Source: a virus. From it: 64,000 bases of DNA. The DNA is taken from the IMG/VR virus record IMGVR_UViG_3300045988_023748; one strand, written 5' to 3'. The notes beneath the pieces were generated by a model. The model was not told the DNA's origin, made no database searches, and saw only the letters and a program-made list of their open reading frames with translations. The position numbers and the translations under genes were made by a program. Shown one piece after another: positions 1-64,000 of the stretch (positions within the stretch are counted from its first letter, which is position 1; every line of letters starts with the position of its first letter).

Positions 1-24
1 CCAGTAATCATGTAACAGTGATGT

Positions 25-49
25 GTGGGTTGGAGTCCCACTGCTTCCT
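25..49 (+). pseudogene. tRNA 3' fragment (T-arm gtggg/ttggagt/cccac plus acceptor 3' strand) at window edge
   Basis: T-stem/loop/T-stem plus 7-nt acceptor-like tail ending cttcctc. The 5' partner would lie upstream of the window, if it exists. Confidence 0.25.
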
Positions 50-75
50 CAAAACTGTTGGTCGTGTAACAGCGA

Positions 76-103
76 TCCCAGGGTTCGAATCCCTGTCCTT
101 CCT
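76..103 (+). pseudogene. second tandem tRNA 3' fragment (T-arm cagggttcgaatccctg plus tccttcc)
   Basis: Canonical TTCGAAT T-loop with a 5-bp stem. No complementary 5' acceptor within 90 nt upstream. It is a near-duplicate of the fragment at 25-49, and both are preceded by tgtaacag(t/c)g. Confidence 0.3.
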
Positions 104-128
104 CTTATTAATTTATTAATGAAAGATT

Positions 129-455
129 ATGAAATTGAAATTTAAACACGTTGATCAGCTCAGTAACAATAAGAAAGCAAGAGTAGCTTACAGAGTCATA
201 AGATTGTTACCAGAGGAACCTGTATTGAACGCATTCTTTGATTCCGAAGATGTCCCTGAGAACTTAGAACTTGCTGTTAGAGCCAGACATAAAGAAGCTG
301 AAGAGCTTATGAATGTTAATCTTCCAAAACTTCCTAGGAAGATGAAGAAGAGACTTAAACGTCTTATTGGGACATTATACAATGGTTATAGTCTAGCTGT
401 TGCTATATTAGACAATGAACGTGACACTATATCCAACGAAGTACAGCAAGGATAA
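129..455 (+). CDS. hypothetical protein (lysine-rich, 108 aa)
   Basis: ORF track. Follows the tRNA-like fragments. Confidence 0.4.
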   Translation: MKLKFKHVDQLSNNKKARVAYRVIRLLPEEPVLNAFFDSEDVPENLELAVRARHKEAEELMNVNLPKLPRKMKKRLKRLIGTLYNGYSLAVAILDNERDTISNEVQQG

Positions 456-702
456 CAGCCGTTTGCATGCTATTCTAATTAATAAGTTTAAGGGAAAGCG
501 CACACCTATATTATACGGGTATTTCTCATTTGTTAAAGAACAATTCTACATATCTAATACAGCACCTGGTGTGCGTCTCACGTATGAAATACGAACAGAA
601 CTTATTAAGGAGCTGAGAAGGTTTCACTGGAATTATTCCTATAACATGGATGCTAAAGCTTATAGAGATTGGCTAAAGTATCACAGTGTATTTAACTATT
701 AA
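415..702 (+). CDS. hypothetical protein (95 aa)
   Basis: ORF track. Overlaps the previous ORF in another frame. Confidence 0.3.
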   Translation: MNVTLYPTKYSKDNSRLHAILINKFKGKRTPILYGYFSFVKEQFYISNTAPGVRLTYEIRTELIKELRRFHWNYSYNMDAKAYRDWLKYHSVFNY

Positions 703-759
703 AATTTAATTATCGTATGAAGACAATCAATTTATCGGGACTAGATATGAAGAAATTCA

Positions 760-1107
760 TTGGTACTGGTTACAATCCAAGTCAGGACATTGTTAATATT
801 AATGGACGAGACGATGGAAGAACTAAACATGAAAGAATCAAGAATTCACAGAAACAAATTGTGGAGGAACCTAAAGAAAGACCAGAAGTATATTACTAGG
901 ATTAAACGGTCATTTCCGCATTGGTATATCTGTAGCAGTAATAAGTGGCGTAAAGCAATAAGCTGGACTGAACTTTATAATGCTAAGAATACCTTTAGGT
1001 TTAAAACCATGAGTACTCCCTGTAGTTGTGCAATATGTAAGGGAGAAAGATATAACAGATTGCAATATAAAAGGACTACTAAAGAACTGATAGCTTTATG
1101 TTCATAA
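760..1107 (+). CDS. hypothetical protein (115 aa, Cys-containing C-terminus)
   Basis: ORF track. Overlaps 717..899. Confidence 0.3.
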   Translation: MVLVTIQVRTLLILMDETMEELNMKESRIHRNKLWRNLKKDQKYITRIKRSFPHWYICSSNKWRKAISWTELYNAKNTFRFKTMSTPCSCAICKGERYNRLQYKRTTKELIALCS

Positions 1108-1120
1108 AATAGTATCGCCT

Positions 1121-1169
1121 AAGAAGACATACAGCAGGTGTCATGTTACATATGATTACAATGTCTTCT
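1121..1169 (+). repeat. conserved hairpin element (AAGAAGAC stem with ACAGCAG-containing loop) directly upstream of a tRNA 5' end
   Basis: Inverted repeat aagaagacat...atgtcttct. The same stem and loop motif recur at 6155-6196 and 7489-7528, each time ending 5-7 nt before a tRNA(-like) 5' acceptor. Confidence 0.6.
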
Positions 1170-1175
1170 GTTAAT

Positions 1176-1209
1176 GCCTCGATAGTTTAAGGGATAGAAC
1201 AGTGGCCTT
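1176..1209 (+). tRNA. 5' half of split tRNA-Arg(UCU)-like gene (acceptor, D-arm, 5' anticodon stem)
   Basis: gcctcga ta gttt aagggata gaac a gtggc ctt folds as acceptor plus D-arm plus anticodon-stem 5' strand. The acceptor is complementary (2 G-U) to tcggggt at 1986-1992, and gtggc is the exact complement of gccac at 1960-1964. Confidence 0.4.
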
Positions 1210-1955
1210 CATACGGCTGGTGAGTCCGCAACTCACTGTTATTAATTTCAACAAAACATCCATTTACTTGTTTAATTCGTAATAGATTCGTATCTTTGAG
1301 GTACGAATTTCTAATTTAGACGAATATGACAAGTAAATGGATTGACGAGAAAGCTCAGCTTGAGCATTTAATTTTGGTAGATAAGCTCAGTTATGAGGAA
1401 ATAGGAAGAAGATATGGTTGTTCAGGTACTAATATTAAAAATGTAGCGCGTAGACTTGGCATAGAGCTACCAGTTAAACGTAAAATTAATCCTAAAGAAA
1501 CATTCAATAGGAAGTACAAATACTGTTTAAACTGTGGTGCAGAACTTATTAGTTATAACGGAAGTTATGGCAAGTACTGCGGCCCTAAATGTCAATTTAA
1601 ACATGCTCATATGCTTGCTTACAAGAAGCTTTTGGACGGTGATGAAAGTATAATGAGAGCTAACTACTCTCCTAAGGCTTTCAAGAAAGATATTCTAAAG
1701 GAGCAAGGTGGAGTATGTGCTATATGTGGTATGAAGCCTATCTGGAATGGTAAAGAGCTGGTCTTTATCATTGATCATATAGACGGACATGCATCTAACA
1801 ATCGTAGAGATAATTTACGATGCATATGTCCTAACTGTGATTCACAGCTTGATACTTATAAGTCTAAGAACAAGTGTGGAGAACGTTCCTACTACCGTTA
1901 CCATAAAAATGAAATTAATAACAATAAGGATTAGGTTCGACTCCTAGTTCTTATA
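1210..1955 (+). mobile_element. ~745-nt insertion (candidate intron) in the tRNA anticodon loop carrying an HNH endonuclease gene and an internal TATCTTTG promoter box
   Basis: Lies between the two matching tRNA halves. Contains the HNH ORF 1326..1934, a TAnnTTTG -7 box at 1291-1298, and an extra T-arm-like piece at 1935-1958. Confidence 0.4.
1326..1934 (+). CDS. HNH homing endonuclease with N-terminal HTH
   Basis: HTH-like LSYEEIGRRYGCSGTNIKNVARRLGI, and an HNH/Zn motif CAICG...DHIDGHASNNRRDNLRCICPNCD. Confidence 0.7.
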   Translation: MTSKWIDEKAQLEHLILVDKLSYEEIGRRYGCSGTNIKNVARRLGIELPVKRKINPKETFNRKYKYCLNCGAELISYNGSYGKYCGPKCQFKHAHMLAYKKLLDGDESIMRANYSPKAFKKDILKEQGGVCAICGMKPIWNGKELVFIIDHIDGHASNNRRDNLRCICPNCDSQLDTYKSKNKCGERSYYRYHKNEINNNKD

Positions 1956-1993
1956 CTAAGCCACATATCTGCGTTCGAATCGCAGTCGGGGTA
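1956..1993 (+). tRNA. 3' half of split tRNA-Arg(UCU)-like gene (anticodon stem 3' strand, variable loop, T-arm, acceptor)
   Basis: ctaa gccac atat ctgcg ttcgaat cgcag tcggggt a. The T-arm is perfect, and both the acceptor and the anticodon stem pair with the 5' half at 1176-1209. A mature anticodon loop would read cttctaa (UCU). Confidence 0.4.
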
Positions 1994-2018
1994 CTTATTA
2001 ACTAATAATTAAAAATGT

Positions 2019-2228
2019 ATGATGCTGATTATTTATATTATCGGATGTGTAGTTGCTTTGATGGCTGTGTGTTTCTATGAATATCGTGACTATAAGAGAA
2101 ATTCTAATTACACTTACAACTTGTGTGACTTATTAATGGAATTAACTCTTGTAATAACTTCATGGATTGGTGTTATTGCAGTTATAGTATTTGTATCTCC
2201 AGGTATAGTGATGTTTAGAAAGAAGTAG
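2019..2228 (+). CDS. small membrane protein (tandem paralog 1)
   Basis: ORF track. Hydrophobic, with a SWIGVIAVIVFVS segment shared with the next ORF. Confidence 0.4.
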   Translation: MMLIIYIIGCVVALMAVCFYEYRDYKRNSNYTYNLCDLLMELTLVITSWIGVIAVIVFVSPGIVMFRKK

Positions 2229-2229
2229 T

Positions 2230-2457
2230 ATGTTGTTCTTATGGATTTATTCGGCTGGATGCATTGCTACTTTATTACGTACCATAATCGGATTAATTAT
2301 TGAGTACAAAGTAAGGCAAAGAAATAAAGAACGTTACGAGTTCGACTATGGAATGTTACTAGTTCTGACACTGTTTGTAATTAGCTCCTGGATAGGTGTA
2401 ATGATCGTAGTATCTAGTAGTAGCGAAGATGTGTACAGGTACTTAACTAAGAAGTAA
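2230..2457 (+). CDS. small membrane protein (tandem paralog 2)
   Basis: SSWIGVMIVVSSS is similar to the previous ORF. Tandem duplication. Confidence 0.4.
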   Translation: MLFLWIYSAGCIATLLRTIIGLIIEYKVRQRNKERYEFDYGMLLVLTLFVISSWIGVMIVVSSSSEDVYRYLTKK

Positions 2458-2646
2458 CAAAGCATATAAAATGAATAATAGGTTATTAGACCGGTAAATA
2501 ACCTTCCGTAAGCAATCGGACGTTGAGAGTTGATAGCCCTACGATAGTGTGGCTACATACGGGCTGTGTAGTGTAATCCGGGAGCACATCATCCTTGCAA
2601 GATGAAGGAGGAGTTCAAATCTCACACGGTCCACTATTAAACTAAA

Positions 2647-3153
2647 TTGAATAATATGAGTGAAGAACTACTTGAAGTATCATGTGAACAGTATGAAAAA
2701 GAATTGGAATCGCTTAACGAGGTAAAAGAAGAGGTTGATAATTTATTATCACACCGTAAAGCTCTCAAGTCTTTAAATTGGATGTTTTATGCTAATACAG
2801 TTGTATTAATTGCTACTGTAACTCACAGTATCTTATGTTATATAAATGAAGCATTCACTACTACTACACTTATATGTGCATTAGTAGTGTTATACTGTAA
2901 TTATTCAATCCATAAGTACTATAAGAGAAACAACGATAGGATAGCCATTATTAATAAAGTTGGGGAAAGCTACAATAGATGTCTTGAACTACTAGAATAC
3001 TTGATAGCGGTATTAAACGAACTTGACGAGACTGATAACCGAGACAAGTTTGTAGAAGACGTAGGAGAAGACTTAGCACTAGCCATTCTAGAATACGAGA
3101 TGTGTAAACAAGTATTTGCAAATGCAGTGCGCGAAGGTTACGAGAATGAGTAA
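2647..3153 (+). CDS. hypothetical membrane/coiled-coil protein (168 aa)
   Basis: ORF track. A central hydrophobic stretch with acidic termini. Confidence 0.45.
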   Translation: MNNMSEELLEVSCEQYEKELESLNEVKEEVDNLLSHRKALKSLNWMFYANTVVLIATVTHSILCYINEAFTTTTLICALVVLYCNYSIHKYYKRNNDRIAIINKVGESYNRCLELLEYLIAVLNELDETDNRDKFVEDVGEDLALAILEYEMCKQVFANAVREGYENE

Positions 3154-3162
3154 CTATATATG

Positions 3163-3236
3163 GTGTTATTAGCTCAGTTGGTTAGAGCACTTGATTGTGG
3201 TTCAAGAGGTCGTCAGTTCGATTCTGACATAACACC
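3163..3236 (+). tRNA. tRNA-His(GUG) with encoded G-1 at 3162
   Basis: Full cloverleaf: acceptor gtgttat/ataacac, D-arm gctc-agttggtta-gagc, anticodon arm cttga-ttGTGgt-tcaag, T-arm gtcag-ttcgatt-ctgac. An extra 5' G is opposite the C73 discriminator. Confidence 0.85.
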
Positions 3237-3319
3237 CTTAGTATCTTATAGACATAATATTAACTTTAAAATTAATTTCCAGTTTGTTTCATTGTTTATT
3301 ATTCACTAAGATACTATAA

Positions 3320-3511
3320 TGCCGAGGATGTGGTCTAGGTGAAAGTCCTAGAGGTGGATGTGGATACGTTGCGTGACACGGTAATGGGAGTAGGTGCGAT
3401 GGCAGTCTGTATGGCGCCTTTAAGATTGTACAGCACTGAAGGATTTGGGTTGTCCAAAGCAACTGGCGTAATAAAGCATAAAATCCAGTGAAGACGTATG
3501 TGTAGGCAGTA
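3320..3511 (+). ncRNA. GC-richer structured non-coding segment of unknown identity between tRNA-His and tRNA-Phe
   Basis: ~190 nt with no convincing + ORF and several local hairpins (ggtctaggtgaaagtcctagag). Preceded by a tataat box. The only track ORF here is on the minus strand and looks spurious. Confidence 0.3.
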
Positions 3512-3586
3512 TGGGACAGTAGCGCAGGTGGTCAGTTCGCGCTGGACTGAAAATCCAGAGATGATGGTTCGACTCCATCCTGTCCC
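3512..3586 (+). tRNA. tRNA-Phe(GAA)
   Basis: Acceptor gggacag/ctgtccc, anticodon arm ctgga-ctGAAaa-tccag, T-arm gatgg-ttcgact-ccatc. The D-arm is slightly atypical. Confidence 0.8.
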
Positions 3587-3619
3587 ACTATTTATTAACA
3601 AGATTAAATTATTAACAAG

Positions 3620-4138
3620 ATGAGTGATGTGTATTATATCATAGGTGGCGTTGCCTATGGTATCTTTATCTTGCAATTCATAATATCATGGGTTGCAGGT
3701 GAACTTGATGTTGATGTGGACTTCGATGGAGATGCCGATTTCGACATTGGTGATGTTGTTTCATTTAAAGGTCTTATTCACTTCCTGATGGGATTTGGAG
3801 GATGGACTTCTATTAAACAACTACTAGGTTATGAGATAACCTGGATTGATTGGTTAATAGGATTCTTTATAGGTCTTGTATTTGTGTTTATGCTGTATCA
3901 TTTATATAAATTCTGTATGAAATTACAGAACTTTCCAACCGACGAACCTCTTGTATACTTAGCAGGAAGACCAGCTAGAATATATGTTCGCTTAGATGAT
4001 AAACGCTATTTAGCTTTTATAAATATAAGTGGAGCATCTAGAGAAGTAGAACTCGTTTCTATTTCAGGTACTTCATATGCGGTTAATCAAGTAGTTACAA
4101 TTCGTGAGGTTATGGATAACACATTGTACATAGATTAA
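3620..4138 (+). CDS. NfeD-like membrane protein (N-terminal TM helices, C-terminal beta-barrel-like domain)
   Basis: Two or three hydrophobic segments, then an acidic linker and a soluble C-terminus. Sits immediately upstream of an SPFH gene, as in nfeD-stomatin and yuaF-floT operons. Confidence 0.5.
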   Translation: MSDVYYIIGGVAYGIFILQFIISWVAGELDVDVDFDGDADFDIGDVVSFKGLIHFLMGFGGWTSIKQLLGYEITWIDWLIGFFIGLVFVFMLYHLYKFCMKLQNFPTDEPLVYLAGRPARIYVRLDDKRYLAFINISGASREVELVSISGTSYAVNQVVTIREVMDNTLYID

Positions 4139-4149
4139 AGACTCATAAG

Positions 4150-6138
4150 ATGGAAATGACAACATTAATTATCGTAGGAGTAATTGTATTAATAGCAATT
4201 ATTACTATCATTGGGATTTTATCTCGTTATCGTAAATGTAAATCTGATGAACTATTAGTAGTTTATGGTAAAACTGGTTCTCACAAAGAGAAGGTAAATG
4301 AACTTGATGCCAAAGGGAACCAAGTTAGTAGGGAAGTAGAAATCAAAACTGCTAGAGTTTATCACGGTGGAGCTGCATTTGTATGGCCTATCATTCAGGG
4401 ATATGAAGTAATGTCAATGCGTCCTATTCAGTTGAATTTAACTCTCAAGGATGCATTATCAGCCCAGAATATTCGTGTTACTGTTCCTACTACAGTCACT
4501 GTAGCAATCAGCCAAGATCCATTAATTATGCAGAATGCTGCTAATAGATTGCTTGGCGTTGATGATACAGATAAAGAGAGTTTAATTTCAGACATTGTAT
4601 ATGGCCAAATGAGGCTTATTGTGGCTTCTATGGAAATTGAGGAACTTAATTCTAATAGAGATAAGTTCTTAACTCAAGCCAGAGACAATATTAATACTGA
4701 ATTAAACAAATTGGGTTTGTATCTGATTAATATCAATATTAGTGACATCAGAGATGCTGCTAATTATATTGAGAATTTGGGTCAGAAAGAAACTACTAAG
4801 GCTAGAGCACAGGCAGAAGCTGCTATTGCTGAAGAAGAGAAGAAAGGAGCAATTCAAATTGCCCTTACTACTAAGGAAAGGGAGACTAAAGTAGCTGAAA
4901 CTACTAGAGACCAGAAAGTAGCCATTGCTATTACTCTCAAGGATCAAGAGACTACTATTGCTGAAACTAATAAGGATAAAGCAATTAGATTAGCCGAAAC
5001 TACTAAGGAGCAGGAAGTTAAACTGTCAGAGCAGCAGAAGGAACAACGTATTGCTATTGCAGATCAACAGAAAGAGCAGGAAGTAGGAGTAGCTAAAGCT
5101 AACGCTGAGAAGCTTTCTAAGGTAGCAGAGCAGGAGTCTATTGCAATTTCTCAACAGACTGAATGGGATGCACAAGCTAAAGCTAATATGGCTAAATCTA
5201 AAGCGGAAGCAGCTGCTAAAGAACAAGAAGCTGAATCAGCTAAGCAAATTCGTATTGCTGCCGCCCAACAGAATCAGGAGGCTGAGACAATTAAAGCTGT
5301 TCAAGAGAAGGAGGCTAGGACTGCTGAATACGAGTCTGAAGCTCGTAAGAAGACAGCTGAAGCTAATAAGCAGGCTGGAGTAGCCGAGCATATGGCTACA
5401 ATTGAAGTGTCTAAGGCTAAAGGAGAAGCTGCAAAGGCTGCTGCTGATGCCGATAAGGTTGCAGGTATTTCTAAAGTGGATGCAGAAACTACTATTGCTA
5501 GAACCGAGCAAGAGAAGATTGCAGAAATTAAAGAAGCTGAAGCCAAAGCTAAAGAAGCTGAATTGAATGCAACAGTAATTGTACCCGCTAATAAGGCTAA
5601 GGAGAAAGCCATTATTGATGCTGAAGCTGTAAAGCAAGAAGCTATTCTTAAGGCAGAAGCTAAAGCTGCTGAAATTCTTAAGGAGGCAGAAGCTAAGGCA
5701 AATGCAACTCAGATGCAACTTGAAGCTGAAGCTGAAGGTACTAAGAGAAAGTTGCTTGCAGAGGCTGAAGGTAAGAGAGCATCTTTGATGGCAGAGGCAG
5801 ACAAGATTACTGCTGTTGAAATGGCTCCTGCAAAGGCAGTAGAGAAGATGATTGAATGTGGTATGACTCCACAAATGATTGTTCAATATAAGACAGTGGA
5901 TCAGCTTAAAGGCATTGCTGAAGCATCCGCAGAGATGTATGAACATATCCATCTTGGACAAGTTACTGTTTATGGTAACGAGAATACTGCTGGTAGTTTC
6001 ATGGCTAAAACAGCTGAGAATCTCAACCCAGCATTTGAACTTCTTAAGAGTATTCCTTTTAAGAAGACATTTAAAGAAATGTTTGTCGAGGATAAGAAGG
6101 ATAATCCAACCGAAGACAACTTTGAAGCTGTGAAGTAA
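4150..6138 (+). CDS. SPFH/band-7 (flotillin-like) protein with long Ala/Glu/Lys-rich coiled coil
   Basis: N-terminal TM helix, an SPFH-like core (VYHGGAAFVWPIIQGYEV...NIRVTVPTTVTVAIS), then ~350 aa of EA/KA heptad-like repeats. Confidence 0.75.
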   Translation: MEMTTLIIVGVIVLIAIITIIGILSRYRKCKSDELLVVYGKTGSHKEKVNELDAKGNQVSREVEIKTARVYHGGAAFVWPIIQGYEVMSMRPIQLNLTLKDALSAQNIRVTVPTTVTVAISQDPLIMQNAANRLLGVDDTDKESLISDIVYGQMRLIVASMEIEELNSNRDKFLTQARDNINTELNKLGLYLININISDIRDAANYIENLGQKETTKARAQAEAAIAEEEKKGAIQIALTTKERETKVAETTRDQKVAIAITLKDQETTIAETNKDKAIRLAETTKEQEVKLSEQQKEQRIAIADQQKEQEVGVAKANAEKLSKVAEQESIAISQQTEWDAQAKANMAKSKAEAAAKEQEAESAKQIRIAAAQQNQEAETIKAVQEKEARTAEYESEARKKTAEANKQAGVAEHMATIEVSKAKGEAAKAAADADKVAGISKVDAETTIARTEQEKIAEIKEAEAKAKEAELNATVIVPANKAKEKAIIDAEAVKQEAILKAEAKAAEILKEAEAKANATQMQLEAEAEGTKRKLLAEAEGKRASLMAEADKITAVEMAPAKAVEKMIECGMTPQMIVQYKTVDQLKGIAEASAEMYEHIHLGQVTVYGNENTAGSFMAKTAENLNPAFELLKSIPFKKTFKEMFVEDKKDNPTEDNFEAVK

Positions 6139-6154
6139 CAATCTTTTACAGCTT

Positions 6155-6196
6155 AAGAAGACGAACAGCATTAATAATGATACAGCAAGGTCTTCT
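6155..6196 (+). repeat. conserved hairpin element, copy 2
   Basis: aagaagac...acagca...gtcttct. Ends 6 nt before the tRNA-like 5' acceptor ggaggta at 6203. Confidence 0.55.
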
Positions 6197-6202
6197 GTAA
6201 TT

Positions 6203-6234
6203 GGAGGTATGGGTGAGTGGTCTATACCAGGGTT
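6203..6234 (+). tRNA. 5' part of a type-II tRNA-like gene (acceptor plus 3-bp D-stem with long D-loop)
   Basis: ggaggta tg ggt gagtggtctat acc a gggtt. The acceptor pairs with tgcctcc at 6805-6811 (one G-U). Its 3' end overlaps the GTG start of ORF 6217. Confidence 0.3.
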
Positions 6235-6240
6235 AAAAAT

Positions 6241-6672
6241 ATGGATACAAAAAGGTTAGGAAATATAGGTGAAGCTCTAACTCAAGCAGAGTTTGTTATG
6301 CGAGGGATTCCTTTGTATTTACCATTTGGAGAGAATGAAAAATCTGACATGATTATTGATTTAAATGGTAAATTAAAAAGAGTTCAATGTAAAACATCAG
6401 AGCAATTTATAGATAATAAAATAGTGTGGAAGTTATCAAGTAGAACAACATCAGGTTGTCATCAATACACTAAAGATGAAGTTGATTTCTTTGCACTATA
6501 TAATTTAGAATCTAAGATACACATCTTAATACCTATAGAAGATTTAAATGGAAGATATTCATTAAAAGTATCAGTTCCTTTTAAAGAATCTAAAAATCAG
6601 AGTGACCCGATTAACTGGGAAGATTATACATTTGATAAGGTATTAAAAATTCCTAAACTAGATTGTAATTAA
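6241..6672 (+). CDS. PD-(D/E)XK-fold endonuclease-like protein (Hjc/restriction-endonuclease-like)
   Basis: Motifs GNIGEA...SDMIIDL...KRVQCKTS. Probable start at ATG 6241 (the track ORF opens at GTG 6217). Lies between the two halves of a split tRNA-like gene. Confidence 0.4.
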   Translation: MDTKRLGNIGEALTQAEFVMRGIPLYLPFGENEKSDMIIDLNGKLKRVQCKTSEQFIDNKIVWKLSSRTTSGCHQYTKDEVDFFALYNLESKIHILIPIEDLNGRYSLKVSVPFKESKNQSDPINWEDYTFDKVLKIPKLDCN

Positions 6673-6758
6673 GGAGAGAGTAACCTGCAAGGAGCAGGGA
6701 TTGCCTGCTAAGCAAATCGTGCATTTCGGTGTATTGGGTTCGAAACCCAACCTCTCCG
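6673..6758 (+). tRNA. tRNA-Ser(GCU)-like (86 nt, type II), possibly degenerate
   Basis: Acceptor 6/7 bp, anticodon arm with loop cTGCTaa, T-arm ttggg-ttcgaaa-cccaa, long variable region. The D region has 4 linker nt and the variable arm pairs poorly. Confidence 0.35.
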
Positions 6759-6812
6759 CTAAGACTCCGAACCTCTAAAAGGGTTCCGCTGGTTCGAATC
6801 CAGCTGCCTCCG
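6759..6812 (+). tRNA. 3' part of split type-II tRNA-like gene (hairpin, T-arm gctgg-ttcgaat-ccagc, acceptor tgcctcc)
   Basis: Perfect T-arm and an acceptor complementary to 6203-6209. No 5' partner within 100 nt. Confidence 0.3.
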
Positions 6813-6862
6813 CGCTGATTAATGAGAGTTGTGAAATTATTATTAACCTAATTACTAAAATT

Positions 6863-7150
6863 ATGGTGAAAGTGTTAAATTCAAGGGAATTGATGAGTAG
6901 AGACTTTAAGTCTATACCCGATGCGGTTATCTTAGCTTTTAATACTTTAATAGTTAAGAATTGGAATGGTCTGGCTTCCGCGTTTAAACAATCAGATGTG
7001 ATCGCCTATATAGCATCTGATAACATAACAGAGGAAGAAGCTATTAAGAATCATTGGCTGGACGTAGAACCTATTTATAGAGCCAATGGATTCGGAGTAA
7101 AGTACGTAGGAAGAGGAAGTGATGCAGAATTCACTTTCTGGAAGGCATAA
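6863..7150 (+). CDS. hypothetical protein (95 aa)
   Basis: ORF track. Confidence 0.4.
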   Translation: MVKVLNSRELMSRDFKSIPDAVILAFNTLIVKNWNGLASAFKQSDVIAYIASDNITEEEAIKNHWLDVEPIYRANGFGVKYVGRGSDAEFTFWKA

Positions 7151-7154
7151 CGGA

Positions 7155-7228
7155 TGTCGGGTTCGTCTAATTGGATAGGACGCATGTCTCTCACACATGT
7201 AATACGGGTTCAAATCCCGTTGGGAATA
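7155..7228 (+). pseudogene. tRNA-like fragment (D-stem, anticodon arm catgt-ctCTCac-acatg, T-arm acggg-ttcaaat-cccgt) without a pairing acceptor stem
   Basis: Three arms fold, but the 3' tail tgggaat has no complementary 5' strand. The tail TTGGGAATAC recurs at 7298-7307. Confidence 0.3.
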
Positions 7229-7338
7229 CTATTAATGATTTATGCTTGTCTCATTGGCATACCAAGTTATTTGAAGAGATGGACACCTATCAATAACATT
7301 GGGAATACCTCAGCTGGCGGGAAGAGACAATACACTTA

Positions 7339-7377
7339 GGAACGGAAGTTGAATCCTGTGTCCGGGAACGGAAGTTA
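7339..7377 (+). repeat. direct repeat ggaacggaagtt x2 upstream of tRNA-Asp-like gene
   Basis: The 12-mer occurs at 7339 and 7366, 27 nt apart. Confidence 0.4.
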
Positions 7378-7399
7378 AGTGTAGGTAAGCTAGCTCTAT

Positions 7400-7471
7400 G
7401 GTGCATTGGTCTAAAGGTTAGGATACTAGACTGTCTATCTTGGGGTACGGGTTCGATTCCCGTATGCACCG
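7400..7471 (+). tRNA. tRNA-Asp(GUC)-like
   Basis: Acceptor ggtgcat/atgcacc perfect; T-arm acggg-ttcgatt-cccgt; anticodon arm ctaga-ctGTCta-tcttg with one mismatch; 72 nt. Confidence 0.55.
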
Positions 7472-7488
7472 CAATCTTTGATTTGCAT

Positions 7489-7528
7489 AAGAAGACTACA
7501 GCAGTATAGTTTTATATCAAAGTCTTCT
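7489..7528 (+). repeat. conserved hairpin element, copy 3
   Basis: aagaagac tacagcag...a gtcttct. Ends 7 nt before tRNA-Thr. Confidence 0.55.
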
Positions 7529-7534
7529 GAAATT

Positions 7535-7607
7535 GCCTCCTTAGCTCAACTGGCAGAGCAATCGTCTTGTAAGCGATAGGTTATCGGTTCGATTCCGGTA
7601 GGAGGCT
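7535..7607 (+). tRNA. tRNA-Thr(UGU)
   Basis: gcctcct...aggaggc acceptor, D-arm gctc-aactggca-gagc, anticodon loop ctTGTaa, T-arm atcgg-ttcgatt-ccggt. Confidence 0.85.
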
Positions 7608-7689
7608 CGATGATAGTCTTAGGCTATTGTTAGATTATTTTTAACACACAGAGATGCTTATGAAGTTAACATGTTAATGCGAAATGTAA

Positions 7690-8070
7690 ATGAGCAGTTT
7701 TAAAGAGAAATTGAGTAAGAGTGGTCAGAGTGTACTTGATGCAAGAGCACAGAATCTGTATGAATTGACTAAAATTGAAGAAGACAGATTCGTTCAGGAC
7801 TGCAAGTTGAAAGTACTCCGTATTCAGGGAGAAATCAATAAGCATAATGATCTTGCCGTTAAATCAAGAGACTCTTTGAATCCGGGAGAGAATCTGAATC
7901 CGGCTGAATGGGTAAAAACAAGACACGAATTGGCACGTAAACTGCGTGTTGCAAAGATTGAACTTGCTCTAGCCATGCAGGTAGACGAAGAAGAATTTCC
8001 TGCTGATGCAACAGAATCCATTAATTTGGATGATGTAAAAGGAGACATTACTAACCCATTAGATAATTAA
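7690..8070 (+). CDS. hypothetical protein (126 aa)
   Basis: ORF track. Stop is 2 nt before the vWA gene. Confidence 0.45.
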   Translation: MSSFKEKLSKSGQSVLDARAQNLYELTKIEEDRFVQDCKLKVLRIQGEINKHNDLAVKSRDSLNPGENLNPAEWVKTRHELARKLRVAKIELALAMQVDEEEFPADATESINLDDVKGDITNPLDN

Positions 8071-8072
8071 TT

Positions 8073-8993
8073 ATGGGAAGTGGTGTTTACAGTAGTATTG
8101 CTTATAGCACTTTATCTGATGATAGAGGATATGCTAAAGCATCGCGTGACCAGCTCTTTAAGAACATTTCAGTAAATGCTAGTAATACAGCAGCGTCATT
8201 TAATGTAAATGCACGTAGCTTTAATACTCAAGTTAAAGCTGAAATGGTCAATGTTGGAGTTCGTGAGTGTCGTGACTCTCAAGAACATCCATACTCTACT
8301 CCGATAATCATTGCACTAGATGTTACTGGTTCAATGATGAATACTCCTTATGAAATGATTAAGAACCATTTACCTAAGATTATGGATTCTGTCATGCAAA
8401 TGGGAGTACGTGATCCTCAATTGTTGTTTATGGCAGTTGGAGACCACGAATACGATAGATATCCTATTCAGGTTGGACAGTTTGAATCTGATACTGAGAA
8501 GATTCTAAATTCATTAGAGTCCTTAGTAATAGAAGGTGGAGGTGGTGGTAATGCAGGTGAGAGCTATTTATTAGCTCACATAGTTGCAGGATATCACACT
8601 GAAACCGATTCTTGGTTCAAAAGACACACTAAAGGATTCTTGTTTACTATTGGTGATGAACCTAATCTACAAGGAATCCCAGGTAACAGTTTGACTGAAA
8701 TTCTAGGGTATCAAAAAGGTGCTGGTTCTATTAGTGCTAATGAAGCAATTCTGAAAGCACAAGAGCAGTACCATGTATTCCACATTCACATTACTAATGC
8801 CAGTTATGGCACAAGGGTGGCTGAATCTTGGAAGAATCTACTTGGACAGAATGTACTAATGTGCAAATCTGATGAAGTGGATAAAGTAATTGCTAAAGCA
8901 ATTAAAGACAATTACGAGGAGCCTGTGTATGCAGAAACTCCTAGTGATGCTTCTAGTAGTACAACTACCGAAGACAAACAAAATTTCTATTAA
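8073..8993 (+). CDS. von Willebrand factor A (vWA) domain protein
   Basis: MIDAS-like IIIALDVTGSM (DxTGS), with later T and D positions. C-terminal Ser/Thr-rich tail. Confidence 0.6.
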   Translation: MGSGVYSSIAYSTLSDDRGYAKASRDQLFKNISVNASNTAASFNVNARSFNTQVKAEMVNVGVRECRDSQEHPYSTPIIIALDVTGSMMNTPYEMIKNHLPKIMDSVMQMGVRDPQLLFMAVGDHEYDRYPIQVGQFESDTEKILNSLESLVIEGGGGGNAGESYLLAHIVAGYHTETDSWFKRHTKGFLFTIGDEPNLQGIPGNSLTEILGYQKGAGSISANEAILKAQEQYHVFHIHITNASYGTRVAESWKNLLGQNVLMCKSDEVDKVIAKAIKDNYEEPVYAETPSDASSSTTTEDKQNFY

Positions 8994-8997
8994 AATC

Positions 8998-10044
8998 ATG
9001 ATTAGTATAGTGTTAGGCTCATTTATGGGCGATGAAGGTAAGGGACAGACGGTACATAATATATGTGCTAAGAATCCAGAGAACTCACTTGTAATAAGGT
9101 TTAGTGGTGGACATCAAGTTGGCCATACTGTTAAATACGGAGACCTTATGCACACATTTAGTAACTTTGGAAGTGGAACCTTGCTAGGAGTGCCTACATA
9201 TTGGTCTGAATACTGTACTGTAGACCCAGTAACCTCTACACTTGAAGCAATGGATTTAAAGAAATTAGGTATTACTCCTAAAATTATTTATAATCCATTA
9301 TGTCAAGTCATAGTACCATTCGACGTCTATTCCCAAGTAAGTGACGTAGTAAATCTACGTCATGGTACTGTAGGGACTGGTTTTAAAACGTGTTTAGACC
9401 GAGTGAAGTCGGGGTATAATCTTATGGTTATAGATTGCTTGAATATACATATTCTTAGGGAGAAAGTTAATGCAATAGCAGACAACTATTATCACATGAA
9501 TAGTGTATATCCATCAATTGACTTGGATAATTGGTGCAGAACTGTGAATGCATATTTCAACACTGTCCAAGTAAGTACCTTAGAAGCTATATGGGAAGAT
9601 TACGACAATCTTATCTTTGAAGGTTCCCAAGGTATATTACTAGACCAAAGATTCGGAATAATGCCCCATTGCACTCCATCTAATACAACATCACAGAATG
9701 CTCATCGAATACTAAAACAAATTGGATGTAATGACACCGTTACGGTTAATTACGTTACTAGACCATACATAACGCGTCATGGTAACGGTCCGTTTCCTTC
9801 TGATAAGCCAGTTAGATCTGTTGTAGACCCCAACAACCAATTTAACGACTTTCAGAAATCTTTCCGGGCTATAGAGTTTGATCCAGTTTTGTTTAGGCAT
9901 AGTCTCAATATTGATTCTATGTTTAGCCATAACGTTCGCAAGAAGGTTATAGTTACTCATTGGGACGAAGCTACAGACAAAGATATGTTTATAAGACCTA
10001 ACTTTGAACTGTATATTTATGAAGAGTATGTAAGGGAGTCATAG
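8998..10044 (+). CDS. short adenylosuccinate-synthetase (PurA) family protein; PurZ-like candidate
   Basis: P-loop GDEGKGQ, GGHQVGHTV (cf. PurA GGHNAGHT), GTVGTGFK. About 348 aa from ATG 8998 (the track ORF opens earlier and overlaps the vWA gene). This is shorter than bacterial PurA and closer to archaeal or viral PurZ sizes. Confidence 0.55.
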   Translation: MISIVLGSFMGDEGKGQTVHNICAKNPENSLVIRFSGGHQVGHTVKYGDLMHTFSNFGSGTLLGVPTYWSEYCTVDPVTSTLEAMDLKKLGITPKIIYNPLCQVIVPFDVYSQVSDVVNLRHGTVGTGFKTCLDRVKSGYNLMVIDCLNIHILREKVNAIADNYYHMNSVYPSIDLDNWCRTVNAYFNTVQVSTLEAIWEDYDNLIFEGSQGILLDQRFGIMPHCTPSNTTSQNAHRILKQIGCNDTVTVNYVTRPYITRHGNGPFPSDKPVRSVVDPNNQFNDFQKSFRAIEFDPVLFRHSLNIDSMFSHNVRKKVIVTHWDEATDKDMFIRPNFELYIYEEYVRES

Positions 10045-10059
10045 TATTCCCTTAGTAAT

Positions 10060-10130
10060 TGGACTATGGTGTAACGGCAGCACAACAGGTTTTGGTTCTG
10101 TTTGTCCAGGTTCGAATCCTGGTGGTCCAA
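10060..10130 (+). tRNA. tRNA-Gln(UUG)
   Basis: U1-A72 acceptor tggacta/tggtcca, anticodon arm acagg-ttTTGgt-tctgt, T-arm ccagg-ttcgaat-cctgg. Confidence 0.8.
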
Positions 10131-10212
10131 CTACTAATTATGATTTTAATATGTTAATGAGTTTGTTATTAATAAGACCTTACTATTAATTGTGTTAGTC
10201 TTAAAGAATTAA

Positions 10213-10286
10213 GGGCTCATAGCTCAATTGGTTAGAGCAAAACACTCATAATGTTGAGGTTGTCAGTTCAAGTCTGGCTGGGCCCA
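10213..10286 (+). tRNA. tRNA with CAU anticodon (elongator Met or Ile2-type)
   Basis: gggctca/tgggccc acceptor, gctc-aattggtta-gagc, loop ctCATaa, T-arm gtcag-ttcaagt-ctggc. Confidence 0.8.
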
Positions 10287-10310
10287 CACAATTGATGATA
10301 AGAATCTTTT

Positions 10311-10577
10311 ATGAGGAAGGTAGTAGGTAGCATTGACGGCTACGATGTCATTTATGTGGAAGGCAAGAATGTAATATTCTGTAAGAATACTGCATTACCC
10401 TACCCATTGATTAAAAGTATTATTAGGGGAAGTGAATGTAGAACCACAATTGATGATAAGAATCTTACCATCACTCAAGATGGTTCAATCATTCAATTAG
10501 GTTGTTTAACTACAACCAGAGAGAATTGCGAGGCAATTATTAAGGAAGTAAATAAGATTAATAAACCTAACAAGTAA
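10311..10577 (+). CDS. hypothetical protein (88 aa)
   Basis: ORF track. Its stop overlaps the next start (TAATG). Confidence 0.4.
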   Translation: MRKVVGSIDGYDVIYVEGKNVIFCKNTALPYPLIKSIIRGSECRTTIDDKNLTITQDGSIIQLGCLTTTRENCEAIIKEVNKINKPNK

Positions 10578-12016
10578 TGGCGAAGAACATTATTCCGCAA
10601 GGAACCACCGCTGCTATAGCAGCTAGAGTTAACAAGTACGAGGAATCTCAGAAACAGAGAATCATCGAAGTGTGCCAAAGTAATATGAAGTATGCAGACG
10701 TTCTGGGCTTCATTGAAGGCGAAATCAAGCAGTCTAAGAAGATGGCATCATTCAAGTACACACTCCTATGTTGGAAACCAGATGGCGTGTATCAGCTGAA
10801 TAGAGCTATCAATGAAGTGTTTGGTTCTGCTGTTAGTAAGGAGGATAAGAGTCCTTCCGGCAACAGTAATATTGACACCGTAGATGTTATCTTAGCTGAT
10901 GGCTCTCGTACTAAAGTACCTTTTGGTAAAATCTCTTTGGAAGAACTTGGTGAGGATTCTGAAATCAATATTAACTATGACAACGACCGTCATTTACTAT
11001 TGGTTAAAGGTCAGTGCCAATTCAAGTACCAATCTCTTATTGATGATATTGTTGAAAGAACTAAAGAATTGCTCGCAACTGAATCTATCTATAAGAACCA
11101 GGCACTTGAAATTACCAATCTGAGTGAACCGAAGATTATGACTCTAGCCGGTATCGATAAGCAGTTTATGGTTCTGTCAAAGAAGACAGAATTTGAGCTG
11201 CAACCGCTTCGTTCAAGAATCTTGTACCCAGAGAAATGTATTGCAAAGGGTATTCCTTTGAAGTATGGCTGCTTACTGGAAGGTAAATATGGTACTGGTA
11301 AGACCCTACTGGCATTTAAACTGGCCAAAGATGCGGTAAACAACGGATGGTCATTCGTATATCTAAAAGACCCTTCTCTGTTGGCTGAAACTCTCCGTAT
11401 GTGTAAAGTGGTAGACCGTTCAGGTCATGGTGTTATTGTCTTTGTAGAGGATATTGACCAGGTAACTAGAGGTAACAGAGATTCTGCAATGCAGGATATT
11501 CTGAATACTTTGGATGGTGGCGATACCAAAGATATGAACGTAATCACTTTATTTACTACTAATCATATTGAGCTGATTGAACCTACCTTCTTAAGAGGTA
11601 AAAGAATTGGTTCTGTGATTACTATGGATTGTCTTGATGCTGAGACAGCTGAAAGGTTTATTCGTGAAACATTCTCCGAAGCTGAAGGTTATAGCGTAGA
11701 CGACGACTTGTCAGATGTATGTAACTACATTGCTAAGGCACAGATTGCTCCGGCATTTATGGCTGAAATTGTAGAATCTACTAAGTCTAAGCTTATCTTT
11801 ACTGAGGAGACCCATGTAACATCGTTCCATATTAAAACCAGTGTTGAATCCTATCAACGTCAAGTTGGTCTTGCTTCTAAGAAAGCTATTATCGAAACTC
11901 CTGCTGATAAATTAGCCGCTGGGTTAATAGGATTGCTCGGAGCTGATAAGATTGAAACGACGTTAAAGATGTGTGAAACTTATTTCGAATATAGTCGTAA
12001 CGACTTTAAGGATTAA
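10577..12016 (+). CDS. classic AAA ATPase (Cdc48/FtsH-type P-loop) with ~230-aa N-terminal domain
   Basis: Walker A GKYGTGKTLLAFKLA, Walker B IVFVEDID, sensor/arginine-finger-like region TNHIELIEPTFLRGKRIG. Confidence 0.6.
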   Translation: MAKNIIPQGTTAAIAARVNKYEESQKQRIIEVCQSNMKYADVLGFIEGEIKQSKKMASFKYTLLCWKPDGVYQLNRAINEVFGSAVSKEDKSPSGNSNIDTVDVILADGSRTKVPFGKISLEELGEDSEININYDNDRHLLLVKGQCQFKYQSLIDDIVERTKELLATESIYKNQALEITNLSEPKIMTLAGIDKQFMVLSKKTEFELQPLRSRILYPEKCIAKGIPLKYGCLLEGKYGTGKTLLAFKLAKDAVNNGWSFVYLKDPSLLAETLRMCKVVDRSGHGVIVFVEDIDQVTRGNRDSAMQDILNTLDGGDTKDMNVITLFTTNHIELIEPTFLRGKRIGSVITMDCLDAETAERFIRETFSEAEGYSVDDDLSDVCNYIAKAQIAPAFMAEIVESTKSKLIFTEETHVTSFHIKTSVESYQRQVGLASKKAIIETPADKLAAGLIGLLGADKIETTLKMCETYFEYSRNDFKD

Positions 12017-12046
12017 CACTGACTTTGGGTTAAAACTAGAAAGGGA

Positions 12047-12289
12047 GTGGCAACACTCCTCTTTCTTTTATTTATAATGAAGTATCTAATAGTTATTTTA
12101 TTTATGTTGCTATGTAGTCCTAGTAATGATGCTAGAGACTTTCATGTTAGCGTAGTTGGAGAAGAGAGAGTAATTGAGTTTGAGAATAAATTCCCTCAAA
12201 TAGTTAAGAATGAAGCTGTATATATAGCATATCTTCAGCAATACTACAAGGGGAATGAAGATGAGTTCATTAAATTATTAAAACGGTAA
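12047..12289 (+). CDS. small secreted/membrane protein (80 aa)
   Basis: N-terminal hydrophobic signal-like segment. Confidence 0.4.
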   Translation: MATLLFLLFIMKYLIVILFMLLCSPSNDARDFHVSVVGEERVIEFENKFPQIVKNEAVYIAYLQQYYKGNEDEFIKLLKR

Positions 12290-12290
12290 T

Positions 12291-12371
12291 GGGGTAGTGG
12301 TGGAATGGTAGACACGTCAGTTTTAGGCACTGATGCCTTCGGGTGTGAGAGTTCGAGTCTCTCCTACCCTA
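12291..12371 (+). tRNA. tRNA-Leu(UAG), type II
   Basis: 81 nt. 3-bp D-stem gtg/cac with long D-loop, anticodon arm tcagt-ttTAGgc-actga, variable hairpin gcc-ttcg-ggt, T-arm gagag-ttcgagt-ctctc. Confidence 0.8.
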
Positions 12372-12402
12372 CTAGAGTAGTAACTTTAAAACTTATTTAA
12401 TT

Positions 12403-12570
12403 ATGGCAGATAATTTGAAAGAAATCTTTGAAGAAGCAGGTGAGTTTGCTGAAGCAAATAATAACAAGCTTACATTAGCCGATGCAGTGGTATTGATTGC
12501 TGAAGCATATGAATTAGGACTGAATACAGCAACGCAATTATTAAGTGTAAAAGATGCCAACAATAATTGA
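12403..12570 (+). CDS. small acidic protein (55 aa), not in ORF track
   Basis: ATG 12403 to TGA 12568-70, read directly from the sequence. The overlapping minus-strand track ORF looks like an antisense artefact. Confidence 0.35.
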   Translation: MADNLKEIFEEAGEFAEANNNKLTLADAVVLIAEAYELGLNTATQLLSVKDANNN

Positions 12571-13027
12571 CTTAAGACCTGAAATTGAAAAGGTTTCAGG
12601 AAGGATTGCAATAGTAGCTTTGTTAATACTATGTTTATGTATTAAAGTATATACTACTCAGTTCTGGCATGATATGAATGTTGACCACAGAGTTAAATGC
12701 AAAGTCATAGACAGAATAGTAGAGGATGAAACTATTACACAAGATGGTAATTCTACTACTAAGAAGGTAAATAAACTTGTATTACAAGCTGAAGGGTTTA
12801 ATAACACATTTAAGCTAGCCGTAGACACTCCAACCTGGAATAGGGCTATTATTAATGGTGTTAAGAATACATTCTATTTTAATATATCTAGAACCGAGTA
12901 CGGACCTTGGCACAATCAGCTTATATGTGTACTCTTACTCTTAGTAACTGGAAGTAGTGGCTGTTCGTTCATAGTGTATAGTGTGCGTTATATAACTAGT
13001 ATAATAAGTCATAACAATGGTAAATAA
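12554..13027 (+). CDS. membrane protein (157 aa)
   Basis: Two hydrophobic segments. Confidence 0.4.
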   Translation: MPTIIDLRPEIEKVSGRIAIVALLILCLCIKVYTTQFWHDMNVDHRVKCKVIDRIVEDETITQDGNSTTKKVNKLVLQAEGFNNTFKLAVDTPTWNRAIINGVKNTFYFNISRTEYGPWHNQLICVLLLLVTGSSGCSFIVYSVRYITSIISHNNGK

Positions 13028-13820
13028 TTTGAATGCGGAAGCTCTACGTAATGCCCTAGTAGTTGCTTCTATGGAGTATTGTAAGAAATACTTGGAAGGG
13101 CAGAATGTCGATAAGACAGAAGATATTAAAGCTCAGATTGCTAAGCTGGAAGCTAATGGATTAGGTAGAACTAAGAATGCTGAAGTACTTCGTACTCTAT
13201 TAACTGCTAAAGGTTCTAGTAAATCTAGAGATGAAATTGCCTCTCTTATTGACAGAATCAAGAAAGTTAGTCCCTCTTGTATGATAGTTCCTTATGATGA
13301 TTTCTTTAAAGTATTGAAGAAGTACAACTTAGCTTGTGGTCCCATTTCAACTTATAAGGGAGTTATCCCTGAAGAGAACATTGAAGCTATTGTAAAGGCC
13401 GGAGAGGAATTGCGTAAAATAAGGAATATTAATAACATGCAATGGGTTCCTAGAATAGATATAGATTCCGATATGCCAAAGAGTATAGTAAATGAAATCG
13501 TTGAATACTTCTCAAGATTCCCGTTTGTAGTGGACGATATCTCTTCTGGATGGCAATATATGCGTGCTATAGGACACCCAGAAGTTGAGGACAGTGTAAG
13601 CTTCAGTCCACTTACCTTAAATGACAGTGACTGGTGTATAGCAGCTCCCTATGATACTATGACAGATAATATAACTATCAGAATGTATTCAGGTAAAGAA
13701 GAGGCTAGAAAACGTCAGCTTGAGGATCCAATTGTCTTTAAGGCAAATGAAATAGGAGCAATTATTGCTACTATGTGGGATACTGAAGCTAAGGATAGCA
13801 TCTTTGATAAATATCGTTAA
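13017..13820 (+). CDS. hypothetical protein, paralog A (267 aa)
   Basis: Shares blocks with 17543..18364 (DDFFKVLKKYNLACGPISTYKGVIPEENIEAI vs EEDFINLNVKYGLVSGPLSYYKGDIPEDNLDEI; tails ...W..EA.D.IFD). Confidence 0.5.
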   Translation: MVNNLNAEALRNALVVASMEYCKKYLEGQNVDKTEDIKAQIAKLEANGLGRTKNAEVLRTLLTAKGSSKSRDEIASLIDRIKKVSPSCMIVPYDDFFKVLKKYNLACGPISTYKGVIPEENIEAIVKAGEELRKIRNINNMQWVPRIDIDSDMPKSIVNEIVEYFSRFPFVVDDISSGWQYMRAIGHPEVEDSVSFSPLTLNDSDWCIAAPYDTMTDNITIRMYSGKEEARKRQLEDPIVFKANEIGAIIATMWDTEAKDSIFDKYR

Positions 13821-13831
13821 CTTATGAATCC

Positions 13832-13939
13832 ATAAGAACATAAAGAGACAAAGCCAGACTAGCTAGCAACGAGGCGAACGGGAGGTATTAAGGTTACATC
13901 AGTGATGATGTAGACACGATGAGCTTTATGTTCTTATTA
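13832..13939 (+). ncRNA. long-range inverted repeat (14-bp stem ataagaacataaag / ctttatgttcttat) enclosing ~80 nt, immediately upstream of a tRNA
   Basis: Perfect 14-bp complementarity between 13832-13845 and 13926-13939. No ORF. Confidence 0.4.
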
Positions 13940-13941
13940 AT

Positions 13942-14016
13942 GGCGACATAGCTCATTTTGGTTAGAGCGTGATACTCATAATATCAAGGTTGGGTGTTCG
14001 AGTCACCTTCTCGCCA
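13942..14016 (+). tRNA. second CAU-anticodon tRNA (Met/Ile2)
   Basis: ggcgaca/tctcgcc acceptor (one C-C mismatch), anticodon arm tgata-ctCATaa-tatca, T-arm gggtg-ttcgagt-cacct. Confidence 0.75.
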
Positions 14017-14041
14017 CATTACTAATTAATACTTAAAGATT

Positions 14042-14443
14042 ATGTACGTAAAGTTTGTAAAAGACGATAAGACAATAGAGGAAGTATCAATCTCATCAGA
14101 GATGATTCCATTCCCTACAGACACAGTGGTGCTAGAAGCTGGCAAATTTACTGTAGAATCCAGAGAGTATGATATACTTGATGGAACTTGTACAGTTATC
14201 CTGGACCAGCAAATCACTTGGACAGAACATCCTCAAGAGTATAATGATGCAATGCTTGCATACAAGAAGCGTTGGAATAATACAATTGATTTGTCATGTG
14301 AAGACTTTTTTAAGATGAAGCAGCTTGTGCAGAGGGGTACCAAACTACAAGCAGTTAAGCATGTAAAGGAGTCTACCAAATGCGGTTTGAAAGAAGCCAA
14401 AGATTTTGTTGATACTTATTGTGATTATGTATTAAATGACTAG
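14042..14443 (+). CDS. protein with ribosomal L7/L12 C-terminal-domain-like segment
   Basis: C-terminus QAVKHVKESTKCGLKEAKDFVDTY resembles the bL12 CTD motif (...GLGLKEAKDLVE...). Confidence 0.5.
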   Translation: MYVKFVKDDKTIEEVSISSEMIPFPTDTVVLEAGKFTVESREYDILDGTCTVILDQQITWTEHPQEYNDAMLAYKKRWNNTIDLSCEDFFKMKQLVQRGTKLQAVKHVKESTKCGLKEAKDFVDTYCDYVLND

Positions 14444-14705
14444 AAGTAGACGTAAAATTCCTATTGTTAAAGGACCTAAAGTTAAACGCAATTGGTATAA
14501 CCGAAGGGTTAAGAGACACCAAAGGCAACAGACTAGAGATATTCTAACACTTAAAGATATCCTAGACTATGAGATTTCTTCTAGTAGGGAGATTGTGAAC
14601 GATTATGATGTATGTGATTATAAATTCGATTATAGGTTTCTAACTCCGTTTATGAAGAGACATGGTTCCTATGGTGAATATGCAAAGAAAGTATTAAGGA
14701 AATGA
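14436..14705 (+). CDS. small highly basic protein (89 aa)
   Basis: N-terminus MTRSRRKIPIVKGPKVKRNWYNRRVKRHQRQQTRD. Start overlaps the previous stop. Confidence 0.45.
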   Translation: MTRSRRKIPIVKGPKVKRNWYNRRVKRHQRQQTRDILTLKDILDYEISSSREIVNDYDVCDYKFDYRFLTPFMKRHGSYGEYAKKVLRK

Positions 14706-14766
14706 AATGGTTGTATCGTCTATTAATCAATTGGATTGATAGATTAAATGAAGAGCAGTGTGAAAT

Positions 14767-14928
14767 ATGATGGTTTTAAGATGTGTATTGGTAACTTTAG
14801 CTGCAATGTCCCTAGGAAGTGCAGTTCTAGCAATGATATGGAATGCCAATGATAAATTCATTAAAGTAATGTTCTCCATATCAATGGTAACTACAATAAT
14901 GTTACTTCTTCTTGCATGTATTGTATAA
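14767..14928 (+). CDS. small membrane protein (~53 aa), not in ORF track
   Basis: ATGATGGTTTTAAGATGTGTA... encodes two hydrophobic helices, read manually. Confidence 0.3.
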   Translation: MMVLRCVLVTLAAMSLGSAVLAMIWNANDKFIKVMFSISMVTTIMLLLLACIV

Positions 14929-14935
14929 TAAGGAT

Positions 14936-15020
14936 GGCGCAGTGTCGGAACTGGTATACGAAACGCACTTAAAATGCGTTGCCCTTTATGGGATTGAGGG
15001 TTCGATTCCCTTCTGCGTCA
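14936..15020 (+). tRNA. tRNA-Leu(UAA), type II
   Basis: 85 nt. ggcgcag/ctgcgtc acceptor, anticodon arm acgca-ctTAAaa-tgcgt, variable hairpin ccc-tttat-ggg, T-arm gaggg-ttcgatt-ccctt. Confidence 0.75.
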
Positions 15021-15039
15021 CAGATGTATCTAAGCTCTG

Positions 15040-15082
15040 GTGGGCAGAAGTGCTCGTGCGGGTTCGACTCCCGTTCTGGCCA
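15040..15082 (+). pseudogene. tRNA 3' fragment (T-arm gcggg-ttcgact-cccgt plus acceptor tctggcc) lacking a 5' half
   Basis: Only ~45 nt separate it from the preceding tRNA, and there is no complementary acceptor strand. Confidence 0.35.
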
Positions 15083-15100
15083 CAATTAAAATTATGTTGT

Positions 15101-15259
15101 ATGCATCAGTGTGATTATTGTTGTTGGTATAATCCAGCAGGGTATTGTGATTGTCCGTTAGTAATGAGAAAGAAGGCTTGTAAGTCTGCTATCAAGACTA
15201 AAGAAAGGACTGAAAATAAGGTAGTAACGTCTAAAGCAGTTAATAATGAAGATTTATGA
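15101..15259 (+). CDS. small Cys-rich protein (52 aa); N-terminal part of track ORF 14912..15259 is spurious (covers tRNAs)
   Basis: MHQCDYCCWYNPAGYCDCPLVMRKKACK... Confidence 0.3.
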   Translation: MHQCDYCCWYNPAGYCDCPLVMRKKACKSAIKTKERTENKVVTSKAVNNEDL

Positions 15260-15743
15260 ATTTCTAAGAAAGGTTACTAAAATTGAATTGTCACAAGTCA
15301 AATATGTATTCGGTGACTGGGATTTAGCTTTAGAGGAATACGTCAATAAATGTGAAAGGCATCGTGCGCCCAATGTAATGGCATTATTAAAACTGTCATC
15401 TACATTGGGCGAACTTGTTGATTTATACAGAGGTCTTGAACTTAAGAGATATCCCATTCCAGAAGCCGAGCTAGAGGCTAAGAAACAACGATATGACACT
15501 TTAATGGAATATTGTTTATGTGGCAATGGAGGACATTTATCTATGTTTGAGAGAATAACTAACGGTTCTAGAATGGAACAGAGATTAAACTTTATTTACG
15601 AAATGCAATTAATGGCTAATGCTATACAAGGTAAAGATGTTGGCAGAAGGAAACTCCTTCGTAACTTCAGAGAAGGGAAATTCCATGACTCCTCTAATCA
15701 AATCGGGACAAAAGCATGTCTTAAGTCCAGTAACCCTAGATAA
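15246..15743 (+). CDS. hypothetical protein (165 aa)
   Basis: ORF track. Overlaps the next ORF by ~125 nt in another frame. Confidence 0.4.
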   Translation: MKIYEFLRKVTKIELSQVKYVFGDWDLALEEYVNKCERHRAPNVMALLKLSSTLGELVDLYRGLELKRYPIPEAELEAKKQRYDTLMEYCLCGNGGHLSMFERITNGSRMEQRLNFIYEMQLMANAIQGKDVGRRKLLRNFREGKFHDSSNQIGTKACLKSSNPR

Positions 15744-15903
15744 AGTAGAAGTGGGAGATATTGTCTTTTGTAAAGTTAAAGGTAGATACTATACTCACTT
15801 AGTCAAAGCTAAGGGAGATAGAGGAGTCCTTATAGGCAACAATCATGGTAAGATTAATGGATGGACTAAATCCGTGTTTGGCAAAGTGACTAAAATATTG
15901 TAA
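15619..15903 (+). CDS. S24 (LexA/UmuD)-like peptidase domain protein
   Basis: GNSMTPLIKSGQKHVLSPV...VGDIVFCKVKGRYYTHLVKAKG matches the S24 GDSM...GD...K architecture. Confidence 0.5.
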   Translation: MLYKVKMLAEGNSFVTSEKGNSMTPLIKSGQKHVLSPVTLDKVEVGDIVFCKVKGRYYTHLVKAKGDRGVLIGNNHGKINGWTKSVFGKVTKIL

Positions 15904-15905
15904 TA

Positions 15906-16079
15906 TGAAAGAGCTATTAAAGAATTGGATACTGAAACTAACGTGTCGGCATAATTGGAAGGAACTAAAGCACATGAATGTATACATGAATGATGAAGAA
16001 ATTCCTTATTCCCATGTATACCTTTTGGTATGCACTAAGTGTGGTAAGTTTAAGCAAGTGAAAATGAAACCAGGCTAGA
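15906..16079 (+). CDS. small Zn-ribbon-like protein (57 aa), not in track
   Basis: ...CRHNWKELKHMNVY...CTKCGKFKQVK, read manually. Confidence 0.3.
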
Positions 16080-16215
16080 GACTGGATTATAATTAACTCA
16101 GGCGATGACAACTAAAGTAGAGTTGAGCGTATGTAATAAGACGTGCTCCGAAGTACAAGGAGTGGGGTGGTTGCAGTATACCTCTTTAGGGACATAAGTC
16201 TTAATCACTGCTCCA

Positions 16216-16287
16216 ACGCCATTAACAATCGTTTTGATCGGGTCCACAGTACGCGTAGTGGCAGGGGTTCGAATCCTCTGATGGCGA
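16216..16287 (+). pseudogene. degenerate tRNA-like element (T-arm agggg-ttcgaat-cctct, acceptor cgccatt/gatggcg) in a GC-richer non-coding block
   Basis: The acceptor and T-arm pair, but the D and anticodon arms do not fold canonically. Confidence 0.25.
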
Positions 16288-16319
16288 CATCCCTTAAGTC
16301 TTGTAACTAAATAACTCTT

Positions 16320-16562
16320 ATGATAATAGGTAAGAAAGTAAATAAGATTACTAGTTCTTCTCTGGCAGAAGAATCCTCCAAGATTATTGATGCATTTCAG
16401 TCTACTGTTAATAAGTTACGTGATGTAGCTAAAAGAGCAGATGATGAGAAAGCAGCTAAAGAACAAGAGATTATTTCATTACAAACTGAGACAGCTAATC
16501 TTAGCGAAGTCTCTAATAAAGCAACTTCCATGGCCGATAAGATTGGAAGTTTACTTCAATAA
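16320..16562 (+). CDS. hypothetical protein (80 aa)
   Basis: ORF track. Confidence 0.4.
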   Translation: MIIGKKVNKITSSSLAEESSKIIDAFQSTVNKLRDVAKRADDEKAAKEQEIISLQTETANLSEVSNKATSMADKIGSLLQ

Positions 16563-16566
16563 TCAA

Positions 16567-17019
16567 ATGGGTAAATTAATAGACATTAAAGACATCGAAT
16601 TTGAATTAGACGAGTTTCTTAATGCTGAGTCTTTCTTAGATTTAGCTAAAGGAGACATAACTAGAGCCTTTGCATTAGGATATCTTAGAGATGAGTTACA
16701 AGAACCTCTTCATGCAGCTATAGATGCTGGTGATAAGGGTTTGCGACTATCTAAGTCATTTGATATGGCTATACAGAAAGTTAGACCTTATGTAAATGAT
16801 ATGACTAAGATATCTGATGAAGAAATGTCTAAGGATGATTTCTCATTGATGGAAGTATGTAATGCTGTATTAGATCAGCTTACATATGAAGAGCCTGAGG
16901 ATGAACTGTATGTTGCATTCGTATTAGGAATGTGGACATTACATTTACTTCACAAAGCAACAGAAGCTGAAACAGATTCCGACGAAGATTTTGTTGAAGA
17001 TCCTACAGCTGATGCATAA
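16567..17019 (+). CDS. acidic hypothetical protein (~150 aa)
   Basis: Probable start at ATG 16567 within track ORF 16441..17019. Confidence 0.4.
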   Translation: MGKLIDIKDIEFELDEFLNAESFLDLAKGDITRAFALGYLRDELQEPLHAAIDAGDKGLRLSKSFDMAIQKVRPYVNDMTKISDEEMSKDDFSLMEVCNAVLDQLTYEEPEDELYVAFVLGMWTLHLLHKATEAETDSDEDFVEDPTADA

Positions 17020-17452
17020 GTATACAATATTTACTGATGGAGCATACTCTCCTGCTAGAAATCAAGGTGGAATAGGATTCGTTATCGTGGAAGATGGAAA
17101 GGAAGTATTCTCCTACAGTAAAATGTATGTAAATAGTACTAATCAAAGAATGGAACTAATGGCAGTTATAGTCGCATTAGAATCCATTAAAACTAGCTCA
17201 GAAGTCATTATAGTTACTGATTCCATGTATATAGTAGGTACTCTTACTAAGAACTGGAAAAGGAAAGCTAATACTGACTTATGGGCTAGACTTGATAGGG
17301 CTATTGAACGTCATAAGCTTATAGACGTGAGATGGGTCAAAGGACATAATGGTTCTGAGTATAATGAGAAAGCTGATAAGCTTGCTTATAATGCTAGCAA
17401 TGAATTAAACTTAAATATGTATGAAATACAAGAAGAAACAACAACGTCTTAG
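16991..17452 (+). CDS. rnh: ribonuclease H
   Basis: FTDGAYSPARNQGGIGFVI ... ELMAVIVALE ... VKGHNGSEYNEKADKLA: RNase HI catalytic D/E/D/H/D architecture. Confidence 0.8.
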   Translation: MLKILQLMHKYTIFTDGAYSPARNQGGIGFVIVEDGKEVFSYSKMYVNSTNQRMELMAVIVALESIKTSSEVIIVTDSMYIVGTLTKNWKRKANTDLWARLDRAIERHKLIDVRWVKGHNGSEYNEKADKLAYNASNELNLNMYEIQEETTTS

Positions 17453-17542
17453 AGACCGTCAAGCATGGTGGGATAAGCAGTCTGATACATTCAAAAGGGC
17501 TACTACAAGACCAGGTTCTATTAAAAAGAAAGCATAAAGATT

Positions 17543-18364
17543 ATGGACACACAAATTGGTACTAGACCCCAAATAGGAGCTCTAGAGATTCATCAAGCTT
17601 ATATATTAGCTAGCTTAAACTGGTTGCAACAAACCAGAAGCTTAGAGATGAATCATGTTGCAATTGAGAAAGCTGAGAAAGCTAAGTTACTAGGATTTGA
17701 TCACTCTTCAGTTATTACAGATGCTGAGAAGTATATGAATAACTTAGAGACTTTTAAATGCTATAACTTCTTCTCGCAGAACTTCCCTGGATGCATTATA
17801 CTCAAAGAGGAAGATTTTATTAATCTGAATGTTAAGTATGGATTGGTATCCGGGCCACTATCGTATTATAAAGGTGATATACCAGAAGATAATCTGGATG
17901 AAATCTTGGCTACTAAGACTACACTAGACTCGTTAACGGATAATAAATACTCTAATCGTGATAATGCTCTTATTACTAACGTAAAAGTCAATGTCAGAAG
18001 GAGTAGTACTTCAAATCCATACTCTCACTATAACTTTTATCGTGAAGAGCCTGTTTCCGAAGGTCTAATATTCTTACAATACCACAAGAAAGAACTTCTA
18101 GCGTATCCATTTGCCAAGTATTGGAATGGAAGAACTGAGGGAGTAACTATGTCTCATACTGCCTGTAAATCTACAGACTTATTTATAGCTGCGCCAGTAG
18201 ACGATATGCAACAACTGGTATCTTTTACTGAAACTGAGATAAGAGTAATGCCGCGAAGTATTGATCCATTTGTATTCCAAGTGACCCCAATAGGTGTTGT
18301 TATCTATTCTAAATGGGGAGAAGAAGCCAGTGATGCTATCTTTGATAATGTAAAACCTTTATAA
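17543..18364 (+). CDS. hypothetical protein, paralog B of 13017..13820
   Basis: Shared sequence blocks (see 13017). Confidence 0.5.
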   Translation: MDTQIGTRPQIGALEIHQAYILASLNWLQQTRSLEMNHVAIEKAEKAKLLGFDHSSVITDAEKYMNNLETFKCYNFFSQNFPGCIILKEEDFINLNVKYGLVSGPLSYYKGDIPEDNLDEILATKTTLDSLTDNKYSNRDNALITNVKVNVRRSSTSNPYSHYNFYREEPVSEGLIFLQYHKKELLAYPFAKYWNGRTEGVTMSHTACKSTDLFIAAPVDDMQQLVSFTETEIRVMPRSIDPFVFQVTPIGVVIYSKWGEEASDAIFDNVKPL

Positions 18365-18376
18365 AATTTAATTATC

Positions 18377-20389
18377 GTGGAATTTATTGATTTTAAACGA
18401 GCAGTTTATAAGCAATTTGATGCCTTAGCTAATAATGCTGATAGATTGTATTTAACTAATGTTAATAAGGATGAGCTGTGGGATTGTTACATAGATTCTT
18501 ATCCAGAAGACGAGAGACAATCACATACATGTAATTGCTGTCGTCAATTTATCAAACCTTATGGCAATGTAGTTGCAATAGTTAATAACAAGTTAGTAAG
18601 TATTTGGGATTCCTTAGTGTTAGATGAACCTTATGCTACAGTAGCCAGAAACTTAGCCCAACTTGTTAAATCTAAACCAGTATGTGACGTATTTGTTAGT
18701 AAGGTGGTTAAACTGGGTACAGATAAGAACAATGTGTGGATAGAAACTCCTACGAGACACGTACATACATGGAATCATTTATTTTACAAGCTTCCTAATC
18801 ATTTACTTTGTGCAGTATCTGATTCTGAAGAAGCAGTAAGAGGAGCACTTCGTACCAATAAAACAGTATTGAAGCGGGCTTTGGATGAGTTATCCATGGA
18901 TGCTTTTGACATTGTTCTGGATTTGATTTCACAAGGTTCTTTGTATCGTGGAGACCAGTACAAATCCGATCTAGAGGCATTTGTTGCACTTAAGAAGAAA
19001 TATGAAGTAGTACCCCGTGAGGAACGTGATAATTTCTGCTGGGTTGAATCTGCTAAAGTTGGATATGTAGGACGTATTAGGAATACTGCTATAGGCACTT
19101 TGCTTGTAGACATCTCCAATGGACGTGAACTTGATGAAAGTGTAAGAGCTTACGAGAGAATAGTAGCTCCTGCTAATTATCAAAGACCTAAGACAATAGC
19201 TACTAAGAAGATGATTCAAGCTGCTGAAGCTAGGGTTATTGAACTAGGGCTAATGGATGCACTTCCAAGGCGACATGCAGAAATTACTGACATTACAGTT
19301 AATGATGTAATCTTTGCTGATAGAAATGCTAAGAAGTCAATGCTTGGGAATAGTGTATTCCAAGATTTAGCGGAAGATATTCCAGTTAATCCTAAGAAAT
19401 TAGGTACTGTTGCTGAAATATCAATTGAGGACTTTATTAAGGATGTTGTTCCCAATGCTACCAGTATAGAAGTTCTATTAGAAAGTAGACATATAAACAA
19501 CCTTATGACTCTAACAGCTCCATCTAATAAAGATGCAAAGAATCTATTTAAATGGCCAAACAATTTCGCTTGGACATACAATGGAGACCTTGCAGATTCT
19601 TCTATTAAGGATAAGGTGCAGGCTGCTGGAGGTAAGGTGAATGGATATCTAAGGTGTTCTCTTGCATGGTATAATGGTGATGATTTAGACATCCATATCA
19701 TACAACCTTGGGGTAGTGAAATCAATTACTCGTGTAGAGCTGGAGCCTCTGGTGGGGTGCTAGATGTCGACATGAATGCTGGTGGTATACATTCTCGTAA
19801 ACCAGTAGAGAACGTTATCTGGGAGGATGAACCGCGTATGGAAGGTATGTATACCGTATATGTACACAATTTCTGCAAAAGAGATTATCACGATGTTGGA
19901 TTTACTGTTGAAATTGAATGTAACGGAGAAGTACGTGAGTATACCTACACAACAGATCTTCGAGGTCGTGATAAAGTGACAGTAGCCAGATTTGAGTATT
20001 CTAAGGCCAAGGGAATTGTCATACATGATGTCCTTCCGAGTAATTCAAGTGATAAAGAGACGTGGAACTTGTCTACTAACAAATTCCATAAGGTATCGTT
20101 ACTCACTCTGTCTCCAAATTATTGGAACGGTGCAGAAGTAGGCAATAAACACTATTTCTTTATCTTAGATGGGTGCAAGAATCCATCTCCAGTAAGAGGA
20201 TTCTTTAACGAATATCTTAGGAGTGAACTATCTCAGGATCGTAAGACATTTGAGATGTTAGCTAATAAGATGAAGGCTCCTTATTCTGATAATCAGTTGA
20301 GTGGTTTAGGATTCTCATCTACCATCCGCAATAGTGTTATCTGTAAAGTTACTGGCAGCTTTACAAGAACCATTAAAGTTAACTTTTAA
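18377..20389 (+). CDS. large hypothetical protein (670 aa)
   Basis: Long ORF with an N-terminal Cys cluster HTCNCCRQF. No domain recognisable by eye. Confidence 0.55.
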   Translation: MEFIDFKRAVYKQFDALANNADRLYLTNVNKDELWDCYIDSYPEDERQSHTCNCCRQFIKPYGNVVAIVNNKLVSIWDSLVLDEPYATVARNLAQLVKSKPVCDVFVSKVVKLGTDKNNVWIETPTRHVHTWNHLFYKLPNHLLCAVSDSEEAVRGALRTNKTVLKRALDELSMDAFDIVLDLISQGSLYRGDQYKSDLEAFVALKKKYEVVPREERDNFCWVESAKVGYVGRIRNTAIGTLLVDISNGRELDESVRAYERIVAPANYQRPKTIATKKMIQAAEARVIELGLMDALPRRHAEITDITVNDVIFADRNAKKSMLGNSVFQDLAEDIPVNPKKLGTVAEISIEDFIKDVVPNATSIEVLLESRHINNLMTLTAPSNKDAKNLFKWPNNFAWTYNGDLADSSIKDKVQAAGGKVNGYLRCSLAWYNGDDLDIHIIQPWGSEINYSCRAGASGGVLDVDMNAGGIHSRKPVENVIWEDEPRMEGMYTVYVHNFCKRDYHDVGFTVEIECNGEVREYTYTTDLRGRDKVTVARFEYSKAKGIVIHDVLPSNSSDKETWNLSTNKFHKVSLLTLSPNYWNGAEVGNKHYFFILDGCKNPSPVRGFFNEYLRSELSQDRKTFEMLANKMKAPYSDNQLSGLGFSSTIRNSVICKVTGSFTRTIKVNF

Positions 20390-20400
20390 ATGAAAATGTT

Positions 20401-20775
20401 ATGTTTGAGAAAGCATCAAGGGTAAAATTACGTTATTCCACTAATCGTGGAGTATTATCTGTTGAAGATTTGTGGGATTTATCTCTGGAACAACTTGATC
20501 CTATTGCTATTAATCTTAATAAGAGGCTAAAGGAATCACAAACCGAAAGTTTCATTAAGATTCGTACTAAAGACACCACTGAACTTGAACTGAAATTCAA
20601 TATTGTAAAACACATTATTGACGTTAAGTTACAGGAACAGGAAGAACGCATTGTAGCTGCTGAGAAGAAAGCTAAGCGTCAAAAGATTCTTGATCTCATG
20701 GCTAAGAAACAGGATGCAGAGCTTGAGAGTAAATCTTATGAAGAATTGGCTAAAGAGCTTGAAGCATTGTCTTGA
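20401..20775 (+). CDS. coiled-coil hypothetical protein
   Basis: ORF track. KE-rich. Confidence 0.45.
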   Translation: MFEKASRVKLRYSTNRGVLSVEDLWDLSLEQLDPIAINLNKRLKESQTESFIKIRTKDTTELELKFNIVKHIIDVKLQEQEERIVAAEKKAKRQKILDLMAKKQDAELESKSYEELAKELEALS

Positions 20776-20778
20776 GTT

Positions 20779-21039
20779 ATGAATTCTGAGAGAGAATTAG
20801 AGAAGTGGCAAAAGGTAAATAGTGCAGAGACCAAAGAACAGTTATTTGAAGCTGTAGATTTTATTTGCGCTGATGAACCTAATGGACTAATTGGTACTAC
20901 TGGTAAATTATTTACTGCCGACAAATTGAAAAGAAGCATTAATGCAGCCATAACTGGAAGGTTTAATGCCAATGTTGTTACACGTAGATACGGTTTAAGG
21001 CAGCAAGTATTGTACTTAATGTACTATGGTATAGAATAA
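20779..21039 (+). CDS. hypothetical protein (86 aa)
   Basis: ORF track. Confidence 0.4.
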   Translation: MNSERELEKWQKVNSAETKEQLFEAVDFICADEPNGLIGTTGKLFTADKLKRSINAAITGRFNANVVTRRYGLRQQVLYLMYYGIE

Positions 21040-21271
21040 TTATAATAGAGGGGATGTAGGCTTAAAAGCGGCCATCATTTAAAGAGTTGCGAGTAGGTTT
21101 CTATTGAAGTATAATTAGGCAGCATCCTTACTGATAGCCTCGAATCAAGAATGTAATAATGTCGTTTAGAATACTCATGTTGAAACTGCCTATATAGACG
21201 GAGGAAGGTAAACGAGATAAGAGTGAAACTCAGTCAGAGCATTTGGCGTAACAGCACACCCTCTATTCTTT

Positions 21272-21343
21272 AGTCTTATAGTTTAACGGATAGAATACCA
21301 TACTACGGATATGGAGGTTTCAGTTCGATTCTGAATAAGACTA
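21272..21343 (+). tRNA. tRNA-Arg(ACG)
   Basis: agtctta/taagact perfect acceptor, anticodon arm ccata-ctACGga-tatgg, T-arm ttcag-ttcgatt-ctgaa. Confidence 0.8.
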
Positions 21344-21518
21344 CTAATTTAATAAATATGGAAAGAGAATTGTATAACTGGTTGGAAAGAGAGTTCTATA
21401 AAAGTAATCACACTAAATATCATAGATATTTTAAAGAATGGATTACTAATATATGTCCCCATCAAGTTGAGGGCTTTAGAAATCAAATGATTGGCCAACT
21501 AACTAAATCTAAAGTGAA

Positions 21519-21827
21519 ATGACAGATGTTGTAAGTGTTCTTAAAAAAGCTAAAGAATTATTTGTAACCCACCCTGAATACTGGGGAATGTGTTTCTGTA
21601 TAGAACACGCTATGGCAGGAACCGAACGTGGAATCACTATTTATAGCCAACGTGATATAATTACCATGATTCCAGAATTTAACAGGAAGTTTCTAAATGC
21701 TCCTAAAGACAGGTATGGTAAAGCTTATTGGTGGACCCCTGATAGTGAGGAAGGACATAATGCTAGAGTTAAAGCATTTGATAAACTTATTAAGTACTAT
21801 GAACTGGATAAGAAGAATCATGAATAA
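21519..21827 (+). CDS. hypothetical protein (102 aa)
   Basis: ORF track. Confidence 0.4.
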   Translation: MTDVVSVLKKAKELFVTHPEYWGMCFCIEHAMAGTERGITIYSQRDIITMIPEFNRKFLNAPKDRYGKAYWWTPDSEEGHNARVKAFDKLIKYYELDKKNHE

Positions 21828-22164
21828 ACTGTTTATTGACAATGAATCGTTTGATATTGATGAAGATGATATTACCCTGTCACAAATAAAGAATAGAATT
21901 TATGTGAATGGTAAATTAATATCTGAAGTCAATAATGATAGTGTACATATCAGTTTTACTGGTAATGTAAAGGAGCTTAACTGTAATACATGTGACATTG
22001 ATGGAAACGCTCTTACTGTACATGGTAATAGTGTCAAAGTTAAAGGTAATGTAGGAGGTAGTATAGAAGCTAACAGCATCGAAGTAGGTGGTGATGTAGA
22101 GGGAGATATTACTGCTAACTCTGTTAAAGTAAGAGGTAAACATACCGGATCTATTAGTATGTAA
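21821..22164 (+). CDS. bactofilin-like beta-helical repeat protein
   Basis: Repeats NSVKVKGNVGGSIEANSIEVGGDVEGDITANSVKVRG follow the bactofilin GxVxGxI pattern. Probable start at ATG 21821 within track ORF 21697..22164. Confidence 0.4.
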
Positions 22165-22171
22165 CCGTCAA

Positions 22172-22245
22172 GGCTTGATAGCTCAATAGTATAGAGCATC
22201 TCCGTCCTAAGGAGCAGGTTGTGGGTTAGAGTCCCACTCAAGTCA
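22172..22245 (+). tRNA. tRNA-Arg(CCU) with unusual T-loop (ttagagt) and G32
   Basis: ggcttga/tcaagtc acceptor, gctc-aatagtata-gagc, loop gtCCTaa, T-arm gtggg-ttagagt-cccac. Confidence 0.6.
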
Positions 22246-22273
22246 CTAAAAGGAGGCTTAAATTAATTAGATT

Positions 22274-22597
22274 ATGAGAAAGTTATTTGATTTCAGCAAA
22301 CTGTTAGAAGGAAGTTCAATGAATGCGGAGGAAGCATATTCGGTTGCAACGTACAATGAAGTAGTAACTCAAGAAATTATACTTAAGAGGTTCATTAGTA
22401 CTACTGACAGCTTTATTAAGGCTAAAAGTGAGAATAATTACTTTAGTCTAGTAATGGATTTAAATGATGACGAACTAAAATCTATTGATGACATTCTTAA
22501 ATATTACGAAGAGAAGCAATTCTTTGTAAAAGTAATTAATAAGGAAGGTTATCCCGGATTGGTAGGTAATTACTTGTTTATATCCTGGAAGAGGTAA
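22274..22597 (+). CDS. hypothetical protein
   Basis: ORF track. Confidence 0.4.
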   Translation: MRKLFDFSKLLEGSSMNAEEAYSVATYNEVVTQEIILKRFISTTDSFIKAKSENNYFSLVMDLNDDELKSIDDILKYYEEKQFFVKVINKEGYPGLVGNYLFISWKR

Positions 22598-22768
22598 ATT
22601 CTTTATTCTAATATAACTAGTGGATGTATATGAGAGGATATATCTACTTTAGGCATTACGAATGCCGTGAAATTCAATACTATTGAATTATATCATTACG
22701 TATTAGTAATAACTTCTTACGAAGTGCGTGTTAGCTGTTGCTAGCATTTGTAATTATCATATACGCAT

Positions 22769-23278
22769 ATGAACTTTAAAGAACAATCACAATTGGTCAC
22801 TGTACTTAGGGATAAATTTAAAGAACCTATCAGTGATGATGTTATCAAAGAGTTATTCGATAAGAAGAATGAGATTGCTGCCTCTGATGTAGGTACTTCT
22901 CTTGAGTTCGATGATTTCTTTGTAGAAGTTATAGTCAGCTGGATTGATACTGATTTAACTTCCCAGAAAGCAAACCTTCTTATTGAATTGATTAACTCCG
23001 ATAATGGTGCAGTGGACGATTCAGAGGACGCACTTCTGGAGGAACTGGCGGTTTGTGAGGATTTGGATGGTAGTTACTTTGAAATAGCTGAACCAGTTAA
23101 TTCTAATACTTCGTGTAAACATTGCTACTTTAGAGGTGAGCACAACGAATGTAAGTTATATTGTTGTCCATTAACTGGTGCTCAGGTATTTCTGAAGACA
23201 TTGAAGAATAATAAACAAGATGAGAGGGGTGAGCAAGCTAAGAGCATGGTTGAGGAGAAAGGGATTTACTTCTACTGA
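22769..23278 (+). CDS. hypothetical acidic protein
   Basis: ORF track. Confidence 0.45.
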   Translation: MNFKEQSQLVTVLRDKFKEPISDDVIKELFDKKNEIAASDVGTSLEFDDFFVEVIVSWIDTDLTSQKANLLIELINSDNGAVDDSEDALLEELAVCEDLDGSYFEIAEPVNSNTSCKHCYFRGEHNECKLYCCPLTGAQVFLKTLKNNKQDERGEQAKSMVEEKGIYFY

Positions 23279-23687
23279 TTATGTAGGAACCTCAGAATAT
23301 TTTACTATTGAAGGATTTCCGCCTGTAATAAGAATCTCTGACCATGTAGGGAGAAAGGGTACGGAGACTGATAAATATGTAAATATAATACCAGATGGAG
23401 TTGACACATATATATTTGTATATGACAGAGTTACTAAAGCTATGACTTATAAGGAACTCACTAAAACTCTGGATGCATTATTACATTTATATATTACCAT
23501 TCCGACCTTCCTAGCTAATAGAGCTTCTATGAAGAAGGGTTATGATGATTCTGTTAATGCAGTTAAATTAGAATATGCTAGTAAAATAGCCGACCAGAGA
23601 GCAGCCCTTGTTAAAGGCGCTGGTACGTTAGTCCCCATTATAGCAGACTTACAGAGACTCTGTAATATATTAAACAGAGAGAAATGA
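23220..23687 (+). CDS. hypothetical protein
   Basis: ORF track. Its start is probably later, since it overlaps the previous ORF. Confidence 0.4.
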   Translation: MRGVSKLRAWLRRKGFTSTDYVGTSEYFTIEGFPPVIRISDHVGRKGTETDKYVNIIPDGVDTYIFVYDRVTKAMTYKELTKTLDALLHLYITIPTFLANRASMKKGYDDSVNAVKLEYASKIADQRAALVKGAGTLVPIIADLQRLCNILNREK

Positions 23688-23899
23688 CAGTCGTAATTAT
23701 AGCATTGGTAATGTATGGAGTATCTTTCCTATTGTCTACATTGGCTGATTACTTAATAAATAGTCACTGTGAAGACCCAGATACCTTTTATGAATCTCTA
23801 AGTGATGAGTTTTATACTATGTCTCTGTGTCCATTCATATCACCGTTTGTATTTATTTGGCTAATCCATAAGATACTCAAGGAAATGGAGATTAACTAA
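23684..23899 (+). CDS. small membrane protein
   Basis: Two hydrophobic helices. Confidence 0.4.
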   Translation: MTVVIIALVMYGVSFLLSTLADYLINSHCEDPDTFYESLSDEFYTMSLCPFISPFVFIWLIHKILKEMEIN

Positions 23900-23921
23900 T
23901 TTATAAATTAACATTACAAAG

Positions 23922-24197
23922 TTGATGGTAATAGAAGAAGCTGATTTCAGAATGGAATCTGTAGGTGATAGTTCACACTTCTGGGATTTGTCAGTGCTAA
24001 GAACTGTCAAATCCAAGGAAGGAGAACGGCAAGAATTAAAGATAGCAGCGTATGGGGTGCCGTTGCTTACATGTCTTAAGATTATTGCCAATTATCGTGT
24101 TGAAATGAAACATCCAGAATCCATGTCTTTGGCAACTTATATTGCAGATTATAGAGAAGCAATACAGAGATTAGAAGAACTGACTAAAGGTATTTAA
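23922..24197 (+). CDS. hypothetical protein
   Basis: ORF track. Confidence 0.4.
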   Translation: MMVIEEADFRMESVGDSSHFWDLSVLRTVKSKEGERQELKIAAYGVPLLTCLKIIANYRVEMKHPESMSLATYIADYREAIQRLEELTKGI

Positions 24198-24198
24198 C

Positions 24199-24366
24199 TA
24201 TGACTTCAACTGTAGGGGTGACTCCCAAGAAAAGGTCAAGGAGAGTATATGAATCTGTAAAAGTTATGAATTGTACTAGGTGTGGTAGACTTACTAATCA
24301 CACGCTGTATGATTATGAGAAAGGTATCTATAAGTGTAATACTTGTGGTACTATTCATACGAAGTA
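24199..24366 (+). CDS. small Zn-ribbon protein (55 aa), not in track
   Basis: CTRCG...CNTCG, a four-Cys pattern, read manually. Confidence 0.35.
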
Positions 24367-24391
24367 ATTAACATTTAATCTTATCAGTAAA

Positions 24392-24856
24392 ATGGAGAAG
24401 AAGACTTTTAAGGAGAAAGAAAGTCCAGAGGACAGAGTTAAGAGACTTAGAATTAGAGACTGGAATGATGATGCTTTCCTAGTAGCTGAGCATCTGAGAC
24501 AGCCTAGTGTTAAACCTCGCGACCCTAATGTTTGGACTAAAACTCCAAAGGAGCGTAAGCTGTGGAAGAAATTTAGAAGAGTTCCTGCTCCTAATTACAA
24601 TTGGTCTGAGCCGGTTAAAATCATAGACATACCTGGAACTTTGGTAGTCTATGTAAAGGGTGGTAATTTTACTACAGGTAAGCTTAACCCGAAGACCAAG
24701 AAACCTATACCTAAGACTACGTTTAGTCATAAGTGTATCCAGTCTGACATTCCTTATATTTTAGGGAAGTATAAGACGCCCAAATCGGAAGTACTAAAGT
24801 ATTCCTGGAATGGTAAAACGTACAGCCCAGACAATCTACCATTCTGGGGACGTTAA
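24392..24856 (+). CDS. hypothetical basic protein
   Basis: ORF track. Confidence 0.45.
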   Translation: MEKKTFKEKESPEDRVKRLRIRDWNDDAFLVAEHLRQPSVKPRDPNVWTKTPKERKLWKKFRRVPAPNYNWSEPVKIIDIPGTLVVYVKGGNFTTGKLNPKTKKPIPKTTFSHKCIQSDIPYILGKYKTPKSEVLKYSWNGKTYSPDNLPFWGR

Positions 24857-25080
24857 ACTAACAGAATATCCCACCTTTCTATATGAAGTGCAATTATATC
24901 TCATTAGAAAGGATGGGGCAGAATGTGTAGGTACCAAATTCTTCTCTTCTGATAAACCTTTAAGAGTTAAAGAGTCGCAGTTCATCAAGATGGATAAGGA
25001 GATTACCTGTGCTAAGTACATTACTTGGATAGGAGCACCATTAGATTATTTGCGAAATAATAACTTTAAAGTATTTAACA

Positions 25081-25722
25081 GTGAGAAAGCTAGACAAAGA
25101 CGGAAATCCAATACAAGAAGTAACAAGTGATGGAGTTCAAACAGTGGGTGCAGAACCTACTATGAAATATACTGAGAGAGTTATTGATACTACAAGACGT
25201 AAATGTCCTTTATCGTCGGTAATGATTGAAATGTTAGTAAAGCAAATGTCTGCTGAACTAGCTAATCATGCTTTGTATATGACATTCGCTAATTACTTTG
25301 AAGTAGAAGGACTTCCTAAACTTGGCATCTACTGGAGAGGTAGAGCTAAAGAAGAGTACCTACATCATTCGTGGATATTTGAATATCTAACCGAGAATGA
25401 TGCCTTGTTCCAGTATCCCCCAGTTCCTCCTATTAAAGTAGATATCGTAGATAGAATCATGCCTTTTGCTGCTACGGTAGACAGGGAAATTGAGACTACT
25501 ATGAGTATCAACAAGATTGTAGACCAGGCTCAGAAAGAAGGAGATTGGGCTACATTCCAGTGGCTAAACGGAGATGATGAAGATACTGGTATGCTAGTTA
25601 AAGAACAAGTAGAAGAAGAGTCCATTAGTAGAACTATTCTTGATATGGCTAGAGAACAAGCTACATGGCTTCGTAAAGAGAATGCCATACTTGACTTCTA
25701 TAATGGTTTAGGTAGGAAATAA
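25081..25722 (+). CDS. hypothetical protein, possibly ferritin-like four-helix
   Basis: Weak E...EEYLHH pattern. Low certainty. Confidence 0.4.
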   Translation: MRKLDKDGNPIQEVTSDGVQTVGAEPTMKYTERVIDTTRRKCPLSSVMIEMLVKQMSAELANHALYMTFANYFEVEGLPKLGIYWRGRAKEEYLHHSWIFEYLTENDALFQYPPVPPIKVDIVDRIMPFAATVDREIETTMSINKIVDQAQKEGDWATFQWLNGDDEDTGMLVKEQVEEESISRTILDMAREQATWLRKENAILDFYNGLGRK

Positions 25723-25785
25723 TATCTAAATAGAAGATTAGACCATCTAAAGAGATAAGACTTATTATCTTATAAAGTTAATCTT

Positions 25786-26307
25786 ATGAAAGAGAGAGTA
25801 GAATATAGAATTGATTCCTTTACTGATTACGCAAACATTGAACGTAAATTCATTATGGCAGCAGTGTCACAAGAAGTAGACGCTGTTATTACTGATTATA
25901 GTGATTCTGATGCAGTTCATTGTGATGGTGTAAAGAAACTATCAATAGGAGTTGCAATATGTAACCCCGAAGATGAGTTTAACGAGGAAGTAGGTAAAAC
26001 AATTGCCTTAGGTAAAGCTCGCAAAGGAAACAAACATGCTTTCTACAGTACAGATTCAGGTTTAATCAATCGTGGTGTGGTAAATGCACTCTTAGATCAA
26101 GAAGTTGCATTCTTTAAACAATGCCCAGGGAAGTATATTGCTGGTTATAATACAGCAAAAGAGGTATATGAATTAGATTCCCGAATGGTAGAAGTTGAAC
26201 TTAATCTGAATGACAAGGAAAGAGAATGTTTAGACACATTGCTCACAGCCTCACCAGAGAAAGTGAATGATATTGTAGATTTGTATAATCATTACTATCT
26301 GCAATGA
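25786..26307 (+). CDS. hypothetical protein
   Basis: ORF track. Confidence 0.45.
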   Translation: MKERVEYRIDSFTDYANIERKFIMAAVSQEVDAVITDYSDSDAVHCDGVKKLSIGVAICNPEDEFNEEVGKTIALGKARKGNKHAFYSTDSGLINRGVVNALLDQEVAFFKQCPGKYIAGYNTAKEVYELDSRMVEVELNLNDKERECLDTLLTASPEKVNDIVDLYNHYYLQ

Positions 26308-26612
26308 GTAAACCATTTATAATAGGAGCTACTATAGCCATTATAATAGTTGTAGTTGGTTTATTACTAAAGGAAGATCCTGTAGTAATGCCAGATACCA
26401 ACAAATATGAAATGACTATTGATTCGCTTAATAAGGAAATAAGAGATTTAGCAAATACTAATGATAGTATTCTTAGTGTTATCGCTACTAGTAACGGTAA
26501 AATAGATACTATAAAGTATACATATGAGAAGGAGTTTATTAATATTACTAATCAGCCTATTGCCAACGATGTGGTGTTCTTCACAGAATATCTATCCGAA
26601 GTTGGTAAATGA
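26304..26612 (+). CDS. single-pass membrane protein
   Basis: N-terminal TM helix IIGATIAIIIVVVGLLL. Confidence 0.4.
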   Translation: MSKPFIIGATIAIIIVVVGLLLKEDPVVMPDTNKYEMTIDSLNKEIRDLANTNDSILSVIATSNGKIDTIKYTYEKEFINITNQPIANDVVFFTEYLSEVGK

Positions 26613-26937
26613 CTCATTAATAGTTATAACTCCTAAACAGCTAAAGTCGACTAATCTTATATTCCTGGAGCATAAGAAGTTAAAACTTGAGAAGGTAGAA
26701 CTTATAAAGCAAGTAGATTCTTATGCCTTACTAACTGCAAACTTGGCTAAAGCTGATAGTCTACGTAAACTTCAACTGGAAAGAGCTAACATGCACATTA
26801 AGTTGCAAGATACAGCTATTCAAACACAGCAAGAGCAGTTACGTAAAATAACTAAGAAGAATAAAAGATTAACCACTTTATCAACAAGTCTAGGAGTAGT
26901 TACTGTAGGAGTAATAATGGCCTTATTATTCAAGTAA
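26524..26937 (+). CDS. signal-peptide/coiled-coil/C-terminal-TM protein
   Basis: N-terminal hydrophobic signal, central coiled coil, C-terminal TM helix. Confidence 0.4.
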   Translation: MRRSLLILLISLLPTMWCSSQNIYPKLVNDSLIVITPKQLKSTNLIFLEHKKLKLEKVELIKQVDSYALLTANLAKADSLRKLQLERANMHIKLQDTAIQTQQEQLRKITKKNKRLTTLSTSLGVVTVGVIMALLFK

Positions 26938-27737
26938 TTTACTAAGACACAACTAACTCAGAGGCGCATGGCTAAGAAGCAATCCGAAGACTGTGACAAA
27001 GACAGAGATGGAGTTAAATACAAGTATCCTGAGCGCACCTGTAAAGAATGTGCTAAATATCCCTGTTTCAGAGGTATTGAGAAGAGTGTATGTGACTTCG
27101 CTAAATACGGTTGTGTAACTTATAAAGATGGTAAAATTAACACTAACGAATCAGAAGAATGACTGAGTACAACATTTATGCAGGGTTGAAGGGTAATATT
27201 ACCTATCAAGAAACAGAAGAATTCGAAACACAACAGGAAGCTCTAGATAGAGGTAGAGATATTGCCCACGCAGATGCAGAAGCATTTGGATGGAATCCAG
27301 ACGATCTAGAATGGAAAGCAGTTCCATTTGAAGAAGATAACATTCCTGAAGATATGCGTGTAGGCTCAAGATATCTATGATAATAGAGACCTTACGTGTG
27401 CGGCTTGTAGCTGCACAAGAGAACGTAGGTGGCTATATTCAATATGTGTTTGAAGACTTAAAAACTGGTGCATATAAAGCGTGTACGCGATGTCCCAATT
27501 GGGATAGTCCATTCCTAGTAGTTGGGGACATCGGATTCTTAAAATATAGGGAAGTAGTAGCTGGTAAGGATACTTGGTACGATTCTGAGAATAATATTCA
27601 AGTTCCTTATAAGAATACTGACTTTTATTTTGAGACTTTTATTTACGAGAAGCCACCAGAAGGTGAGATTATACTGTAAAAGATTATCTAAATTAAAGAG
27701 ATTAGACCATTACATCAAATTAATATGATATATCTGT

Positions 27738-28565
27738 ATGTTTAAAGAGAAATTGGCAGCTGCTATGAATAATATTAACTCCTTCGTATGGAAGGGTCGT
27801 AAACAAGAAGTTAATGGAGAATTAGTACAAGAGGAGAAGCGTTTGGTTGATTGTACTGAGGAAGAACTTCGTAGTTTCTACGCCCATTGTGAATCTATGC
27901 TTCACAATACTAGCAAGGAGTATCCTGGTCGTTATGTTTTATTGGACATTATTAATGACCAGAAGCAGCGTTGTAATGCTGAGCTATTCTTAAGATGGCT
28001 AGAGCAAGAGCAACATCTGCCTAGATTTAAATTCTTAGAGGCCCTAGTATCTTTCCTAGACATTAATAAGGATGCTATAGACCCTAAGGATTATCCGATT
28101 GACGGAACCATGAATAATTGTCCGGAGGAATTCAAAGATATTCCTACTGAACTTGTTCGTGAAGGTTGTTTGGACAGACTGGGAAAGTTCAACAAGCAAC
28201 ATATTACACTCACATTCATTCTCAAGCAAGGTCTCTGGTTTACTGCTCAAGAGAGCAAGGACTTGGTAGAGAAAGACTCTGATGGTCAGCTGAGAGACAA
28301 GCTTGTAGTGGCTAGAGAGAGATTAGGTCTTAAACCTACCGCTCCCATCTATATTACTCCCAAAGGATTGAATTATACTCAATTAAGAGCTATGGTTAAT
28401 CTGAAGAGTAAGAAATATACAGAGTTAACTACAGACCAACTTAAGGTTCTCAGAAATAGAATACTCTATTCTTTGGCTGAAGAAGTTAAGTTCCACATCT
28501 CTCAATGGGAAACTCGTAAGGAACAAATTAAAATGGTATGTGATGCTAAAGGATTTACTCTGTAA
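27738..28565 (+). CDS. hypothetical protein (275 aa)
   Basis: ORF track. Confidence 0.5.
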   Translation: MFKEKLAAAMNNINSFVWKGRKQEVNGELVQEEKRLVDCTEEELRSFYAHCESMLHNTSKEYPGRYVLLDIINDQKQRCNAELFLRWLEQEQHLPRFKFLEALVSFLDINKDAIDPKDYPIDGTMNNCPEEFKDIPTELVREGCLDRLGKFNKQHITLTFILKQGLWFTAQESKDLVEKDSDGQLRDKLVVARERLGLKPTAPIYITPKGLNYTQLRAMVNLKSKKYTELTTDQLKVLRNRILYSLAEEVKFHISQWETRKEQIKMVCDAKGFTL

Positions 28566-28716
28566 ATTATATCTGAATTGTAATTGGTTGACAGTTATTA
28601 ATCCAGATTATTATGTAATAGCTATGCATTACTTAATTTAATTTCATTATAGTCATATCACAAGACTTAAGGGATAGATGATTTAATTTAAGGTGTAATA
28701 GCTCTTTACATAACAA

Positions 28717-29030
28717 ATGGCAGACTTATTTGGAAATATTACCAGAAGTGAACGTCAAGCTTTAGGTGTTCAACGATGGGTTAATAACAGATTATGTGGA
28801 AGTCTAGTCTATTGTACCGGTTTCGGTAAGACTAGAACTGCCATTATGTGTATGAAGAGATTCTTGGCTAAGAATCCTGGAAAGAGTGTTATAATAGTAG
28901 TACCTACAGATGCTTTGCAAAGACAATGGTTAGCAGATTTAGCTGAGCAAAAAGTACCTAAAGTTTATCAGGTGCTTATCATTAATACTGTAGTAAGAAA
29001 GGAATGGAATTGTGATCTATTAATACTGGA
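28717..29030 (+). CDS. SF2 DExH helicase, exon 1 (Walker A to the aspartate of motif II)
   Basis: GFGKTRTA P-loop. The ORF ends ...LLILD then intron-encoded R-stop. It joins exon 2 to make LLILD-ECH, the DECH box. Confidence 0.7.
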
Positions 29031-29303
29031 TAGGTGACATTTGTCCAGTATAAACTCCTCTAATTGCCGGAAGTCCCTTAGAGCTTTAAGTACTGTAATC
29101 TAGTGGTAACATTAGAGGTCACTCAAGTTAACGCTTGAGGTGTAGTAATAATCTTAAAGATTGGGTAATCACATTAAAAGGCAGCCAAGCATCCTACTTT
29201 AGGATGAAGGTTCATCGACTATCTCGAAAGAGAGTACAGACGTATTACATATTTATGACTGTAATAAATAAGCAATATGTTTGGAAACGGGGAGAGCTTG
29301 TAG

Positions 29304-29311
29304 TATCTTTG
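29304..29311 (+). promoter_or_regulatory. Bacteroidetes-type -7 box TATCTTTG upstream of intron GIY-YIG gene
   Basis: TAnnTTTG 24 nt before ATG 29335. The same box precedes other endonuclease genes at 1291, 45586 and 62831, with variants at 41677 and 47237. Confidence 0.5.
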
Positions 29312-29334
29312 CATAGAAACTAATAAAGTATTAC

Positions 29335-30084
29335 ATGAGTAAAACTTATCAATTCTATGCGTTATTTAATGAGGAATTTCCTCAAGAATGGAGATACATT
29401 GGAGTAACTAGTAAACAGATCAATGAAAGATTCTCTCATCATAAATATTGTGCGACTCATGATTCCCATAGAGCCTTACCAGTGCATAAATGGATGTATT
29501 CCGTTTACAGCAAAGGAGGTAAGATAGGGTGGGTGAAGATTCATGAATGTAGTGAATCTGAATGGGAGTATGAAGAACAAAGGCTAATCTCTGAAAATTC
29601 TAAAGTACATGAACTTCTTAATTTAGACAAAGGTGGTAAAGGAGTTATTACTAAAGATAAGAGAGATAGGTCTGGTATCGAGAGAAGTGTAGAAGCTCAT
29701 AAGAAGAGTATAATACAATTAGACAAGAACGGGAATTTTGTTCAGGAGTTTGATGCAGTAACATCTGCATCAGAATTAACAGGAATTTCTAGAACTAGTA
29801 TAGGTAATTGTCTAAGGGAGAGGTCTAAAACAGCAGGTGGATATGTATGGGTATATAAGGAACATTATTCTAAAGCAGAAGTTGCTGATATTCCTCCTAG
29901 TAAAGGAAGGAACATTAGAGTATTTAAATATTCACCTGATATGGAACTTATATGTGAATACAATTCTATATCTAAAGCTGTTAGTGGTGTGTGTAAATCT
30001 GGACATACATTAACAAGACATCTGGATACTAATGAGTTATACAAAGGATTTTACTGGTTTACGTCCAAGCAAGTTAAGATATAG
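29335..30084 (+). CDS. GIY-YIG homing endonuclease
   Basis: YQFYALFNEE...WRYIGVTSKQINERFSHH GIY-YIG motifs, with C-terminal DNA-binding repeats. Confidence 0.7.
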   Translation: MSKTYQFYALFNEEFPQEWRYIGVTSKQINERFSHHKYCATHDSHRALPVHKWMYSVYSKGGKIGWVKIHECSESEWEYEEQRLISENSKVHELLNLDKGGKGVITKDKRDRSGIERSVEAHKKSIIQLDKNGNFVQEFDAVTSASELTGISRTSIGNCLRERSKTAGGYVWVYKEHYSKAEVADIPPSKGRNIRVFKYSPDMELICEYNSISKAVSGVCKSGHTLTRHLDTNELYKGFYWFTSKQVKI

Positions 30085-30115
30085 TCAGGCTGTTAGGGAA
30101 ACCTAATAGGTTTTG

Positions 30116-31075
30116 GAGTGTCATAAATATGCCTCCGATTTATTTGGAAAGGTGTTCGAAGTAGTTAAGTATAAAATAATTCTAGGCTTAACAGCAACTA
30201 TGGAAAGGCTTGATGGTAAAGACAGTTACATCAAGAAGTATTGTCCTGTAGTTGATAGAGTAGATGTTAGTGAAGCTACTGCCAGAGGCTGGTTGTCTCC
30301 TTATAGGGAGTACAAAGTCTTAATAGAAGTAGATGATCTAAGCAAGTATCTAGAATTAAATAGAGAGTTTTACGATCATTTCTCTTTCTTTAACCATGAT
30401 TTTACCTTAGCTATGGCATGTGCTTCTAAATGGCAGAAACGCATTGAATTAGCTAAGAGAATGTGTCCTGATTATGCTAATAAGCCTGACGAATTTAAGG
30501 CTATTAATAAACAGATTCTAATACATGCAATGGGGTTTAACAGAGCCCTGCAAGGAAGGAAGCAGTTTATATATAACCATCCTAAGAAGATAGAACTTAC
30601 TGATTTAATATTGAAGCACCGTCAAGACAAGAAATGTATTACGTTTAGTAAGACAATTAAGGTCGCGGAGAAGATTGGATATGGTAAAGTGTTATCTAGT
30701 AAGGAAACTAAGAAGAAAGGGCGTATGACCTTGGAGGAATTCAAGGAAGCTAAAGTGGGAGTACTTAATACCTCTAAAATGTTGGACGAAGGTGCTGACA
30801 TTCCGGGATTGTCTGTAGCTGTTATTCTTGGATTTGATTCTAGTCCTACTACTAAGACACAAAGAATTGGCAGAGTTATTAGGAAGGCGGAGAACAAAGT
30901 GGCAGAAGTATTTACCTTTGTAATTAAAGGAACTGTTGAAGAAGAATGGTTTCGTAAAAGTACTAGTGGTAAAGATTTCATAACCATAGACAGCTCTAAT
31001 CTGCTAGATGTCTTAGAAGGAAGAGAATTTACTCCTAAGAAGAACAAAGAAACTAAAATGATATTTAGATTCTGA
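30116..31075 (+). CDS. SF2 DExH helicase, exon 2
   Basis: Begins ECHKYAS (rest of DECH). TAT motif LGLTATM, motif VI QRIGRVIR. The track start at 30113 is a TTG, so there is no independent ATG. Confidence 0.7.
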   Translation, partial: ECHKYASDLFGKVFEVVKYKIILGLTATMERLDGKDSYIKKYCPVVDRVDVSEATARGWLSPYREYKVLIEVDDLSKYLELNREFYDHFSFFNHDFTLAMACASKWQKRIELAKRMCPDYANKPDEFKAINKQILIHAMGFNRALQGRKQFIYNHPKKIELTDLILKHRQDKKCITFSKTIKVAEKIGYGKVLSSKETKKKGRMTLEEFKEAKVGVLNTSKMLDEGADIPGLSVAVILGFDSSPTTKTQRIGRVIRKAENKVAEVFTFVIKGTVEEEWFRKSTSGKDFITIDSSNLLDVLEGREFTPKKNKETKMIFRF

Positions 31076-31304
31076 TGTATACCGTGAACTATTATGACGT
31101 AATAGACCAAGAAGTTGTGTTACCTTTGCCAGATACTACTGCGAATGTAGACATATTTGGTCTGTTACACCTATTAGAAAGACATTCTAAGGCTAGCATT
31201 TGCATTGTCTCTGCTTCTATAGGGAATAAGATGTTAGATGTACCAAGCCTTATGAGAAGCCTCAAATTTAGGTAGATTCAGTTGGTAGTATAAATAGATT
31301 TGAT

Positions 31305-31312
31305 TATCTTTG
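31305..31312 (+). promoter_or_regulatory. TATCTTTG -7 box upstream of 31335 gene
   Basis: Same motif as the endonuclease-gene promoters. Confidence 0.4.
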
Positions 31313-31334
31313 TAACTCATATCGAGAATTTGAA

Positions 31335-31556
31335 ATGACAGTTGAACGTATAGTTGAACTATTTACTCTTACTTCCGTATTTGATGCTGTTGTTACTAAT
31401 GGCATAAATGGGAAGGGAGAATTTACCTTTAATGGTAAAGTATATGATTCTAAGGCTATGGCTAAAAGACAGGAAGAACTCATTGAGGATTTCTTATCTC
31501 CATTTGAAGTAGCTGAGGATGCTTATGTAATTGAGGACACTGAGAAATCAGAATAA
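31335..31556 (+). CDS. hypothetical protein (73 aa)
   Basis: ORF track. Confidence 0.4.
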   Translation: MTVERIVELFTLTSVFDAVVTNGINGKGEFTFNGKVYDSKAMAKRQEELIEDFLSPFEVAEDAYVIEDTEKSE

Positions 31557-31607
31557 CACTATTGCAGCATAATAGATTGGTAAGTTACTAACTTATTAAT
31601 CATTAGC

Positions 31608-32231
31608 TTGGATAAATTAAAGACGTCTTTGGACAATCAATTGTTAATGATGGAGCAGTATAGACTTACTGCTGAGGAGTTGTTAATGATTGAGTTATTA
31701 TTTATAGCGCAACCAGAAGAAGGTCATGGAGAATTCCTTACTAAATATCTTGGATTGCCTATTACTAAAACTGGATTGAGGACTATCTTACTGAGTCTTC
31801 AAACTAAGGGAATTATTACTAAGAAGTATAAAGTCCCTGAAGCGGGTCAGAAGTTTGACCCCGAAACTGTAATCTTTAATGAGAATTTCATGAGAAATTA
31901 CAGAAAGTACTCAGGAGAACTGGGTCAAGAATTATGGGATGCTTATCCTCCAATAGGTATTATTAACGGTAAAGAATATGATATGCGGAATTTCGCCAAA
32001 CGATTCTTTACTGAAGATGAAATGTTCTTCCGATATGGTAAGAATATCGGATGGAGTAAAGATAAGCATAAAGAAGTACTAGAGTTAATCGACTGGGCTA
32101 AGAAGAATAAATGTAATCTGCTTAATAAGAATATAGCTGATTTCATTATATCCAAATCTTGGGAATCCATTAAAGCATTTAAGGAAGGTCACTTTGATGA
32201 AATGGTATTTGATACTATAACAGAATTATGA
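31608..32231 (+). CDS. hypothetical protein, possible helicase-loader/replication accessory
   Basis: Position immediately upstream of the DnaB-like gene. No motif. Confidence 0.4.
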   Translation: MDKLKTSLDNQLLMMEQYRLTAEELLMIELLFIAQPEEGHGEFLTKYLGLPITKTGLRTILLSLQTKGIITKKYKVPEAGQKFDPETVIFNENFMRNYRKYSGELGQELWDAYPPIGIINGKEYDMRNFAKRFFTEDEMFFRYGKNIGWSKDKHKEVLELIDWAKKNKCNLLNKNIADFIISKSWESIKAFKEGHFDEMVFDTITEL

Positions 32232-33310
32232 CACATACTAGTAGCTTGTTAAATCTAATCGAAAGAGGTAGAAGAGGTGACAATCAAGGATTATCACTAG
32301 GTCTGCCCAAATTAGAACAGATTATTGATGGATTAACTCAAGAAACATATTACTTAGTAGCAGCAGGAACTGGTAATGGTAAAACCAGTTTAGTACTTCA
32401 CTCTTTTATTTATAAAGCACTTCTTGATACAAGTCAAGATAGAGATTTACAGTTTATTATATTCTCATTAGAAATGAGTGCAGAGCAATTATTAGCTAAA
32501 CTGCTTTCTATTCACATTTATGAGACTTATGGTAAACAGATATCTTTTAAAGAATTGCTTTCTAGAGGTAAGGGGGTGACATTATCTGATGAGGATTATG
32601 ATTTAGTTCAGGAATGTATTCCATGGCTGGAATCAATAGAAGACAGACTTATAATACATGATGGAACTTTAAATTCAGAGAAGTATAAAGAAATGGTTAT
32701 AGCAGACTTGAAGAAGTTTGGAACCTTTGTTGATGAAGACACTTATGTACTTAATAATCCTAATCAGATCATAGCTATAATTACTGACCATTTGGGCTTA
32801 GTAAGACCGTTGCCAGGTCGTAGTAAGAAAGAAGAGATTGATACTATTTCTGCATATGGGGTATCATTTAGAAATAAATGTAAAGTATCTCCAATTAATA
32901 TTATGCAGTTTAATAGAAATTCTAATAATTCTGAAAGACTAAAGCAAGGGTTACAGGAGCCAGATTTGTCCGATTTGAAGGAAAGTGGTTCTCCTAGCGA
33001 GGATGCTAATGTTGTATTAGTATTGTATAATCCATTTAGGAACAAATTGTCTTCTTATAGAGGATATGACATAAAGGAACTAAAGGATGGATTCAGGTCA
33101 TTACTGGTTCTTAAGAATAGATTTGGTTCGTCTGACATAGCTATTGGTACAGGATTTTATGGTAGATGTGGTATCTTTAAAGAATTACCTATTCCATCTG
33201 AAATCAATGACTATGAGAGGTATAAACATCCAGATTGGACTATCATCGACTTTCCAGAAGATGAAGCTAAAGCTAAACGAGATGATTTACGCGTAACCAT
33301 AACATTATAA
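32228..33310 (+). CDS. DnaB-like/RecA-fold replicative helicase
   Basis: Walker A AAGTGNGKTS, Walker B-like IIAIITDHLGL, arginine-rich C-terminus. Confidence 0.5.
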   Translation: MTHTSSLLNLIERGRRGDNQGLSLGLPKLEQIIDGLTQETYYLVAAGTGNGKTSLVLHSFIYKALLDTSQDRDLQFIIFSLEMSAEQLLAKLLSIHIYETYGKQISFKELLSRGKGVTLSDEDYDLVQECIPWLESIEDRLIIHDGTLNSEKYKEMVIADLKKFGTFVDEDTYVLNNPNQIIAIITDHLGLVRPLPGRSKKEEIDTISAYGVSFRNKCKVSPINIMQFNRNSNNSERLKQGLQEPDLSDLKESGSPSEDANVVLVLYNPFRNKLSSYRGYDIKELKDGFRSLLVLKNRFGSSDIAIGTGFYGRCGIFKELPIPSEINDYERYKHPDWTIIDFPEDEAKAKRDDLRVTITL

Positions 33311-33314
33311 CTTA

Positions 33315-34007
33315 ATGAGCCAAATTATAGGACTTGGAGGATTTTCAGGTAGTGGTAAGTCTAGTTCGCTGCAATATCTGAATCCTAAAGAAACGTTTAT
33401 TATTAGTTGTACTCCAAAACAATTATCTATTCCAGGATTTAGAAAGAATTATAAGAAGTTAACTCAGGATAAGGACAAGAATTACGTTGGTAACTGGTAT
33501 TTTAGTAATGAATTTGCTAAGGTAATGAATATCATGAACGTAGTTAATGTTAAACTGCCGGAGATTAAAGTCTTAGCTATTGATGATAGTAATTATCTTC
33601 TCTCTCAAGAAGTAATGTCTAGAAGTGCCGAGAAAGGATATGATAAGCATATTGACTTTGCAAAGCATTATTATGACTTAATTCTTAAGGCAATGACTCT
33701 TCGAGACGATTTAATCGTAATCTTCATATCACATATTGTGAATGATGGTAACGATTATGATCCTAAATATAAACTCTTCACCACCGGTAAGATGTTGGAC
33801 AGAAGTGTTAATATTGATGGACTGTTTAATTATTTGCTCTATGCGGAGAAGATAGTTAATGATGAGGAAGTTACGTATAAATTCAGAACTAAATCCTTAG
33901 GTCCTGATACTTGTAGAAGTACTGCTGGATGTTTCTCTGACTTATATATCGAACCTAATATGAAGATGGTTATTGATACAATTAATAAGTTTGAATTAGG
34001 AGAATGA
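33315..34007 (+). CDS. P-loop ATPase (Sak4/helicase-loader-like)
   Basis: GLGGFSGSGKSSS Walker A and hhhhDD Walker B. Confidence 0.45.
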   Translation: MSQIIGLGGFSGSGKSSSLQYLNPKETFIISCTPKQLSIPGFRKNYKKLTQDKDKNYVGNWYFSNEFAKVMNIMNVVNVKLPEIKVLAIDDSNYLLSQEVMSRSAEKGYDKHIDFAKHYYDLILKAMTLRDDLIVIFISHIVNDGNDYDPKYKLFTTGKMLDRSVNIDGLFNYLLYAEKIVNDEEVTYKFRTKSLGPDTCRSTAGCFSDLYIEPNMKMVIDTINKFELGE

Positions 34008-34558
34008 TAGTTAAAATGCTATTAACCCTAGACTTTGATCCTGCTACTGGAGAATATAAATCTCTGAAGCAGGAGATAGTCAAGGAGGAACCTACCAAGA
34101 AGGTTACGGTAGAGGTTGAAGATACAGCGGAACCTCAAGTAACATTAGATTCCAATAAGTATATACTTAATAAGGCAGCTGCTGCTATGATAGGTGCTGC
34201 CTGGGGAGATAGAATTAGTATTAATTACCAGAAGATTGAAGGAGTAACATTCCCAATTATTGGTACTGATGAAGCTTTTGGTACCAAAGGTGGTAATAAG
34301 CTTACTAAAGGTCTATCTGTAAGCTGTAGAGGTAAATCCAATGAGTTATTAAGACAGTATGGAGATACATTTACAGTAACTAAAATGAAGGGCTATGATG
34401 ATTTGTTTGTATTAGTTGGTAATGCTGACAGACCTATAGAACCTGAAGTAGATAACATAGAAGTTAAGGAAGATTTTGACAATGTAGATTTGCCACTAGA
34501 CACAGAGATTGAAGATGAGTCAGCTAAAGAGATTGACCCATTAACTTTCGAACTTTAA
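34004..34558 (+). CDS. acidic hypothetical protein
   Basis: ORF track. Confidence 0.4.
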   Translation: MIVKMLLTLDFDPATGEYKSLKQEIVKEEPTKKVTVEVEDTAEPQVTLDSNKYILNKAAAAMIGAAWGDRISINYQKIEGVTFPIIGTDEAFGTKGGNKLTKGLSVSCRGKSNELLRQYGDTFTVTKMKGYDDLFVLVGNADRPIEPEVDNIEVKEDFDNVDLPLDTEIEDESAKEIDPLTFEL

Positions 34559-34573
34559 TATTCTATTAGAACT

Positions 34574-35257
34574 ATGTCAATGAATTTCAACTTATCCAAC
34601 ACTAACGGTACATCATCAATTAAACCTAGACTGAAACCTTGGGAAATCCATACTGTACTCTTTAAGGGTGTAACTTATAGCGAATTCGCTGGTAAGAAAG
34701 ACCCAAGTACTACTTGGAAGACCATGAAGATTTCGTTTGAGAATGAGAATGGAGTATATGAAGAAACTATATTCTGTCCTAAAGAAGGTGATGATGTGAG
34801 ACCAGTAACCTCTAATGGTGGGGTAGAACGTGAGAATCCGTCTAATTTGGAGAAGTTTAAGTTTATGTTAGCTCATGTTGGAGAACAACTATCTCCTAAG
34901 AAATATGAGAAGTTTAAATCTATGACCTTTGCGCTTCCCGATGAATTTGAGAAGCTAGCTAAGACTTTTATTGAGATTACCAAGGACGCTGTTAATAAGC
35001 AGACTAAACTGAAACTGATTGCTAATAAGAAGGGTGAACCTTGTTTGCCATACTTCGTTAATATTAGTAAAGCAGGTGATGCTTATATCTCTAATAACTG
35101 GTTGGGTGATAAGGTCTTCTTCTCTGATTACGAAACTAATCAGATGAATAAACAGAAGAGTAACGGTCCTACAGATATGCCGGGAACAAGTTCTGATGAT
35201 TTTGGGGTAGCAGGAGACGCTGCATCAGCTAATTCAGACCTTGACTTTGATGTATAA
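34574..35257 (+). CDS. hypothetical protein (possible ssDNA-binding/annealing)
   Basis: Located in the replication module. Acidic C-terminal tail DLDFDV. Confidence 0.4.
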   Translation: MSMNFNLSNTNGTSSIKPRLKPWEIHTVLFKGVTYSEFAGKKDPSTTWKTMKISFENENGVYEETIFCPKEGDDVRPVTSNGGVERENPSNLEKFKFMLAHVGEQLSPKKYEKFKSMTFALPDEFEKLAKTFIEITKDAVNKQTKLKLIANKKGEPCLPYFVNISKAGDAYISNNWLGDKVFFSDYETNQMNKQKSNGPTDMPGTSSDDFGVAGDAASANSDLDFDV

Positions 35258-35304
35258 GAAATAATTAGTAACTTTAAGGTTCTAACATTAAGTATCGAAT
35301 CAAT

Positions 35305-36306
35305 ATGGTATTAGAGTATGAACCTAAAATTACTAAGAAGTATTTACTTGAAAGGCAATCTCAGGAGACATATCTTGAGTATTATCTTGGTATCCCAGTA
35401 AAGAAGGGACTGTTTAAATCTCCGTTGAGAAATGATAACTCTCCTACGTGTTCCTTTTATAGGAATGCGTCTGGGGATATCATCTTCAATGATTTCAGTG
35501 GACAATTTTATGGCAATTTTATCAGTGTAGTAATGTATAAGTATAGCTGCTCTTATTATAAGGCTTTACAAATCGTTGCTAATGATTTTGGTTATATCAA
35601 ACACAAGACGTTGCCTAAAGGTAGTAAGCCAGTAATTAGTAGTACTGAGTTTAAAGACAAGGGACCTGCTGTTATACGGGCTGAAATACAGGAATTCACT
35701 GATAAAGAGCTGGAATGGTGGCATAGATATGGAATTACTAAGGATATTCTAAAGAAATTTAGAGTGTACTCATGTAAAACTGTATTCCTGAATGGGAATT
35801 ATTATGCTACTACTGGTTCTCAGAACCCCATATTCGGCTATTATCGAGGTAAAAACGACAAAGGCATTGAGTTATGGCGTATATACTTTCCATTTAGGGA
35901 CAAAGGAACTACAAGATTCCTTTCTAATTGGAAGGCTATCATGTTGCAAGGAGCTCATCAACTCCCAGCAGAAGGTAATCTGTTAGTAATTACTAAAAGT
36001 ATGAAGGATGTAATGTGCTTATATTCTTTAGGGATTACTGCAATAGCTCCTAATTCTGAGAATCTATTCATAACTGAATCTCAGTTTGAGAAACTCAGCA
36101 AGAGATTTAAGAAGATAGTAGTGTTCTATGACAATGACTTAGCTGGAATTCATAATATGAATCGGATAAGGAAGCAATTTGGAGTAGAATGCCTATGGAT
36201 TCCTAGATCCTATGGAGCTAAGGATATATCCGACTTTCATGCTAAATATGGTAGAGATGCAACACTTAACTTAATTAACGAAGCATGGAAGGTACTGAAG
36301 AAGTAA
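35305..36306 (+). CDS. DnaG-like primase (TOPRIM)
   Basis: N-terminal RNDNSPTCSF resembles a degenerate primase zinc-binding motif. TOPRIM VVFYDNDLAG. Confidence 0.55.
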   Translation: MVLEYEPKITKKYLLERQSQETYLEYYLGIPVKKGLFKSPLRNDNSPTCSFYRNASGDIIFNDFSGQFYGNFISVVMYKYSCSYYKALQIVANDFGYIKHKTLPKGSKPVISSTEFKDKGPAVIRAEIQEFTDKELEWWHRYGITKDILKKFRVYSCKTVFLNGNYYATTGSQNPIFGYYRGKNDKGIELWRIYFPFRDKGTTRFLSNWKAIMLQGAHQLPAEGNLLVITKSMKDVMCLYSLGITAIAPNSENLFITESQFEKLSKRFKKIVVFYDNDLAGIHNMNRIRKQFGVECLWIPRSYGAKDISDFHAKYGRDATLNLINEAWKVLKK

Positions 36307-36674
36307 AACCAAAGAAGAAACGTAACGGTGCTTATGCTAAACGTAAGGGTAATAATTATGAACTTAAAATTATTAAGGAATTAATTGAACTCGGTTATAA
36401 AGGATTGAAATCGTCTCGTAGTGAATCTAAGAATTTGGATGATGCTAAGATTGATATTGCAGAAACCGAGGACAAATTACCTTGTTATGTTCAATGCAAA
36501 TGTACTAAGAATACTCCATCTATTGCTGAAATCATCAAAACTTGTGGACGTAAAGACAGACCATTAGTAATAGTCTGGAATAAACAAGTTGATAAAGGTG
36601 TGAATATGGGCTCTGATGGAGAATACGTTATGATGAGTAAAGATTTCTTTTACGAACTTATTAAGAAGTCTTAG
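36285..36674 (+). CDS. basic hypothetical protein
   Basis: ORF track. Confidence 0.4.
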   Translation: MEGTEEVKPKKKRNGAYAKRKGNNYELKIIKELIELGYKGLKSSRSESKNLDDAKIDIAETEDKLPCYVQCKCTKNTPSIAEIIKTCGRKDRPLVIVWNKQVDKGVNMGSDGEYVMMSKDFFYELIKKS

Positions 36675-37027
36675 TAAGAGATGGTTGAAATTTATGAAGA
36701 CACTTTAACTGAAGTAAGACTTACCTACGGCTTTGATTTGTCTTATGAAGTTCTATATTGCCTTAAAATTTTAAACTAAATAAATGAGTACTTACATTCT
36801 ACCATGTTATGGTCTTAATAATGGAGACTTGTGGTTAGAGAAAGTGAGAGCTAGAAGCTTCACAGAAGCTGAAGACAAGTTCATAAACTTGTTCGTTGAA
36901 GATTATGATATTGATCTACCTGGAGATTATGAAGAACTAGGGGTAATCATGTCAAGAGACAGAGAGATAATTATTGGTGACATCTATGATATAGAAGAAT
37001 TCTAGAATCATAACAAGATGCTATTGA

Positions 37028-37531
37028 ATGTTCAGAATAGGATTAGATATAGATGATTGTTTGGCTGGGTTTTGGGATGCTTATTGTGAGCGTTTTGATA
37101 CAGCTAATAATCCTCACATGCTTAAAGACCATATAATTACTAGGAATGTACAACAGATCCTTAGTAAGGAGAGAGATTTCTGGTTAAATCTCCCAGTTAT
37201 TAATAGACCTGACTTTATTCCAGAGCTGTATTGTACTAAGAGAGTCAATAATAAGGCATGGACTAGAGAATGGCTCAGGAGGAATGGATTTCCTGACAGA
37301 CCAATTTATCAAATGGTATACCAGCATGGTAACAAAGCTGATATGATTAAAGGTAAAGTGGATGTCTTTATTGATGATTCTTTAAGTAATGTAATCAAAT
37401 GTCAACGTTCTGGGGTGCCAGCACTACTGTATCATACAGACAGAACTGTTGACTTCCCTATGTTCAAGGTATTCTCACTAAATAGAACTGAGATAATCGA
37501 TGCTTATCTATTTATGAAGCAATATGCTTGA
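37028..37531 (+). CDS. HAD-family 5'(3')-deoxyribonucleotidase-like protein
   Basis: N-terminal GLDIDDCLAGF (DxDx[TV]-type motif I) and later VFIDDS. Confidence 0.5.
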   Translation: MFRIGLDIDDCLAGFWDAYCERFDTANNPHMLKDHIITRNVQQILSKERDFWLNLPVINRPDFIPELYCTKRVNNKAWTREWLRRNGFPDRPIYQMVYQHGNKADMIKGKVDVFIDDSLSNVIKCQRSGVPALLYHTDRTVDFPMFKVFSLNRTEIIDAYLFMKQYA

Positions 37532-38561
37532 GGAAATTAAAATAACACCACTAATTGAAACCATAGAATATTTAGACATAAGTGATGAAGAATACTTCGG
37601 GGATGCTTATTCTGATTACATCAGTAACTCTAGATTGAAGCTAATAAATCCAGAGCAGGGTGGAAGTCCTGCTTTGTATAAAGCTGGTTTAGAAACGGAC
37701 TCTAGGTATTCTGACTCACTGTATTTTGGTTCAGCAGTGCATGAATTAATACTGCAACCAGAATCATTTATTCTTGTAGAAACAGTTAATAGACCTACAG
37801 CTAAAGCTGGATTCATGGCGGATGAATTATATCCTACATTTGTAGCTAATCATGTTGTTACTGCTGACGAAATTATAGCAGCATCAAATAAAATTAGCTA
37901 TTATAAGGGTAAAATGGATGCTGATAAGATGGAAGCTCTACGTATTAAATGCGAAGACTACTATGCTCAGCGTACAGCCTATGAATGGGGAAGTAAATAT
38001 GTTGCCGATAAGGTTCCTATTTATTTAGATCCTAAGTCTAGAGACAAGCTACGAGAATGTCTCACATCAGTTGAATGCAATAAGCAAATACAGTCATTAC
38101 TAAAACCAGAAGGTTTATTTGCAGAACCTGTTATAGCTAATGAAGCAGCCTTATTAATGTCTGTGTTAGTAGAACATGGTGGCAAGAATAAAGTATTAAA
38201 ACTTAAAGCTAAACTTGATAATTTCACATACTGTCCTGATAGCGATGAGTTAACACTCAATGACTTAAAGACAAGTGGGCATTATCTTACCAAGTTTGGC
38301 GAGAGTTTTGATAAGTATCATTATGCTAGACAAATGGCTATGTATATGTGGATGCTTAAACTGTATATTGAGAACACATATAAGGTCAAACCTTCTTTAA
38401 AGGCTAATATGCTGGTAGTATCTACAGTTCCTGATTTCAGGTCTGGAGTATACCCAGTTACTAATGGCCATATGAAAGAAGGATTCTTAGAGTTTACTAA
38501 GTTGTTACGTATGGTAGCATACTACGAATTGTATGGATACGATGCTGATGGAATACTATGA
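37524..38561 (+). CDS. PD-(D/E)XK recombination exonuclease (YqaJ/lambda-Exo-like)
   Basis: LTLNDLKTSGHY ... YHYARQMAMYMW (D..E.K then Q...Y). Confidence 0.5.
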   Translation: MLEEIKITPLIETIEYLDISDEEYFGDAYSDYISNSRLKLINPEQGGSPALYKAGLETDSRYSDSLYFGSAVHELILQPESFILVETVNRPTAKAGFMADELYPTFVANHVVTADEIIAASNKISYYKGKMDADKMEALRIKCEDYYAQRTAYEWGSKYVADKVPIYLDPKSRDKLRECLTSVECNKQIQSLLKPEGLFAEPVIANEAALLMSVLVEHGGKNKVLKLKAKLDNFTYCPDSDELTLNDLKTSGHYLTKFGESFDKYHYARQMAMYMWMLKLYIENTYKVKPSLKANMLVVSTVPDFRSGVYPVTNGHMKEGFLEFTKLLRMVAYYELYGYDADGIL

Positions 38562-38925
38562 ACCAACTCTGAATGACTTAAGGGAGTATTATAAGGATTA
38601 CTTCAGTTTGGGGTGTTTAGCTTGTGATATAGGAACTAAGTTTGCCTTAATCTCACTAATATGCTTCCTTACTAAGCAAGCCAGAAATAAGACTCCTAAT
38701 GCTACTACTTGGCAAGTAATTCAGAAAGTTCGTAAGGGTAAAGAGTCTCATAACTCTGAAAGGATTCTTAAAGGTCTTGCAGTTATTTGTGACGATTTTA
38801 TGAGAAATACTACAGAGTTCCTTACATTCGATATGAAGTCTTCTAAGGAAATGGTTGATAAAATCAATGAGATTCTCGATAAAGAATTACCCTGGGAAGA
38901 TTCAACTCCAGATTTACCATTTTAA
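38533..38925 (+). CDS. hypothetical protein
   Basis: ORF track. Confidence 0.4.
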   Translation: MDTMLMEYYEPTLNDLREYYKDYFSLGCLACDIGTKFALISLICFLTKQARNKTPNATTWQVIQKVRKGKESHNSERILKGLAVICDDFMRNTTEFLTFDMKSSKEMVDKINEILDKELPWEDSTPDLPF

Positions 38926-39182
38926 AGTGTATGAATAACACTAGATATGTAAACAACAAAGCTATTCTTAGTAAGCTATCCGATTTAATAGACAAGTATC
39001 CAGACATGAGATTTAATCAACTGTTATGGGCTACTGGGATAATCGCTAATGATGAGAATGGCATAATAGATAAATTCTATGAAGAGAGTGAAGCTACATG
39101 GCGTGGAATGTGCAATAATACATTTTGCTTTCCACCTAATGATAATAGTTAAAATAATTTATCGTATTATTTATTAGTCATT

Positions 39183-39215
39183 ACTTGTCCAATTGGAGAT
39201 AAAGTAGTACCTTTG
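39183..39215 (+). promoter_or_regulatory. Bacteroidetes-type promoter 1 (TTG ... 20 nt ... TACCTTTG)
   Basis: -33 TTG at 39185-87 and -7 TAccTTTG at 39208-15. Confidence 0.45.
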
Positions 39216-39280
39216 CAGCATCCTCCCTGAAAGAAGAGGTCAGATTGAGAATACAACATTAAGATTATTTTACATCAGTA

Positions 39281-39315
39281 TTGCTTGGTAATCCAATATT
39301 AAAGCAGTACCTTTG
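39281..39315 (+). promoter_or_regulatory. Bacteroidetes-type promoter 2 (TTG ... 21 nt ... TACCTTTG)
   Basis: Second copy of agTAccTTTG 100 nt downstream of the first, 37 nt before ATG 39352. Confidence 0.45.
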
Positions 39316-39351
39316 TAATACAATAACAAAGAGATTACACTCAATGGAATA

Positions 39352-39909
39352 ATGTTTAAAACTCAATTAATTATGACTAATCAAGTAAATTTTAAGAAAG
39401 TAGAAGTTAAAGGTTACACTAAACAAGAAGCAGTTGCACAAGCCCCATTCCAAGTAATTCGTGATGCTACTCAGGCATGGAAAGCTGCTGGTAAGCCCAT
39501 CACTGACAAAGCATTGAAGGAATTCTGCGCTGAATATCTTACTAAACATACTAAGATGGCTGCTGGTGTTGGATGTTCCATTACGTTTGAGGCAGGTTCT
39601 GCTGACACTCGCGAGCGTCCGTACACTATGATTGACATTAAGAATGAGAAGGGTAAGAGAAAGTATAAGACTGGTTATCAAGGTATTAATCCTGCAACTG
39701 GTGAAGTACTGTTTATCAATTTCGAGACTAAGACTAAGGCTAAAGAAGTAGCTAAGGAGCTGTACACTAAGAAAGACTACACTGGTGACGTATATTGCAA
39801 GTATATTAAGGCAGTAGTTGAAGGTGAGGATGGCGCTTTTGAAGTTAAGTACACTCCGTCTAAGTCAGCTAAGATGGGTACATATATCTGCTTTGGGGTT
39901 GAAGGATAA
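39352..39909 (+). CDS. lysine-rich protein of unknown function, probably highly expressed
   Basis: Preceded by tandem promoters and followed by a strong terminator hairpin. Confidence 0.5.
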   Translation: MFKTQLIMTNQVNFKKVEVKGYTKQEAVAQAPFQVIRDATQAWKAAGKPITDKALKEFCAEYLTKHTKMAAGVGCSITFEAGSADTRERPYTMIDIKNEKGKRKYKTGYQGINPATGEVLFINFETKTKAKEVAKELYTKKDYTGDVYCKYIKAVVEGEDGAFEVKYTPSKSAKMGTYICFGVEG

Positions 39910-39930
39910 GTTATAACTTCTATTGACCTT

Positions 39931-39985
39931 AAATATCAAGGGGATTATCTTATGTTTAATAAGGTAGTCCCCTTATTCTTTATAG
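39931..39985 (+). terminator. rho-independent terminator-like hairpin
   Basis: aaggggatta...tagtcccctt stem followed by attctttat. Confidence 0.5.
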
Positions 39986-40054
39986 ATACTTAGTAGCAAA
40001 GAGATTAGAAATTTTATATTAAGGCCGAAAGGCTATCTAATTTACATCAGTAAT

Positions 40055-41623
40055 ATGAGAAACGAAACTCTAGTCAAATTGATCAGTCACTTACATAACG
40101 TAATTAAAGATAATGTTAGTATGAATGCTTATGCTGAGAAGACAGGTCTTCCTCAGAATTATTTCTGCAATAAGCGTAAGCAACTGGAGTTTGACTATGA
40201 GGCTAACAAGGTATCTAATGAACAGTATTCTACTGTCATGGATTTGTTTAAACAGATTAAAGAACGAGGTTATGTTGGAACTACTAAATCCAAGGCTAAG
40301 AAGACCTCTGAAAAGACTAGTACTGGAACCATTCAGTATATAAGAGACACAGAAGGTAGGATTATTGCCTATGAATTTACTGTGCCTTTGCGTGATAAAG
40401 CTCCTTTAGCCGGAAGACTTACACGTGATGAAATGAATATGATTTATAGATTGTATTCATATTATGGCTCTTCTATCACGCAAAGAGAAGTTAGCCGTAG
40501 CTTCCCAGAATATTCATTGGAAGATTTCAAGAAGATTCTGAGAGTATTTAATATTACTAAGGCTTCAGCTCCGTTTGCTCCTCATATCATAGAGGAGAAT
40601 ACTCCTGAACAGCTTCAGGTTATGCAACTAAGAGAGAAGGAGAATGACTTTCTTAGAGGCATAGAAACTCAAAGGATAAAACAGAATGAATCCTTATTAA
40701 AGAAATATGCATTAGAGAATGCAGAATTAAAGTCTAAGATTGAAGATGGTAAACATATTCTAGAAGGTTTAGACATTAATAATTTGTATGATTGGGGCAA
40801 AGCACCTATGATAACCAATGGTAAAGACTTAATCATTTGGCTATCTGATATTCATACTGGAGCAGCTGTATCTCCACAATCTATTTATCAAAATCCTTAT
40901 AATGAGGAAGAGATGAAGAGAAGATTTGATATGATTCTTAAAAGAGTATATACAGAAGCCTATCATATAGGTGGAGGATTTGAGAATATTGTTATCTGTA
41001 ATCTTGGAGACTCTCTAGATGGATATAATGGTCAGACTACTAGAGGTGGACATGACCTAGCTCAAAATATGAGCAATAAGGAACAACTGCATACTTATAT
41101 AAAACTAATGACTAGTTTTATTAAGTCTATACAGGAAGAGATTAAGCATTCCAATTTATATTATTACTGCGTTGGGGAATCCAACCATGACGGTGATTTT
41201 GGATATGCTGCTAATATAGCATTGGCTGCTATACTTGAACAGTTCGATATTAAGTGTCAAGTATTTGATAAATTTATCGGAGAGTTCAAACTTGGTGACG
41301 TTACTTATGTAATGTGTCATGGTAAAGATAACAAGGATATGTTCAAGAATTTACCGCTAACCTTAGATGTAAAGACTGAGAATTTTATTAATGAGTATCT
41401 AGATAATAGGGGAATCTCCGGTAATGTAGTCTTTGTAAAAGGAGACTTGCATCAGTCCGCTACTACCTATGGTAGAAGATTTACTTATAAGTCTGTAGGC
41501 TCATTATTTGGAAGTTCTGAGTGGATACACAAGAACTTCGGTAATACATGTTGGAGCTGTGACTATTCTATTGTCGACGAAGCTGGTAATAGATTAGATG
41601 GATTAATCACAGCTAAGTCCTAA
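40055..41623 (+). CDS. calcineurin-like metallophosphoesterase (Mre11/SbcD-like) with N-terminal DNA-binding region
   Basis: Motifs LSDIHTG, CNLGDSLDG, VGESNHDGD (DxH, GDxxD, GNHD). Confidence 0.5.
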   Translation: MRNETLVKLISHLHNVIKDNVSMNAYAEKTGLPQNYFCNKRKQLEFDYEANKVSNEQYSTVMDLFKQIKERGYVGTTKSKAKKTSEKTSTGTIQYIRDTEGRIIAYEFTVPLRDKAPLAGRLTRDEMNMIYRLYSYYGSSITQREVSRSFPEYSLEDFKKILRVFNITKASAPFAPHIIEENTPEQLQVMQLREKENDFLRGIETQRIKQNESLLKKYALENAELKSKIEDGKHILEGLDINNLYDWGKAPMITNGKDLIIWLSDIHTGAAVSPQSIYQNPYNEEEMKRRFDMILKRVYTEAYHIGGGFENIVICNLGDSLDGYNGQTTRGGHDLAQNMSNKEQLHTYIKLMTSFIKSIQEEIKHSNLYYYCVGESNHDGDFGYAANIALAAILEQFDIKCQVFDKFIGEFKLGDVTYVMCHGKDNKDMFKNLPLTLDVKTENFINEYLDNRGISGNVVFVKGDLHQSATTYGRRFTYKSVGSLFGSSEWIHKNFGNTCWSCDYSIVDEAGNRLDGLITAKS

Positions 41624-41703
41624 GTTAGAAATTCTATAATTCCATACAAATAGTTTTGATTCGTCCATATTGTTTAGTAACTTTGTCAAAAAGTTATTAA
41701 TAT

Positions 41704-42483
41704 ATGGACGAACAAAATTTTAAATTTAATTATGTATTCCAGGGACAAGATTGTACCCTATCAACTGGAGTCTATAAGATTACTATCCAGAATCATGTTT
41801 ACATCGGTAGTGCAGCAATCTCTTTTAGAAAACGGTGGAGACAACACCAGTTAGACTTTATTAGAGATATACACCACTCTAGGTTCGCGCAGAACGCATT
41901 TAATAAATATGGCATTGCCACATTTGAGATAATGGAATTATGTCCTAGGGAACTATGCATAGAGAGGGAGCAATGGTGGATAGACACTTTGAAACCAGAC
42001 CTGAATATTCAAAAGATTGCTGATAGTGCTTTAGGAGTCAAGAGGACTGAGGAAACTAAGCGGAAATGTAGAGAGGCTCACTTGGGAAAGAGGTTGTCTG
42101 AGGAAGCTATAGCTAAGAGAACAGCAAAGCAAGTTAAGACAATCTATCAATATGATTTAGATGGAAATCTAATCAAGGAATGGGATAGTGTTAAACAAGC
42201 TGGAGAAGCTCTTGGAATTAATAGACCTTCTATTAGTAACTGTTTAAAAGGTAGATACAAGTCTGCTGGGGGATTCATTTGGAGGTATTCTGTGGAAGAG
42301 GTTTCTCCTGTGAAGAAAACCAAGTCTATAGAACAATATGATTTGGATGGAAATTTAATTAAAGTATGGGACAGTATAAATTCTATTGAAAATGGGACTG
42401 ATTACAAAAGGAAGACAATTTATGCTTGTGCAAATGGTCAAAATAGTACAGCGTATGGATATGTATGGAAGTATTGTAGATAA
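41704..42483 (+). CDS. GIY-YIG endonuclease with NUMOD-like repeats
   Basis: VYKITIQNHVYIGSAAISFRKRWRQH, and a C-terminal IEQYDLDGNLIK repeat. Confidence 0.7.
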   Translation: MDEQNFKFNYVFQGQDCTLSTGVYKITIQNHVYIGSAAISFRKRWRQHQLDFIRDIHHSRFAQNAFNKYGIATFEIMELCPRELCIEREQWWIDTLKPDLNIQKIADSALGVKRTEETKRKCREAHLGKRLSEEAIAKRTAKQVKTIYQYDLDGNLIKEWDSVKQAGEALGINRPSISNCLKGRYKSAGGFIWRYSVEEVSPVKKTKSIEQYDLDGNLIKVWDSINSIENGTDYKRKTIYACANGQNSTAYGYVWKYCR

Positions 42484-42489
42484 TAAACT

Positions 42490-43668
42490 ATGCTTAATGT
42501 CAGAATTATTACTATAATGCCTAAGAAACTTACTACTGAAGAATGGATTAATAAAGCTAGAATTAAACATGGAGATAAATATGATTATTCTAAATCTGTG
42601 TACACTGGAAGTAGAGATAGAATAATCATCACTTGTCCGAAACATGGCGACTTTACAGCTATATCCGGATTGCATATTTCTAGAGGGGATGGTTGTCCTG
42701 AGTGTGCTTCATTAGCTAAAAGTAGCAAGCTTTCATTATCTAATGAAGAATTTATTAACCGTTTACGTGACATGTTTGGGGATAATTATGATTACTCTAA
42801 AGTCAAATATAATGGCACTAGAGGGTATGTTACCATAGTATGTCCTAAACATGGTGAATTTAAGGCCCGTGTTGGCACTCTATCGAGAGGTGTAGGATGT
42901 CTGAAATGTAAAGAGGAAGAAAGACTTAAAAAGTTTAATGACCTTTACATAAAGAAATTTAAGGAGTACTACCCAGATTTAGATTATAGTAAAACTGTAT
43001 ATACTGGGTGGGATACTAGAATAGTTATAACATGCCCCAAACACGGTGACTTTGAAGTCCTTCCTAACCACTTTCTTAGGTATAAAGGGTGTCCAAAATG
43101 CTCTGCTGAAAGTCATGCAAAGTATATGCAGAAGTCCTTAGATGACTTTCTAAAGGATGCCAGACGCATTCATGGCACACGTTATGATTATTCTAGAGTA
43201 GAGTACAACGATAGTCGTACAAAGGTCTGTATTGTATGCCCTGAACATGGTGAATTTTGGCAGACTCCAAATAGCCATATACAAGGTAGTGGCTGCCCTA
43301 GCTGCTCAAGTTCAAAGGGCGAAGAAGAGGTATGTAACATTTTGTTAAGTAATGGAATTAAATTTATAAGGGAATACACTATCCAAGTGCCTAATGAGAT
43401 TAACACCTCTGGACACGCTTATATTGATTTTTACTTACCAGAATATAATACCTTTGTGGAATATAATGGCATTCAACATTATAATCCTAAAATGGCATTT
43501 GGCGGGTCTTTCAAATTTGAGCGACAACAAGCTCGTGACGAGTATGTTAGGCAATATTGTAAAGACAATAATATCAAATTAATAGAGATTCGTTATGATG
43601 AAGATGTGTGGGAAGTTTTGACCAGAGAACTTCTTGATAATCAAACAACAAACGAAGAATGCAAATAA
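42490..43668 (+). CDS. multi-zinc-ribbon protein with C-terminal DUF559/Vsr-like endonuclease domain
   Basis: Four copies of the unit CP(K/E)HG(D/E)F...GCPxC. C-terminus HAYIDFYLPEYNTFVEYNGIQH (DF...E.NG.H). Confidence 0.45.
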   Translation: MLNVRIITIMPKKLTTEEWINKARIKHGDKYDYSKSVYTGSRDRIIITCPKHGDFTAISGLHISRGDGCPECASLAKSSKLSLSNEEFINRLRDMFGDNYDYSKVKYNGTRGYVTIVCPKHGEFKARVGTLSRGVGCLKCKEEERLKKFNDLYIKKFKEYYPDLDYSKTVYTGWDTRIVITCPKHGDFEVLPNHFLRYKGCPKCSAESHAKYMQKSLDDFLKDARRIHGTRYDYSRVEYNDSRTKVCIVCPEHGEFWQTPNSHIQGSGCPSCSSSKGEEEVCNILLSNGIKFIREYTIQVPNEINTSGHAYIDFYLPEYNTFVEYNGIQHYNPKMAFGGSFKFERQQARDEYVRQYCKDNNIKLIEIRYDEDVWEVLTRELLDNQTTNEECK

Positions 43669-44438
43669 GTATTGACCAACTCATGAATGGTAAGGCTACT
43701 AGAATAGGTAAGAGAGCATATTTACCAACTGCTGCCTATGTAGAGCCTTTTATTGAAAGAATGTCCAAGTTTACTAAAGACTTTATAGTTGAAGTAGAAT
43801 TGCCTAAACAGGTCACTAGGACAGTCGATGGAGATGTTAATGCAGATGATATCACTTATAATCGTGTACTTATTCAAGCTGTAATGCCAGAGAATTGCAG
43901 AATAGATAATCACGATGAAGTTATTGGTATGGTATATGGATTAGACGTCCGTAAACCAGTAGCTAAGATTTATAGAGGTGCTCTTAATAGAGCATGTACA
44001 AACTTATGTGTCTTTGACCCAGAGTTCTTACAAGTTCAGAACTTAGAGTCTGAGAAGCCTATTAATTATAAAGCTGTTGAACACCTTTTATCACAAACCA
44101 GTGATATTAAATTGATGTTGGACACCTTACATAATACTACATGGGAAGGAACTCCAAGTAATATAGACTCTAATCTAGGTAGATGGGTTAGAAACGCTAT
44201 ATCTATGACCTATAATGGCGGGTATGGAGACGTAAAGATAGGAACAGACCTTGTTGTTAAGGCTTATGGTTCTATGTTTGAAGACCCTGATTCTAGCTAT
44301 TATATAGGAGAGGGTAATGAGGTGGATATGTTTACTGTGTATAATGCATTTACTCAGTTAATTAGTAATGACAAGGGCAAAGATTTGATGAATAGAGCAG
44401 AGAAGACTCTATTACTAAGAAACATATTAAACTTCTAA
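43659..44438 (+). CDS. hypothetical protein
   Basis: ORF track. Confidence 0.45.
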   Translation: MQISIDQLMNGKATRIGKRAYLPTAAYVEPFIERMSKFTKDFIVEVELPKQVTRTVDGDVNADDITYNRVLIQAVMPENCRIDNHDEVIGMVYGLDVRKPVAKIYRGALNRACTNLCVFDPEFLQVQNLESEKPINYKAVEHLLSQTSDIKLMLDTLHNTTWEGTPSNIDSNLGRWVRNAISMTYNGGYGDVKIGTDLVVKAYGSMFEDPDSSYYIGEGNEVDMFTVYNAFTQLISNDKGKDLMNRAEKTLLLRNILNF

Positions 44439-44443
44439 ATTGA

Positions 44444-45490
44444 ATGTTAGTAATTAAAAGAAATAAGAGAGTAGAACCTTTCGATATTAATAAGATTGAC
44501 GCGGCTATTACTAAGGCGTTCAATGCTGTTAACGAACCAATTGATTCCGATATTTTGGATGATATTAAAGATGAATTGTATATTAACAACATAGTATCAG
44601 TAGAAGAGCTTCAAGATCAAATTGAAAAGGCTTTGATGGCTTGTGATTACTATGATGTCGCTAAAGCATTCATTTTGTATCGACATAAACAAGCTGAACT
44701 TAGAGCATTAGCTGGGAAGAAGCAGTTTATTAAGGATTATGCCAAAGCATCTAATGCTGCTACAGGTAGTAAATATGATGCTAATGCCAATGTTACTGAG
44801 AAGAATATAGTAACTTTAAATGGAGAGTTGTTTAAGGGTGATGTAATTAAAGTTAATAGAGCAATCCTTACAGATAAAATTAGGCAGTTATATGGTGAAG
44901 ATTTAGCTAAGGAGTATATTAGACAACTGGAATCTCATGAACTTTACAAGCATGATGAAACATCAATTATGCCCTACTGCGTGGCTATCACTATGTATCC
45001 GTTCCTACTTGAAGGGCTACAGCCAATTGGAGGTTTGTCTGCCAAGCCTAAGAATCTGGACTCCTTCTGCGGTATGTTTGTTAATCTGGTATTTGCTATC
45101 AGCTCGCAATTCGCTGGAGCAGTAGCTACTGGTGAGTTCCTAATGTATTTCGATTATTTCGCTCGTAAAGAATGGGGTGATGATTATTGGAAACGTCCAG
45201 AAGAGATGGTTGATAAACATAGAAATATTGATAAGACTATTGAACAGAAGTTCCAACAGATTGTATATTCAATCAATCAACCAGCAGCTGCTCGTAACTT
45301 CCAATCAGTATTCTGGAATATCAGTTATTTTGATAAGAATTACTTTGAAGGTTTATTTGGTGAGTTTGTATTCCCCGATGGAACTAAGCCCATATGGGAT
45401 TCTTTGAACTGGTTACAGAAGAAGTTTATGACTTGGTTTAACGAGGAGAGGACTAAGTGCATATTAACGTTCCCTGTGAATTTCGCAGCT
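44444..45490 (+). CDS. nrdD: anaerobic ribonucleotide reductase NrdD, exon 1 (ATP-cone plus N-terminal catalytic region)
   Basis: ATP-cone VIKRNKRVEPFDINKIDAAITKA. Terminates at a TGA that is followed by intron core blocks. Confidence 0.65.
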
Positions 45491-46295
45491 TGATAGAGTA
45501 ATCTATCTCGAACAACTCCTCTAATTGCTGGGACATCTTAACATTAATTAATGGTAGAAAGTTAGGAAATGTAAGTAAATTACATTATCTTTGCACTAGA
45601 TAATTAGTATTAAGACAATCAGCAGCTAAGCATTATGGAAGAAATTTGGAAAGAAATCCCTAACTATGAAGGGTACTTTGAAGTAAGTACTTTAGGTAAC
45701 TTTAGAAGTAAAGATAGAATTATCAAGTATAAGCAATCTGGAACTCGTAATTATCCTGGCAAATCACTTAAAGTAGAGGTTATGCAAGATGGTTACAGTA
45801 GGATTGTGTTAATGAAAGAAGGTGTTAAGAAAAGATATATGTGTCATAGGCTTGTAGCTGAGACGTACATACCAAATCCTGACAACAAACCTTACGTTAA
45901 TCATATAGATGGCAATCGTTCTAATAACTGTGTAGAGAACCTAGAATGGTGCACACAGTCAGAGAATGAAAGACACTCTGTAGATGTACTTGGTAAGTCT
46001 ATGAAGGGGAAGACTGCTCCAAAGGCAGTCAGATGTATAGAGAATGATACTATATATAAATCTATGAGTGAAGCAGTACGCCTTATAGGTAAGCCATCTT
46101 GTGTGGAAGGGTTACATAAAGCTATCAATGCTAATAGGTTGTATCATGGATATACATTTGAGTTCTGTAATGAAAGTTCAACGACTATCTCGAAAGAGAG
46201 TACACTGTAAGCTATTGACAGTGGAAATGGGGAGAATCCTAATAGGATTGTGATATAGTCTGACCTGTATGGTGACATACAGCAGTTCATAAGAG
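45491..46295 (+). mobile_element. group I intron 1 in nrdD with HNH endonuclease (boundaries approximate)
   Basis: AACTCCTCTAATTGCTGGGA is shared with the helicase intron (29058), as are CGACTATCTCGAAAGAGAGTACA and CCTAATAGG. GATATAGTC motif plus a P9-like hairpin ctgtatggtgacatacag. Confidence 0.55.
45635..46210 (+). CDS. HNH homing endonuclease (NUMOD4 plus HNH)
   Basis: EIWKEIPNYEGYFEVSTLGNFRS, then VNHIDGNRSNNCVENLEWCTQSENERH. Confidence 0.8.
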   Translation: MEEIWKEIPNYEGYFEVSTLGNFRSKDRIIKYKQSGTRNYPGKSLKVEVMQDGYSRIVLMKEGVKKRYMCHRLVAETYIPNPDNKPYVNHIDGNRSNNCVENLEWCTQSENERHSVDVLGKSMKGKTAPKAVRCIENDTIYKSMSEAVRLIGKPSCVEGLHKAINANRLYHGYTFEFCNESSTTISKESTL

Positions 46296-47123
46296 AACGC
46301 ATATAGTGTAGCGAACTATATGGAACATATGTGGGAAACTGTAGCACTTCTTACTGATGGAGAGGATGTAGTAGATAAAGAATGGGCAGACTTTACAGCA
46401 GAGATGTATAGTAAGGGACACTCATTCTTTACTTATATGTCTGATTCAGCAGATAGTCTGTCAAGTTGTTGTAGACTTCGCAATGAAGTAACTGATAATC
46501 AATTTAGTTATTCTCTTGGAGCTGGTGGTATTGCTACTGGTAGCAAATCTGTAATGACTTTAAATATTAATAGATTAGTTCAAGATGCAGTTAATAACGG
46601 ATACGATATGATTGAGTATTTACGTGAAAACGTTCAGAAAGTTCATAAATATCAAACTGCATATAATGAATTACTCAAAGACTATTTAAATGATGGTTTA
46701 CTAACTGTCTATTCTGCTGGATTCATTCATATGAAGAAACAGTATTTGACTGTAGGTGTTAATGGAGTTATCGAAGCTGCTGAGTTCTTAGGAATTCCAG
46801 TTAATGATAATCCTACTTACAGAGAATTTATGCAATCTATCCTTAAAACTATTAGCGATGAAAATCGTAAAGCTAGAACTAAGGAGTTGATGTTTAACTG
46901 TGAGTTTGTCCCAGCGGAGAACCTGGGAGTTAAACATGCTATGTGGGACAGGAAGGCAGGTTACTTTGTACCAAGAGATTGCTATAATAGTTACTTCTAT
47001 GCTGTAGAAGATACTTCCTTGACTATACTTGATAAATTTAAACTACATGGTAAAGATTATATCAAGTATCTTGATGGTGAACAATCGCCTGTTATATCTT
47101 TGCGTTTAACCAGACGGGTATAG
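46296..47123 (+). CDS. nrdD: NrdD exon 2 (middle region)
   Basis: The in-frame reading opens at 46296 after the last upstream stop. The track ORF starts at ATG 46320. Confidence 0.55.
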   Translation, partial: NAYSVANYMEHMWETVALLTDGEDVVDKEWADFTAEMYSKGHSFFTYMSDSADSLSSCCRLRNEVTDNQFSYSLGAGGIATGSKSVMTLNINRLVQDAVNNGYDMIEYLRENVQKVHKYQTAYNELLKDYLNDGLLTVYSAGFIHMKKQYLTVGVNGVIEAAEFLGIPVNDNPTYREFMQSILKTISDENRKARTKELMFNCEFVPAENLGVKHAMWDRKAGYFVPRDCYNSYFYAVEDTSLTILDKFKLHGKDYIKYLDGEQSPVISLRLTRRV

Positions 47124-48140
47124 TAATTAACTATGCTAACGGGGAAGCCTGAAGCTTGAGTCGTGAGACTAGATGTATGGTAATCCCGTGGGAAATTAAT
47201 TATGATGTATGAGTTGCACATCTCCATTTAAATTAGTAAATTTGTAGAAATTATTAATATAATGATCATCTATAAAATTACTAACAGTATTAACGGCAAG
47301 GTGTATATAGGTTTAACTACAGTTACACTAGAAGCAAGATGGAGAGGTCACATAAGAGACAGTAGAGTGTGTGATAGACACTTATATAGGTCTATGCGTA
47401 AATACGGTCTTGAGAACTTTACTATAGAAGAGATAGATAATACTGACGACTTTAAGAAGCTTGGGGAATTAGAGAGGTACTATATAAAGACCTTTGATTC
47501 CAGGAATCCTGATAAAGGATATAATATTACTGGGGGAGGTGAATCTAACCAGTTAGACGGAAACCCTAGAGCTAAACTTAAAGTGGAAGATGTAATTCAA
47601 ATTCGAGAGATTTACTCTTATGGAGACTTGAGATGTAAGGAATGTTGGGAGATGTTTAAGGATAGAATCTCCTACTCAGCATTTCAGAAGATTTGGGAAG
47701 GAATTACTTGGCAATCTGTTATGCCGGAAGTTTATACTGAATCTAATAAAGTACATCATAGTTCTCAAAAGAGTAATCCAGGAAGTTTGAATGGTAATGC
47801 AATATACTCTGACGAAGAAGTCTTAGAGATACGTAAGTATTATACTAATCATACCTTAACAGAAACATATGAGAAGTATGGTAGCAGAAGTAAATCTAAA
47901 GATAGCTTTAGAGGTTTAATTGCTAATTCATATAAACATCTTCCAATCTACAGTAAAGTTAAATCTGCCTGGCTACTTAATGGTCAGGAGATAAACATTG
48001 ATAATTATAATCCTGTATCGACTATCCTCGGATCGGAGGAGTAAGGCAGCTATTGGTACGCTGCTTGAAATGGATATTGCGGAAGTACTTCCGTTAAGAT
48101 ATAGTCAGTGCTAATGGAAACATTAGATAAACACGGGTAG
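47124..48140 (+). mobile_element. group I intron 2 in nrdD with GIY-YIG endonuclease (different intron family; boundaries approximate)
   Basis: GAGACTAGATG (P7 5'-like) at 47170 and TTAAGATATAGTCAG (P7 3'-like) at 48083. A TAAATTTG box precedes the ORF. Confidence 0.5.
47262..48044 (+). CDS. GIY-YIG homing endonuclease
   Basis: IIYKITNSINGKVYIGLTTVTLEARWRGH. Confidence 0.7.
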   Translation: MIIYKITNSINGKVYIGLTTVTLEARWRGHIRDSRVCDRHLYRSMRKYGLENFTIEEIDNTDDFKKLGELERYYIKTFDSRNPDKGYNITGGGESNQLDGNPRAKLKVEDVIQIREIYSYGDLRCKECWEMFKDRISYSAFQKIWEGITWQSVMPEVYTESNKVHHSSQKSNPGSLNGNAIYSDEEVLEIRKYYTNHTLTETYEKYGSRSKSKDSFRGLIANSYKHLPIYSKVKSAWLLNGQEINIDNYNPVSTILGSEE

Positions 48141-48150
48141 CGCCCTCCAC

Positions 48151-48423
48151 ATGAATCTAGATGAACATCTTAGTAAGGAACAGTATCGTAACTTGTTGAA
48201 AGTGGCAGCTGTCAATGGTACTAACTATTTCACATTTAATATTCCAAATACTATTTGTAATGATTGTGGACATATTGATAAAAGATATCTCAAAGAATGT
48301 CCTAAGTGTGGTAGTAAGAACATTGATTATGCTACTAGAGTTATCGGTTATTTAAAACGTGTTAGCAACTTCAGTCAAGCAAGACAAGAAGAAGCTAGCA
48401 GAAGATTCTACGCACATGCTTAA
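48151..48423 (+). CDS. nrdD: NrdD exon 3 (Zn-ribbon and glycyl-radical motif)
   Basis: CNDCGH...CPKCG four-Cys ribbon, followed by TRVIGYLKRV (RVxGY glycyl-radical signature). The true exon start is a few codons upstream of the ATG. Confidence 0.6.
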   Translation: MNLDEHLSKEQYRNLLKVAAVNGTNYFTFNIPNTICNDCGHIDKRYLKECPKCGSKNIDYATRVIGYLKRVSNFSQARQEEASRRFYAHA

Positions 48424-48991
48424 ATATGTAGGATATGATATAGTATTCAGGGAAATTCCTGATGAAACCACTCTTGCCATTAATATATCCAATTGTCCCT
48501 GCCATTGTCCAGGCTGTCATAGCTCTTACTTGGCAGAGGATATTGGAGAACCTCTAACAATTACTAGGATAGAGAAACTCATTAATGAGAATAAAGGTAT
48601 TACTGCTATCTGTTTTATGGGTGGCGATAATGACCCTAAACTCATTAATCACTATGCTGGTTTAGTAAGGGCATTAACTACTACTAAGATAGTAGATTCC
48701 TTTACTATTCATAAAGAGGTAAAGTTTCCTAAGATAACAATTCCGGCTGAAACTGAGATGCAATGGCAGGAGACAGTACCACTTAACATAAAGATTGGGT
48801 GGTATAGTGGTAGAGCTACATTAGCAGAGGAAATTGATCTGAAGAACTTTAATTACGTTAAGCTCGGCCCTTACATTGAAGAATGTGGACCACTTAATAA
48901 TCCAAACACTAACCAAAGGCTTTATAAGGTTATAGTTGAGGATGGAGAGTACAAGTTAACAAACATAACTTATAAATTTTGGGATAAATAG
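48416..48991 (+). CDS. nrdG: anaerobic RNR activating protein NrdG
   Basis: Cys cluster NCPCHCPGCHS near the N-terminus. Start overlaps the nrdD stop (ATGCTTAA). Confidence 0.7.
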   Translation: MLKYVGYDIVFREIPDETTLAINISNCPCHCPGCHSSYLAEDIGEPLTITRIEKLINENKGITAICFMGGDNDPKLINHYAGLVRALTTTKIVDSFTIHKEVKFPKITIPAETEMQWQETVPLNIKIGWYSGRATLAEEIDLKNFNYVKLGPYIEECGPLNNPNTNQRLYKVIVEDGEYKLTNITYKFWDK

Positions 48992-48993
48992 TT

Positions 48994-50358
48994 ATGAATA
49001 AGATAGCTTGGTCAGATGAGCAGTTGTATGCTATTGATAAGATGATTAAGTTCTTAGATAGTCCGGAAAGAATATTAGTTCTTACTGGATATGCTGGAGT
49101 AGGTAAAACAGCAGTTATGAATGAATTCGTACAGTATTTAGATAGTACCAAAGGAACAGAATTCTTTAAGTTGTGTGCTCCTACTCACAAAGCTAAAGCA
49201 GTCCTAGAGATGGCTACAGGCTATACAGCTACTACATTACATAAACTATTAGCATTATCTCCCAAGCTAGATATATTTAACTTAGACTACAAGGATTTGA
49301 AGTTCTATTCTGAAGGTATGGGTAACATTCCTAACAAGGGATTAATTATCATAGATGAAGCCTCTATGGTTAGTGATGAACTTTACGATCTACTTGTAGA
49401 CTATTGTGAATTTTATCAGTGTAAGATTCTGTTTATAGGGGACATTGCCCAAATAGCTCCCGTGAATAATGGAGGTCTTAGTAAGGTGTTCGAACATGAG
49501 AATGTAATACGTCTTACTAAGATATTCAGACAAGATGAAGACACTGCCCTAGCACCCATATTATTAACATTAAGAGAGAATCCTATAGCTAGATTTGAAA
49601 CACGAATCGGAGAGAAGGGTTCTCTCTTTTGCTATAATAATGCTAAAGAGTTTATGCTAGATGCCTTACCAGAAATTAAGTATGGTATGACACATAATAA
49701 TGTAAACCATACTAAACTTATAGCATATACTAATAAGCGCGTAAAAGGTTTTAATGATTGTGTCAGAAGATTATTATTTACAGACAATGAGCCATATCAT
49801 AAATCAGAGTTTCTAACTGGGTGTGAGAACTTTGAATACGATGGCGACATGTTCTTTAATTCTTCTGACTATATTATTATTAACATACGCAGAACCTCTA
49901 GAAACATTCCTCATTTTATGAGACTTTCGGGGTTCGAGCTGGGCCTATATGATAGCGTTGATAAGAGATTAATGAACGTATTCATAATAGACCCAGATAA
50001 TATAAATCCTGACTATTTACATACACTTGCTCAGAAGATAGAATCTGTAAGGCTTGATGCAATACAAGCTAAAAAGTGGAGTAATAGGACTAAATCTAAG
50101 TATTTATGGGGTATATATTTCGATATGGTAAAATCGTTTGCTACTCCAGTTCCTCTGTTATTTGATAATAGAGTTATTAAGCCACAGACGTTCGACTATG
50201 GTTATGCCATAACTGCACACAGAAGTCAAGGGAGTTCCTATAACAATGTGTTCGTAGACATGGGTAATCTAAAGTTGGATAGAGATATTAATGAACTTAG
50301 ACAGCTTCAATATGTATCTTTATCAAGAACCAAAACTAATGCTTATATATTAAGTTAA
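48994..50358 (+). CDS. Dda-like SF1B DNA helicase
   Basis: LTGYAGVGKT, IIIDEASMV, ITAHRSQGSSY. Confidence 0.75.
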   Translation: MNKIAWSDEQLYAIDKMIKFLDSPERILVLTGYAGVGKTAVMNEFVQYLDSTKGTEFFKLCAPTHKAKAVLEMATGYTATTLHKLLALSPKLDIFNLDYKDLKFYSEGMGNIPNKGLIIIDEASMVSDELYDLLVDYCEFYQCKILFIGDIAQIAPVNNGGLSKVFEHENVIRLTKIFRQDEDTALAPILLTLRENPIARFETRIGEKGSLFCYNNAKEFMLDALPEIKYGMTHNNVNHTKLIAYTNKRVKGFNDCVRRLLFTDNEPYHKSEFLTGCENFEYDGDMFFNSSDYIIINIRRTSRNIPHFMRLSGFELGLYDSVDKRLMNVFIIDPDNINPDYLHTLAQKIESVRLDAIQAKKWSNRTKSKYLWGIYFDMVKSFATPVPLLFDNRVIKPQTFDYGYAITAHRSQGSSYNNVFVDMGNLKLDRDINELRQLQYVSLSRTKTNAYILS

Positions 50359-50363
50359 TTACT

Positions 50364-50780
50364 ATGCACTACACAGATTTTATTAAATTAGCAAGATTAA
50401 AGGGATTTGAAAATCCAGGGCAGTTATATATGACTGCTTATCATTTAGGACTCAATACTGCCACTGAAGCAGAGTTAGAACCATTTCTAAATACATGTTC
50501 CGAAGAAGAGAGTATATGGAATGGCATCTATGAATACAGAATTAACGGTAAAGTTATTCTTATTCTAGATGATGGCGATGCTAATAGGGTAGTTAACAAC
50601 TATAGAGACTCACTTAAACAAACAATGGAGGGTCAGTCTAATCAACCATCTGTAGTGACATGTAAAGAGATGGCTGATGCTTACTATGACAGTATATTTG
50701 ATGTGTTTGATACTGTTCAGGAAGTAGAACTAGAAATAGATGGAATTATATTTCCTAAATATTATATAGTTGAATGCTAA
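50364..50780 (+). CDS. hypothetical protein
   Basis: ORF track. Confidence 0.4.
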   Translation: MHYTDFIKLARLKGFENPGQLYMTAYHLGLNTATEAELEPFLNTCSEEESIWNGIYEYRINGKVILILDDGDANRVVNNYRDSLKQTMEGQSNQPSVVTCKEMADAYYDSIFDVFDTVQEVELEIDGIIFPKYYIVEC

Positions 50781-51295
50781 CGTTTAAATATGTTTATGAT
50801 AGCCAGTCTTCCACTAAGTTGAGAGATCAATTAACAGAAATGGCTGGGTATTGCTTCAATTTAGAAACCTTCGATATAAACCATTACAAGGAGCGTAAGA
50901 AGGCATTTAAGATTAAAGGGAGTTGTAGTGCCAGAGAGAATCCATTCCTAGCAGTCTATGATAATGATTTATTAGTAAAGGCATTTTATACCGAAGCTGA
51001 TGAATGTAAATTTGAAGTTATTATCAAATGGTTCAAAGAGTACTCTTTAGAACATGCTAAAAAAGGATATATGACTATCACTAAGATTGAGGGAATTAAT
51101 AATGCTAGACAAAAGGTAGGGTTTACAGAATCAGGTACAACTCCTGCCTTTACAGAAGGTCTACCATTAGTCCTTGATAACACTGATAGGTGGTATACTA
51201 CTTCCAATATAATGTCTATAGATTGGAATAAAAAGATATTTAAAACTAAGAATTCAATTTATTCGTTTACACTCAATGAAAGTACAAGTAATTAA
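50774..51295 (+). CDS. hypothetical protein
   Basis: ORF track. Confidence 0.4.
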
Positions 51296-51806
51296 TTTAT
51301 CCAACAACAAACTTCCTCGGTATGAAACTCCCATGTCAGCAGGCATGGATGTGCGTGCAGACTTTAGTAGAGTGACAGTTGATAATCCTATTAAAGCCTT
51401 TGGTGACTGCGAGGTCGTATTTGCATCACCTAAAATGGACGGTAATAAAGTAACTATGCTAAGATTGGATCCAGGAGCTAGAGCACTTATTCCGACTGGA
51501 CTGAGAATTGCTCTTCCAGAGCCTACAGATGGATTTGTGGCAGAATGTCAAGTAAGACCTAGGAGTGGACTAGCTCTGAAAAAAGGAATTACTGTACTTA
51601 ACACGCCTGGCACTGTAGATGCAGATTTTAGAGATGAAATACATGTCATTCTTATCAATAATGGGCATGAAGCAGTATGGATTGAAGACAAGGAACGCAT
51701 TGCACAGTTAGTCTTCGGCTGGGCTGCTAAGGTTGAATGGGAAGAGGTAGCCAGATTAAATGAAACAGATCGTAAAGGTGGATTTGGACACACTGGAACT
51801 AATTAA
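51276..51806 (+). CDS. dut: dUTPase (trimeric dUTPase/dCTP-deaminase fold)
   Basis: [26 protein letters not shown] motifs. Confidence 0.7.
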
Positions 51807-52058
51807 TTATTGTTTAAATTTATATGTTAAACTCAGAAGAAGTAATAACTAGAAGTAAGCAGATTACGGAATTAGGCGTAGAAATCCAAAAAGCCTATGC
51901 GATGCAATTTGAATATCGTGCAAAGGCGGAGGAAGCAGAGGAGATAGCTAAGAAGTTAACTACAGAGCGTGCTGAATTAGTAAACTCGCTCATCAAAGAT
52001 TGTAATGAATCTGTAACTATTGACGATCTTGATTAATTGCATAAGAGTGTAAATTAAT

Positions 52059-53261
52059 ATGGACATATTAGTAACTAAAGACAACAAGGGTAAAACTAGA
52101 GTAGTTGAGATTAGTTACGAATGGGATGATGCTCAACATGGGTTTGTTATTAGAAGAAAGACATATCAATATGGTGGTAAAGTAACTGTACAGCCAGAGA
52201 TATGGATTTATAAAGGTAAGGTTAAAAGAACCGTATCTGAACAGGCTCGATTAGAGTATAACTCTCATTTAAAGAAATACACAGATAAAGGGTATAAACT
52301 GCTACCATCTTCAATTAAAATTAATAATGCTGTAGCAGTTGAGGCATTTGTTGAGGAACACTTAGGTAATGGTGTTACTGATTCAAATGGATTTAAGAAG
52401 CATATGTTAGCTAAACAAGCTGACAAAGTTGCTACTAGTGTGTTTGATAAAATCAAATATTGGTACGGTAGCAGAAAGATAGATGGAGTTAGATGCTCCT
52501 TCTATTGGAAGGATGGGGAAGTAAGAACTGCCTCTAGAGGAGGTGGTGATTACGATGCTTCAACTTCCTTCATGCGTCATAATCCAAAACTTATTCAATT
52601 CTTTGAAGAACATCCTGATATTGTATTAGATGGTGAACTATATAAACATGGTAAATCTCTACAGCAAATTAGCGGTGCAGCAAGATTGGAGAAAGATACA
52701 GCTGGAATGGATTGGCTTGAATATTATATTTACGATGTAATGGATAGTACCAAAACATTTGAGGAACGACTAGATATTCTTCATGACATTACTGATGAAT
52801 TGAATTTAGGTTTCAATCCAGAAAGAGAATGGGATGATGGAGAATTGAAGTTCCAAATAGTTCCTCAAGAAACAGTTGTTGGTTGGGCTAATATACAGAA
52901 ACTACATGACAAGTATGTAGGTGAAGGCTTTGAGGGAATAGTTATTCGTGATCCTTCTAAGGTATATAACTTTGGAGGAAGAACTAATGCTATGATTAAA
53001 GTCAAAATGTATAAGGACGCAGAATTTGAAATTGTTGGTTATAGTGAAGGATTACGTCCCGAAGACATGGTATTTGTATGTAAAACTAAAGAGGGTAAAG
53101 AGTTTGAAGCCAAACCTATGGGTCCTCGTGAGTTAAAATGGGAATATCTTGACAGAATGGATGAAATTATTGGTAAGATGGCTACTGTGAAGTACTTCTA
53201 TCTTAGCGATGAAGGTTGTCCTCTACAGCCAGTTCTAAAATGTATTAGGGATTATGAATAA
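52059..53261 (+). CDS. ATP-dependent DNA ligase
   Basis: KIDGVRC (KxDG motif I), followed by OB-domain-like region. Confidence 0.7.
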   Translation: MDILVTKDNKGKTRVVEISYEWDDAQHGFVIRRKTYQYGGKVTVQPEIWIYKGKVKRTVSEQARLEYNSHLKKYTDKGYKLLPSSIKINNAVAVEAFVEEHLGNGVTDSNGFKKHMLAKQADKVATSVFDKIKYWYGSRKIDGVRCSFYWKDGEVRTASRGGGDYDASTSFMRHNPKLIQFFEEHPDIVLDGELYKHGKSLQQISGAARLEKDTAGMDWLEYYIYDVMDSTKTFEERLDILHDITDELNLGFNPEREWDDGELKFQIVPQETVVGWANIQKLHDKYVGEGFEGIVIRDPSKVYNFGGRTNAMIKVKMYKDAEFEIVGYSEGLRPEDMVFVCKTKEGKEFEAKPMGPRELKWEYLDRMDEIIGKMATVKYFYLSDEGCPLQPVLKCIRDYE

Positions 53262-53562
53262 ATATGACATCCCTAGTAAGGTTAGAATAGCCAATCATTG
53301 GTATAAAGTCACTTTGTGCGATTTTATAGATGATGGTGATACCTTTGGTTCTCATTGTAATCTAACATTAGAAATAAAGGTAGCAGAATGCATGAAGACT
53401 GATGATGGAAAGGTAATTAATCTGACTGAAGAACAGATTAAGAATTCTTTCTGGCATGAAGTGTTTCATGCATTCAATTATTACTATAACAACAAACAAG
53501 ATGAATCGTTGGCACAAGTATTTGCTAACTTTATGCGTGAATTTGAACTTACACGAGAATGA
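53254..53562 (+). CDS. hypothetical protein
   Basis: ORF track. Confidence 0.4.
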   Translation: MNKYDIPSKVRIANHWYKVTLCDFIDDGDTFGSHCNLTLEIKVAECMKTDDGKVINLTEEQIKNSFWHEVFHAFNYYYNNKQDESLAQVFANFMREFELTRE

Positions 53563-53813
53563 ATTATATAGTAGCATATAGAAGGGAAGGTAAGCCCAAA
53601 ATCCAGTTCTTTAAATACAGGGACGATATAGCTTATGATGAAGATACTTTAATCAGAGATGTAGATGATGTCATTAGAGTTATGAGAACTCATTATCGCC
53701 CAGATAATGATGTGTTCTCAATTCGAGAAACATTACTAACTATCAATGATATGAGTGATAAAAAGATACTGGACATACTGGCTACTTTATTTGTAACGTT
53801 AGATGATAAATAA
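53559..53813 (+). CDS. hypothetical protein
   Basis: ORF track. Confidence 0.4.
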   Translation: MNYIVAYRREGKPKIQFFKYRDDIAYDEDTLIRDVDDVIRVMRTHYRPDNDVFSIRETLLTINDMSDKKILDILATLFVTLDDK

Positions 53814-53993
53814 AACATCTGTATTATTAAGCTCTAATATAGCTGATTTAATGGTGTCCCTTGCTGGCAACTCCCTTACTGATGCTGAAAAGGATGATTT
53901 GTACCAATCTATATTTGATTATTATCTTGCTTTATTAAAACACTATGATTCGGCTACAATTCAAACTATGAGCGATAACTTCGATAAAATAGT

Positions 53994-54296
53994 ATGGTAA
54001 AGACTACATTCCTACATGCAATTCACTCTCTTACTAATATTGTAGAGCAAATGAGAAAGCTTTACAATATGGGCATTGATATAATGGAAAGTCCACTAGT
54101 AACCAATGCTGAGGATTTAGCAATGTTACTTCTGTCTGAGTATTATAACGAAGAAGGTATGGACTGGATTCAATGGTGGGTGTATGAGAAATCAGAAAAT
54201 CCACATATAGTTGCTACAGACGAGCAAGGTAATGAGATTCTAAAGAACATAGATGAACTCTATGATTATTTAGAAGCTAATTGTAAAACCAAATAA
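53994..54296 (+). CDS. hypothetical protein
   Basis: ORF track. Confidence 0.4.
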   Translation: MVKTTFLHAIHSLTNIVEQMRKLYNMGIDIMESPLVTNAEDLAMLLLSEYYNEEGMDWIQWWVYEKSENPHIVATDEQGNEILKNIDELYDYLEANCKTK

Positions 54297-54544
54297 ATTT
54301 TTAAGATTATGGAGAAACAAGTATTTGACTTTGGAGAAGCATTATCTATGATGCATATAGGCGAGACAGTTACTAATCCTTCTGGTAGAAGGTATACTAT
54401 GCTTAAGGGCAGTATAGTATGTTATCCAAAGCCTAACTCTAATCAGTATTACAAGGTAACTAAGTGGTTCCCTGATGCTGTAGAGCGTACTGATTGGACA
54501 CTTGTATAGATTATCTATTTACAGACGGAAATTATCCGTAATAC

Positions 54545-55933
54545 ATGCGTATAAATCAATCTTCTAAGTTTAATGTTAATTATGCAGCTAAGATAATTCA
54601 AGTAAAAGATTTCACACCACACCCTAATCCTAAATGTGAAAGGATGAAATGTGTTCATGTAGATGGTTATATGATATCCGTATCTAAGGATACTCAACCA
54701 GGGCAATATATATATTTCCCTGTAGGATGTCAGATTGCTAATAAATATTTGGCAGCTAATAATCTATTTAGACACAATGAATTCAATGCTAACAAGGAAG
54801 CTTCTCCAGGTTTCTTTGAGGATAATGGTAGGGTAAAGCCTATTAAGTTGCAGGGAGTTCCTTCAGAGGGATTTATAATGCCTATAGATTCGTTATATAA
54901 ATGGCTGGATTTTATAGGAGAATCTCATGAAGTAGTTACCAATTTGAAAGAAGGAACAGAATTTGATAGTTTGGATAAACATATACTTTGTAAGAAGTAT
55001 GTAGTGAATCCTCCTAAAACTTCTGGAAATTCTTCTAGGCAAGCTAAGCAGCCTAAAGGCATTAGTAAATTAGTAGAGAATCAGTTTAGATTTCACTATG
55101 ATACTGTTCTCATTAAGAAATGTCCTTGGGTTATTAAACCTAATGATATTATTAGTATTACTTCCAAAGTACATGGAACATCAGGTATTTCTGCCGATGT
55201 ACTATGTAAAAGACCATTAAGATGGAAAGACAAGGTGGCTAGCTGGTTCACAGATGTTCCAGACACTAAGTATGACTACTTATGGTCTTCTAGAAAGGTA
55301 GTTAAAAATCAGTATTACAATAAAGAAGCAAGTGCAGGATATTATGGTTGTGATATTTGGGGTGAAGCTCATTCTAAATTGTCTCCGTATCTTACTAAAG
55401 GACTTACTCTTTATTATGAAATCATAGGATGGCTGCCTACAGGTCAGGCTATTCAAGCAATGAATGGTAAAGCTTATGACTATGGTTATGAGAGACCTAT
55501 ATGGGATCCTACTACTCAGACTACACCGTATGAATATGGTAAGAATTTCGGTATCCAAATTTACCGTATTACTTATACAAATCCAGATGGTGTGGTATTT
55601 GAATTCTCTGCTAGACAAGTACAACAGTGGTGTAAAGATAAAGGACTTACTCCGGTAGAACAGTTATATTACGGATATGCTAAGGATTTATATCCAGAGC
55701 TTGATGAGACTGAGCATTGGAATGAGAATTTTATCCAAAAGCTAGCTAATGATAAAAGGTTCTACATGGAAGAACTTTCACCTACATGTCACAATGATGT
55801 ACCACATGAAGGTATAGTGATTCGCATTGAGAATGGTTTATCTGAAGCTTACAAACTTAAATGCTTTAGATTCTTAGGAGAGGAGTCTAAGTCATTAGAT
55901 AAAGGAGAAATTGATATAGAAGCAGACCAGTAA
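54545..55933 (+). CDS. RNA ligase-like nucleotidyltransferase (Rnl2-type motif I)
   Basis: ITSKVHGTSG resembles KxHG motif I of Rnl2 ligases. It is the second ligase-superfamily gene, besides the DNA ligase. Confidence 0.5.
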   Translation: MRINQSSKFNVNYAAKIIQVKDFTPHPNPKCERMKCVHVDGYMISVSKDTQPGQYIYFPVGCQIANKYLAANNLFRHNEFNANKEASPGFFEDNGRVKPIKLQGVPSEGFIMPIDSLYKWLDFIGESHEVVTNLKEGTEFDSLDKHILCKKYVVNPPKTSGNSSRQAKQPKGISKLVENQFRFHYDTVLIKKCPWVIKPNDIISITSKVHGTSGISADVLCKRPLRWKDKVASWFTDVPDTKYDYLWSSRKVVKNQYYNKEASAGYYGCDIWGEAHSKLSPYLTKGLTLYYEIIGWLPTGQAIQAMNGKAYDYGYERPIWDPTTQTTPYEYGKNFGIQIYRITYTNPDGVVFEFSARQVQQWCKDKGLTPVEQLYYGYAKDLYPELDETEHWNENFIQKLANDKRFYMEELSPTCHNDVPHEGIVIRIENGLSEAYKLKCFRFLGEESKSLDKGEIDIEADQ

Positions 55934-56230
55934 TGAATAGGTATTTAATTGAGTGCATAAACGACTGCAAGAATGAATTTGTGGTCGCTTATGCACCTTC
56001 TATGTATGATGATAACATGTCTAAAGCTGCTGATGATTATGCTTACGAATTAGCCGTCAGCATAGTTGACGATGAATTTATAGTAACAGCAGAAGGATAT
56101 GATTACGAGTATATGACAGACGAAGATGTCCTTAAAGTACTAAATAGCATAGATTGGGATGAATATTATAACTATAATATCACTCCATTTGAAGGTACTG
56201 ATGAGGAGTTTAACAAATATCCACTTATAT

Positions 56231-56617
56231 ATGACGGAAGAAGTATCTAGTAAGCTAAGTTTATTAACCCGTAAGCTAGCAGAAGTAGGACAGCTTAAAG
56301 GCGAAATAGCTGATAAACTGTTTGAGGAAGCTGATGCAGGAATTATTACTAAAGAACAGGCGTTAGAAATTCTAGACACATATAACTTATTGCCTACTGA
56401 TGGCTATGTAAGTCTTCCTCCCTATCTGGATAGCTATGAATACTTTGAACGATATTCTAAGGTTAATTATATGGACTATACTGTCCCTGAGAACTTTGAG
56501 GAAGGCCAAAATCTATGCTGCCCACTCTTTACAGGCATAACATATGAGGAAGCCATTGATCAATTGTATGGATTCGTTAAGAAGAACAGAATAATAGGAT
56601 GCGTCTATGACTGGTAA
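56231..56617 (+). CDS. hypothetical protein
   Basis: ATG 56231 within track ORF 56159..56617. Confidence 0.4.
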   Translation: MTEEVSSKLSLLTRKLAEVGQLKGEIADKLFEEADAGIITKEQALEILDTYNLLPTDGYVSLPPYLDSYEYFERYSKVNYMDYTVPENFEEGQNLCCPLFTGITYEEAIDQLYGFVKKNRIIGCVYDW

Positions 56618-56669
56618 GAAGGGTTAATACAGTCATTTGATAAAATGGAAGAATAATATTTTTATTAAA

Positions 56670-57431
56670 ATGGAAGATTTTAAATTCTACGAAGTTGGTG
56701 GTAAGATACGCGATGAGCTATTAGGTCTTACTAATAAGGATGTTGATTATGTAGCTGTGCCTACAGAGGCAGTCTATAGTAAAATTCACCCATGTGAAGC
56801 TCAGCTTAGTCCAGCTCAACTAATGTTTAAAGCATTAAAAAGCTACTTGGAAGAACAGAAGTTCGAAATCTTCTTAGTAACTCCAGAATGTTACACTATA
56901 CGTGCTAAATTCCCAGAAGGATATAAGTATCAAGGTGTAGCAGACTTTGTGATGGCAAGAAAGGAAGTAGGGTACGTTCCAGGTACTAGGATTCCTATTG
57001 TAGAGCCAGGAAATCTGTATGATGATTTATCACGCAGAGATTTCACTATTAATGCTTTGGCTAAAGACCCTGATACTGGAGAAATAATTGATTACTTTGG
57101 TGGTTTGGAAGACATTAAGGAGAAACTTCTTAGGACTCCATTACCTCCTATTGTAACTTTCGATGATGACCCTTTAAGGATTCTCAGAGGTATAAGGTTC
57201 TCTATTACCAAGAGACTACGGGTATCTGAAGATATGTGGCAGGCTATGAAGGCTTATGACTATTTCGACAAAATGCCAGTAGTATCTGAGGAGAGAATAA
57301 GGGAAGAGCTGACAAAGTGCTTTAAGTGTAACTCATCTTTAACTCTAGGGTGGTTATCTGAACTTACTGATTTAAGAGATTACATTTTTAAGAACACTAA
57401 TTTATGGCTTAAGCCAACTAACGAGAAATGA
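56670..57431 (+). CDS. tRNA nucleotidyltransferase (CCA-adding enzyme head domain)
   Basis: YEVGGKIRDELLGLTNKDVDYVAV (GGxVRD, DxD) and RRDFTINALA motifs. Confidence 0.65.
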   Translation: MEDFKFYEVGGKIRDELLGLTNKDVDYVAVPTEAVYSKIHPCEAQLSPAQLMFKALKSYLEEQKFEIFLVTPECYTIRAKFPEGYKYQGVADFVMARKEVGYVPGTRIPIVEPGNLYDDLSRRDFTINALAKDPDTGEIIDYFGGLEDIKEKLLRTPLPPIVTFDDDPLRILRGIRFSITKRLRVSEDMWQAMKAYDYFDKMPVVSEERIREELTKCFKCNSSLTLGWLSELTDLRDYIFKNTNLWLKPTNEK

Positions 57432-57826
57432 GTAGTTATTTATCATTTTATTTAGTGCCTAAAGCACATCCAGAGGAGAGGTTACTACTTCAATCATTCA
57501 GTAGGTCTAATGAGGTGTATCAAAGATTCTTTGATAATCTTAGTATAGCATATGCTGGTAATGAAGAGAAGTATACTAAACTCACTGTTAGTGATGTTGG
57601 ATCAGTAATTCGAGACCTTGATGATGACATTGCTAAAGCAGAAGCGAGGCGAGTAGAGTACGAGAAATTCTGTCATGGCAATTCGGAACTTATAGAGGAG
57701 ATGATATCCACTAAGGAATATATACGGGATTTACAAAGTACTAGAGATTACATATCGTTTATACGAGACATTTTAGCTGACTTAGATTATAGCGGATTTA
57801 GTGATGTTTTATGTAATATTGATTAA
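57428..57826 (+). CDS. hypothetical protein
   Basis: ORF track. Lies between the CCA enzyme and Pnk genes. Confidence 0.4.
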   Translation: MSSYLSFYLVPKAHPEERLLLQSFSRSNEVYQRFFDNLSIAYAGNEEKYTKLTVSDVGSVIRDLDDDIAKAEARRVEYEKFCHGNSELIEEMISTKEYIRDLQSTRDYISFIRDILADLDYSGFSDVLCNID

Positions 57827-58752
57827 TGGAAACTAGAGTATTAGTAATCTGTAGAGGAATTCAGGGAAGTGGCAAAACTAGTTTTGCTAAGCAGTGGTGT
57901 CATGAAGACCCGGAGCACAGAGTAAGATTTAACAATGACGATATTCGTAACATGCTGGGAGACTATTGGGTTCCTAGTAGAGAGGATGTTGTCACTGCAA
58001 CTTATAACACTGTACTAGCTTATAGTATGGAGAAAGGTTATAACATCATAGTTGATAATATGAACCTCAACCCTAAAACTTGTGCAGAGTTAGAGAAGAT
58101 GGTTAAGGACTTTAACGAGAATTATACCTACGATTGGAAGTATGAGATTGAATACAAAGATTTCTGGACTCCCGTAGATGAGTGTGTTCGTCGTGATGCT
58201 AAAAGAGAACATCCTATAGGTGAGAAAGTTATTAGACAGACTTGGAGACGCTATAGAGACTTCATAATTCATGAGGAAATTATGGCTGCTAAGGCTAAAG
58301 CATTAGTTCAAGACACTAACCTACCAGCAGCAATTATAGTAGATATGGATGCAACTGTGTGTCTGAATACTAGTGGTCGTCCGTTCTATGGAGAAGGTGC
58401 AGCTGAAGGTATGCTTACTGATGAGCCTATTACTCCTATTCTTGAACTTATTAGAAACTTCTGTGATAATTATCCTGCCAAGTTAATAATACTAACTGGT
58501 AGGGAAGATACTCCTGAAGTTCGTAAAGCTACAGAACAGTGGTTGGAGAATAACTTCCTACATCCAGATATGATTCTTATGCGTCCCGCTAATAGCTTCG
58601 TAGCTGGTCCTATATGTAAGAAGAAACTGTATGAGGACAATATCAAAGGCAAATTCTACATACCTTTCGTGCTTGAAGACAATTGTAAGTGTGTAGAGAT
58701 GTGGAGAAATGAAGGCTTAATTTGTTTACAACCAAACGAAGGTAAATTCTAA
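57826..58752 (+). CDS. pnk: polynucleotide 5'-kinase/3'-phosphatase (T4 Pnk-like)
   Basis: N-terminal P-loop ICRGIQGSGKTSFAK and a C-terminal HAD DxDxT motif IIVDMDATVC. Confidence 0.7.
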   Translation: METRVLVICRGIQGSGKTSFAKQWCHEDPEHRVRFNNDDIRNMLGDYWVPSREDVVTATYNTVLAYSMEKGYNIIVDNMNLNPKTCAELEKMVKDFNENYTYDWKYEIEYKDFWTPVDECVRRDAKREHPIGEKVIRQTWRRYRDFIIHEEIMAAKAKALVQDTNLPAAIIVDMDATVCLNTSGRPFYGEGAAEGMLTDEPITPILELIRNFCDNYPAKLIILTGREDTPEVRKATEQWLENNFLHPDMILMRPANSFVAGPICKKKLYEDNIKGKFYIPFVLEDNCKCVEMWRNEGLICLQPNEGKF

Positions 58753-58753
58753 A

Positions 58754-59128
58754 ATGAAACTGTTACAAAGACTAAAGAACTTGTTCCTGCCTGAAGGTGA
58801 GGTTTCAGACGGATTCCATACCTTTGATGAACTCTATCATTACAGAATGCTATATAATGCAGCATTCTTTAATGGTTTAGGGGGAAGATATGAAGTCCAT
58901 AAATCTTACAGACATGCAGATGGTGAACTATGCTTTGGAGGAGGATGGTTTATTGTTATGGCTAACCTTCCTACTGGTCAAGTAAGTAACCATTACAGAG
59001 TTGAAGAGTGGAATCTGTTCAATGTTCCTGAAAGATGGAAAGCTGATGAATGGGATGGTCATACTCCAGTTGAGGCTGCAAACAGATTATACAGATTCTC
59101 TTTATATTATGACAAATGGCATTACTAG
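58754..59128 (+). CDS. hypothetical protein
   Basis: ORF track. Confidence 0.4.
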   Translation: MKLLQRLKNLFLPEGEVSDGFHTFDELYHYRMLYNAAFFNGLGGRYEVHKSYRHADGELCFGGGWFIVMANLPTGQVSNHYRVEEWNLFNVPERWKADEWDGHTPVEAANRLYRFSLYYDKWHY

Positions 59129-59292
59129 TAGGTCAATTGATTGAAATTCTCCAAAGGTATGATCGAGACAGGGAAGTTATGATACATACTCTCAAGGGAG
59201 AGACTGTAGATGTTAACGGATACTTCGTACAGAGAGACCTAGATGATAACGGATTCTATTTAACAAATTTAGATGTAATTCCAAGTGACTGA
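59116..59292 (+). CDS. small protein (58 aa), not in track
   Basis: ATG 59116 overlaps the previous stop, read manually. Confidence 0.3.
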   Translation: MALLVGQLIEILQRYDRDREVMIHTLKGETVDVNGYFVQRDLDDNGFYLTNLDVIPSD

Positions 59293-59823
59293 TATGAAAC
59301 AAGAAATATGACGGATTTTGACAATAATAGCATACTAAATCTATTTATATGGGGAGTTCCTTGGCTAATACTAGGAGCTGTACTTGGGTTCATAACTCTA
59401 TTTATAGTTCCAGCTGCTCCTTTATGGGCATTTAGTATTGGATTGCTCCTTGTAACTACAGATAGACTAATTGAAGTAAATAAGTATAATAATGAGCGAA
59501 GAAGAATTTCACAAGAAGCGTAAACCATTTTATTTGGAGTCTGACACACTACTAGTTAAGTTTCCAACTAGTAAGCATATGGATTGCTCACATGCTAAAT
59601 GGTTTAGTGAGATTGGTTACCCGTTTGTACACACAGTCAGAGGTTATTATATAGAGGATGAGTATATAATGCTGTACTGGAATGATTTTGAAATTCCTAA
59701 TGTAAATGCTAGTGTATTCTCTTATTTATTTGACTTCTTTCCAACTATTAAGTGGATAGGTCTAGGATGTAACAAAGGAGCATTAGGAGAAGTATGGACA
59801 CCTAAACTTAAAATAACAAGAGG

Positions 59824-60447
59824 ATGATAGTAGATAATTTTGATCAGATATTAGATATATTAGAGTTTAATGACCCTAATGAATTCTACTTCTTACAAAT
59901 TATCCAGCGTAAGAAGGACGGTTGTGTAACTGACACAGGTAATAATGGCTACAGAACTGTTAAGACTTATTATATATTCAGCAGAGAGCAGCTAGAACGT
60001 AAAAGAGCAAAGATTACAGAATTATGTCAGAGTAATCATGCAAGAGCATATATAACTTTGAATAAGCGTAATGCTGAGCAAGTTGCTTGTACTGCAATTC
60101 AAGAATATGCTAAATTAATTCAGGAAGGCAATTGTTATCAAGGATATAGGATTTGGGATTCTTCATGTGGACATACTAGAGCTAGAGGTTATAAACCTCT
60201 TTGGATTGTTGATGTTGACAGTAAGAATGAAAATTATCTCAACAATATTATTAACATAGTTAATAATTGTAGAGGTTCTCAAGACGTAAAAGTAAAGCAT
60301 ATTATTCCTACAGTCCACGGATACCATCTTATAACAATAGGATTTGATACTAATCAGTTTGCTCAACAGCTTGCTATTAGGAACTTAGATTCTATTGATA
60401 TTCAAAAGGATAATCCCACATTACTATACTTTGATACCGGAAATTAA
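59824..60447 (+). CDS. hypothetical protein (207 aa)
   Basis: ORF track. Confidence 0.45.
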   Translation: MIVDNFDQILDILEFNDPNEFYFLQIIQRKKDGCVTDTGNNGYRTVKTYYIFSREQLERKRAKITELCQSNHARAYITLNKRNAEQVACTAIQEYAKLIQEGNCYQGYRIWDSSCGHTRARGYKPLWIVDVDSKNENYLNNIINIVNNCRGSQDVKVKHIIPTVHGYHLITIGFDTNQFAQQLAIRNLDSIDIQKDNPTLLYFDTGN

Positions 60448-60726
60448 GACTCGGTAACGAGATCTGTTAATAGATTACTTATTATTAATTTATGATTATT
60501 AATTAATGAGTAATTTACCTTTAGGGGCAGATTTGGATCCATTTGCTCCATATAACATAGAAGAGAAAGTCTTTAAGATTGATATTAACGCTAAAGGATT
60601 AGCATGGTATGAATATTATGGACATCTAGATGTAAATGAAGCTGTAGAAGCTATTAAGAGTAGAATACAAGCCGCACTTAGTAGTTTAGGAGATGTTGAT
60701 ATTAGTAATATTGACATAGAGGTTTC

Positions 60727-62627
60727 ATGATATATCTAGTAAGTAATCAGAAATCACTATTTGAAACTGATGCTTATAAAGAACTGTCTCTGTCTGACGC
60801 TATAGACATGATAATGCCTCATAGTTGGATAGAATATGATAGTGAAACTGCTGGTCTTGATCCATATACAAAACCTCTATTGTGTACTCAATATGGTTTA
60901 GGAGAGGATCAGATAGTTATTGATAATGTAACCATTCCAATTGAAAAGCTTAGATGTGTGCTTGAAGATCCTACTAAAACATTTCTAGGTTGGAATATTG
61001 CGTTTGATTTAAGGTTTCTATATCATCATAGAATAGTTCCTTATAATGTATGGGATGGAATGATTGCTGAGAAGATACTCTATCTAGGGTATCCTCCTCA
61101 GTTTCATAGTCTTGCTTTAAAAGCTGCCGCTGACTTCTATCTTGGTATAGATATTGATAAAACAGTTCGAGGACAAATTATCACACAAGGTTTAACAATA
61201 CCAGTAGTACAATATGCTGCTGGTGATGTTATGTATCTTACTAAGATTAAAGAGAAGCAAGATGCAGAGCTAGAGAAGAAAGAATTAACTAAGGCTGCTG
61301 AATTTGAAATGAAGTTTACTCCAGTAATTGCTTATATGGAATATTGTGGAGCTAAACTTGATCCAATCAAATGGAAGCAAAAGATGTCGAGGGATAAAGA
61401 AGAAGTTAATAAAGCAGAAGCTGCTCTTAATAAGTGGGTAGAGGATTATTATGAAGAACATAAATCTTCTACTGAGGGATATATTAGAGTATCTACCGAA
61501 GAAGTTCCCATTATGGAAGAGTTTAAACTATTTGATTCCCTAAACAATAATATGAGTAATGTAAAGAGAGTTCAGAATCCTCAAACTGGACTTATTCATT
61601 ATGAGTATGATAAAGCATTTCCATATGTAACACGTAATCTACAGGGAGATTTGTTCTCTGGATTTGATACTTGTGCTAAATGTAATGTAAACTGGTCTAG
61701 TAGCCAACAAGTAGTGCCTTTATTTGAACATCTAGGTCTTAACTGTACTACTATAGACCCAAAGACTAAAGTTAAGAAGAAATCTGCTGATATAAAGCTT
61801 ATTAAGCCACAAGCCAATAAGTGTACTATAGTTCCATTATATGTAGAGTATAAGAAGGCTAAAATACTTGTTGATACTTTTGGGCAGAAGTTTATAGATA
61901 AGATTAATCCAGTTAGTGGACGTATTCATCCAGATTATTTCCAATTAGGAGCCGATACTGGTCGATTGTCTGCAACCAACCCGTCCCTAATGAATCTTCC
62001 ACATGATCCATTTACTAGAAGTTGTTTTATAGCAGATTCTGGATATAAATGGATCAGTTGTGATTATAAAGGACAGGAATCCTTCTTAATGGCGTCTATT
62101 GCTAATGATGTGGCCATGTTGGACGAATTAGTAAATGGAAGTGGAGATTTACATAGTCTAACTGCTAGAATAGTATTCACTGATATTCCTGATGATACTC
62201 CATTATCTGAAGTTAAGGCTAAATATAAACCTCTTAGAGATGCTGCTAAAGGGTATGAGTTCTGTTTCAACTATGGAGGAGATTGGAACACTTTAATGAA
62301 GAACTATGGTCTTACTAAGAGAAGGGCTCAAGAAGTATATGATAATTATATGTCTGGTTTCTCTGGATTAAAGAGATATCAGGAATTTAGGAGGGAAGAC
62401 GTTCTAGATAAGGGATATATCCTTCTTAATCCTATTACTAAACATAAAGCATTCATATATGATTGGGATAATCTTTGTAAGATAGACAGCGAATTGGGTT
62501 CTCCAGAAGCTAAATATATGTTAGGATCTAACGGTGATAATTATTACAAAACAAGCTCTCAGCATTTGAGGAGAAGGTTATCTGATTCAATGAAACAATC
62601 TATTAACTATCCGATGAACTCACAAGT
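60727..62627 (+). CDS. polA: family-A DNA polymerase with 3'-5' exonuclease, exon 1 (through motif B)
   Basis: Exo motif YDSETAGLD; motif A SCDYKGQE; motif B RDAAKGYEFCFNYGG. Ends at PMNSQ(V), where Pol I has PMQGTAAD. Confidence 0.7.
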
Positions 62628-63626
62628 TGTGTCGGAGTAAAACTCCCTTAATTCGGTGAACCCTGGAGCACAAGTCGTGATGATTAACTGTATGGGAATA
62701 CCGAGCCAACCTAAACAGTAATGTTTAGAAGTGTGTAGAGACTAGAACACGGATTCCTTACTTTAGATGGTAAGGAAGGTAAAGTTCCACGAACAGGGAG
62801 AATATGTTATGTATTACACATAATATTAATTATCTTTGCAGGGTAATTAATAATTAAAAATTGTATTATGTGTAGTACTAAAATTTGCAAACGTTGTAAT
62901 AAAGAACAATCTATAGACAACTTCTATAAAGTCCCGTCTATGAAAGATGGACATGATAATACATGTAAGACTTGTAGGAAGGAGTTAAGAAGACTAAGAG
63001 ACGGAGTTAAAGTAACACCTATAGTTACTGAAGGTACACTAATCTGTCCTGTATGTAAACAAGAGTTACCAGTAGATAAGTTTGATACTTATGCTAAAAG
63101 TAAAACTGGTAGATATTGGATGTGTAGTGATTGCTATAAAGAGCATACATTAATTAATGGTGGACAAGATAAGAACTATTTCAGGAAGCTTAGAATTAAA
63201 CTATGTCCAGAATATAGAGAAGAAATTCAGCAGCAGAAGAAGGCGTCCAGAGAACGTAACATAGAACAAGCTATGTTAACCAGTGCCAAAAATCGTGCTG
63301 CCAGAAAGGGGTTAGAATTTAACTTGGAACTGTCTGATATAGTAATTCCAGAGAAATGTCCGCTGTTGGAAGTTCCATTCCATTTTGGAACTAAAGAATG
63401 CTATGATTACTCTCCATCTATTGATAGAATTGACAATTCTAAAGGATACGTTAAGGGAAATATTCAAATCATCAGTATGAAAGCTAACGCTATGAAGAAC
63501 TCTGCGTCTCTTGAGGAGTTATACACGTTTTGTAAAAACATATTAAGATATAGTCCGAACTGCACCGAACAGGTACAGAATTAGAGGATAAAGAGCCTCT
63601 AAGATAACAGAATGACAACATGCTGG
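62628..63626 (+). mobile_element. group I intron in polA carrying an HNH endonuclease (boundaries approximate)
   Basis: GAGACTAGAAC and TAAGATAACAG P7-like elements, plus a TATCTTTG box at 62831. Exon 2 has no need for its own start codon if spliced. Confidence 0.5.
62868..63584 (+). CDS. HNH-family homing endonuclease with N-terminal zinc fingers
   Basis: CxxC pairs ICPVCK/CSDC. C-terminal ...IDRIDNSKGYVKGNIQIIS..AN.MK HNH-like motif. Confidence 0.6.
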   Translation: MCSTKICKRCNKEQSIDNFYKVPSMKDGHDNTCKTCRKELRRLRDGVKVTPIVTEGTLICPVCKQELPVDKFDTYAKSKTGRYWMCSDCYKEHTLINGGQDKNYFRKLRIKLCPEYREEIQQQKKASRERNIEQAMLTSAKNRAARKGLEFNLELSDIVIPEKCPLLEVPFHFGTKECYDYSPSIDRIDNSKGYVKGNIQIISMKANAMKNSASLEELYTFCKNILRYSPNCTEQVQN

Positions 63627-63867
63627 TTCTATGTGTTTCAAATTATCTGCCATTAAATTCTTTAATTGGCTAAGGAAGAACAATTTGTTATTCACAGTTA
63701 GATACTGTGTACCTGTTCATGACGAGCACAATGTCGAAGCACCTGAAAATATTGCTGAAGAGGTAGGTAAGATACTTGTGAAGTGTATGGAAAGTGGAGG
63801 TGAGCCATTCTGTACTAGAGCACATTTAGGTGCAGATATATCTATTGAAGACTATTGGGTACATTAA
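63627..63867 (+). CDS. polA: polA exon 2 (motif C)
   Basis: FKLSAIKFFNWL aligns with Pol I IKRAMIAVDAWL. VPVHDE is motif C (QVHDE). Confidence 0.65.
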
Positions 63868-63868
63868 T

Positions 63869-64000
63869 TATGACAGAAATTGAAAGAAAGTATTTAGTAA
63901 AGAATAATAGCTATAAAGTACAGGCTCAGAAAGCAGGATTAATAATTCAAGGATATCTTGGAGATAATCCTCTATCTGAGACTAGAATAGCTATTAGGGA
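63869..64000 (+). CDS. hypothetical protein, partial (runs off window)
   Basis: ATG 63869, open to the window end. Confidence 0.35.

Follow-up and report, generated by a model that had tools for sequence, protein, structure and literature searches.

Analysis of a 64,000-nucleotide window of viral DNA (IMG/VR record IMGVR_UViG_3300045988_023748; "the window" is this whole stretch) revealed a 1084-nt insert at positions 29032-30115 that splits a helicase gene between the D and the E of LLILD|ECHKY. We consider it very likely that this insert is a mobile phage group I intron of IA type, placed in motif II of an XPB/Rad25-like SF2 helicase encoded by a gut phage; the phage probably has a Bacteroidota host. 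The evidence for a group I intron is strong, and selfish elements of this sort are well known, the present one being an ordinary case. All features described below lie on the + strand and are numbered by window position.

Helicase exon 1 (28717-29031) comprises 105 codons, from the Walker A motif GFGKT to LLILD, and was delimited from the list of open reading frames (ORFs), Pfam ResIII/DEAD matches and the uninterrupted gene of locus L004. The ORF at this place (28717-29037) ends in LLILD, an arginine and a stop. The D codon GAT occupies 29029-29031, and the stop codon TGA (29035-29037) lies two codons into the insert, in frame with exon 1. Exon 2 (30116-31075; 319 codons and a stop) starts with the E codon GAG at 30116 and encodes ECHKY onwards, the TAT motif III and Helicase_C. 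The initial annotation had placed the split exactly inside the DExH box, with exon 1 ending in LLILD, exon 2 beginning with ECHKYAS and the downstream ORF having only a TTG at its 5' end. Our analysis found both exon ends where they had been placed, and the downstream ORF (30113-31075) has TTG as its sole start and reads (M)ECHKYAS.

The decisive evidence is the natural presence and absence of the insert. At loci L004-L010 and L039 the two exons adjoin with zero gap at the predicted junction. Comparison of L004 with the joined exons revealed differences at 2 of 1275 nt, with flanks 99.5-99.9% identical; the uninterrupted helicases of L004-L010 show 100% protein identity to the joined exons, and the helicase gene has no insert in viral contigs with about 99.8% identity to the window. 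The ends inferred from base pairing match this insertion/deletion polymorphism to the nucleotide, hence the boundaries are not due to chance. Locus L034 has an insert of the same length at the same site, and tblastn matches of the helicase to L034 and to a further locus, L033, begin at residue 106. The same arrangement on many independent contigs from different samples speaks against an assembly chimera. Helicase motifs are targets of inteins as well, phage Twort being a case (PMC5526547), but here the reading frame ends two codons into the insert, and Pfam gave no Hint or intein match; a group II intron is opposed by the lack of a reverse transcriptase and of any group II Rfam match. These three readings are effectively refuted.

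Joining of the exons yields a 424-aa protein with one continuous Pfam ResIII match (6.6e-17) and a Helicase_C match (7e-13); the part encoded by exon 2 matches Pfam Helicase_C and ERCC3_RAD25_C. The GxGKT, DExH and TAT motifs and the C-terminal RecA-like domain come together in one polypeptide only once the exons are joined. The joined protein matches the PHROG 16 DNA helicase (1.5e-43), and HMMER aligned it to archaeal XPB/Rad25 in a single alignment through the D|E junction (DECH; E=1.6e-18). UvsW, offered in the initial annotation as one helicase for comparison, was rejected as the closest relative, archaeal XPB/Rad25 being closer in this alignment.

Analysis of the insert ends revealed the pairings of a group I intron. 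As had been proposed, GTCCAG, located 11 nt into the insert, pairs with exon CTGGAT, and the insert ends in G. The P1 hairpin (29026-29048) is formed by exon CUGGAU (29026-29031) and guide GUCCAG (29043-29048) through six standard pairs, with U29031.G29043 at the 5' splice site. The terminal G (omega-G, 30115) stands at the 3' splice site, 29 nt past the P7-like block AAGATATAGTC (30076-30086), and the boundary there is fixed by the intron-less alleles. A P10 helix of 8 bp can be added to the features named earlier: the guide UGACAUUU (29035-29042), which includes the in-frame UGA (29035-29037), forms eight standard pairs with GAGUGUCA of exon 2 (30116-30123). The exon change G to A at 30118 in L034 preserves its P10 pair. 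P1, P10 and the terminal G, together with the partial Rfam match, the homology to an intron of phage AR9, the covariation and the intron-less alleles, uphold the original identification of the insert as a group I intron.

The core helices P3-P4-P5-P6 and the P7/P3 pseudoknot can all be written with standard pairs. The 5' domain is contiguous (29055-29294) and is supported by blastn matches to the AR9, Lak-B and MT839577 introns and by covariation. It contains P3 (29055-60/29289-94), P4 (29065-70/29169-70+29180-83, where a 9-nt bulge is required), P5 (29075-77/29163-65), P5a (29084-90/29153-59), P5b (29099-105/29110-16), P5c (29122-28/29133-39), P6 (29184-85/29210-11) and P6a (29190-96/29200-06); P3, P4, P5, P5a-c and P6a consist of standard pairs. 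P7 pairs GACUA (29217-21) with UAGUC (30082-86) through five standard pairs and is followed by P7.1 (29222-25/29230-33; UCUC-GAAA-GAGA, 29222-33, standard pairs) and P7.2 (29237-46/29274-83). Helices P7.1 and P7.2 between P7 and P3' are the extra helices of subgroup IA in the Michel-Westhof classification, and with both present the intron is classed as IA-like. P8 is written as GCUUG (29296-29300) with CAAGC (30066-30070) in five standard pairs; its sequence differs among the relatives, so covariation lends it no support, and in L034 its first pair becomes A.C. J8/7 (30071-81) and P7 match the RF00028 consensus, and the P9 hairpin CUGUUAGG-GAAA-CCUAAUAG (30090-30109) is part of the RF00028 alignment, with eight standard pairs and several pair types across relatives. 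No placement was found for a P2 helix in the intron.

This structure was tested on an alignment of a sub-family of related introns (A2). The alignment is 90.2% paired, against 71% when shuffled and about 40% when slid, a percentage inflated by the derivation of the structure from the window sequence; the count of double changes is unaffected by this, and both-side changes occur in 37 of 59 pairs against 7-12 when slid (0 of 500 shuffles reached this value). Comparison of the window with L034 revealed compensatory C-G to U-A changes in P5 and P7.2. A minimum free energy fold of the whole ORF-deleted intron recovered the local hairpins P1, P5b, P5c, P6a, P7.1, P7.2 and P9 and did not recover the long-range helices P3, P7 and P8, which were placed by homology threading.

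The Rfam group I comparison suggested in the initial annotation gave no match at gathering level, and none on the 5' domain alone. A scan of the whole window at the Rfam gathering threshold (50 bits for RF00028) returned tRNAs only. The sole match in a local scan was a 33-nt segment (30074-30106; J8/7-P7'-P9) at model positions 219-251, with 17.7 bits and E=0.094. Permissive local RF00028 scans of the ORF-free 5' domain found nothing; cutting the stretch off at P3', so that this domain might be scored as a truncated hit, again gave no match. The failure on the whole element is attributed to the 750-nt ORF in P8, which does not explain the failure on the 5' domain.

Window positions 29040-29223 matched AR9/PBS1, Lak-B and MT839577 by blastn (E values of 7e-8 to 4e-11; search of 2.3 Gb), and the AR9 match falls inside an RF00028 hit of 69.2 bits within an RNA polymerase coding sequence annotated as joined from six pieces. 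The P7-P7.1 block occurs at more than 119 viral loci, two of which score 107 and 98 bits on RF00028; GATATAGTC follows within 200 nt downstream in 107 and is enriched in the window (4 copies against 0.96 expected). The nhmmer profiles built from loci of this broad family found intron 1 of the window's nrdD gene strongly and the 3' cores of two other window introns weakly, and did not find the helicase intron. The broad family proved too heterogeneous, and the analysis was therefore narrowed to A2. A covariance model built only from introns of other phages was dropped, with 3' tails misaligned; such a model adds little beyond the blastn E values, since all its members were chosen by similarity to the window. 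The Walker-A insert of another locus, L003, has no Rfam match and hence was not called a group I intron.

A different account of the insert is that of a free-standing homing endonuclease cassette that does not splice, the helicase being two genes (106 aa, and 320 aa from the TTG at 30113) that are translated separately and whose products reassemble. Public gene callers do annotate a 106-aa and a 320-aa gene, and a TTG exists at 30113; however, this TTG is made from the last three bases of the insert, and the break lies within motif II, so that the ATPase site would be disturbed by a pair of free chain ends. No split-intein (Hint) domains were found by Pfam in either fragment. Fractured genes with endonuclease inserts are known (PMC2677866), and Rfam recognises no complete intron here, yet the P1 and P10 pairings fall precisely on the two ends of the indel, conservation between the window and L034 is higher in the non-coding parts of the insert than in the exons (95-97% against 79-81%), and the compensatory base-pair changes within the insert are not to be expected of a mere spacer. 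We regard two separately translated genes as very improbable.

The intron carries a homing endonuclease gene (29335-30084; 249 aa) between the two helicase pieces. This 750-nt ORF lies in the P8 loop, runs through P8' and J8/7 and stops at a UAG (30082-30084) inside P7'. Its product combines a GIY-YIG domain (residues about 1-98) with NUMOD1/I-HmuI-like helix-turn-helix modules. The catalytic domain has the GIY-YIG alpha/beta fold, and the earlier designation as a GIY-YIG endonuclease was correct by fold and family only, the window protein itself scoring 17.5 bits (E=0.005) against Pfam PF01541, below the gathering cutoff of 22.6. Among 27 full-length homologues, 14 match PF01541 at E<=0.01 (best 2.7e-9). 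Five residues (Y21, G23, R32, H36 and E81) do not vary in the family alignment (A1), and conservation of Y8 and N96 is 90% or higher; we take these, from the matching spacing, to be the counterparts of I-TevI Y6/Y17/R27/H31/E75/N90. Neither phmmer nor a profile search detected similarity to I-TevI; in the PDB both searches hit the I-HmuI DNA-binding module alone, a BLASTP comparison with the clear GIY-YIG ORF of the window gave nothing, and Foldseek was marginal (T4 EndoII, E=0.23). The PHROGs label "HNH endonuclease" on the DNA-binding part is misleading. Public assemblies contain the exact protein in 262 blocks, and it lies between two helicase fragments in 8 of 8 places among the matches listed. 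The endonuclease is under purifying selection (dN/dS=0.073). Its activity is predicted; site-specific cleavage of the intron-less allele has indirect support in the insertion at one site in two helicase lineages and in the incongruence between intron and exons.

A promoter-like site of the Bacteroidota -33/-7 type, TTTG-N20-TATCTTTG (29280-29311), lies 24 nt before the endonuclease ATG. The initial annotation had credited the gene with a promoter box of its own; a TAnnTTTG box does precede the gene, and the full two-part consensus is not enriched in the window. In the window the TAnnTTTG box is found 25-49 nt upstream of all four intron endonuclease ORFs and of 8 of the 95 ORFs overall (hypergeometric P=2e-5), while the full pattern TTTG-N19-21-TAnnTTTG occurs at 2 sites against 0.96 expected, which is not significant alone. 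Boxes of the TAnnTTTG type match the Bacteroidota sigma-ABfr consensus (PMC7366714). In L034 the -7 box TATCTTTG (29304-29311) is unchanged and G29279, next to the -33 TTTG, is A. Transcription of the endonuclease gene from its own predicted promoter is thus plausible.

Ribozyme pairing kept by compensatory change between the window and L034, and the selection on the endonuclease, also speak against a decayed intron that has lost splicing, with the helicase a pseudogene or dispensable. Such decay might account for the missing P2, the 9-nt P4 bulge, the short P8 and the Rfam failure on the 5' domain, as well as for an endonuclease C-terminus about 57 aa shorter than in most homologues. Against it further stand the intact exons (2 of 1275 nt from the uninterrupted allele), the helicase dN/dS of 0.064 between lineages and the abundance of the intron-bearing allele in those 262 assembly blocks. 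Decay is in our judgement very improbable.

Comparison of the two or three intron-bearing lineages available revealed that the intron has passed laterally between helicase lineages. Identity between the window and L034 is 79-81% in the exons, 91% in the intron and 95-97% in its ribozyme parts, and dS is 0.57 for the endonuclease against 1.44 for the helicase; L033 combines a window-type exon 2 with an L034-type intron. One exon base, G29028 (CTG versus CTT, both Leu), four nt before the splice site, tracks intron presence in two lineages about 20% diverged. It is G in both intron-bearing alleles, where it pairs with guide C29046 in P1, and T in the nearest intron-less relatives of both lineages, where a U.C mismatch would result. 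The sequence common to the two intron-bearing alleles reaches no further than 8 nt upstream and 2 nt downstream from the insertion, and no wider co-conversion tract was seen in the surrounding exon of these two alleles. On the ordinary reading G29028 is a passive co-conversion scar. A tentative alternative, which we think unlikely, is that selection acts on the fit of the target to P1 and so helps to decide which alleles can keep the intron; CTT alleles would then resist it in part, since poor splicing of an intron placed there would harm an essential gene.

The following course of events may be proposed for the intron. Transcription of the helicase gene would run through the intron, and on unspliced RNA translation of exon 1 would end at the UGA two codons into it. 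In the folded ribozyme P1 would present the U.G pair 29031/29043, and free guanosine bound at P7 would attack the 5' splice site. The 8-bp P10 would then bring in exon 2, G30115 would enter the G site and the exons would be ligated, giving a junction expected to read ...CTATTAATACTGGAT|GAGTGTCATAAATAT... and restoring ...LLILDECHKY... and the 424-aa helicase. The ORF in the P8 loop would supply an I-TevI-like GIY-YIG endonuclease with NUMOD/HTH modules, probably transcribed from its own TAnnTTTG promoter. In a mixed infection this enzyme would cut intron-less helicase alleles, and repair from the intron-bearing copy would insert the intron (homing). We infer both splicing catalysis and promoter activity from sequence. 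A more speculative thought, related to that on P1 compatibility, is that a single RNA might either be spliced or serve for endonuclease expression but not both, since the predicted host-type promoter is within the ribozyme and the coding sequence of the endonuclease extends across P8', J8/7 and P7'.

The arrangement resembles the T4 td/I-TevI system, in which a self-splicing group IA2 intron with a GIY-YIG homing endonuclease likewise occupies a phage DNA-metabolism gene and the frame of the upstream exon stops just inside the intron. The endonuclease of the td intron has its own promoter, for which a candidate box is present here. In td the endonuclease ORF lies in P6, whereas in the window it lies in P8 and extends into J8/7 and P7'; the interrupted gene encodes a helicase and not thymidylate synthase, the DNA-binding part is NUMOD1/I-HmuI-like and no P2 was found. 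The P3-P7 domain is homologous at the nucleotide level (about 72% over 130-175 nt) to introns in the beta gene of the virion RNA polymerase of Bacillus phage AR9/PBS1 and to introns of Prevotella Lak megaphages, which in A2 share the P5a-c extension and P7.1. The P3, P5a and P6a sequences differ from those of AR9/Lak with the pairing kept. Host gene and host phylum also differ, and the matching AR9/Lak introns are compact and lack a P8 ORF.

Helicase genes interrupted by group I introns have been reported from the staphylococcal myoviruses Romulus/Remus, K and G1 (PMC5526547). Phage group and host are unrelated there, and the likeness drawn here is that of a helicase gene as intron host. The accessible part of the account of the gut Jug jumbo phages of Bacteroides/Phocaeicola (PMC12880540) describes many group I introns and HNH, GIY-YIG and LAGLIDADG homing endonucleases, with introns splitting terL, nrdD and DNA polymerase and splicing confirmed by metatranscriptome reads. 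Split nrdD and DNA polymerase genes are also present in the window. The same part of that account makes no mention of a helicase target, and gives Jug genomes of 360-402 kb, compared with up to about 180 kb for contigs with the helicase intron.

The helicase intron leaves the current understanding of group I introns unchanged. In public gene calls the helicase appears as two unrelated small genes and a hypothetical protein, and once the intron is recognised, an abundant lineage of gut phages regains its 424-aa XPB-like helicase. Phage introns that bear an ORF escape standard Rfam screening, and for the sub-type of the helicase intron so does even the ORF-free 5' domain, hence intron counts for gut phages are probably underestimates. 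The phage population contains near-identical genomes with and without the intron, another variant of the intron within the same helicase allele, and a diverged lineage that has the same intron. Metagenomes alone could suffice to study homing, co-conversion and intron-exon co-adaptation in this population.

The insert at 29032-30115 is very probably a splicing, mobile group I intron carrying a GIY-YIG homing endonuclease. Upstream of it, the helicase ORF on the + strand (28717-29037) ends LLILD, Arg, UGA; the downstream helicase ORF (30113-31075), for which TTG is the sole start, reads (M)ECHKYAS. The 249-aa endonuclease ORF (29335-30084) lies between the two. GTCCAG (29043-29048) was found 11 nt past the proposed 5' splice site, AAGATATAGTC (30076-30086) is part of the insert and G30115 is the base just 5' of the E codon, so that all of these features are present as the initial annotation described them. 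Joining exon 1 (28717-29031) to exon 2 (30116-31075) gave a 424-aa protein in which Pfam recognised a single ResIII domain (6.6e-17) plus Helicase_C (7e-13); the unjoined pieces each matched only part of ResIII. Comparison of the joined protein with UvsW or other DExH helicases had been proposed as a check, and a DExH-type helicase was indeed restored, but its closest relative is not UvsW. Because the best matches among solved structures are archaeal XPB/Rad25 helicases (top E=1.6e-18), aligned in one unbroken block across ...llildechkyas..., a UvsW-like identity was rejected and the product is predicted to be an XPB-like SF2 helicase.

Scanning IMG/VR with the joined helicase protein as query yielded 36 loci. 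Loci L004-L009 on other viral contigs each carry one 1272-nt ORF whose product is 100% identical to the predicted spliced protein, and in every uninterrupted locus the final 30 nt of exon 1 directly adjoin the initial 30 nt of exon 2, with a gap of 0. These alleles, together with the Pfam match of the joined protein, bear out the claim that the insert splits the helicase at D|E of motif II. L004 differs from the joined window exons at 2 of 1275 positions and its 1-kb flanks on either side are 99.5-99.9% identical to those of the window; judged by sequence, L004-L009 and the window are the same phage without and with 29032-30115. The length of the element is placed at exactly 1084 nt, because moving the boundaries one base either way no longer reproduces the uninterrupted sequence. 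An assembly artefact was considered and rejected, since 262 blocks of public assemblies contain the identical endonuclease protein, which is flanked by 106-aa ResIII and 320-aa Helicase_C fragments in 8 of 8 among the matches listed, on contigs up to 182 kb. In the public gene calls of assembly loci L161-L168, the helicase is entered as a pair of distinct genes of 106 aa and 320 aa (the latter with a TTG start), the endonuclease has weak NUMOD matches only and the intron is unrecognised. At one intron-less locus (L039, 4001-5258), the helicase 3' part and downstream flank are sharply diverged from the window, with many nucleotide differences from about +637 on and only 27.6% ungapped identity over the downstream 1 kb, which suggests an indel or recombination breakpoint.

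Analysis of the insert boundaries revealed six standard pairs in P1, with U29031.G29043 at the splice site, eight pairs in P10 (29035-29042 with the 5'-most eight bases of exon 2), and G as the last base of the intron. The exon-terminal U, the GTCCAG-ctggaT P1 and the intron-terminal G noted earlier are thus confirmed. The suggested Rfam covariance check failed as a formal test: RF00028 gave no match to the helicase intron at the gathering threshold and none on its 5' part alone, and only 30074-30106 (J8/7, P7', P9; model positions 219-251) was matched, at 17.7 bits (E=0.094). The model fails on the whole element because a 750-nt ORF lies inside P8, and its failure on the 5' domain probably results from a missing P2, a long P5 extension, a 9-nt P4 bulge and a long P7.2. 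The residual doubt on the intron verdict stems partly from this unrecognised 5' domain. In 2.3 Gb of phage records, blastn matched 29040-29223 with Bacillus phage AR9/PBS1 (E=7e-8), with Prevotella Lak-B phages (4e-10) and with the faecal phage contig MT839577 (4e-11). The AR9 stretch lies inside a 69.2-bit RF00028 match, in the virion RNA polymerase beta gene, whose annotation joins six pieces. More than 119 viral contigs share the 22-nt P7-P7.1 block, 107 of them with GATATAGTC at most 200 nt downstream, and two loci with this block (L132 and L156) match RF00028 at 107 and 98 bits. In the human faecal phage contig MT839577.1 (L160, 431-800), a related intron has a near-identical P6-P7 region, and its GIY-YIG ORF (…KSGIYSIICAINGKQYIG…) begins soon after P3', as the endonuclease ORF of the helicase intron does.

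Helices were assigned by threading from Rfam-aligned relatives, with three coordinates hand-corrected, and P3, P4, P5, P5a-c, P6a, P7, P7.1, P8 and P9 consist of standard pairs throughout. An alignment of nine sequences spanning the contiguous P3-to-P3' domain served to test the assignment. In total 90.2% of cells were paired, compared with 71% in shuffled alignments and ~40% with partners slid, a percentage partly favoured by construction because the window sequence itself supplied the structure. The counts of double-sided changes are not so favoured and reached 37 of 59 pairs, compared with 7-12 in slid controls; the covariation score was 0.435 against 0.144, a value reached by 0 of 500 shuffles. 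Between the window and L034, a diverged lineage with an intron at the same site, C-G is replaced by U-A in compensation twice (P5 29075/29165 and P7.2 29241/29279) and several wobble pairs become Watson-Crick; weakening is confined to the first pair of P8 and the closing pair of P6a. The presence of P7.1 and P7.2 between P7 and P3', which we take to be a pointer to subgroup IA, points to placement of the helicase intron there. Overall, the group I assignment is upheld by boundary pairings, terminal G, phage-intron homology, covariation and intron-less alleles.

The two exons of L034 share 78.8% and 80.6% identity with those of the window, compared with 90.9% for its 1084-nt insert (ribozyme parts 95.4% and 96.8%, endonuclease 88.8%), and the endonuclease has a synonymous divergence of 0.57, well under the 1.44 of the helicase. 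Exon 2 of L033 is of the window type (11 differences in 960, 98.9% identical), whereas the 3' end of its intron matches L034 at 95.9% identity and the window at only 85%. The intron and exon histories are therefore discordant, as homing would predict. L033 (IMGVR_UViG_3300000290_000040, 1-288) represents a second intron variant in a window-type helicase allele, and its endonuclease gene has a 6-nt in-frame deletion. The splice site reads CTGGAT in the intron-bearing window and L034 but CTTGAT in the nearest intron-less relatives of both lineages; the differing base, G29028 (CTG versus CTT), pairs with guide C29046 in P1. The G is also present in L011, though intron-less. Apart from G29028, no extended co-conversion tract was found in the flanks of the window and L034 compared with their nearest intron-less relatives. 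G29028 may reflect either a short tract of co-conversion or selection for P1 pairing.

Pfam recognised NUMOD1 and I-HmuI-like NUMOD DNA-binding modules in the 249-aa endonuclease. Its earlier GIY-YIG assignment holds at the level of fold and family, although the Pfam GIY-YIG score of the protein itself is below threshold (17.5 versus 22.6 bits); PDB sequence searches recovered the DNA-binding module alone. Searching for homologues gave 78 relatives. Residues Y21, G23, R32, H36 and E81 are invariant in an alignment of 27 members, Y8 and N96 are nearly so, and 14 of the members match PF01541. The AlphaFold model has a mean pLDDT of 81.9, and residues 1-90 score 87-98. As dN/dS between the window and L034 is 0.073, the gene is taken to encode a functional protein. 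The C-terminus is ~57 aa shorter than in most aligned relatives, and the final codons and UAG stop overlap P8', J8/7 and P7', so that the ORF ends on entry into the ribozyme core. The missing ~50-57 residues, a further DNA-binding repeat, are present in most ~306-aa homologues; four aligned homologues (P0001, P0003, P0064 and P0012) are likewise short (249-258 aa).

Other genes also appear to be interrupted. An anaerobic ribonucleotide reductase (nrdD-like) gene (44444-48423) is apparently in three pieces (ORFs 44444-45493, 46320-47123 and 48151-48423). Its first insert has a NUMOD4 + HNH_3 endonuclease ORF (45635-46210) and matches RF00028 at 45976-46282 (29.2 bits, E=5e-4; nhmmer E 4e-9 and 1e-18), and its second has a clear GIY-YIG ORF (47262-48044, PF01541 5.6e-9) and GATATAGTC at 48098. 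A family A DNA polymerase gene (60727-63867) is split: its exon ORF lies at 60727-62640, and the gene resumes at ~63631 (...VHDEHNVEAPE...). Its insert, with only a weak 3'-core profile match (E=0.02), has a zinc-ribbon, maybe HNH-like, ORF (62868-63584) whose 3' end overlaps GATATAGTC at 63547, an arrangement shared with the helicase intron. In a relative with 44% identity (L003, MT835492.1, 1732-3110), the helicase gene is broken inside Walker A (...STGFG | KSRIG...), its DEAH box being intact; the ~1.2-kb insert has a LAGLIDADG-type ORF (1968-2927) and G as its last base, the exon before it has T as its last base, and Rfam found no group I match in the insert. The first third of the window (2562-22245) also has twelve scattered tRNA genes, each on the + strand.

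The promoter box ascribed to the endonuclease is present, as TTTG-N20-TATCTTTG at 29280-29311 with the ATG 24 nt downstream, but the window shows no enrichment of the complete two-part pattern (2 sites versus 0.96 expected). TAnnTTTG, three times in the form TATCTTTGCA, occurs 25-49 nt upstream of 4 of 4 intron-borne endonuclease ORFs (29304, 45586, 47237, 62831); only four other ORFs of 95 have it in that position (1291, 31305, 39308, 41678; hypergeometric P=2e-5). The Bacteroidota primary sigma factor consensus is TAnnTTTG at -7 and TTTG near -33 (PMC7366714). We infer an independent host-type promoter for the endonuclease, and a Bacteroidota host; the pattern suggests that endonuclease genes carry along host-type (Bacteroidota sigma-ABfr) promoters.

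Phage group I introns usually reside in conserved DNA-metabolism genes and homing endonucleases aim at functionally critical codons (PMC3984707), in agreement with the initial annotation's view that insertion at conserved catalytic codons is typical of homing introns. As in the window, introns in helicase genes are on record for staphylococcal myoviruses (PMC5526547). In gut Bacteroides 'Jug' phages, terL, nrdD and DNA polymerase are hosts to numerous group I introns, whose splicing was confirmed through metatranscriptomics (PMC12880540). The helicase intron therefore belongs to an already known kind.

Follow-up and report, generated by a model that had tools for sequence, protein, structure and literature searches.

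What interrupts the nrdD gene of this phage, and could a complete NrdD protein still be made from it? The analysis covers a 64,000-nucleotide stretch (the window) of an uncultivated gut phage, IMG/VR record IMGVR_UViG_3300045988_023748, in which nrdD is encoded in three pieces separated by two insertions. We conclude with high confidence that the gene is interrupted by two independent group I introns, both with IA2-type cores and each containing a homing endonuclease gene (Table 1). These are elements of a kind well known in phages, phage ribonucleotide reductase genes with several introns having been described already, and they leave the knowledge of group I introns unchanged.

Table 1. Positions of the nrdD exons, introns, endonuclease genes and RNA elements in the window (slashes mark exon-intron junctions).
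Feature	Coordinates	Strand	Description and basis
nrdD exon 1	44444-45477	+	Pfam; spliced alignment to intact homologue
Intron 1 (type A1)	45478-46333	+	856 nt, IA2-type group I; RF00028 partial matches, MFE fold, homology
Intron 1 P1	45474-45478 with 45484-45488		CUGU/G with CGCAG
Intron 1 P10 guide	45481-45484		UUUC
Intron 1 P2	45492-45507
Intron 1 P3	45516-45521 with 46229-46234
Intron 1 P4	45526-45530 with 45620-45624
Intron 1 P6	45631-45640 with 46163-46172
HNH homing endonuclease gene	45635-46210	+	191 aa, NUMOD4 and HNH_3, I-HmuI-like; Pfam, PDB 1U3E
Intron 1 J6/7-P7	46176-46187
Intron 1 P7.1	46188-46199
Intron 1 P7.2	46203-46223
Intron 1 P8	46235-46249
Intron 1 J8/7-P7'	46250-46260
Intron 1 P9	46264-46283
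nrdD exon 2	46334-47078	+	Pfam; spliced alignment; motif comparison
Intron 2 (type C)	47079-48135	+	1057 nt, group I, IA2-type 3' core; RF00028 5'-truncated match, covariation
Intron 2 P1	47076-47080 with 47085-47089		GGU/GA with UCGCC
Intron 2 P3	47094-47099 with 48072-48077
Intron 2 extra hairpin X	47103-47116
Intron 2 extra hairpin Y	47117-47137
Intron 2 P4	47139-47144 with 47184-47189		preceded by J3/4 UAA
Intron 2 P5 distal hairpin	47159-47170
GIY-YIG homing endonuclease gene	47262-48044	+	260 aa, P6 region; Pfam, 1MK0
Intron 2 J6/7-P7	48015-48024		GUAUCGACUA
Intron 2 P7.1	48026-48039
Intron 2 P7.2	48045-48065
Intron 2 P8	48079-48094
Intron 2 J8/7-P7'	48095-48106
Intron 2 P9	48111-48126
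nrdD exon 3	48136-48423	+	Pfam; spliced alignment
Helicase intron (comparison element)	29032-30115	+	1084 nt, inside DExH box (LLILD/ECH)

The interrupted nrdD gene

The three pieces correspond to successive parts of the protein. Pfam places the ATP-cone and the N-part of NRDD (profile 6-170) in ORF 44444-45493, the middle of NRDD (profile 223-462) in ORF 46320-47123, and its C-end (profile 478-560), with a CxxC...CxxC zinc ribbon and RVIGY, in ORF 48151-48423, which agrees with the assignment made in a preliminary description of the sequence. An intact nrdD of 2067 nt (688 aa) is present in MT835470.1; the three exons of the window join collinearly to the same 2067 nt, and their product shares 93% amino acid identity with its intact counterpart with no gaps. 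This alignment, which had been proposed as a check, confirms that nrdD is interrupted twice and fixes the junctions at 45477/46334 and 47078/48136. Exon 1 encodes the ATP-cone and N-terminal part (residues 1-344 and two nucleotides of codon V345), exon 2 runs from the last base of codon 345 to G593 and holds the CCRL finger-loop motif, and exon 3 encodes G594-A688, a part that includes the zinc ribbon and the glycyl-radical motif RVIGY; exons 1 and 2 both end in T. Gene callers would break this essential gene into three fragments and list two 'hypothetical' or endonuclease genes beside them, and the exact splice junctions predicted here allow its correct annotation.

Group I cores in both insertions

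Several features place both insertions among the group I introns. First, each follows an exon-terminal U held in a P1 U·G pair and has G as its last base (G46333 in intron 1, where G/G allows the junction to shift by 1 nt, and G48135 in intron 2), a rule obeyed by all four intron types found among the relatives; P10 is legible for intron 1. Secondly, both contain the P3/P8 and P4-P6 helices, the P7 pseudoknot with its G-binding pair and the J8/7 consensus. Thirdly, P7.1 and P7.2 hairpins lie between P7 and the P3 3' strand in both, as in IA2-like introns. Scanning the whole 64-kb window with the Rfam model RF00028 gave only two matches, both on the + strand, one in the 3' core of intron 1 (29.2 bits) and one in that of intron 2 (26.5 bits). 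The scan suggested in the preliminary description thus finds both cores at sub-gathering scores and nothing in gathering mode (50 bits), a threshold that neither intron reaches, probably because ORFs of 576-783 nt interrupt the model. The proposal that nrdD holds two group I introns of different lineages, each with an endonuclease, is supported.

In intron 1, J3/4 is 3 nt long and directly follows the P3 5' strand (CUCCUC UAA UUGCUG), as expected of IA2 introns. Its 5' and 3' halves score 21.0 and 29.2 bits on RF00028, and the MFE fold returns P2-P6, P7.1, P7.2, P8 and P9. An ORF-less phage intron shares 80% identity with it over 155 nt and itself scores 110 bits on RF00028. Over 155-187 nt, the 3' core shares 79-80% identity with introns from Lak and Clostridioides phages; it matches 727 phage records, the Twort orf142 introns among them. 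The intron 1 ORF is predicted to encode an HNH homing endonuclease of the I-HmuI type, with matches to NUMOD4 (3.9e-13), HNH_3 (5.1e-10) and, over residues 5-175, PDB 1U3E (I-HmuI, E=1e-14). It is located in the P6 loop, its AUG within the P6 5' strand, and its last 13 codons span P6', J6/7, P7, P7.1 and the start of P7.2. With the stop codon at 46208-46210, the 23-mer at 46182-46204 does overlap the 3' end of this ORF, and the ORF runs into the ribozyme core as first described, its last codons covering P7 and P7.1.

Intron 2 and its extra hairpins

RF00028 misses the 5' part of intron 2 and gives a 5'-truncated match at 47995-48127 (22.3 bits; 26.5 bits in the whole-window scan), and a blastn search of the core against GenBank phages found no similarity. 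Its structure was examined by covariation among 13 distinct relatives, in which the 53 proposed pairs are formed in 100% of 689 cells, against 31-45% in controls with slid partners. Compensatory changes occur in 29 of the 53 pairs, including three in P7.1 and five in P7.2, and the observed values were reached by none of 500 shuffles. Covariation is seen in P3, P4, P5 and P8, while P7 and J8/7 are invariant; all 13 sequences have the U·G pair of P1, and the two P1 pairs next to it covary. The alignment is not independent of the proposed structure, because the helix strands were taken at set distances from conserved anchor positions; the slid controls nevertheless speak against an artefact. The P6 pairing is weakly defined and P10 is just 2-3 bp.

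Intron 2 departs from the 3-nt J3/4 of IA2 introns in having two hairpins supported by covariation, X and Y (47103-47137), between the P3 5' strand and UAA-P4, where the standard group I model has no counterpart. This hairpin pair shows why covariance-model scans undercount such introns, and is the one structural oddity here, which would interest RNA structure specialists if indeed undescribed. A tentative reading, which we consider possible but rather doubtful, is that intron 2 belongs to a structural subclass of IA2-like group I introns not yet described, in which both X (its loop of the UAACCA type) and Y are conserved. Such a subclass may be widespread, in gut phage contigs and an isolated Enterococcus phage, and may have moved among at least three kinds of target sharing ...GATGGT/ or ...TTTGGT/, these being two nrdD sites and the DIDG/T motif of a Pnk-like phosphatase. 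It may also escape both the Rfam gathering threshold and BLAST against GenBank phages, and might account for an nrdD junction without splicing in gut jumbo-phage metatranscriptomes.

The GIY-YIG catalytic domain of the intron 2 ORF is recognised by Pfam (5.6e-9) and by the I-TevI catalytic domain 1MK0 (E=2e-5). Full-length relatives of the enzyme share 52-100% identity; its C-terminal 170 aa, where an I-TevI-type enzyme would have its DNA-binding domain, have no Pfam or PDB match, and are conserved in these relatives down to 52% identity. The last nine codons span J6/7, P7 and P7.1, and the frame relative to P7 (xCG ACU AUC) is the same as in the HNH ORF. The 5' half of P7 had been placed at GACTAGATG (47167-47175), which is incorrect: the GACU of this string is the 3' strand of the P5 distal hairpin, AGUC[GUGA]GACU, which shows a compensatory C-G to U-A change in relatives. 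By the Rfam alignment the true P7 5' strand is GACTA at 48020-48024, within the tail of the GIY-YIG ORF, and it is with this P7 that the proposed pairs form in 100% of cells; therefore both ORFs, and not the HNH ORF alone, enter the core.

Gain and loss of introns among related phages

Among 79 related contigs, three sites in nrdD are occupied by four types of intron, combined in seven ways, and in 54 of the 79 loci nrdD is uninterrupted. Apart from the introns, the exons of some carriers are identical, and there are intron-less alleles with the same exon sequences. One contig (L079), with exons ~80% identical to those of the window, has an intron 1 that is 100.0% identical. In most 60-nt windows, three others (L032, L031 and L078) share ~100% identity with the intron-less L002, and in a few 95-100%. 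The one clear exception is a stretch of ~220 nt on the upstream side of intron 2, in which they resemble the window-type allele; this is a co-conversion tract adjoining the intron. Presence or absence at the same site among close relatives, together with co-conversion of flanking exon, is the pattern of homing introns; it strongly supports mobility of the nrdD introns, and their distribution among related phages shows recent spread. The mobility initially proposed from two lineages in one gene and a sibling elsewhere is therefore correct on the population evidence, although the original reasoning was weak. The population provides a clean natural record of homing, in which the same exon background occurs both bearing and lacking each of the four intron types, with the ~220-nt tract, and one intron unchanged across exons that have diverged by 20%; two different introns compete for sites 2 nt apart.

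Proposed splicing and its alternatives

These comparisons fix the insertion boundaries exactly and establish the conservation and covariation of the RNA structure, the families of the endonucleases and the pattern of intron gain and loss in the population; splicing, endonuclease activity and target sites are inferred. In the proposed mechanism nrdD would be transcribed as a single pre-mRNA, in which each intron would fold into a P3-P8/P4-P6/P7 core and, with guanosine, cleave the RNA just past the U that ends the exon and pairs with G in P1; exon ligation after the terminal G of the intron would then yield the 688-aa NrdD reading frame. Translation of the ORFs and folding of the ribozymes would compete for one RNA, because the last ORF codons are also J6/7, P7 and P7.1 in both introns. 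The HNH and GIY-YIG enzymes would cut the intron-less nrdD alleles of co-infecting relatives, and during repair the intron would be copied into these alleles along with part of the flanking exon, resulting in homing.

Three other explanations were weighed. The inserts could be unspliced endonuclease cassettes, with three NrdD polypeptides assembling post-translationally as in phage Aeh1. Each piece is indeed an ORF with an ATG (46320 and 48151 for the second and third), and the available text of PMC12880540 reports one Jug phage nrdD junction without splicing reads. However, the ATG at 46320 is inside intron 1, such that the fragment would start with five foreign residues, and the one at 48151 encodes an internal Met that intact proteins also have, such that the fragment would miss four. 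The break points also fall within motifs (TFPV/ET and DG/GSA) that are invariant among relatives down to 52% identity, both inserts have a conserved, covarying group I core, and intron-less alleles with identical exons leave no visible adaptation to a split state; we regard a split enzyme as very improbable. We give equally little credence to a dead gene, in which splicing-inactive introns reside in an nrdD pseudogene kept as a carrier of selfish elements: the sub-threshold Rfam scores would fit, but the exons are without frameshift or stop and encode a protein 93-100% identical to uninterrupted alleles, the P7, J8/7 and P3/P4/P8 pairings are intact and maintained via compensatory change, and an intact nrdG follows with the usual ATGCTTAA overlap. 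Inteins, although common in ribonucleotide reductase genes (PMC3653736), are refuted by in-frame stops 5 codons past junction 1 (45491-45493) and 14 past junction 2 (47121-47123), the insert ORFs being free-standing, with their own starts and no Hint/intein domain in Pfam.

Comparison with known systems

A close parallel is the phage T4 nrdD (sunY) intron with I-TevII, which shares an IA-type group I core with P7.1/P7.2, a GIY-YIG endonuclease and a site in a conserved motif. It differs in its position (T4 residue 180, equivalent to residue 275 here, as opposed to residues 345 and 593), in having its ORF after P9, downstream of the catalytic core, rather than in P6, and in being the only intron in its gene, whereas nrdD here has two introns and three regions are used among its relatives; no protein similarity was found between I-TevII and the GIY-YIG enzyme of intron 2. 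Relative to the T4 td intron, intron 2 has a similar I-TevI-like catalytic domain (1MK0), two extra hairpins between P3 and J3/4, and an ORF extending into P7/P7.1. In the td intron, too, the endonuclease (I-TevI) ORF occupies the P6 region, and the P4/P5 of intron 2 presumably resembles that of td (ACGGGGAA...AAUCCCGUG).

Staphylococcus phage Twort has several IA2 introns per gene, one with an HNH endonuclease, near conserved residues (PMC3653736), and its orf142 region (I1-I3) is 75% identical to the intron 1 3' core over ~158 nt. The Twort host genes are nrdE (class Ib, two introns) or a structural gene rather than nrdD, in a Firmicutes phage, and splicing was demonstrated experimentally there, whereas the introns described here are known from sequence. 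I-HmuI of the Bacillus phage SPO1 DNA-polymerase intron is the full-length match of the HNH ORF noted above; the SPO1 target gene is not nrdD, and the HNH ORF here is in P6, overlapping P7. In Aeromonas phage Aeh1, nrdA is split into NrdA-a and NrdA-b by mobE, a homing-endonuclease gene (PMC3653736), with no ribozyme and the halves translated separately, in contrast to the group I core around each endonuclease gene of the window.

Jug and crAss-like phages of the human gut, the same habitat as that of our phage, have nrdD, terL and DNA polymerase genes fragmented by group I introns, with nrdD in up to four pieces separated by endonuclease-bearing introns, and splicing at several junctions is confirmed by metatranscriptomes, according to the available text of PMC12880540. 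That text gives no insertion sites, structures or co-conversion data. The gut jumbo phage nrdD junction that it reports as lacking spliced reads precedes a 91-aa C-terminal fragment, and could be of the intron 2 type.

Relationship to the helicase intron

The window contains a further intron in a helicase gene, whose spliced product agrees with the genes of other loci, uninterrupted in 34 of 36, and which had been called a sibling of intron 1. The strings on which this was based are present: a 20-mer at 45514-45533 and 29053-29072, the 23-mer also at 29216-29238 (0 expected by chance), and CCTAATAGG at 46238 and 30102. Kinship is nevertheless weak and was overstated. BLAST finds just one 35-nt segment shared by the two introns, and the 23-mer, found exactly in more than 118 IMG/VR stretches, is a family-wide motif. 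The introns are unlike in P2 (absent from the helicase intron), P5, P6, P7.2, P8, P9 and ORF family, the helicase intron ORF (29335-30084, with a NUMOD1 domain) being in the P8 loop rather than the P6 loop. Another string, GATATAGTC, occurs at 46252 in intron 1 and 48098 in intron 2, with further copies at 30078 and 63547. CCTAATAGG does not serve as a mark of kinship, being part of P8 in intron 1 and of P9 and the tail in the helicase intron, whose relatives read CCTAATGGG at this position; these helices are not homologous, and the shared string is therefore a coincidence.

Organization of the nrdD gene

Five forward ORFs lie within window 44444-48423 in the ORF list, and Pfam assigns three of them to successive parts of NrdD and the other two to endonucleases (see the table). 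Megablast against GenBank phages found a single relative of the DNA around nrdD, the unannotated scaffold MT835470.1, in which nrdD is intact and 2067 nt (688 aa) long. Joining 44444-45477, 46334-47078 and 48136-48423 reproduces this length exactly (2067 nt), with a product 93% identical to the MT835470.1 NrdD and zero gaps, and from this collinearity with an intact homologue it follows that nrdD is interrupted twice. A gene in three pieces with two insertions had been claimed in the preliminary description and is confirmed by the Pfam assignments and the gapless join; the alignment to an intact NrdD that it proposed fixes the junctions at 45477/46334 and 47078/48136. Both boundaries could be slid by one G, and we chose the sole positions that satisfy the group I rule of a U at the end of the upstream exon and a G at the end of the inserted sequence. 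The predicted joins read ...TTCCCTGT followed by GGAAACTG... at the first junction, and ...CTTGATGGT followed by GGTAGCGCC... at the second. The adjacent nrdG has its most likely start at ATG 48417, overlapping the nrdD stop (ATGCTTAA), an arrangement also seen in MT835470.1; the ORF list places the start at GTG 48359, probably wrongly.

Pieces of the window nrdD gene, and nrdD intron types among related loci (positions of types refer to spliced nrdD; the arrow marks the insertion point)
Feature	Position	Strand	Length	ORF	Basis or occurrence
ATP-cone and NrdD N-terminal part	44444-45493	+			Pfam
Intron 1	45478-46333		856 nt		Exon joining against intact homologue
NUMOD4 and HNH_3 endonuclease	45635-46210	+			Pfam
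NrdD middle	46320-47123	+			Pfam
Intron 2	47079-48135		1057 nt		Exon joining against intact homologue
GIY-YIG endonuclease	47262-48044	+			Pfam
NrdD C-terminal piece with zinc ribbon and RVIGY	48151-48423	+			Pfam
Type A1	After nt 1034		856 nt	HNH	3 loci and window
Type A2	After nt 1032, 2 nt upstream of A1		994-1006 nt	229 aa (190 aa in 2 loci), near the 3′ end	7 loci
Type B	After nt 1614 (VP↓AE)		960-962 nt	232 aa (181 aa in one locus)	10 loci
Type C	After nt 1779 (DG↓GS)		1057-1059 nt	GIY-YIG	9 loci and window

Intron 1 and its HNH endonuclease

A gathering-mode Rfam scan of the whole window returned tRNAs only and no group I intron, for which the 576-nt ORF inside the RNA is a plausible reason in the case of intron 1. 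In E-value mode the 3′ part of intron 1 scores 29.2 bits on RF00028, the Rfam group I intron model, with J6/7-P7, P3′, P8, J8/7-P7′ and P9 aligned at high posterior, and the 5′ part alone (45468-45660) gives a 3′-truncated match of 21.0 bits covering P1, P2, P3, J3/4, P4 and P4′. A whole-window E-value scan yields two RF00028 matches and no others, one at the 3′ core of each nrdD insert, and the RF00028 scan suggested earlier thus recovers both introns as partial matches in E-value mode and neither in gathering mode. The MFE fold of the ORF-deleted intron contains P2, P3, P4/P5, P6, P7.1, P7.2, P8 and P9 as well as two distal hairpins; P1 was read directly as CUGU↓G with CGCAG, with a U·G pair at the splice site, and a P10 is possible between UUUC of the P1 loop and the GAAA opening exon 2.

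The ORF-less core has blastn matches in 727 phage records, including the Twort orf142 intron region, AR9/PBS1, and staphylococcal and T4-group phages; it matches Lak phages at 79% over 186 nt and Clostridioides phage AR1086-1 at 80% over 155 nt, and the AR1086-1 element is ORF-less and scores 110 bits on RF00028. Judged by these similarities, intron 1 is an ordinary member of a large phage IA2-type family. Its HNH ORF resembles the SPO1 intron endonuclease I-HmuI over the whole length (1U3E, E=1e-14). The AUG lies within the P6 5′ strand (CAUUAUGGAA, paired with UUCUGUAAUG) and the UAA in P7.2, so the final 13 codons double as P6′, J6/7, P7 and P7.1, in agreement with the earlier suggestion that the endonuclease reads into the ribozyme core.

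The core of intron 2

The P7 halves of intron 2 had been placed at 47167 (GACTAGATG) and 48096 (AAGATATAGTC), which is incorrect, since the GACU at 47167 forms part of a local GNRA-capped hairpin, AGUC[GUGA]GACU, within P5, and the closing C-G of this hairpin is replaced by U-A in related introns. In a short-range scan, 47995-48127 gives a 5′-truncated RF00028 match (22.3 bits, E=4.7e-4) in which GACUA at 48020-48024 is P7, GGAUAU is P3′, GCGGAAG/CUUCCGU is P8, UAAGAUAUAGUC is J8/7-P7′ and CUAAUG-GAAA-CAUUAG is P9. Our own first model, with GACUA at 47167 as P7 and the ORF in the P7.1 loop, is contradicted by this P7 assignment, and was dropped because the motif CGACUAUCCUCGG... at 48018 parallels CGACUAUCUCGAAAG... 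of intron 1. Directly before the GIY-YIG ORF stop is GUAUCGACUAUCCUCGGAUCGGAGGAGUAAGGCAGC..., which parallels GUUCAACGACUAUCUCGAAAGAGAGUACACUGU... of intron 1. The corrected P7 lies inside the tail of the GIY-YIG ORF, and thus the two introns share one design, in which the ORF extends from the P6 region through J6/7 and P7 into P7.1. The HNH and GIY-YIG ORFs have the identical frame relative to P7 (xCG ACU AUC), and two unrelated enzymes consequently have similar tails, ...STTISKESTL and ...PVSTILGSEE.

In IMG/VR the GIY-YIG protein has full-length relatives at 52-100% identity, flanked by the same RNA as intron 2. Thirteen distinct sequences were compared, with helix strands taken at fixed offsets from conserved anchors, and the proposed structure of 53 pairs in 11 helices has standard pairs in 100% of 689 cells, compared with 31-45% in a control with partners slid 1-3 columns; the strands were hand-chosen and the alignment is therefore not blind to the model, a limitation that weighs less on the contrast with the slid control than on the absolute values. 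Changes on both sides are seen in 29 of the 53 pairs, none of 500 shuffles reaches the observed covariation values, and compensatory changes are present in P1, P3, P4, P5, P7.1, P7.2, P8 and P9. P7 is invariant across the 13 sequences, and P10 (2-3 bp) follows the guide sequence by eye. Two other pairings were rejected: UUGCG/CGUGA, since C85-G91 covary within the P5 hairpin, and that of the P3 5′ strand with J8/7 (AAGAUAUAG) in an unconstrained MFE fold, since P3 and P3′ covary.

Two extra hairpins, X (CGUUU-AACC-AGACG) and Y, at 47103-47137, have covariation support equal to that of the core helices. They sit between the P3 5′ strand and the UAA before a td-like P4 (ACGGGG/CCCGU); in the standard group I model J3/4 comes immediately after P3, and this placement is probably why the Rfam scan gives no group I match in the 5′ part of intron 2 (47000-47330). 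The ORF-less core has zero blastn matches among 50,697 phage records. The same architecture, including P3, X, Y, UAA and the td-like P4, is found in Enterococcus phage VRE9_3 (locus L318, PP680569.1 ~135720-136740), an isolated phage in whose record the intron is unannotated between two 'hypothetical protein' fragments; its ORF reads into P7, and the adjoining endonuclease is 33% identical to the intron 2 enzyme. A shallow literature search found no description of insertions between P3 and P4, and the unusual X/Y pair may perhaps deserve specialist attention.

Distribution and mobility of nrdD introns

NrdD relatives were found at 79 IMG/VR loci, categorized by exon mapping with blastn: nrdD is uninterrupted in 54, truncated by contig ends in two, and contains one or two introns in the remaining 23. 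These carriers have four intron types, all of which show the U...G boundary rule and a readable P1, and the combinations found are none, A only, B only, C only, A+B, A+C and B+C. In one otherwise intron-less locus, L050 (IMGVR_UViG_3300045988_037023), the nrdD frame breaks near residue 230, where the tblastn alignment falls into two parts (residues 229/233) whose coordinates overlap; the allele is either frameshifted or misassembled.

Several patterns bear on mobility. First, the A1 intron of locus L079 is 100.0% identical to that of the window, although the L079 nrdD exons are only ~80% identical. Secondly, exon identity profiled in 60-nt windows shows that three C carriers (L032, L031 and L078) match the intron-less L002 at 100% in most windows and at 95-100% in a few others, except over the ~220 nt directly upstream of intron C, which are 67-95% identical to L002 and resemble the window-type allele instead, the exon co-conversion signature of homing. 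Exons of the A2 carrier L073 and the B carrier L037 are essentially identical to those of L002. The A1 identity and the upstream exon tract point to recent transfer of nrdD introns, and with the presence/absence pattern among the 79 loci they uphold the active mobility proposed in the preliminary description. Types A1 and A2 are unrelated, insert 2 nt apart in TFPV↓ET and occur together at none of the 79 loci, and look like competitors for one site; their P1 loops have GAAUUUCG in common because both pair with the same exons. Relatives of intron C and of its GIY-YIG gene are present at a different nrdD site, QFG↓GVSATH of a distant NrdD (L096), and at DIDG↓T in genes for Pnk-like phosphatases (L104, L105). 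Every target of this family has GATGGT or TTTGGT just before the insertion point, a similarity suggestive of ectopic transfer to sites that resemble one another.

When the NrdD proteins of the window, T4 and relatives as distant as 52% identity are aligned, all three insertion sites fall in invariant motifs, TFPV↓ET, VP↓AE and DG↓GSA, the last two corresponding to TP↓AEN and TG↓GH in T4. The T4 nrdD intron (1033 nt, carrying I-TevII) is at a fourth place, T4 residue 180, equivalent to window residue 275, and its ORF follows the core, whereas the window ORFs are in the P6 region; a comparison of the window GIY-YIG protein with I-TevII revealed no similarity.

That NrdD is instead a split enzyme assembled post-translationally is very improbable, since both inserts retain a covarying ribozyme, fragments begun at the usable start codons would gain or lose residues at invariant motifs, and identical exon backgrounds without introns exist. 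Just as improbable is a dead gene, given the intact exons and maintained core pairings, and inteins can be dismissed with near certainty as the inserts contain in-frame stops and no Hint domains. As far as sequence can tell, the main claim of two group I introns in the window nrdD is correct, and introns of this kind are already well known. Phage RNR genes are a classic group I intron home, as in T4 nrdB and nrdD and in SPβ, with two nrdE introns in Twort and three in Brochothrix A9 (PMC3653736). A 2026 study of human-gut Jug phages describes nrdD in up to four fragments with group I introns and endonuclease genes, and splicing confirmed by metatranscriptomes at several junctions, with the junction from a 230-aa fragment to a 91-aa C-terminal fragment unconfirmed in those data (PMC12880540). 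The present analysis adds the exact junctions, the corrected intron 2 core, the ORF-in-core design common to both introns, strong population evidence for homing, and a downgrading of the supposed sibling relationship of intron 1.

The helicase intron

The supposed sibling is an intron at 29032-30115 that splits the DExH box of a helicase gene (LLILD↓ECH); P1 and P10 are 6 bp each, and a U·G pair is part of P1. An Rfam scan of this region gives a single partial match of 33 nt and 17.7 bits and nothing more. The gene is uninterrupted, and matches the spliced window protein, in 34 of 36 related helicase loci (L282-L317), one of which (IMGVR_UViG_3300045988_040791) has an nrdD identical to that of the window with both introns; a variant of the intron is present in L311 and L312 only. 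Given this absence, the helicase intron is a rare and probably recent gain in the window genome.

Membership of both introns in the same broad family stands, as does an identical P7-P7.1 segment, but close kinship does not, BLAST finding one common 35-nt segment. More than 118 IMG/VR stretches contain the exact 23-mer common to the two introns. Their 20-mer represents the P3-J3/4-P4 consensus and is present in AR1086-1 too. Compared with intron 1, the helicase intron is without P2, has other P5, P6, P7.2 and P9 elements, and carries an ORF of another family in the P8 loop. Nor is CCTAATAGG a mark of kinship, being the P8 hairpin in intron 1 and the P9 3′ strand and tail in the helicase intron, relatives of which read CCTAATGGG in its place.

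Other features of the window

A fourth group I intron (62616-63614, 999 nt) is located in a family A DNA polymerase gene, within the NYP(I)QH motif, with the exon ending in ...TATCCGAT and the intron in ...AACAGAATG. Its P1 is UCCGAU/GUCGGA with a U·G pair and its P10 is ACAAC/GUUGU; a 238-aa zinc-finger ORF (62868-63584) runs through J8/7-P7′ (GATATAGTC at 63547), and the intron has a 3′ end like those of nrdD types A2 and B in related phages. A 392-aa ORF (42490-43668) that closely precedes the nrdD neighbourhood contains repeated zinc-ribbon modules (DUF723, DUF4379, CapR) and a C-terminal segment that looks like a Vsr/DUF559-type nuclease, and could be a free-standing homing endonuclease. 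A cluster of thirteen tRNA genes lies at 2562-22245 on the + strand, and relatives of the phage include contigs of up to 270-282 kb, both of which would fit a large or jumbo gut phage.

Follow-up and report, generated by a model that had tools for sequence, protein, structure and literature searches.

The window analyzed here, a 64,000-nucleotide stretch of viral DNA, carries at 60727..63867 the family A DNA polymerase (PolA) gene of a crAss-like gut phage, broken by a 999-nt insertion (Table 1). Polymerase sequence is found in two open reading frames. The upstream frame, ORF1 (60727..62640), encodes, within exon 1, the 3'-5' exonuclease domain as well as motifs A and B of the polymerase, and has the C-terminal end ...SINYPMNSQVVSE. 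Its last eight codons, (M)NSQVVSE, are intron read-through; exon 1 itself ends at 62615 with AT, the first two bases of an Ile codon. The downstream frame is open from 63616 and encodes QHAGSMCFKL...VPVHDE, although the ORF as called begins at its own ATG and is shorter (63631..63867, 78 aa). Exon 2 thus comprises the third base of the Ile codon followed by this frame, with motif C, up to the stop codon. Matches to the Pfam DNA_pol_A profile cover positions 26-268 in ORF1 and 309-379 in the 78-aa ORF, and since the exons carry separate stretches of the profile, the gene is truly split. A second motif C was looked for elsewhere in exon 1 and was not found there; the motif is present in exon 2 only. 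The window also holds a fragmented NrdD gene and at least five homing-endonuclease-like ORFs.

Table 1. Coordinates of the interrupted polymerase gene, the predicted intron and its proposed RNA and protein elements in the window
Feature	Position	Strand	Evidence and remarks
PolA exon 1	60727..62615	+	DNA_pol_A_exo1 6.8e-17, DNA_pol_A 4.8e-36 (Pfam); 3' boundary from intron-less alleles
P1	62610..62636	+	Exon UCCGAU (62610-62615) / guide GUCGGA (62631-62636), 6/6 paired; U.G at 5' splice site
Group I intron (predicted)	62616..63614	+	999 nt; clean insertion relative to MT835470 and 20/29 viral loci; covariation; Rfam match of the ORF-less homologue L143
P10 guide strand	62626..62630	+	GUUGU / exon 2 ACAAC (63615-63619), 5/5 paired; directly 5' of P1 guide
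P3 5' strand	62643..62647	+	CUCCC / GGGAG (62796-62800); agrees with P3 of the Rfam model alignment
P4-P5 domain	62653..62704	+	P4 UCGGUG (62653-58) / UACCGA (62699-704); P5 CCC (62661-63) / GGG (62694-96)
P5a extension (optional)	62664-62693	+	Contains cacaagtcgtg; missing in L021, cr116_1, L164 and L167
P6	62705..62734	+	GC/GU outer pairs; CUAAAC (62711-16) / GUUUAG (62723-28); 5/6 pairs covary
P7 5' strand	62740..62744	+	GACUA in R element GAGACUAGAAC; pairs with UAGUC (63551-63555), 5/5; pseudoknot with P3
P7-P3' peripheral domain (IA-type P7.1)	62745..62787	+	Outer helix GAAC (62745-48) / GUUC (62784-87); hairpin UUCCUUAC (62754-61) / GUAAGGAA (62770-77)
P8 5' strand	62801..62807	+	AAUAUGU / ACAUAUU (63538-63544), 7/7 paired; 4 pairs covary
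TATCTTTG	62831..62838	+	Hypothetical promoter element of the endonuclease ORF (Bacteroidetes-type -7 box)
Endonuclease ORF	62868..63584	+	238 aa; two zinc ribbons; C-terminal module with invariant D186, R187, N190, N198, N207 and K210
S element AAGAUAUAGUCC	63545..63556	+	J8/7 and P7 3' strand UAGUC (63551-55); within the ORF, read ..L-R-Y-S-P..; Rfam alignment
P9 / P9.1	63560..63602	+	P9 CUGCACC (63560-66) / GGUACAG (63572-78), one C.A mismatch; P9.1 UUAGAGG (63581-87) / CCUCUAA (63596-602)
PolA exon 2	63615..63867	+	Pfam DNA_pol_A profile; alignments across the junction (7r0k, apicoplast polymerase, E. coli Pol I C-terminus)

The boundaries of the insertion are exact because intron-less alleles define them: in MT835470 and in 20 of 29 related viral loci, PolA is uninterrupted and encodes 712-713 aa. 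The inserted sequence starts with GAACUC and ends with ...AGAAUG, with G63614 as the terminal omega-G, and it falls in the codon equivalent to E. coli M848, just before Q849, the first residue of QHAGSM (equivalent to QGxAAD). A first-pass annotation of this DNA had placed the split between the QGxAAD region and motif C and had read the junction as INYPMNSQ+AGSM; the intron-less alleles give INYP-I|QHAGSM instead, which moves the site to immediately before the Gln. The sequence features that it quoted all lie at or near the positions it gave. On exons of the window type the ligated junction would be AATCTATTAACTATCCGAT|ACAACATGCTGGTTCTATG (CCGAU|ACAACA), and intron-less alleles of the lineage read ...TATCCTAT|TCAACATG....

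The predicted spliced ORF of 2,142 nt encodes a 713-aa polymerase (...SINYP-I-QHAGSM...VPVHDE) with 91.9% identity to the uninterrupted MT835470 gene; the PolA is 40-47% identical to those of cr111_1, IAS virus and crAss001. Residues 332-690 of the spliced product align through the junction with the Pol I of PDB entry 7r0k (E 8e-27), including ...QVHDE. Alignments also run across the junction to the apicoplast polymerase (NYPVQGTCAD...VHDE) and to the C-terminus of E. coli Pol I, in keeping with the earlier claim that the joined protein aligns continuously with Pol I members. Splicing would unite the exonuclease and polymerase domains and motifs A, B and C in one intact polypeptide.

Insertions of other kinds have precedents in phages: crAss-like phages carry inteins too, and group II introns have been reported (PMC7886860 and PMC12350094). 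Here, however, the insert is out of frame with the exons and contains exon-frame stops (TAA at 62638), which excludes an intein. Nor does it hold a reverse transcriptase ORF or a group II Rfam match, and its RNA sequence elements and topology fit group I. Reading frame and RNA structure thus refute both candidates, to which we assign next to no probability.

The window copy has the conserved group I core, P3-P9, complete with R and S elements and with the pseudoknot formed by P3 and P7. At the 5' splice site, a U62615.G62631 wobble closes the 6-bp P1, and this U.G pair is kept in all seven aligned copies. A single contiguous guide, GUUGU|GUCGGA, serves both exons, forming P10 with exon 2 and P1 with exon 1. 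Compensatory changes were observed in P1, P3–P6, P7.1, P8, P9, P9.1 and P10. For example, three P1 pairs covary (CCCGAU/GUCGGG in L030, UAGGAU/GUCCUA in L114), P10 becomes GCUGU/ACAGC in L030 and CUUGU/ACAAG in L021, and P3 becomes ACCAU/AUGGU in cr116_1, with three covarying pairs in A4. The outer helix of P7.1 appears as GAAU/AUUC, GCAC/GUGC or GGUGU/ACACC, and six of seven P9.1 pairs covary. P7 (GACUA/UAGUC) is invariant in 10/10 sequences and, as it never varies, is backed by conservation only. The S element is likewise constant except for one J8/7 base (L030) and the base after P7 (L167). Across seven distinct copies and 65 pairs, 99.3% of cells were paired, compared with 35-46% when partners were slid; 19 pairs had changed on both sides, relative to 6.6 ± 1.6 in shuffled alignments (0/500) and 0-1 in slid ones. 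When cr116_1, L164 and L167 were included (10 sequences, 45 core pairs), 99.8% of cells were paired and 24 pairs were compensated, versus 10.8 ± 2.1. RNAalifold independently recovered every nested helix. Helices that remain intact through compensatory changes across lineages indicate selection on the RNA fold.

Only 6 nt separate P1 from P3, so that P2 is absent. The region from P7 to P3' contains two helices, whose 3' strands are separated by GGUAAA. The hallmark of subgroup IA2 is the lack of P2 combined with P7.1 and P7.2 between P7 and P3', joined by G-U-A (PMC3428280). Covariation favors a nested arrangement of the P7-P3' domain, with the outer helix around the hairpin, over two side-by-side hairpins, and we place the intron no further than "IA-like."

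Several helix and motif assignments were revised along the way. Of the two P7-like strings previously picked out, GAGACTAGAAC (62738) indeed holds the P7 5' strand, but TAAGATAACAG (63600) is not its partner: GACUA pairs perfectly with UAGUC in AAGAUAUAGUCC, which is Rfam-aligned to J8/7-P7'. By-eye versions of P3 (UCGUG/CACGG) and P4 (ACUGU/ACAGU) were overturned by the Rfam alignment of L143 and by covariation. A 3-bp "P7.2" hairpin, UUC/GAA, gave way to the outer helix GAAC/GUUC, which is compensated in L164, L143 and cr116_1. The near-duplicate 11-mer noted at the exon end does occur (cacaagtTgtg at 62621, cacaagtCgtg at 62669), but its proposed exon origin was wrong and it is not conserved in relatives. 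The first copy consists of P1 loop and guide and tracks the exons of L030, L021 and L039. P5a, which several copies lack (Table 1), holds the second. We therefore rejected the 11-mer as a functional repeat.

A 268-nt copy in L143 without an ORF matches Rfam RF00028 (Intron_gpI) over the full model length at 45.4 bits (E = 1.7e-10), 4.6 bits below the gathering threshold of 50 bits. The window copy scores only 16.2 bits because its ORF sits in P8 and interrupts that helix, and Rfam searches with halves of the window intron returned nothing useful. Taken by itself, the poor score of the window copy would also fit a decayed or splicing-incompetent remnant. In a related reading, an endonuclease gene landed in PolA and left either two polypeptides (a "fractured gene") or a dead polymerase; here the 78-aa downstream ORF starting at its own ATG and the two separate "DNA polymerase I" coding sequences that RefSeq annotates in cr116_1 speak for such a reading. 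However, every ribozyme helix is intact in the window with compensatory changes across lineages, P1 and P10 covary with the exon sequence, and the ORF-less version retains the full ribozyme. A product initiated at M63631 would lack the conserved Q-H-A-G-S (coded by 63616-63630), and the arrangement persists in many apparently complete phage genomes of 100-190 kb. We regard these readings as very unlikely. The boundaries, P1/P10 pairing, the Rfam match of L143, covariation and protein alignment support what the first-pass annotation had proposed in outline, a family A polymerase interrupted, upstream of motif C, by a group I intron that carries an endonuclease gene. We put the probability that 62616..63614 is a mobile, IA-like, self-splicing intron of group I within a crAss-like phage PolA gene at roughly 90%, with splicing deduced from its anatomy.

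The loop of P8 houses the endonuclease ORF, whereas in the ORF-less L143 copy P8 is a simple hairpin. The two zinc ribbons of the predicted protein are N-terminal, and the last ~16 codons of the ORF overlap P8', J8/7, P7' and P9: P8'-J8/7-P7' reads as KNILRYSPN in translation, and P9.1 as LEDKEPL. PHROG searches matched, at the level of remote homology, endonuclease VII and HNH families (1035, 3322, 3118, 2255 and 3377). The AF2 model was confident; its best PDB matches were the beta-beta-alpha-Me enzymes PacI (3m7k) and Hpy99I (3fc3), the latter also recovered by profile match (E 4e-5), and the beta-beta-alpha-metal fold is present in the predicted structure. A PDB search with the endonuclease as a single sequence gave no match, and among curated profiles HNH and Endonuclease_7 went unmatched, with weak zinc-ribbon-like hits only (Pfam E<=10, NCBIfam E<=1). 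The active-site motif, D-R...N...N, is not canonical HNH. Arg occupies the position of the general-base His (D186-R187) in the window and in 108/108 full-length homologues, so that catalytic competence is not assured; N198 and N207 are both invariant. The previous designation as an HNH gene therefore stands at the superfamily level and fails in the canonical sense, and the modeled protein is best described as a divergent ββα-Me enzyme, HNH at superfamily level at most. Zinc sites are also found in other ββα-Me nucleases, including PacI, Hpy99I, T4 endonuclease VII and F-CphI, a homing endonuclease with an EndoVII motif (PMC6083498).

The TATCTTTG box that had been pointed out along with the HNH gene was found upstream of the ORF and is kept as TAnnTTTG in 5/7 ORF-bearing sequence versions. 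TAnnTTTG was not enriched in the window (69 matches versus 69 ± 8 expected), and we dropped it as an enriched promoter motif, retaining it as a merely locally conserved box. As a hypothesis only, we offer TATCTTTG as the -7 box of a promoter from which the endonuclease ORF may be expressed.

The intron was found at the identical nucleotide position in 9 of the 29 related loci. Further copies, L114 and L143, were recovered from viral contigs with a 14-mer probe (AATACCGAGCCAAC) and an nhmmer filter; most hits to the probe were chance matches, and two weak nhmmer matches (L145, L113) were rejected as introns. The window intron is 100% identical to the copies in L014, L015, L016 and L026, where the exons are only ~85% identical to those of the window. 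In contrast, the window exons are 99.6% identical to those of L027, which has no intron. The window and L027 differ at nine positions over 2,142 nt, six of which fall at -17..+1, and five of these six are donor-type. The L001-type site reads TAACTATCCGATACAACATGCTGG versus AAATTATCCTATTCAACATGCTGG for the L027 type, the changes at -2 and +1 being synonymous. The intron thus appears to have moved recently, given that its identity values disagree with those of the exons and that a ~17-nt co-conversion tract is present.

The contigs are metagenome assemblies, with many of the loci coming from one dataset (3300045988), and a 100%-identical 1-kb element on differing exon backgrounds could in principle cause chimeric joins. 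The intron-plus arrangement, or the signature of recent transfer, might then reflect reads of two strains joined through the shared element. However, the switch from recipient to donor bases takes place no more than ~17 nt from the insertion site in one direction and ~1 nt in the other, where shared k-mers are short, and the more diverged intron copies (L019, L021, L030 and L039) occupy correspondingly diverged exons. The same site and boundaries also recur across independent datasets and sources (3300023719, 7000000335, 3300007305, ENA, Logan and RefSeq cr116_1), and the existence of the intron is independent of any single assembly. We consider an assembly artefact even less probable than an intron remnant.

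Based on the intron anatomy, we infer that the polymerase gene would be transcribed whole, with exons and intron in one pre-mRNA, and that the intron RNA would fold as a P1-P10 ribozyme. External guanosine would attack after U62615, U.G-paired in P1; the exon 1 3'-OH would then attack after G63614, with P10 positioning exon 2, and ligation would yield the ORF for the full-length polymerase. RNA left unspliced would reach a stop eight codons into the intron, giving a polymerase without motif C. Homing is suggested by the population patterns: during co-infection, the putative divergent ββα-Me endonuclease encoded by the P8-loop ORF would most likely cut or nick polymerase alleles that lack the intron, close to where it inserts, and recombinational repair would copy the intron into the recipient along with a few adjoining exon bases.

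Mobile introns in phage polymerase genes have been known since 1990. PolA group I introns with HNH nicking endonucleases are described in SPO1 (I-HmuI), SP82 (I-HmuII), Bastille (I-BasI), the cyanophage Pf-WMP3 (I-PfoP3I), the T7-like phages PhiI and W31, and the Xanthomonas phage phiL7 (PMC3428280), and Bastillevirinae introns have been surveyed (PMC11878797). The window intron shares with these introns the host gene family, an IA-like ribozyme that lacks P2 and has additional helices from P7 to P3', a peripheral loop holding the endonuclease ORF, and insertion in a highly conserved catalytic region. It differs in its insertion site, M848, from the sites compiled in PMC3428280, which in E. 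coli Pol I numbering are 674, 676 and 881; many more polymerase introns occur in Bastillevirinae and Twortvirinae. In Pf-WMP3, PhiI and W31 the ORF sits in P6a, but here the endonuclease ORF lies in the P8 loop. Unlike the HNH enzymes of those introns, the endonuclease has the D-R...N...N motif, two N-terminal zinc ribbons and no Pfam HNH match.

Related cases occur among the crAss-like phages themselves. According to Yutin et al. 2021 (PMC7886860) and a paper on the Zeta group (PMC12386605), group I introns containing endonuclease ORFs likewise interrupt core replication genes of the Delta and Zeta groups; introns there were detected via protein domains, and MCP, PolB, primase, ATP_43b and TerL are listed. 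In the parts of these two papers drawn on here, no PolA intron is described, nor are its RNA structure and exact site or the endonuclease family. In cr116_1 (NC_055882.1, Steigviridae, Pamirivirus faecium), an intron of the same family interrupts the same codon (...AAT TAT CCG AT|GAAATG...AAAATG|A CAA...). It measures 915 nt, without P5a, compared with 999 nt here; its endonuclease is 47% identical, and its P3, P6, P7.1 and P8 helices are compensated. RefSeq annotates this region as three coding sequences, two named "DNA polymerase I" with an "endonuclease" between them, and has no intron feature. Since the same element is unmarked in a RefSeq Crassvirales genome, polymerases come out truncated when genes are called in a group of phages that is very abundant in the human gut.

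These results leave the known workings of group I introns and homing unchanged, and their biological value is modest but real. Their practical value lies in annotation: with exact splice boundaries and a covariation-backed structure, correct PolA proteins can be reconstructed for phylogenetic work and for research on polymerase switching. The identical intron within 15%-diverged exons, with its ~17-nt co-conversion tract, appears to be a clean natural record of recent homing. The insertion site, adjoining the minor-groove-sensing Gln (E. coli Q849), is absent from the published sites 674, 676 and 881. With at least 724 clusters at 90% identity, almost none of them named, the endonuclease family is large; its active-site motif is non-canonical, and its reading frame overlaps the ribozyme core. 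Frequent exchange of DNA polymerase genes has been reported for crAss-like phages. A tentative idea, to which we give less than even odds, is that the endonuclease belongs to an unnamed homing-endonuclease family, with Arg for His and a degenerate EndoVII-like zinc module, in which the end of the ORF is permanently joined, through overlap, with the catalytic core of a single ribozyme lineage, and that this ribozyme-endonuclease unit has spread through PolA in many lineages of Crassvirales, using two sites (848 and 850) separated by 7 nt. If so, endonuclease breaks inside the polymerase gene could be one driver of DNA polymerase exchange among crAss-like phages.

We conclude that the insert in the family A DNA polymerase gene (PolA) is a genuine group I intron, probably active and recently mobile, that encodes a divergent homing endonuclease of the beta-beta-alpha-Me type; it is an element of a well-known kind whose splicing and cleavage we infer. 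All ORFs and strings quoted in the first-pass annotation, which had proposed such a split, were found in the window, and the split itself was borne out by Pfam domains, exact boundaries, splice rules, covariation, and spliced-protein alignment. Pfam divides the polymerase between ORF1, which has the 3'-5' exonuclease domain and positions 26-268 of the DNA_pol_A profile, and a 78-aa downstream ORF, which has positions 309-379; the window thus contains an interrupted family A polymerase gene. In the related phage MT835470 (85% nucleotide identity), PolA is unbroken (712 aa), and pairwise alignment to it placed a single clean 999-nt insertion at 62616..63614 of the window, with unambiguous ends: ...AACTATCCGAT / GAACTC...AGAATG / ACAACATGCTGG... 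Related IMG/VR loci were uninterrupted in 20 of 29 cases; the other 9 carry a 978- to 999-nt insert at the identical position.

The frame of the 78-aa ORF stays open upstream to 63616, giving QHAGSM..., and splicing yields an ORF of 2,142 nt (713 aa). Since this reads ...KQSINYP-I-QHAGSMCFKL..., the MNSQVVSE that ends ORF1 is translation running on into the intron, and the junction first proposed was off by a few codons. The spliced protein aligned continuously across the junction to solved family A polymerases, including PDB 7r0k (query 332-690, E 8e-27) and the apicoplast polymerase, which has NYPVQGTCAD...VHDE at the corresponding position. Motifs A and B lie in exon 1 and motif C only in exon 2, so the observation that the first-pass annotation named as refuting the split, a motif C within exon 1, was not made. 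INYPIQHAGS falls opposite INAPMQGTAA of the E. coli Pol I C terminus, which places the intron within the equivalent of the M848 codon, directly 5' of Q849.

The last exon 1 base is U and the last base of the insert is G. Helices were assigned by following the alignment to RF00028 of locus L143, and each pair was checked base by base in the window (see the table). At the same site, L143 (1669..1936) has a 268-nt derivative of the intron that lacks the ORF and has P8 shrunk to a short hairpin; this derivative scored 45.4 bits against the full-length RF00028 model (E = 1.7e-10; gathering score, 50), and either has lost the endonuclease gene or represents the ancestral state. The window copy scored poorly (16 bits) because a 717-nt ORF sits within it. 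P2 is absent from the window intron, and a peripheral domain is positioned between P7 and P3'. The first-pass annotation had the 5' strand of P7 right but the wrong 3' strand, and its exon duplicate was wrong in detail. GGAG-UAAAA-CUCC (62634..62646) can fold locally into a hairpin, drawing three bases from the P1 guide strand and four from the 5' side of P3; this possible alternative would compete with the active structure.

Features of the PolA intron and of other interrupted or endonuclease-bearing regions
Feature	Coordinates	Details
ORF1	60727..62640	637 aa; ends ...SINYPMNSQVVSE, stop
Intron ORF	62868..63584	238 aa
Downstream PolA ORF	63631..63867	78 aa; MCFKLSAIKFFNWL...VPVHDE
P1	62610-15 / 62631-36	UCCGAU/GUCGGA; U.G at splice site
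P10	62626-30 / first five exon 2 bases	GUUGU/ACAAC; immediately 5' of P1 guide strand
P3	62643-47 / 62796-800	
P4	62653-58 / 62699-704	
P5	62661-63 / 62694-96	
P5a extension	62664-93	optional
P6	62711-16 / 62723-28	
P7	62740-44 / 63551-55	GACUA/UAGUC
Peripheral outer helix	62745-48 / 62784-87	
Peripheral hairpin	62754-61 / 62770-77	
P8	62801-07 / 63538-44	
P9	63560-66 / 63572-78	
P9.1	63581-87 / 63596-602	
Homing-endonuclease-like ORF	41704..42483	phrog_314, 9e-25
Homing-endonuclease-like ORF	42490..43668	phrog_559, 4.7e-83
NrdD-like fragment	44444..45493	profile positions 33-291
Canonical HNH ORF	45635..46210	phrog_59, 8.8e-46; overlaps Rfam group I match
Second Rfam group I match	45976..46282	29.2 bits, E 2.4e-4
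NrdD-like fragment	46320..47123	profile positions 290-538
GIY-YIG-type homing endonuclease ORF	47262..48044	after second NrdD-like fragment

Across seven distinct copies (65 pairs; ORF interior trimmed, 10 nt per exon retained), 99.3% of cells held standard pairs, versus 35-46% with slid partners. Two-sided changes occurred in 19 pairs, compared with 6.6+-1.6 in shuffles (0 of 500 reaching 19) and 0-1 with slid partners. With the more distant copies from the RefSeq crAss-like phage cr116_1 and loci L164 and L167 added (ten sequences, 45 core pairs), 99.8% were paired and 24 pairs were compensated (shuffles, 10.8+-2.1), including P3 (ACCAU/AUGGU, cr116_1) and P4 (UCGAUG/UAUCGA, L167), both invariant in the first set. 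P7 did not vary in any of the ten. P1 (CCCGAU/GUCGGG, UAGGAU/GUCCUA) and P10 (ACAGC/GCUGU, ACAAG/CUUGU) co-change with the exon, and RNAalifold, blind to the hand-made map, found all nested helices.

Over all 999 nt, the window intron matches those of four related loci (L014, L015, L016, and L026) at 100% identity, but the exons of these loci share only ~85% identity with the window exons, which are 99.6% identical to intron-less L027. Nine positions in 2,142 nt separate the window from L027; six of these cluster at -17 to +1 relative to the insertion, and five of the six have the donor-type-lineage base. Such discordance and clustering are what endonuclease-initiated homing with co-conversion classically leaves behind. 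At -2 and +1, positions that pair in P1 and P10, intron-less alleles of the window lineage have synonymous differences. In other gut-phage lineages (L164, about 2846..3790, and L167), a homologous intron lies 7 nt downstream, past the Q-G codons (...CAG GGT/.../ACA GCT, NYSSQG/TAAAM), with an endonuclease at 48-55% identity and a guide retargeted to match (CAGGGU/GCCCUG); thus, one ribozyme-endonuclease unit occupies two closely spaced positions within a single conserved motif. PolA of L167/L168 (1..4900, 193-kb contig) is apparently broken by up to three insertions, whose ORFs are LAGLIDADG-like (338 aa), of the window endonuclease family (227 aa), and of the LAGLIDADG_2 type (262 aa); a group I S-element lies close to the end of the last of these ORFs.

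The intron positions published for phage PolA genes, 674, 676, and 881 (PMC3428280), differ from the M848-equivalent site here; E. coli phage Bas89 has an intron in the motif B region. The same intron is at the same codon in cr116_1 (NC_055882.1, 33303..36278, corresponding to 1493..4468 of locus L169; intron, L169 3283..4197), where RefSeq annotates three separate CDSs, an "endonuclease" between a 598-aa and a 78-aa "DNA polymerase I"; these are the intron ORF and the two PolA exons. The nearest annotated PolA relatives are from crAss-like Bacteroides phages (40-47% identity). The window encodes a block of replication and nucleotide-metabolism functions and has 12 tRNA genes, located by Rfam in its first third (2562..22245). 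An RNA ligase (54545..55933) and polynucleotide kinase (57826..58752) just upstream of PolA suggest a tRNA-repair module. At least four further homing-endonuclease-like ORFs are present, two of them adjacent, just past an SbcD-like exonuclease gene (40055..41623). An NrdD-like anaerobic ribonucleotide reductase gene (44444..48044) is also fragmented, around the second group I match, and probably contains one or two additional introns. This load agrees with intron-rich crAss-like groups described via protein domains (PMC7886860, PMC12386605), in whose texts we found neither a PolA intron, nor any RNA structure, nor a description of this endonuclease family.

PHROGs families matching the intron ORF are named "endonuclease VII," "endonuclease," and "HNH endonuclease," while Pfam and NCBIfam gave nothing beyond zinc-ribbon-like fragments; the family comprises 724 clusters (E<=1e-5), nearly all unnamed. 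AlphaFold produced a confident model from 33 homologues (pLDDT 85.5). The family profile matched Hpy99I (E 4e-5) via the middle zinc ribbon, where Hpy99I catalytic residues are not retained. Most invariant residues (D186, R187, N190, N198, N207, and K210) are in a C-terminal beta-beta-alpha module, with DRI[D/N] in all 108 full-length homologues. Arg occupies the position of the first His of HNH enzymes in 108/108; therefore, the HNH label first given is valid at the superfamily level and not in the canonical sense.

The ORF lies within the P8 loop and overlaps P8', J8/7, P7', and P9 at its 3' end. KNILRYSPN, a conserved peptide kept in 99/108 homologues, is translated AAAAACAUAUUAAGAUAUAGUCCGAAC, and in 83/108 the C-terminal end (...DKEP..) is translated P9.1, a pattern suggesting that introns carry most of the family in this way. 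At L114 (about 5010..5080), the ORF has an in-frame TAG ~20 codons in, and its TAnnTTTG box is gone; the gene may be decaying or use TAG recoding, which is known among crAss-like phages. The homologue P0104 ends ...QDIVRT.., which, judged from the peptide, looks like the AAGAUAUAGUCCGAAC ribozyme core translated in a frame other than the usual ..LRYSPN... If so, conservation would lie with the RNA, and the peptide would be incidental.
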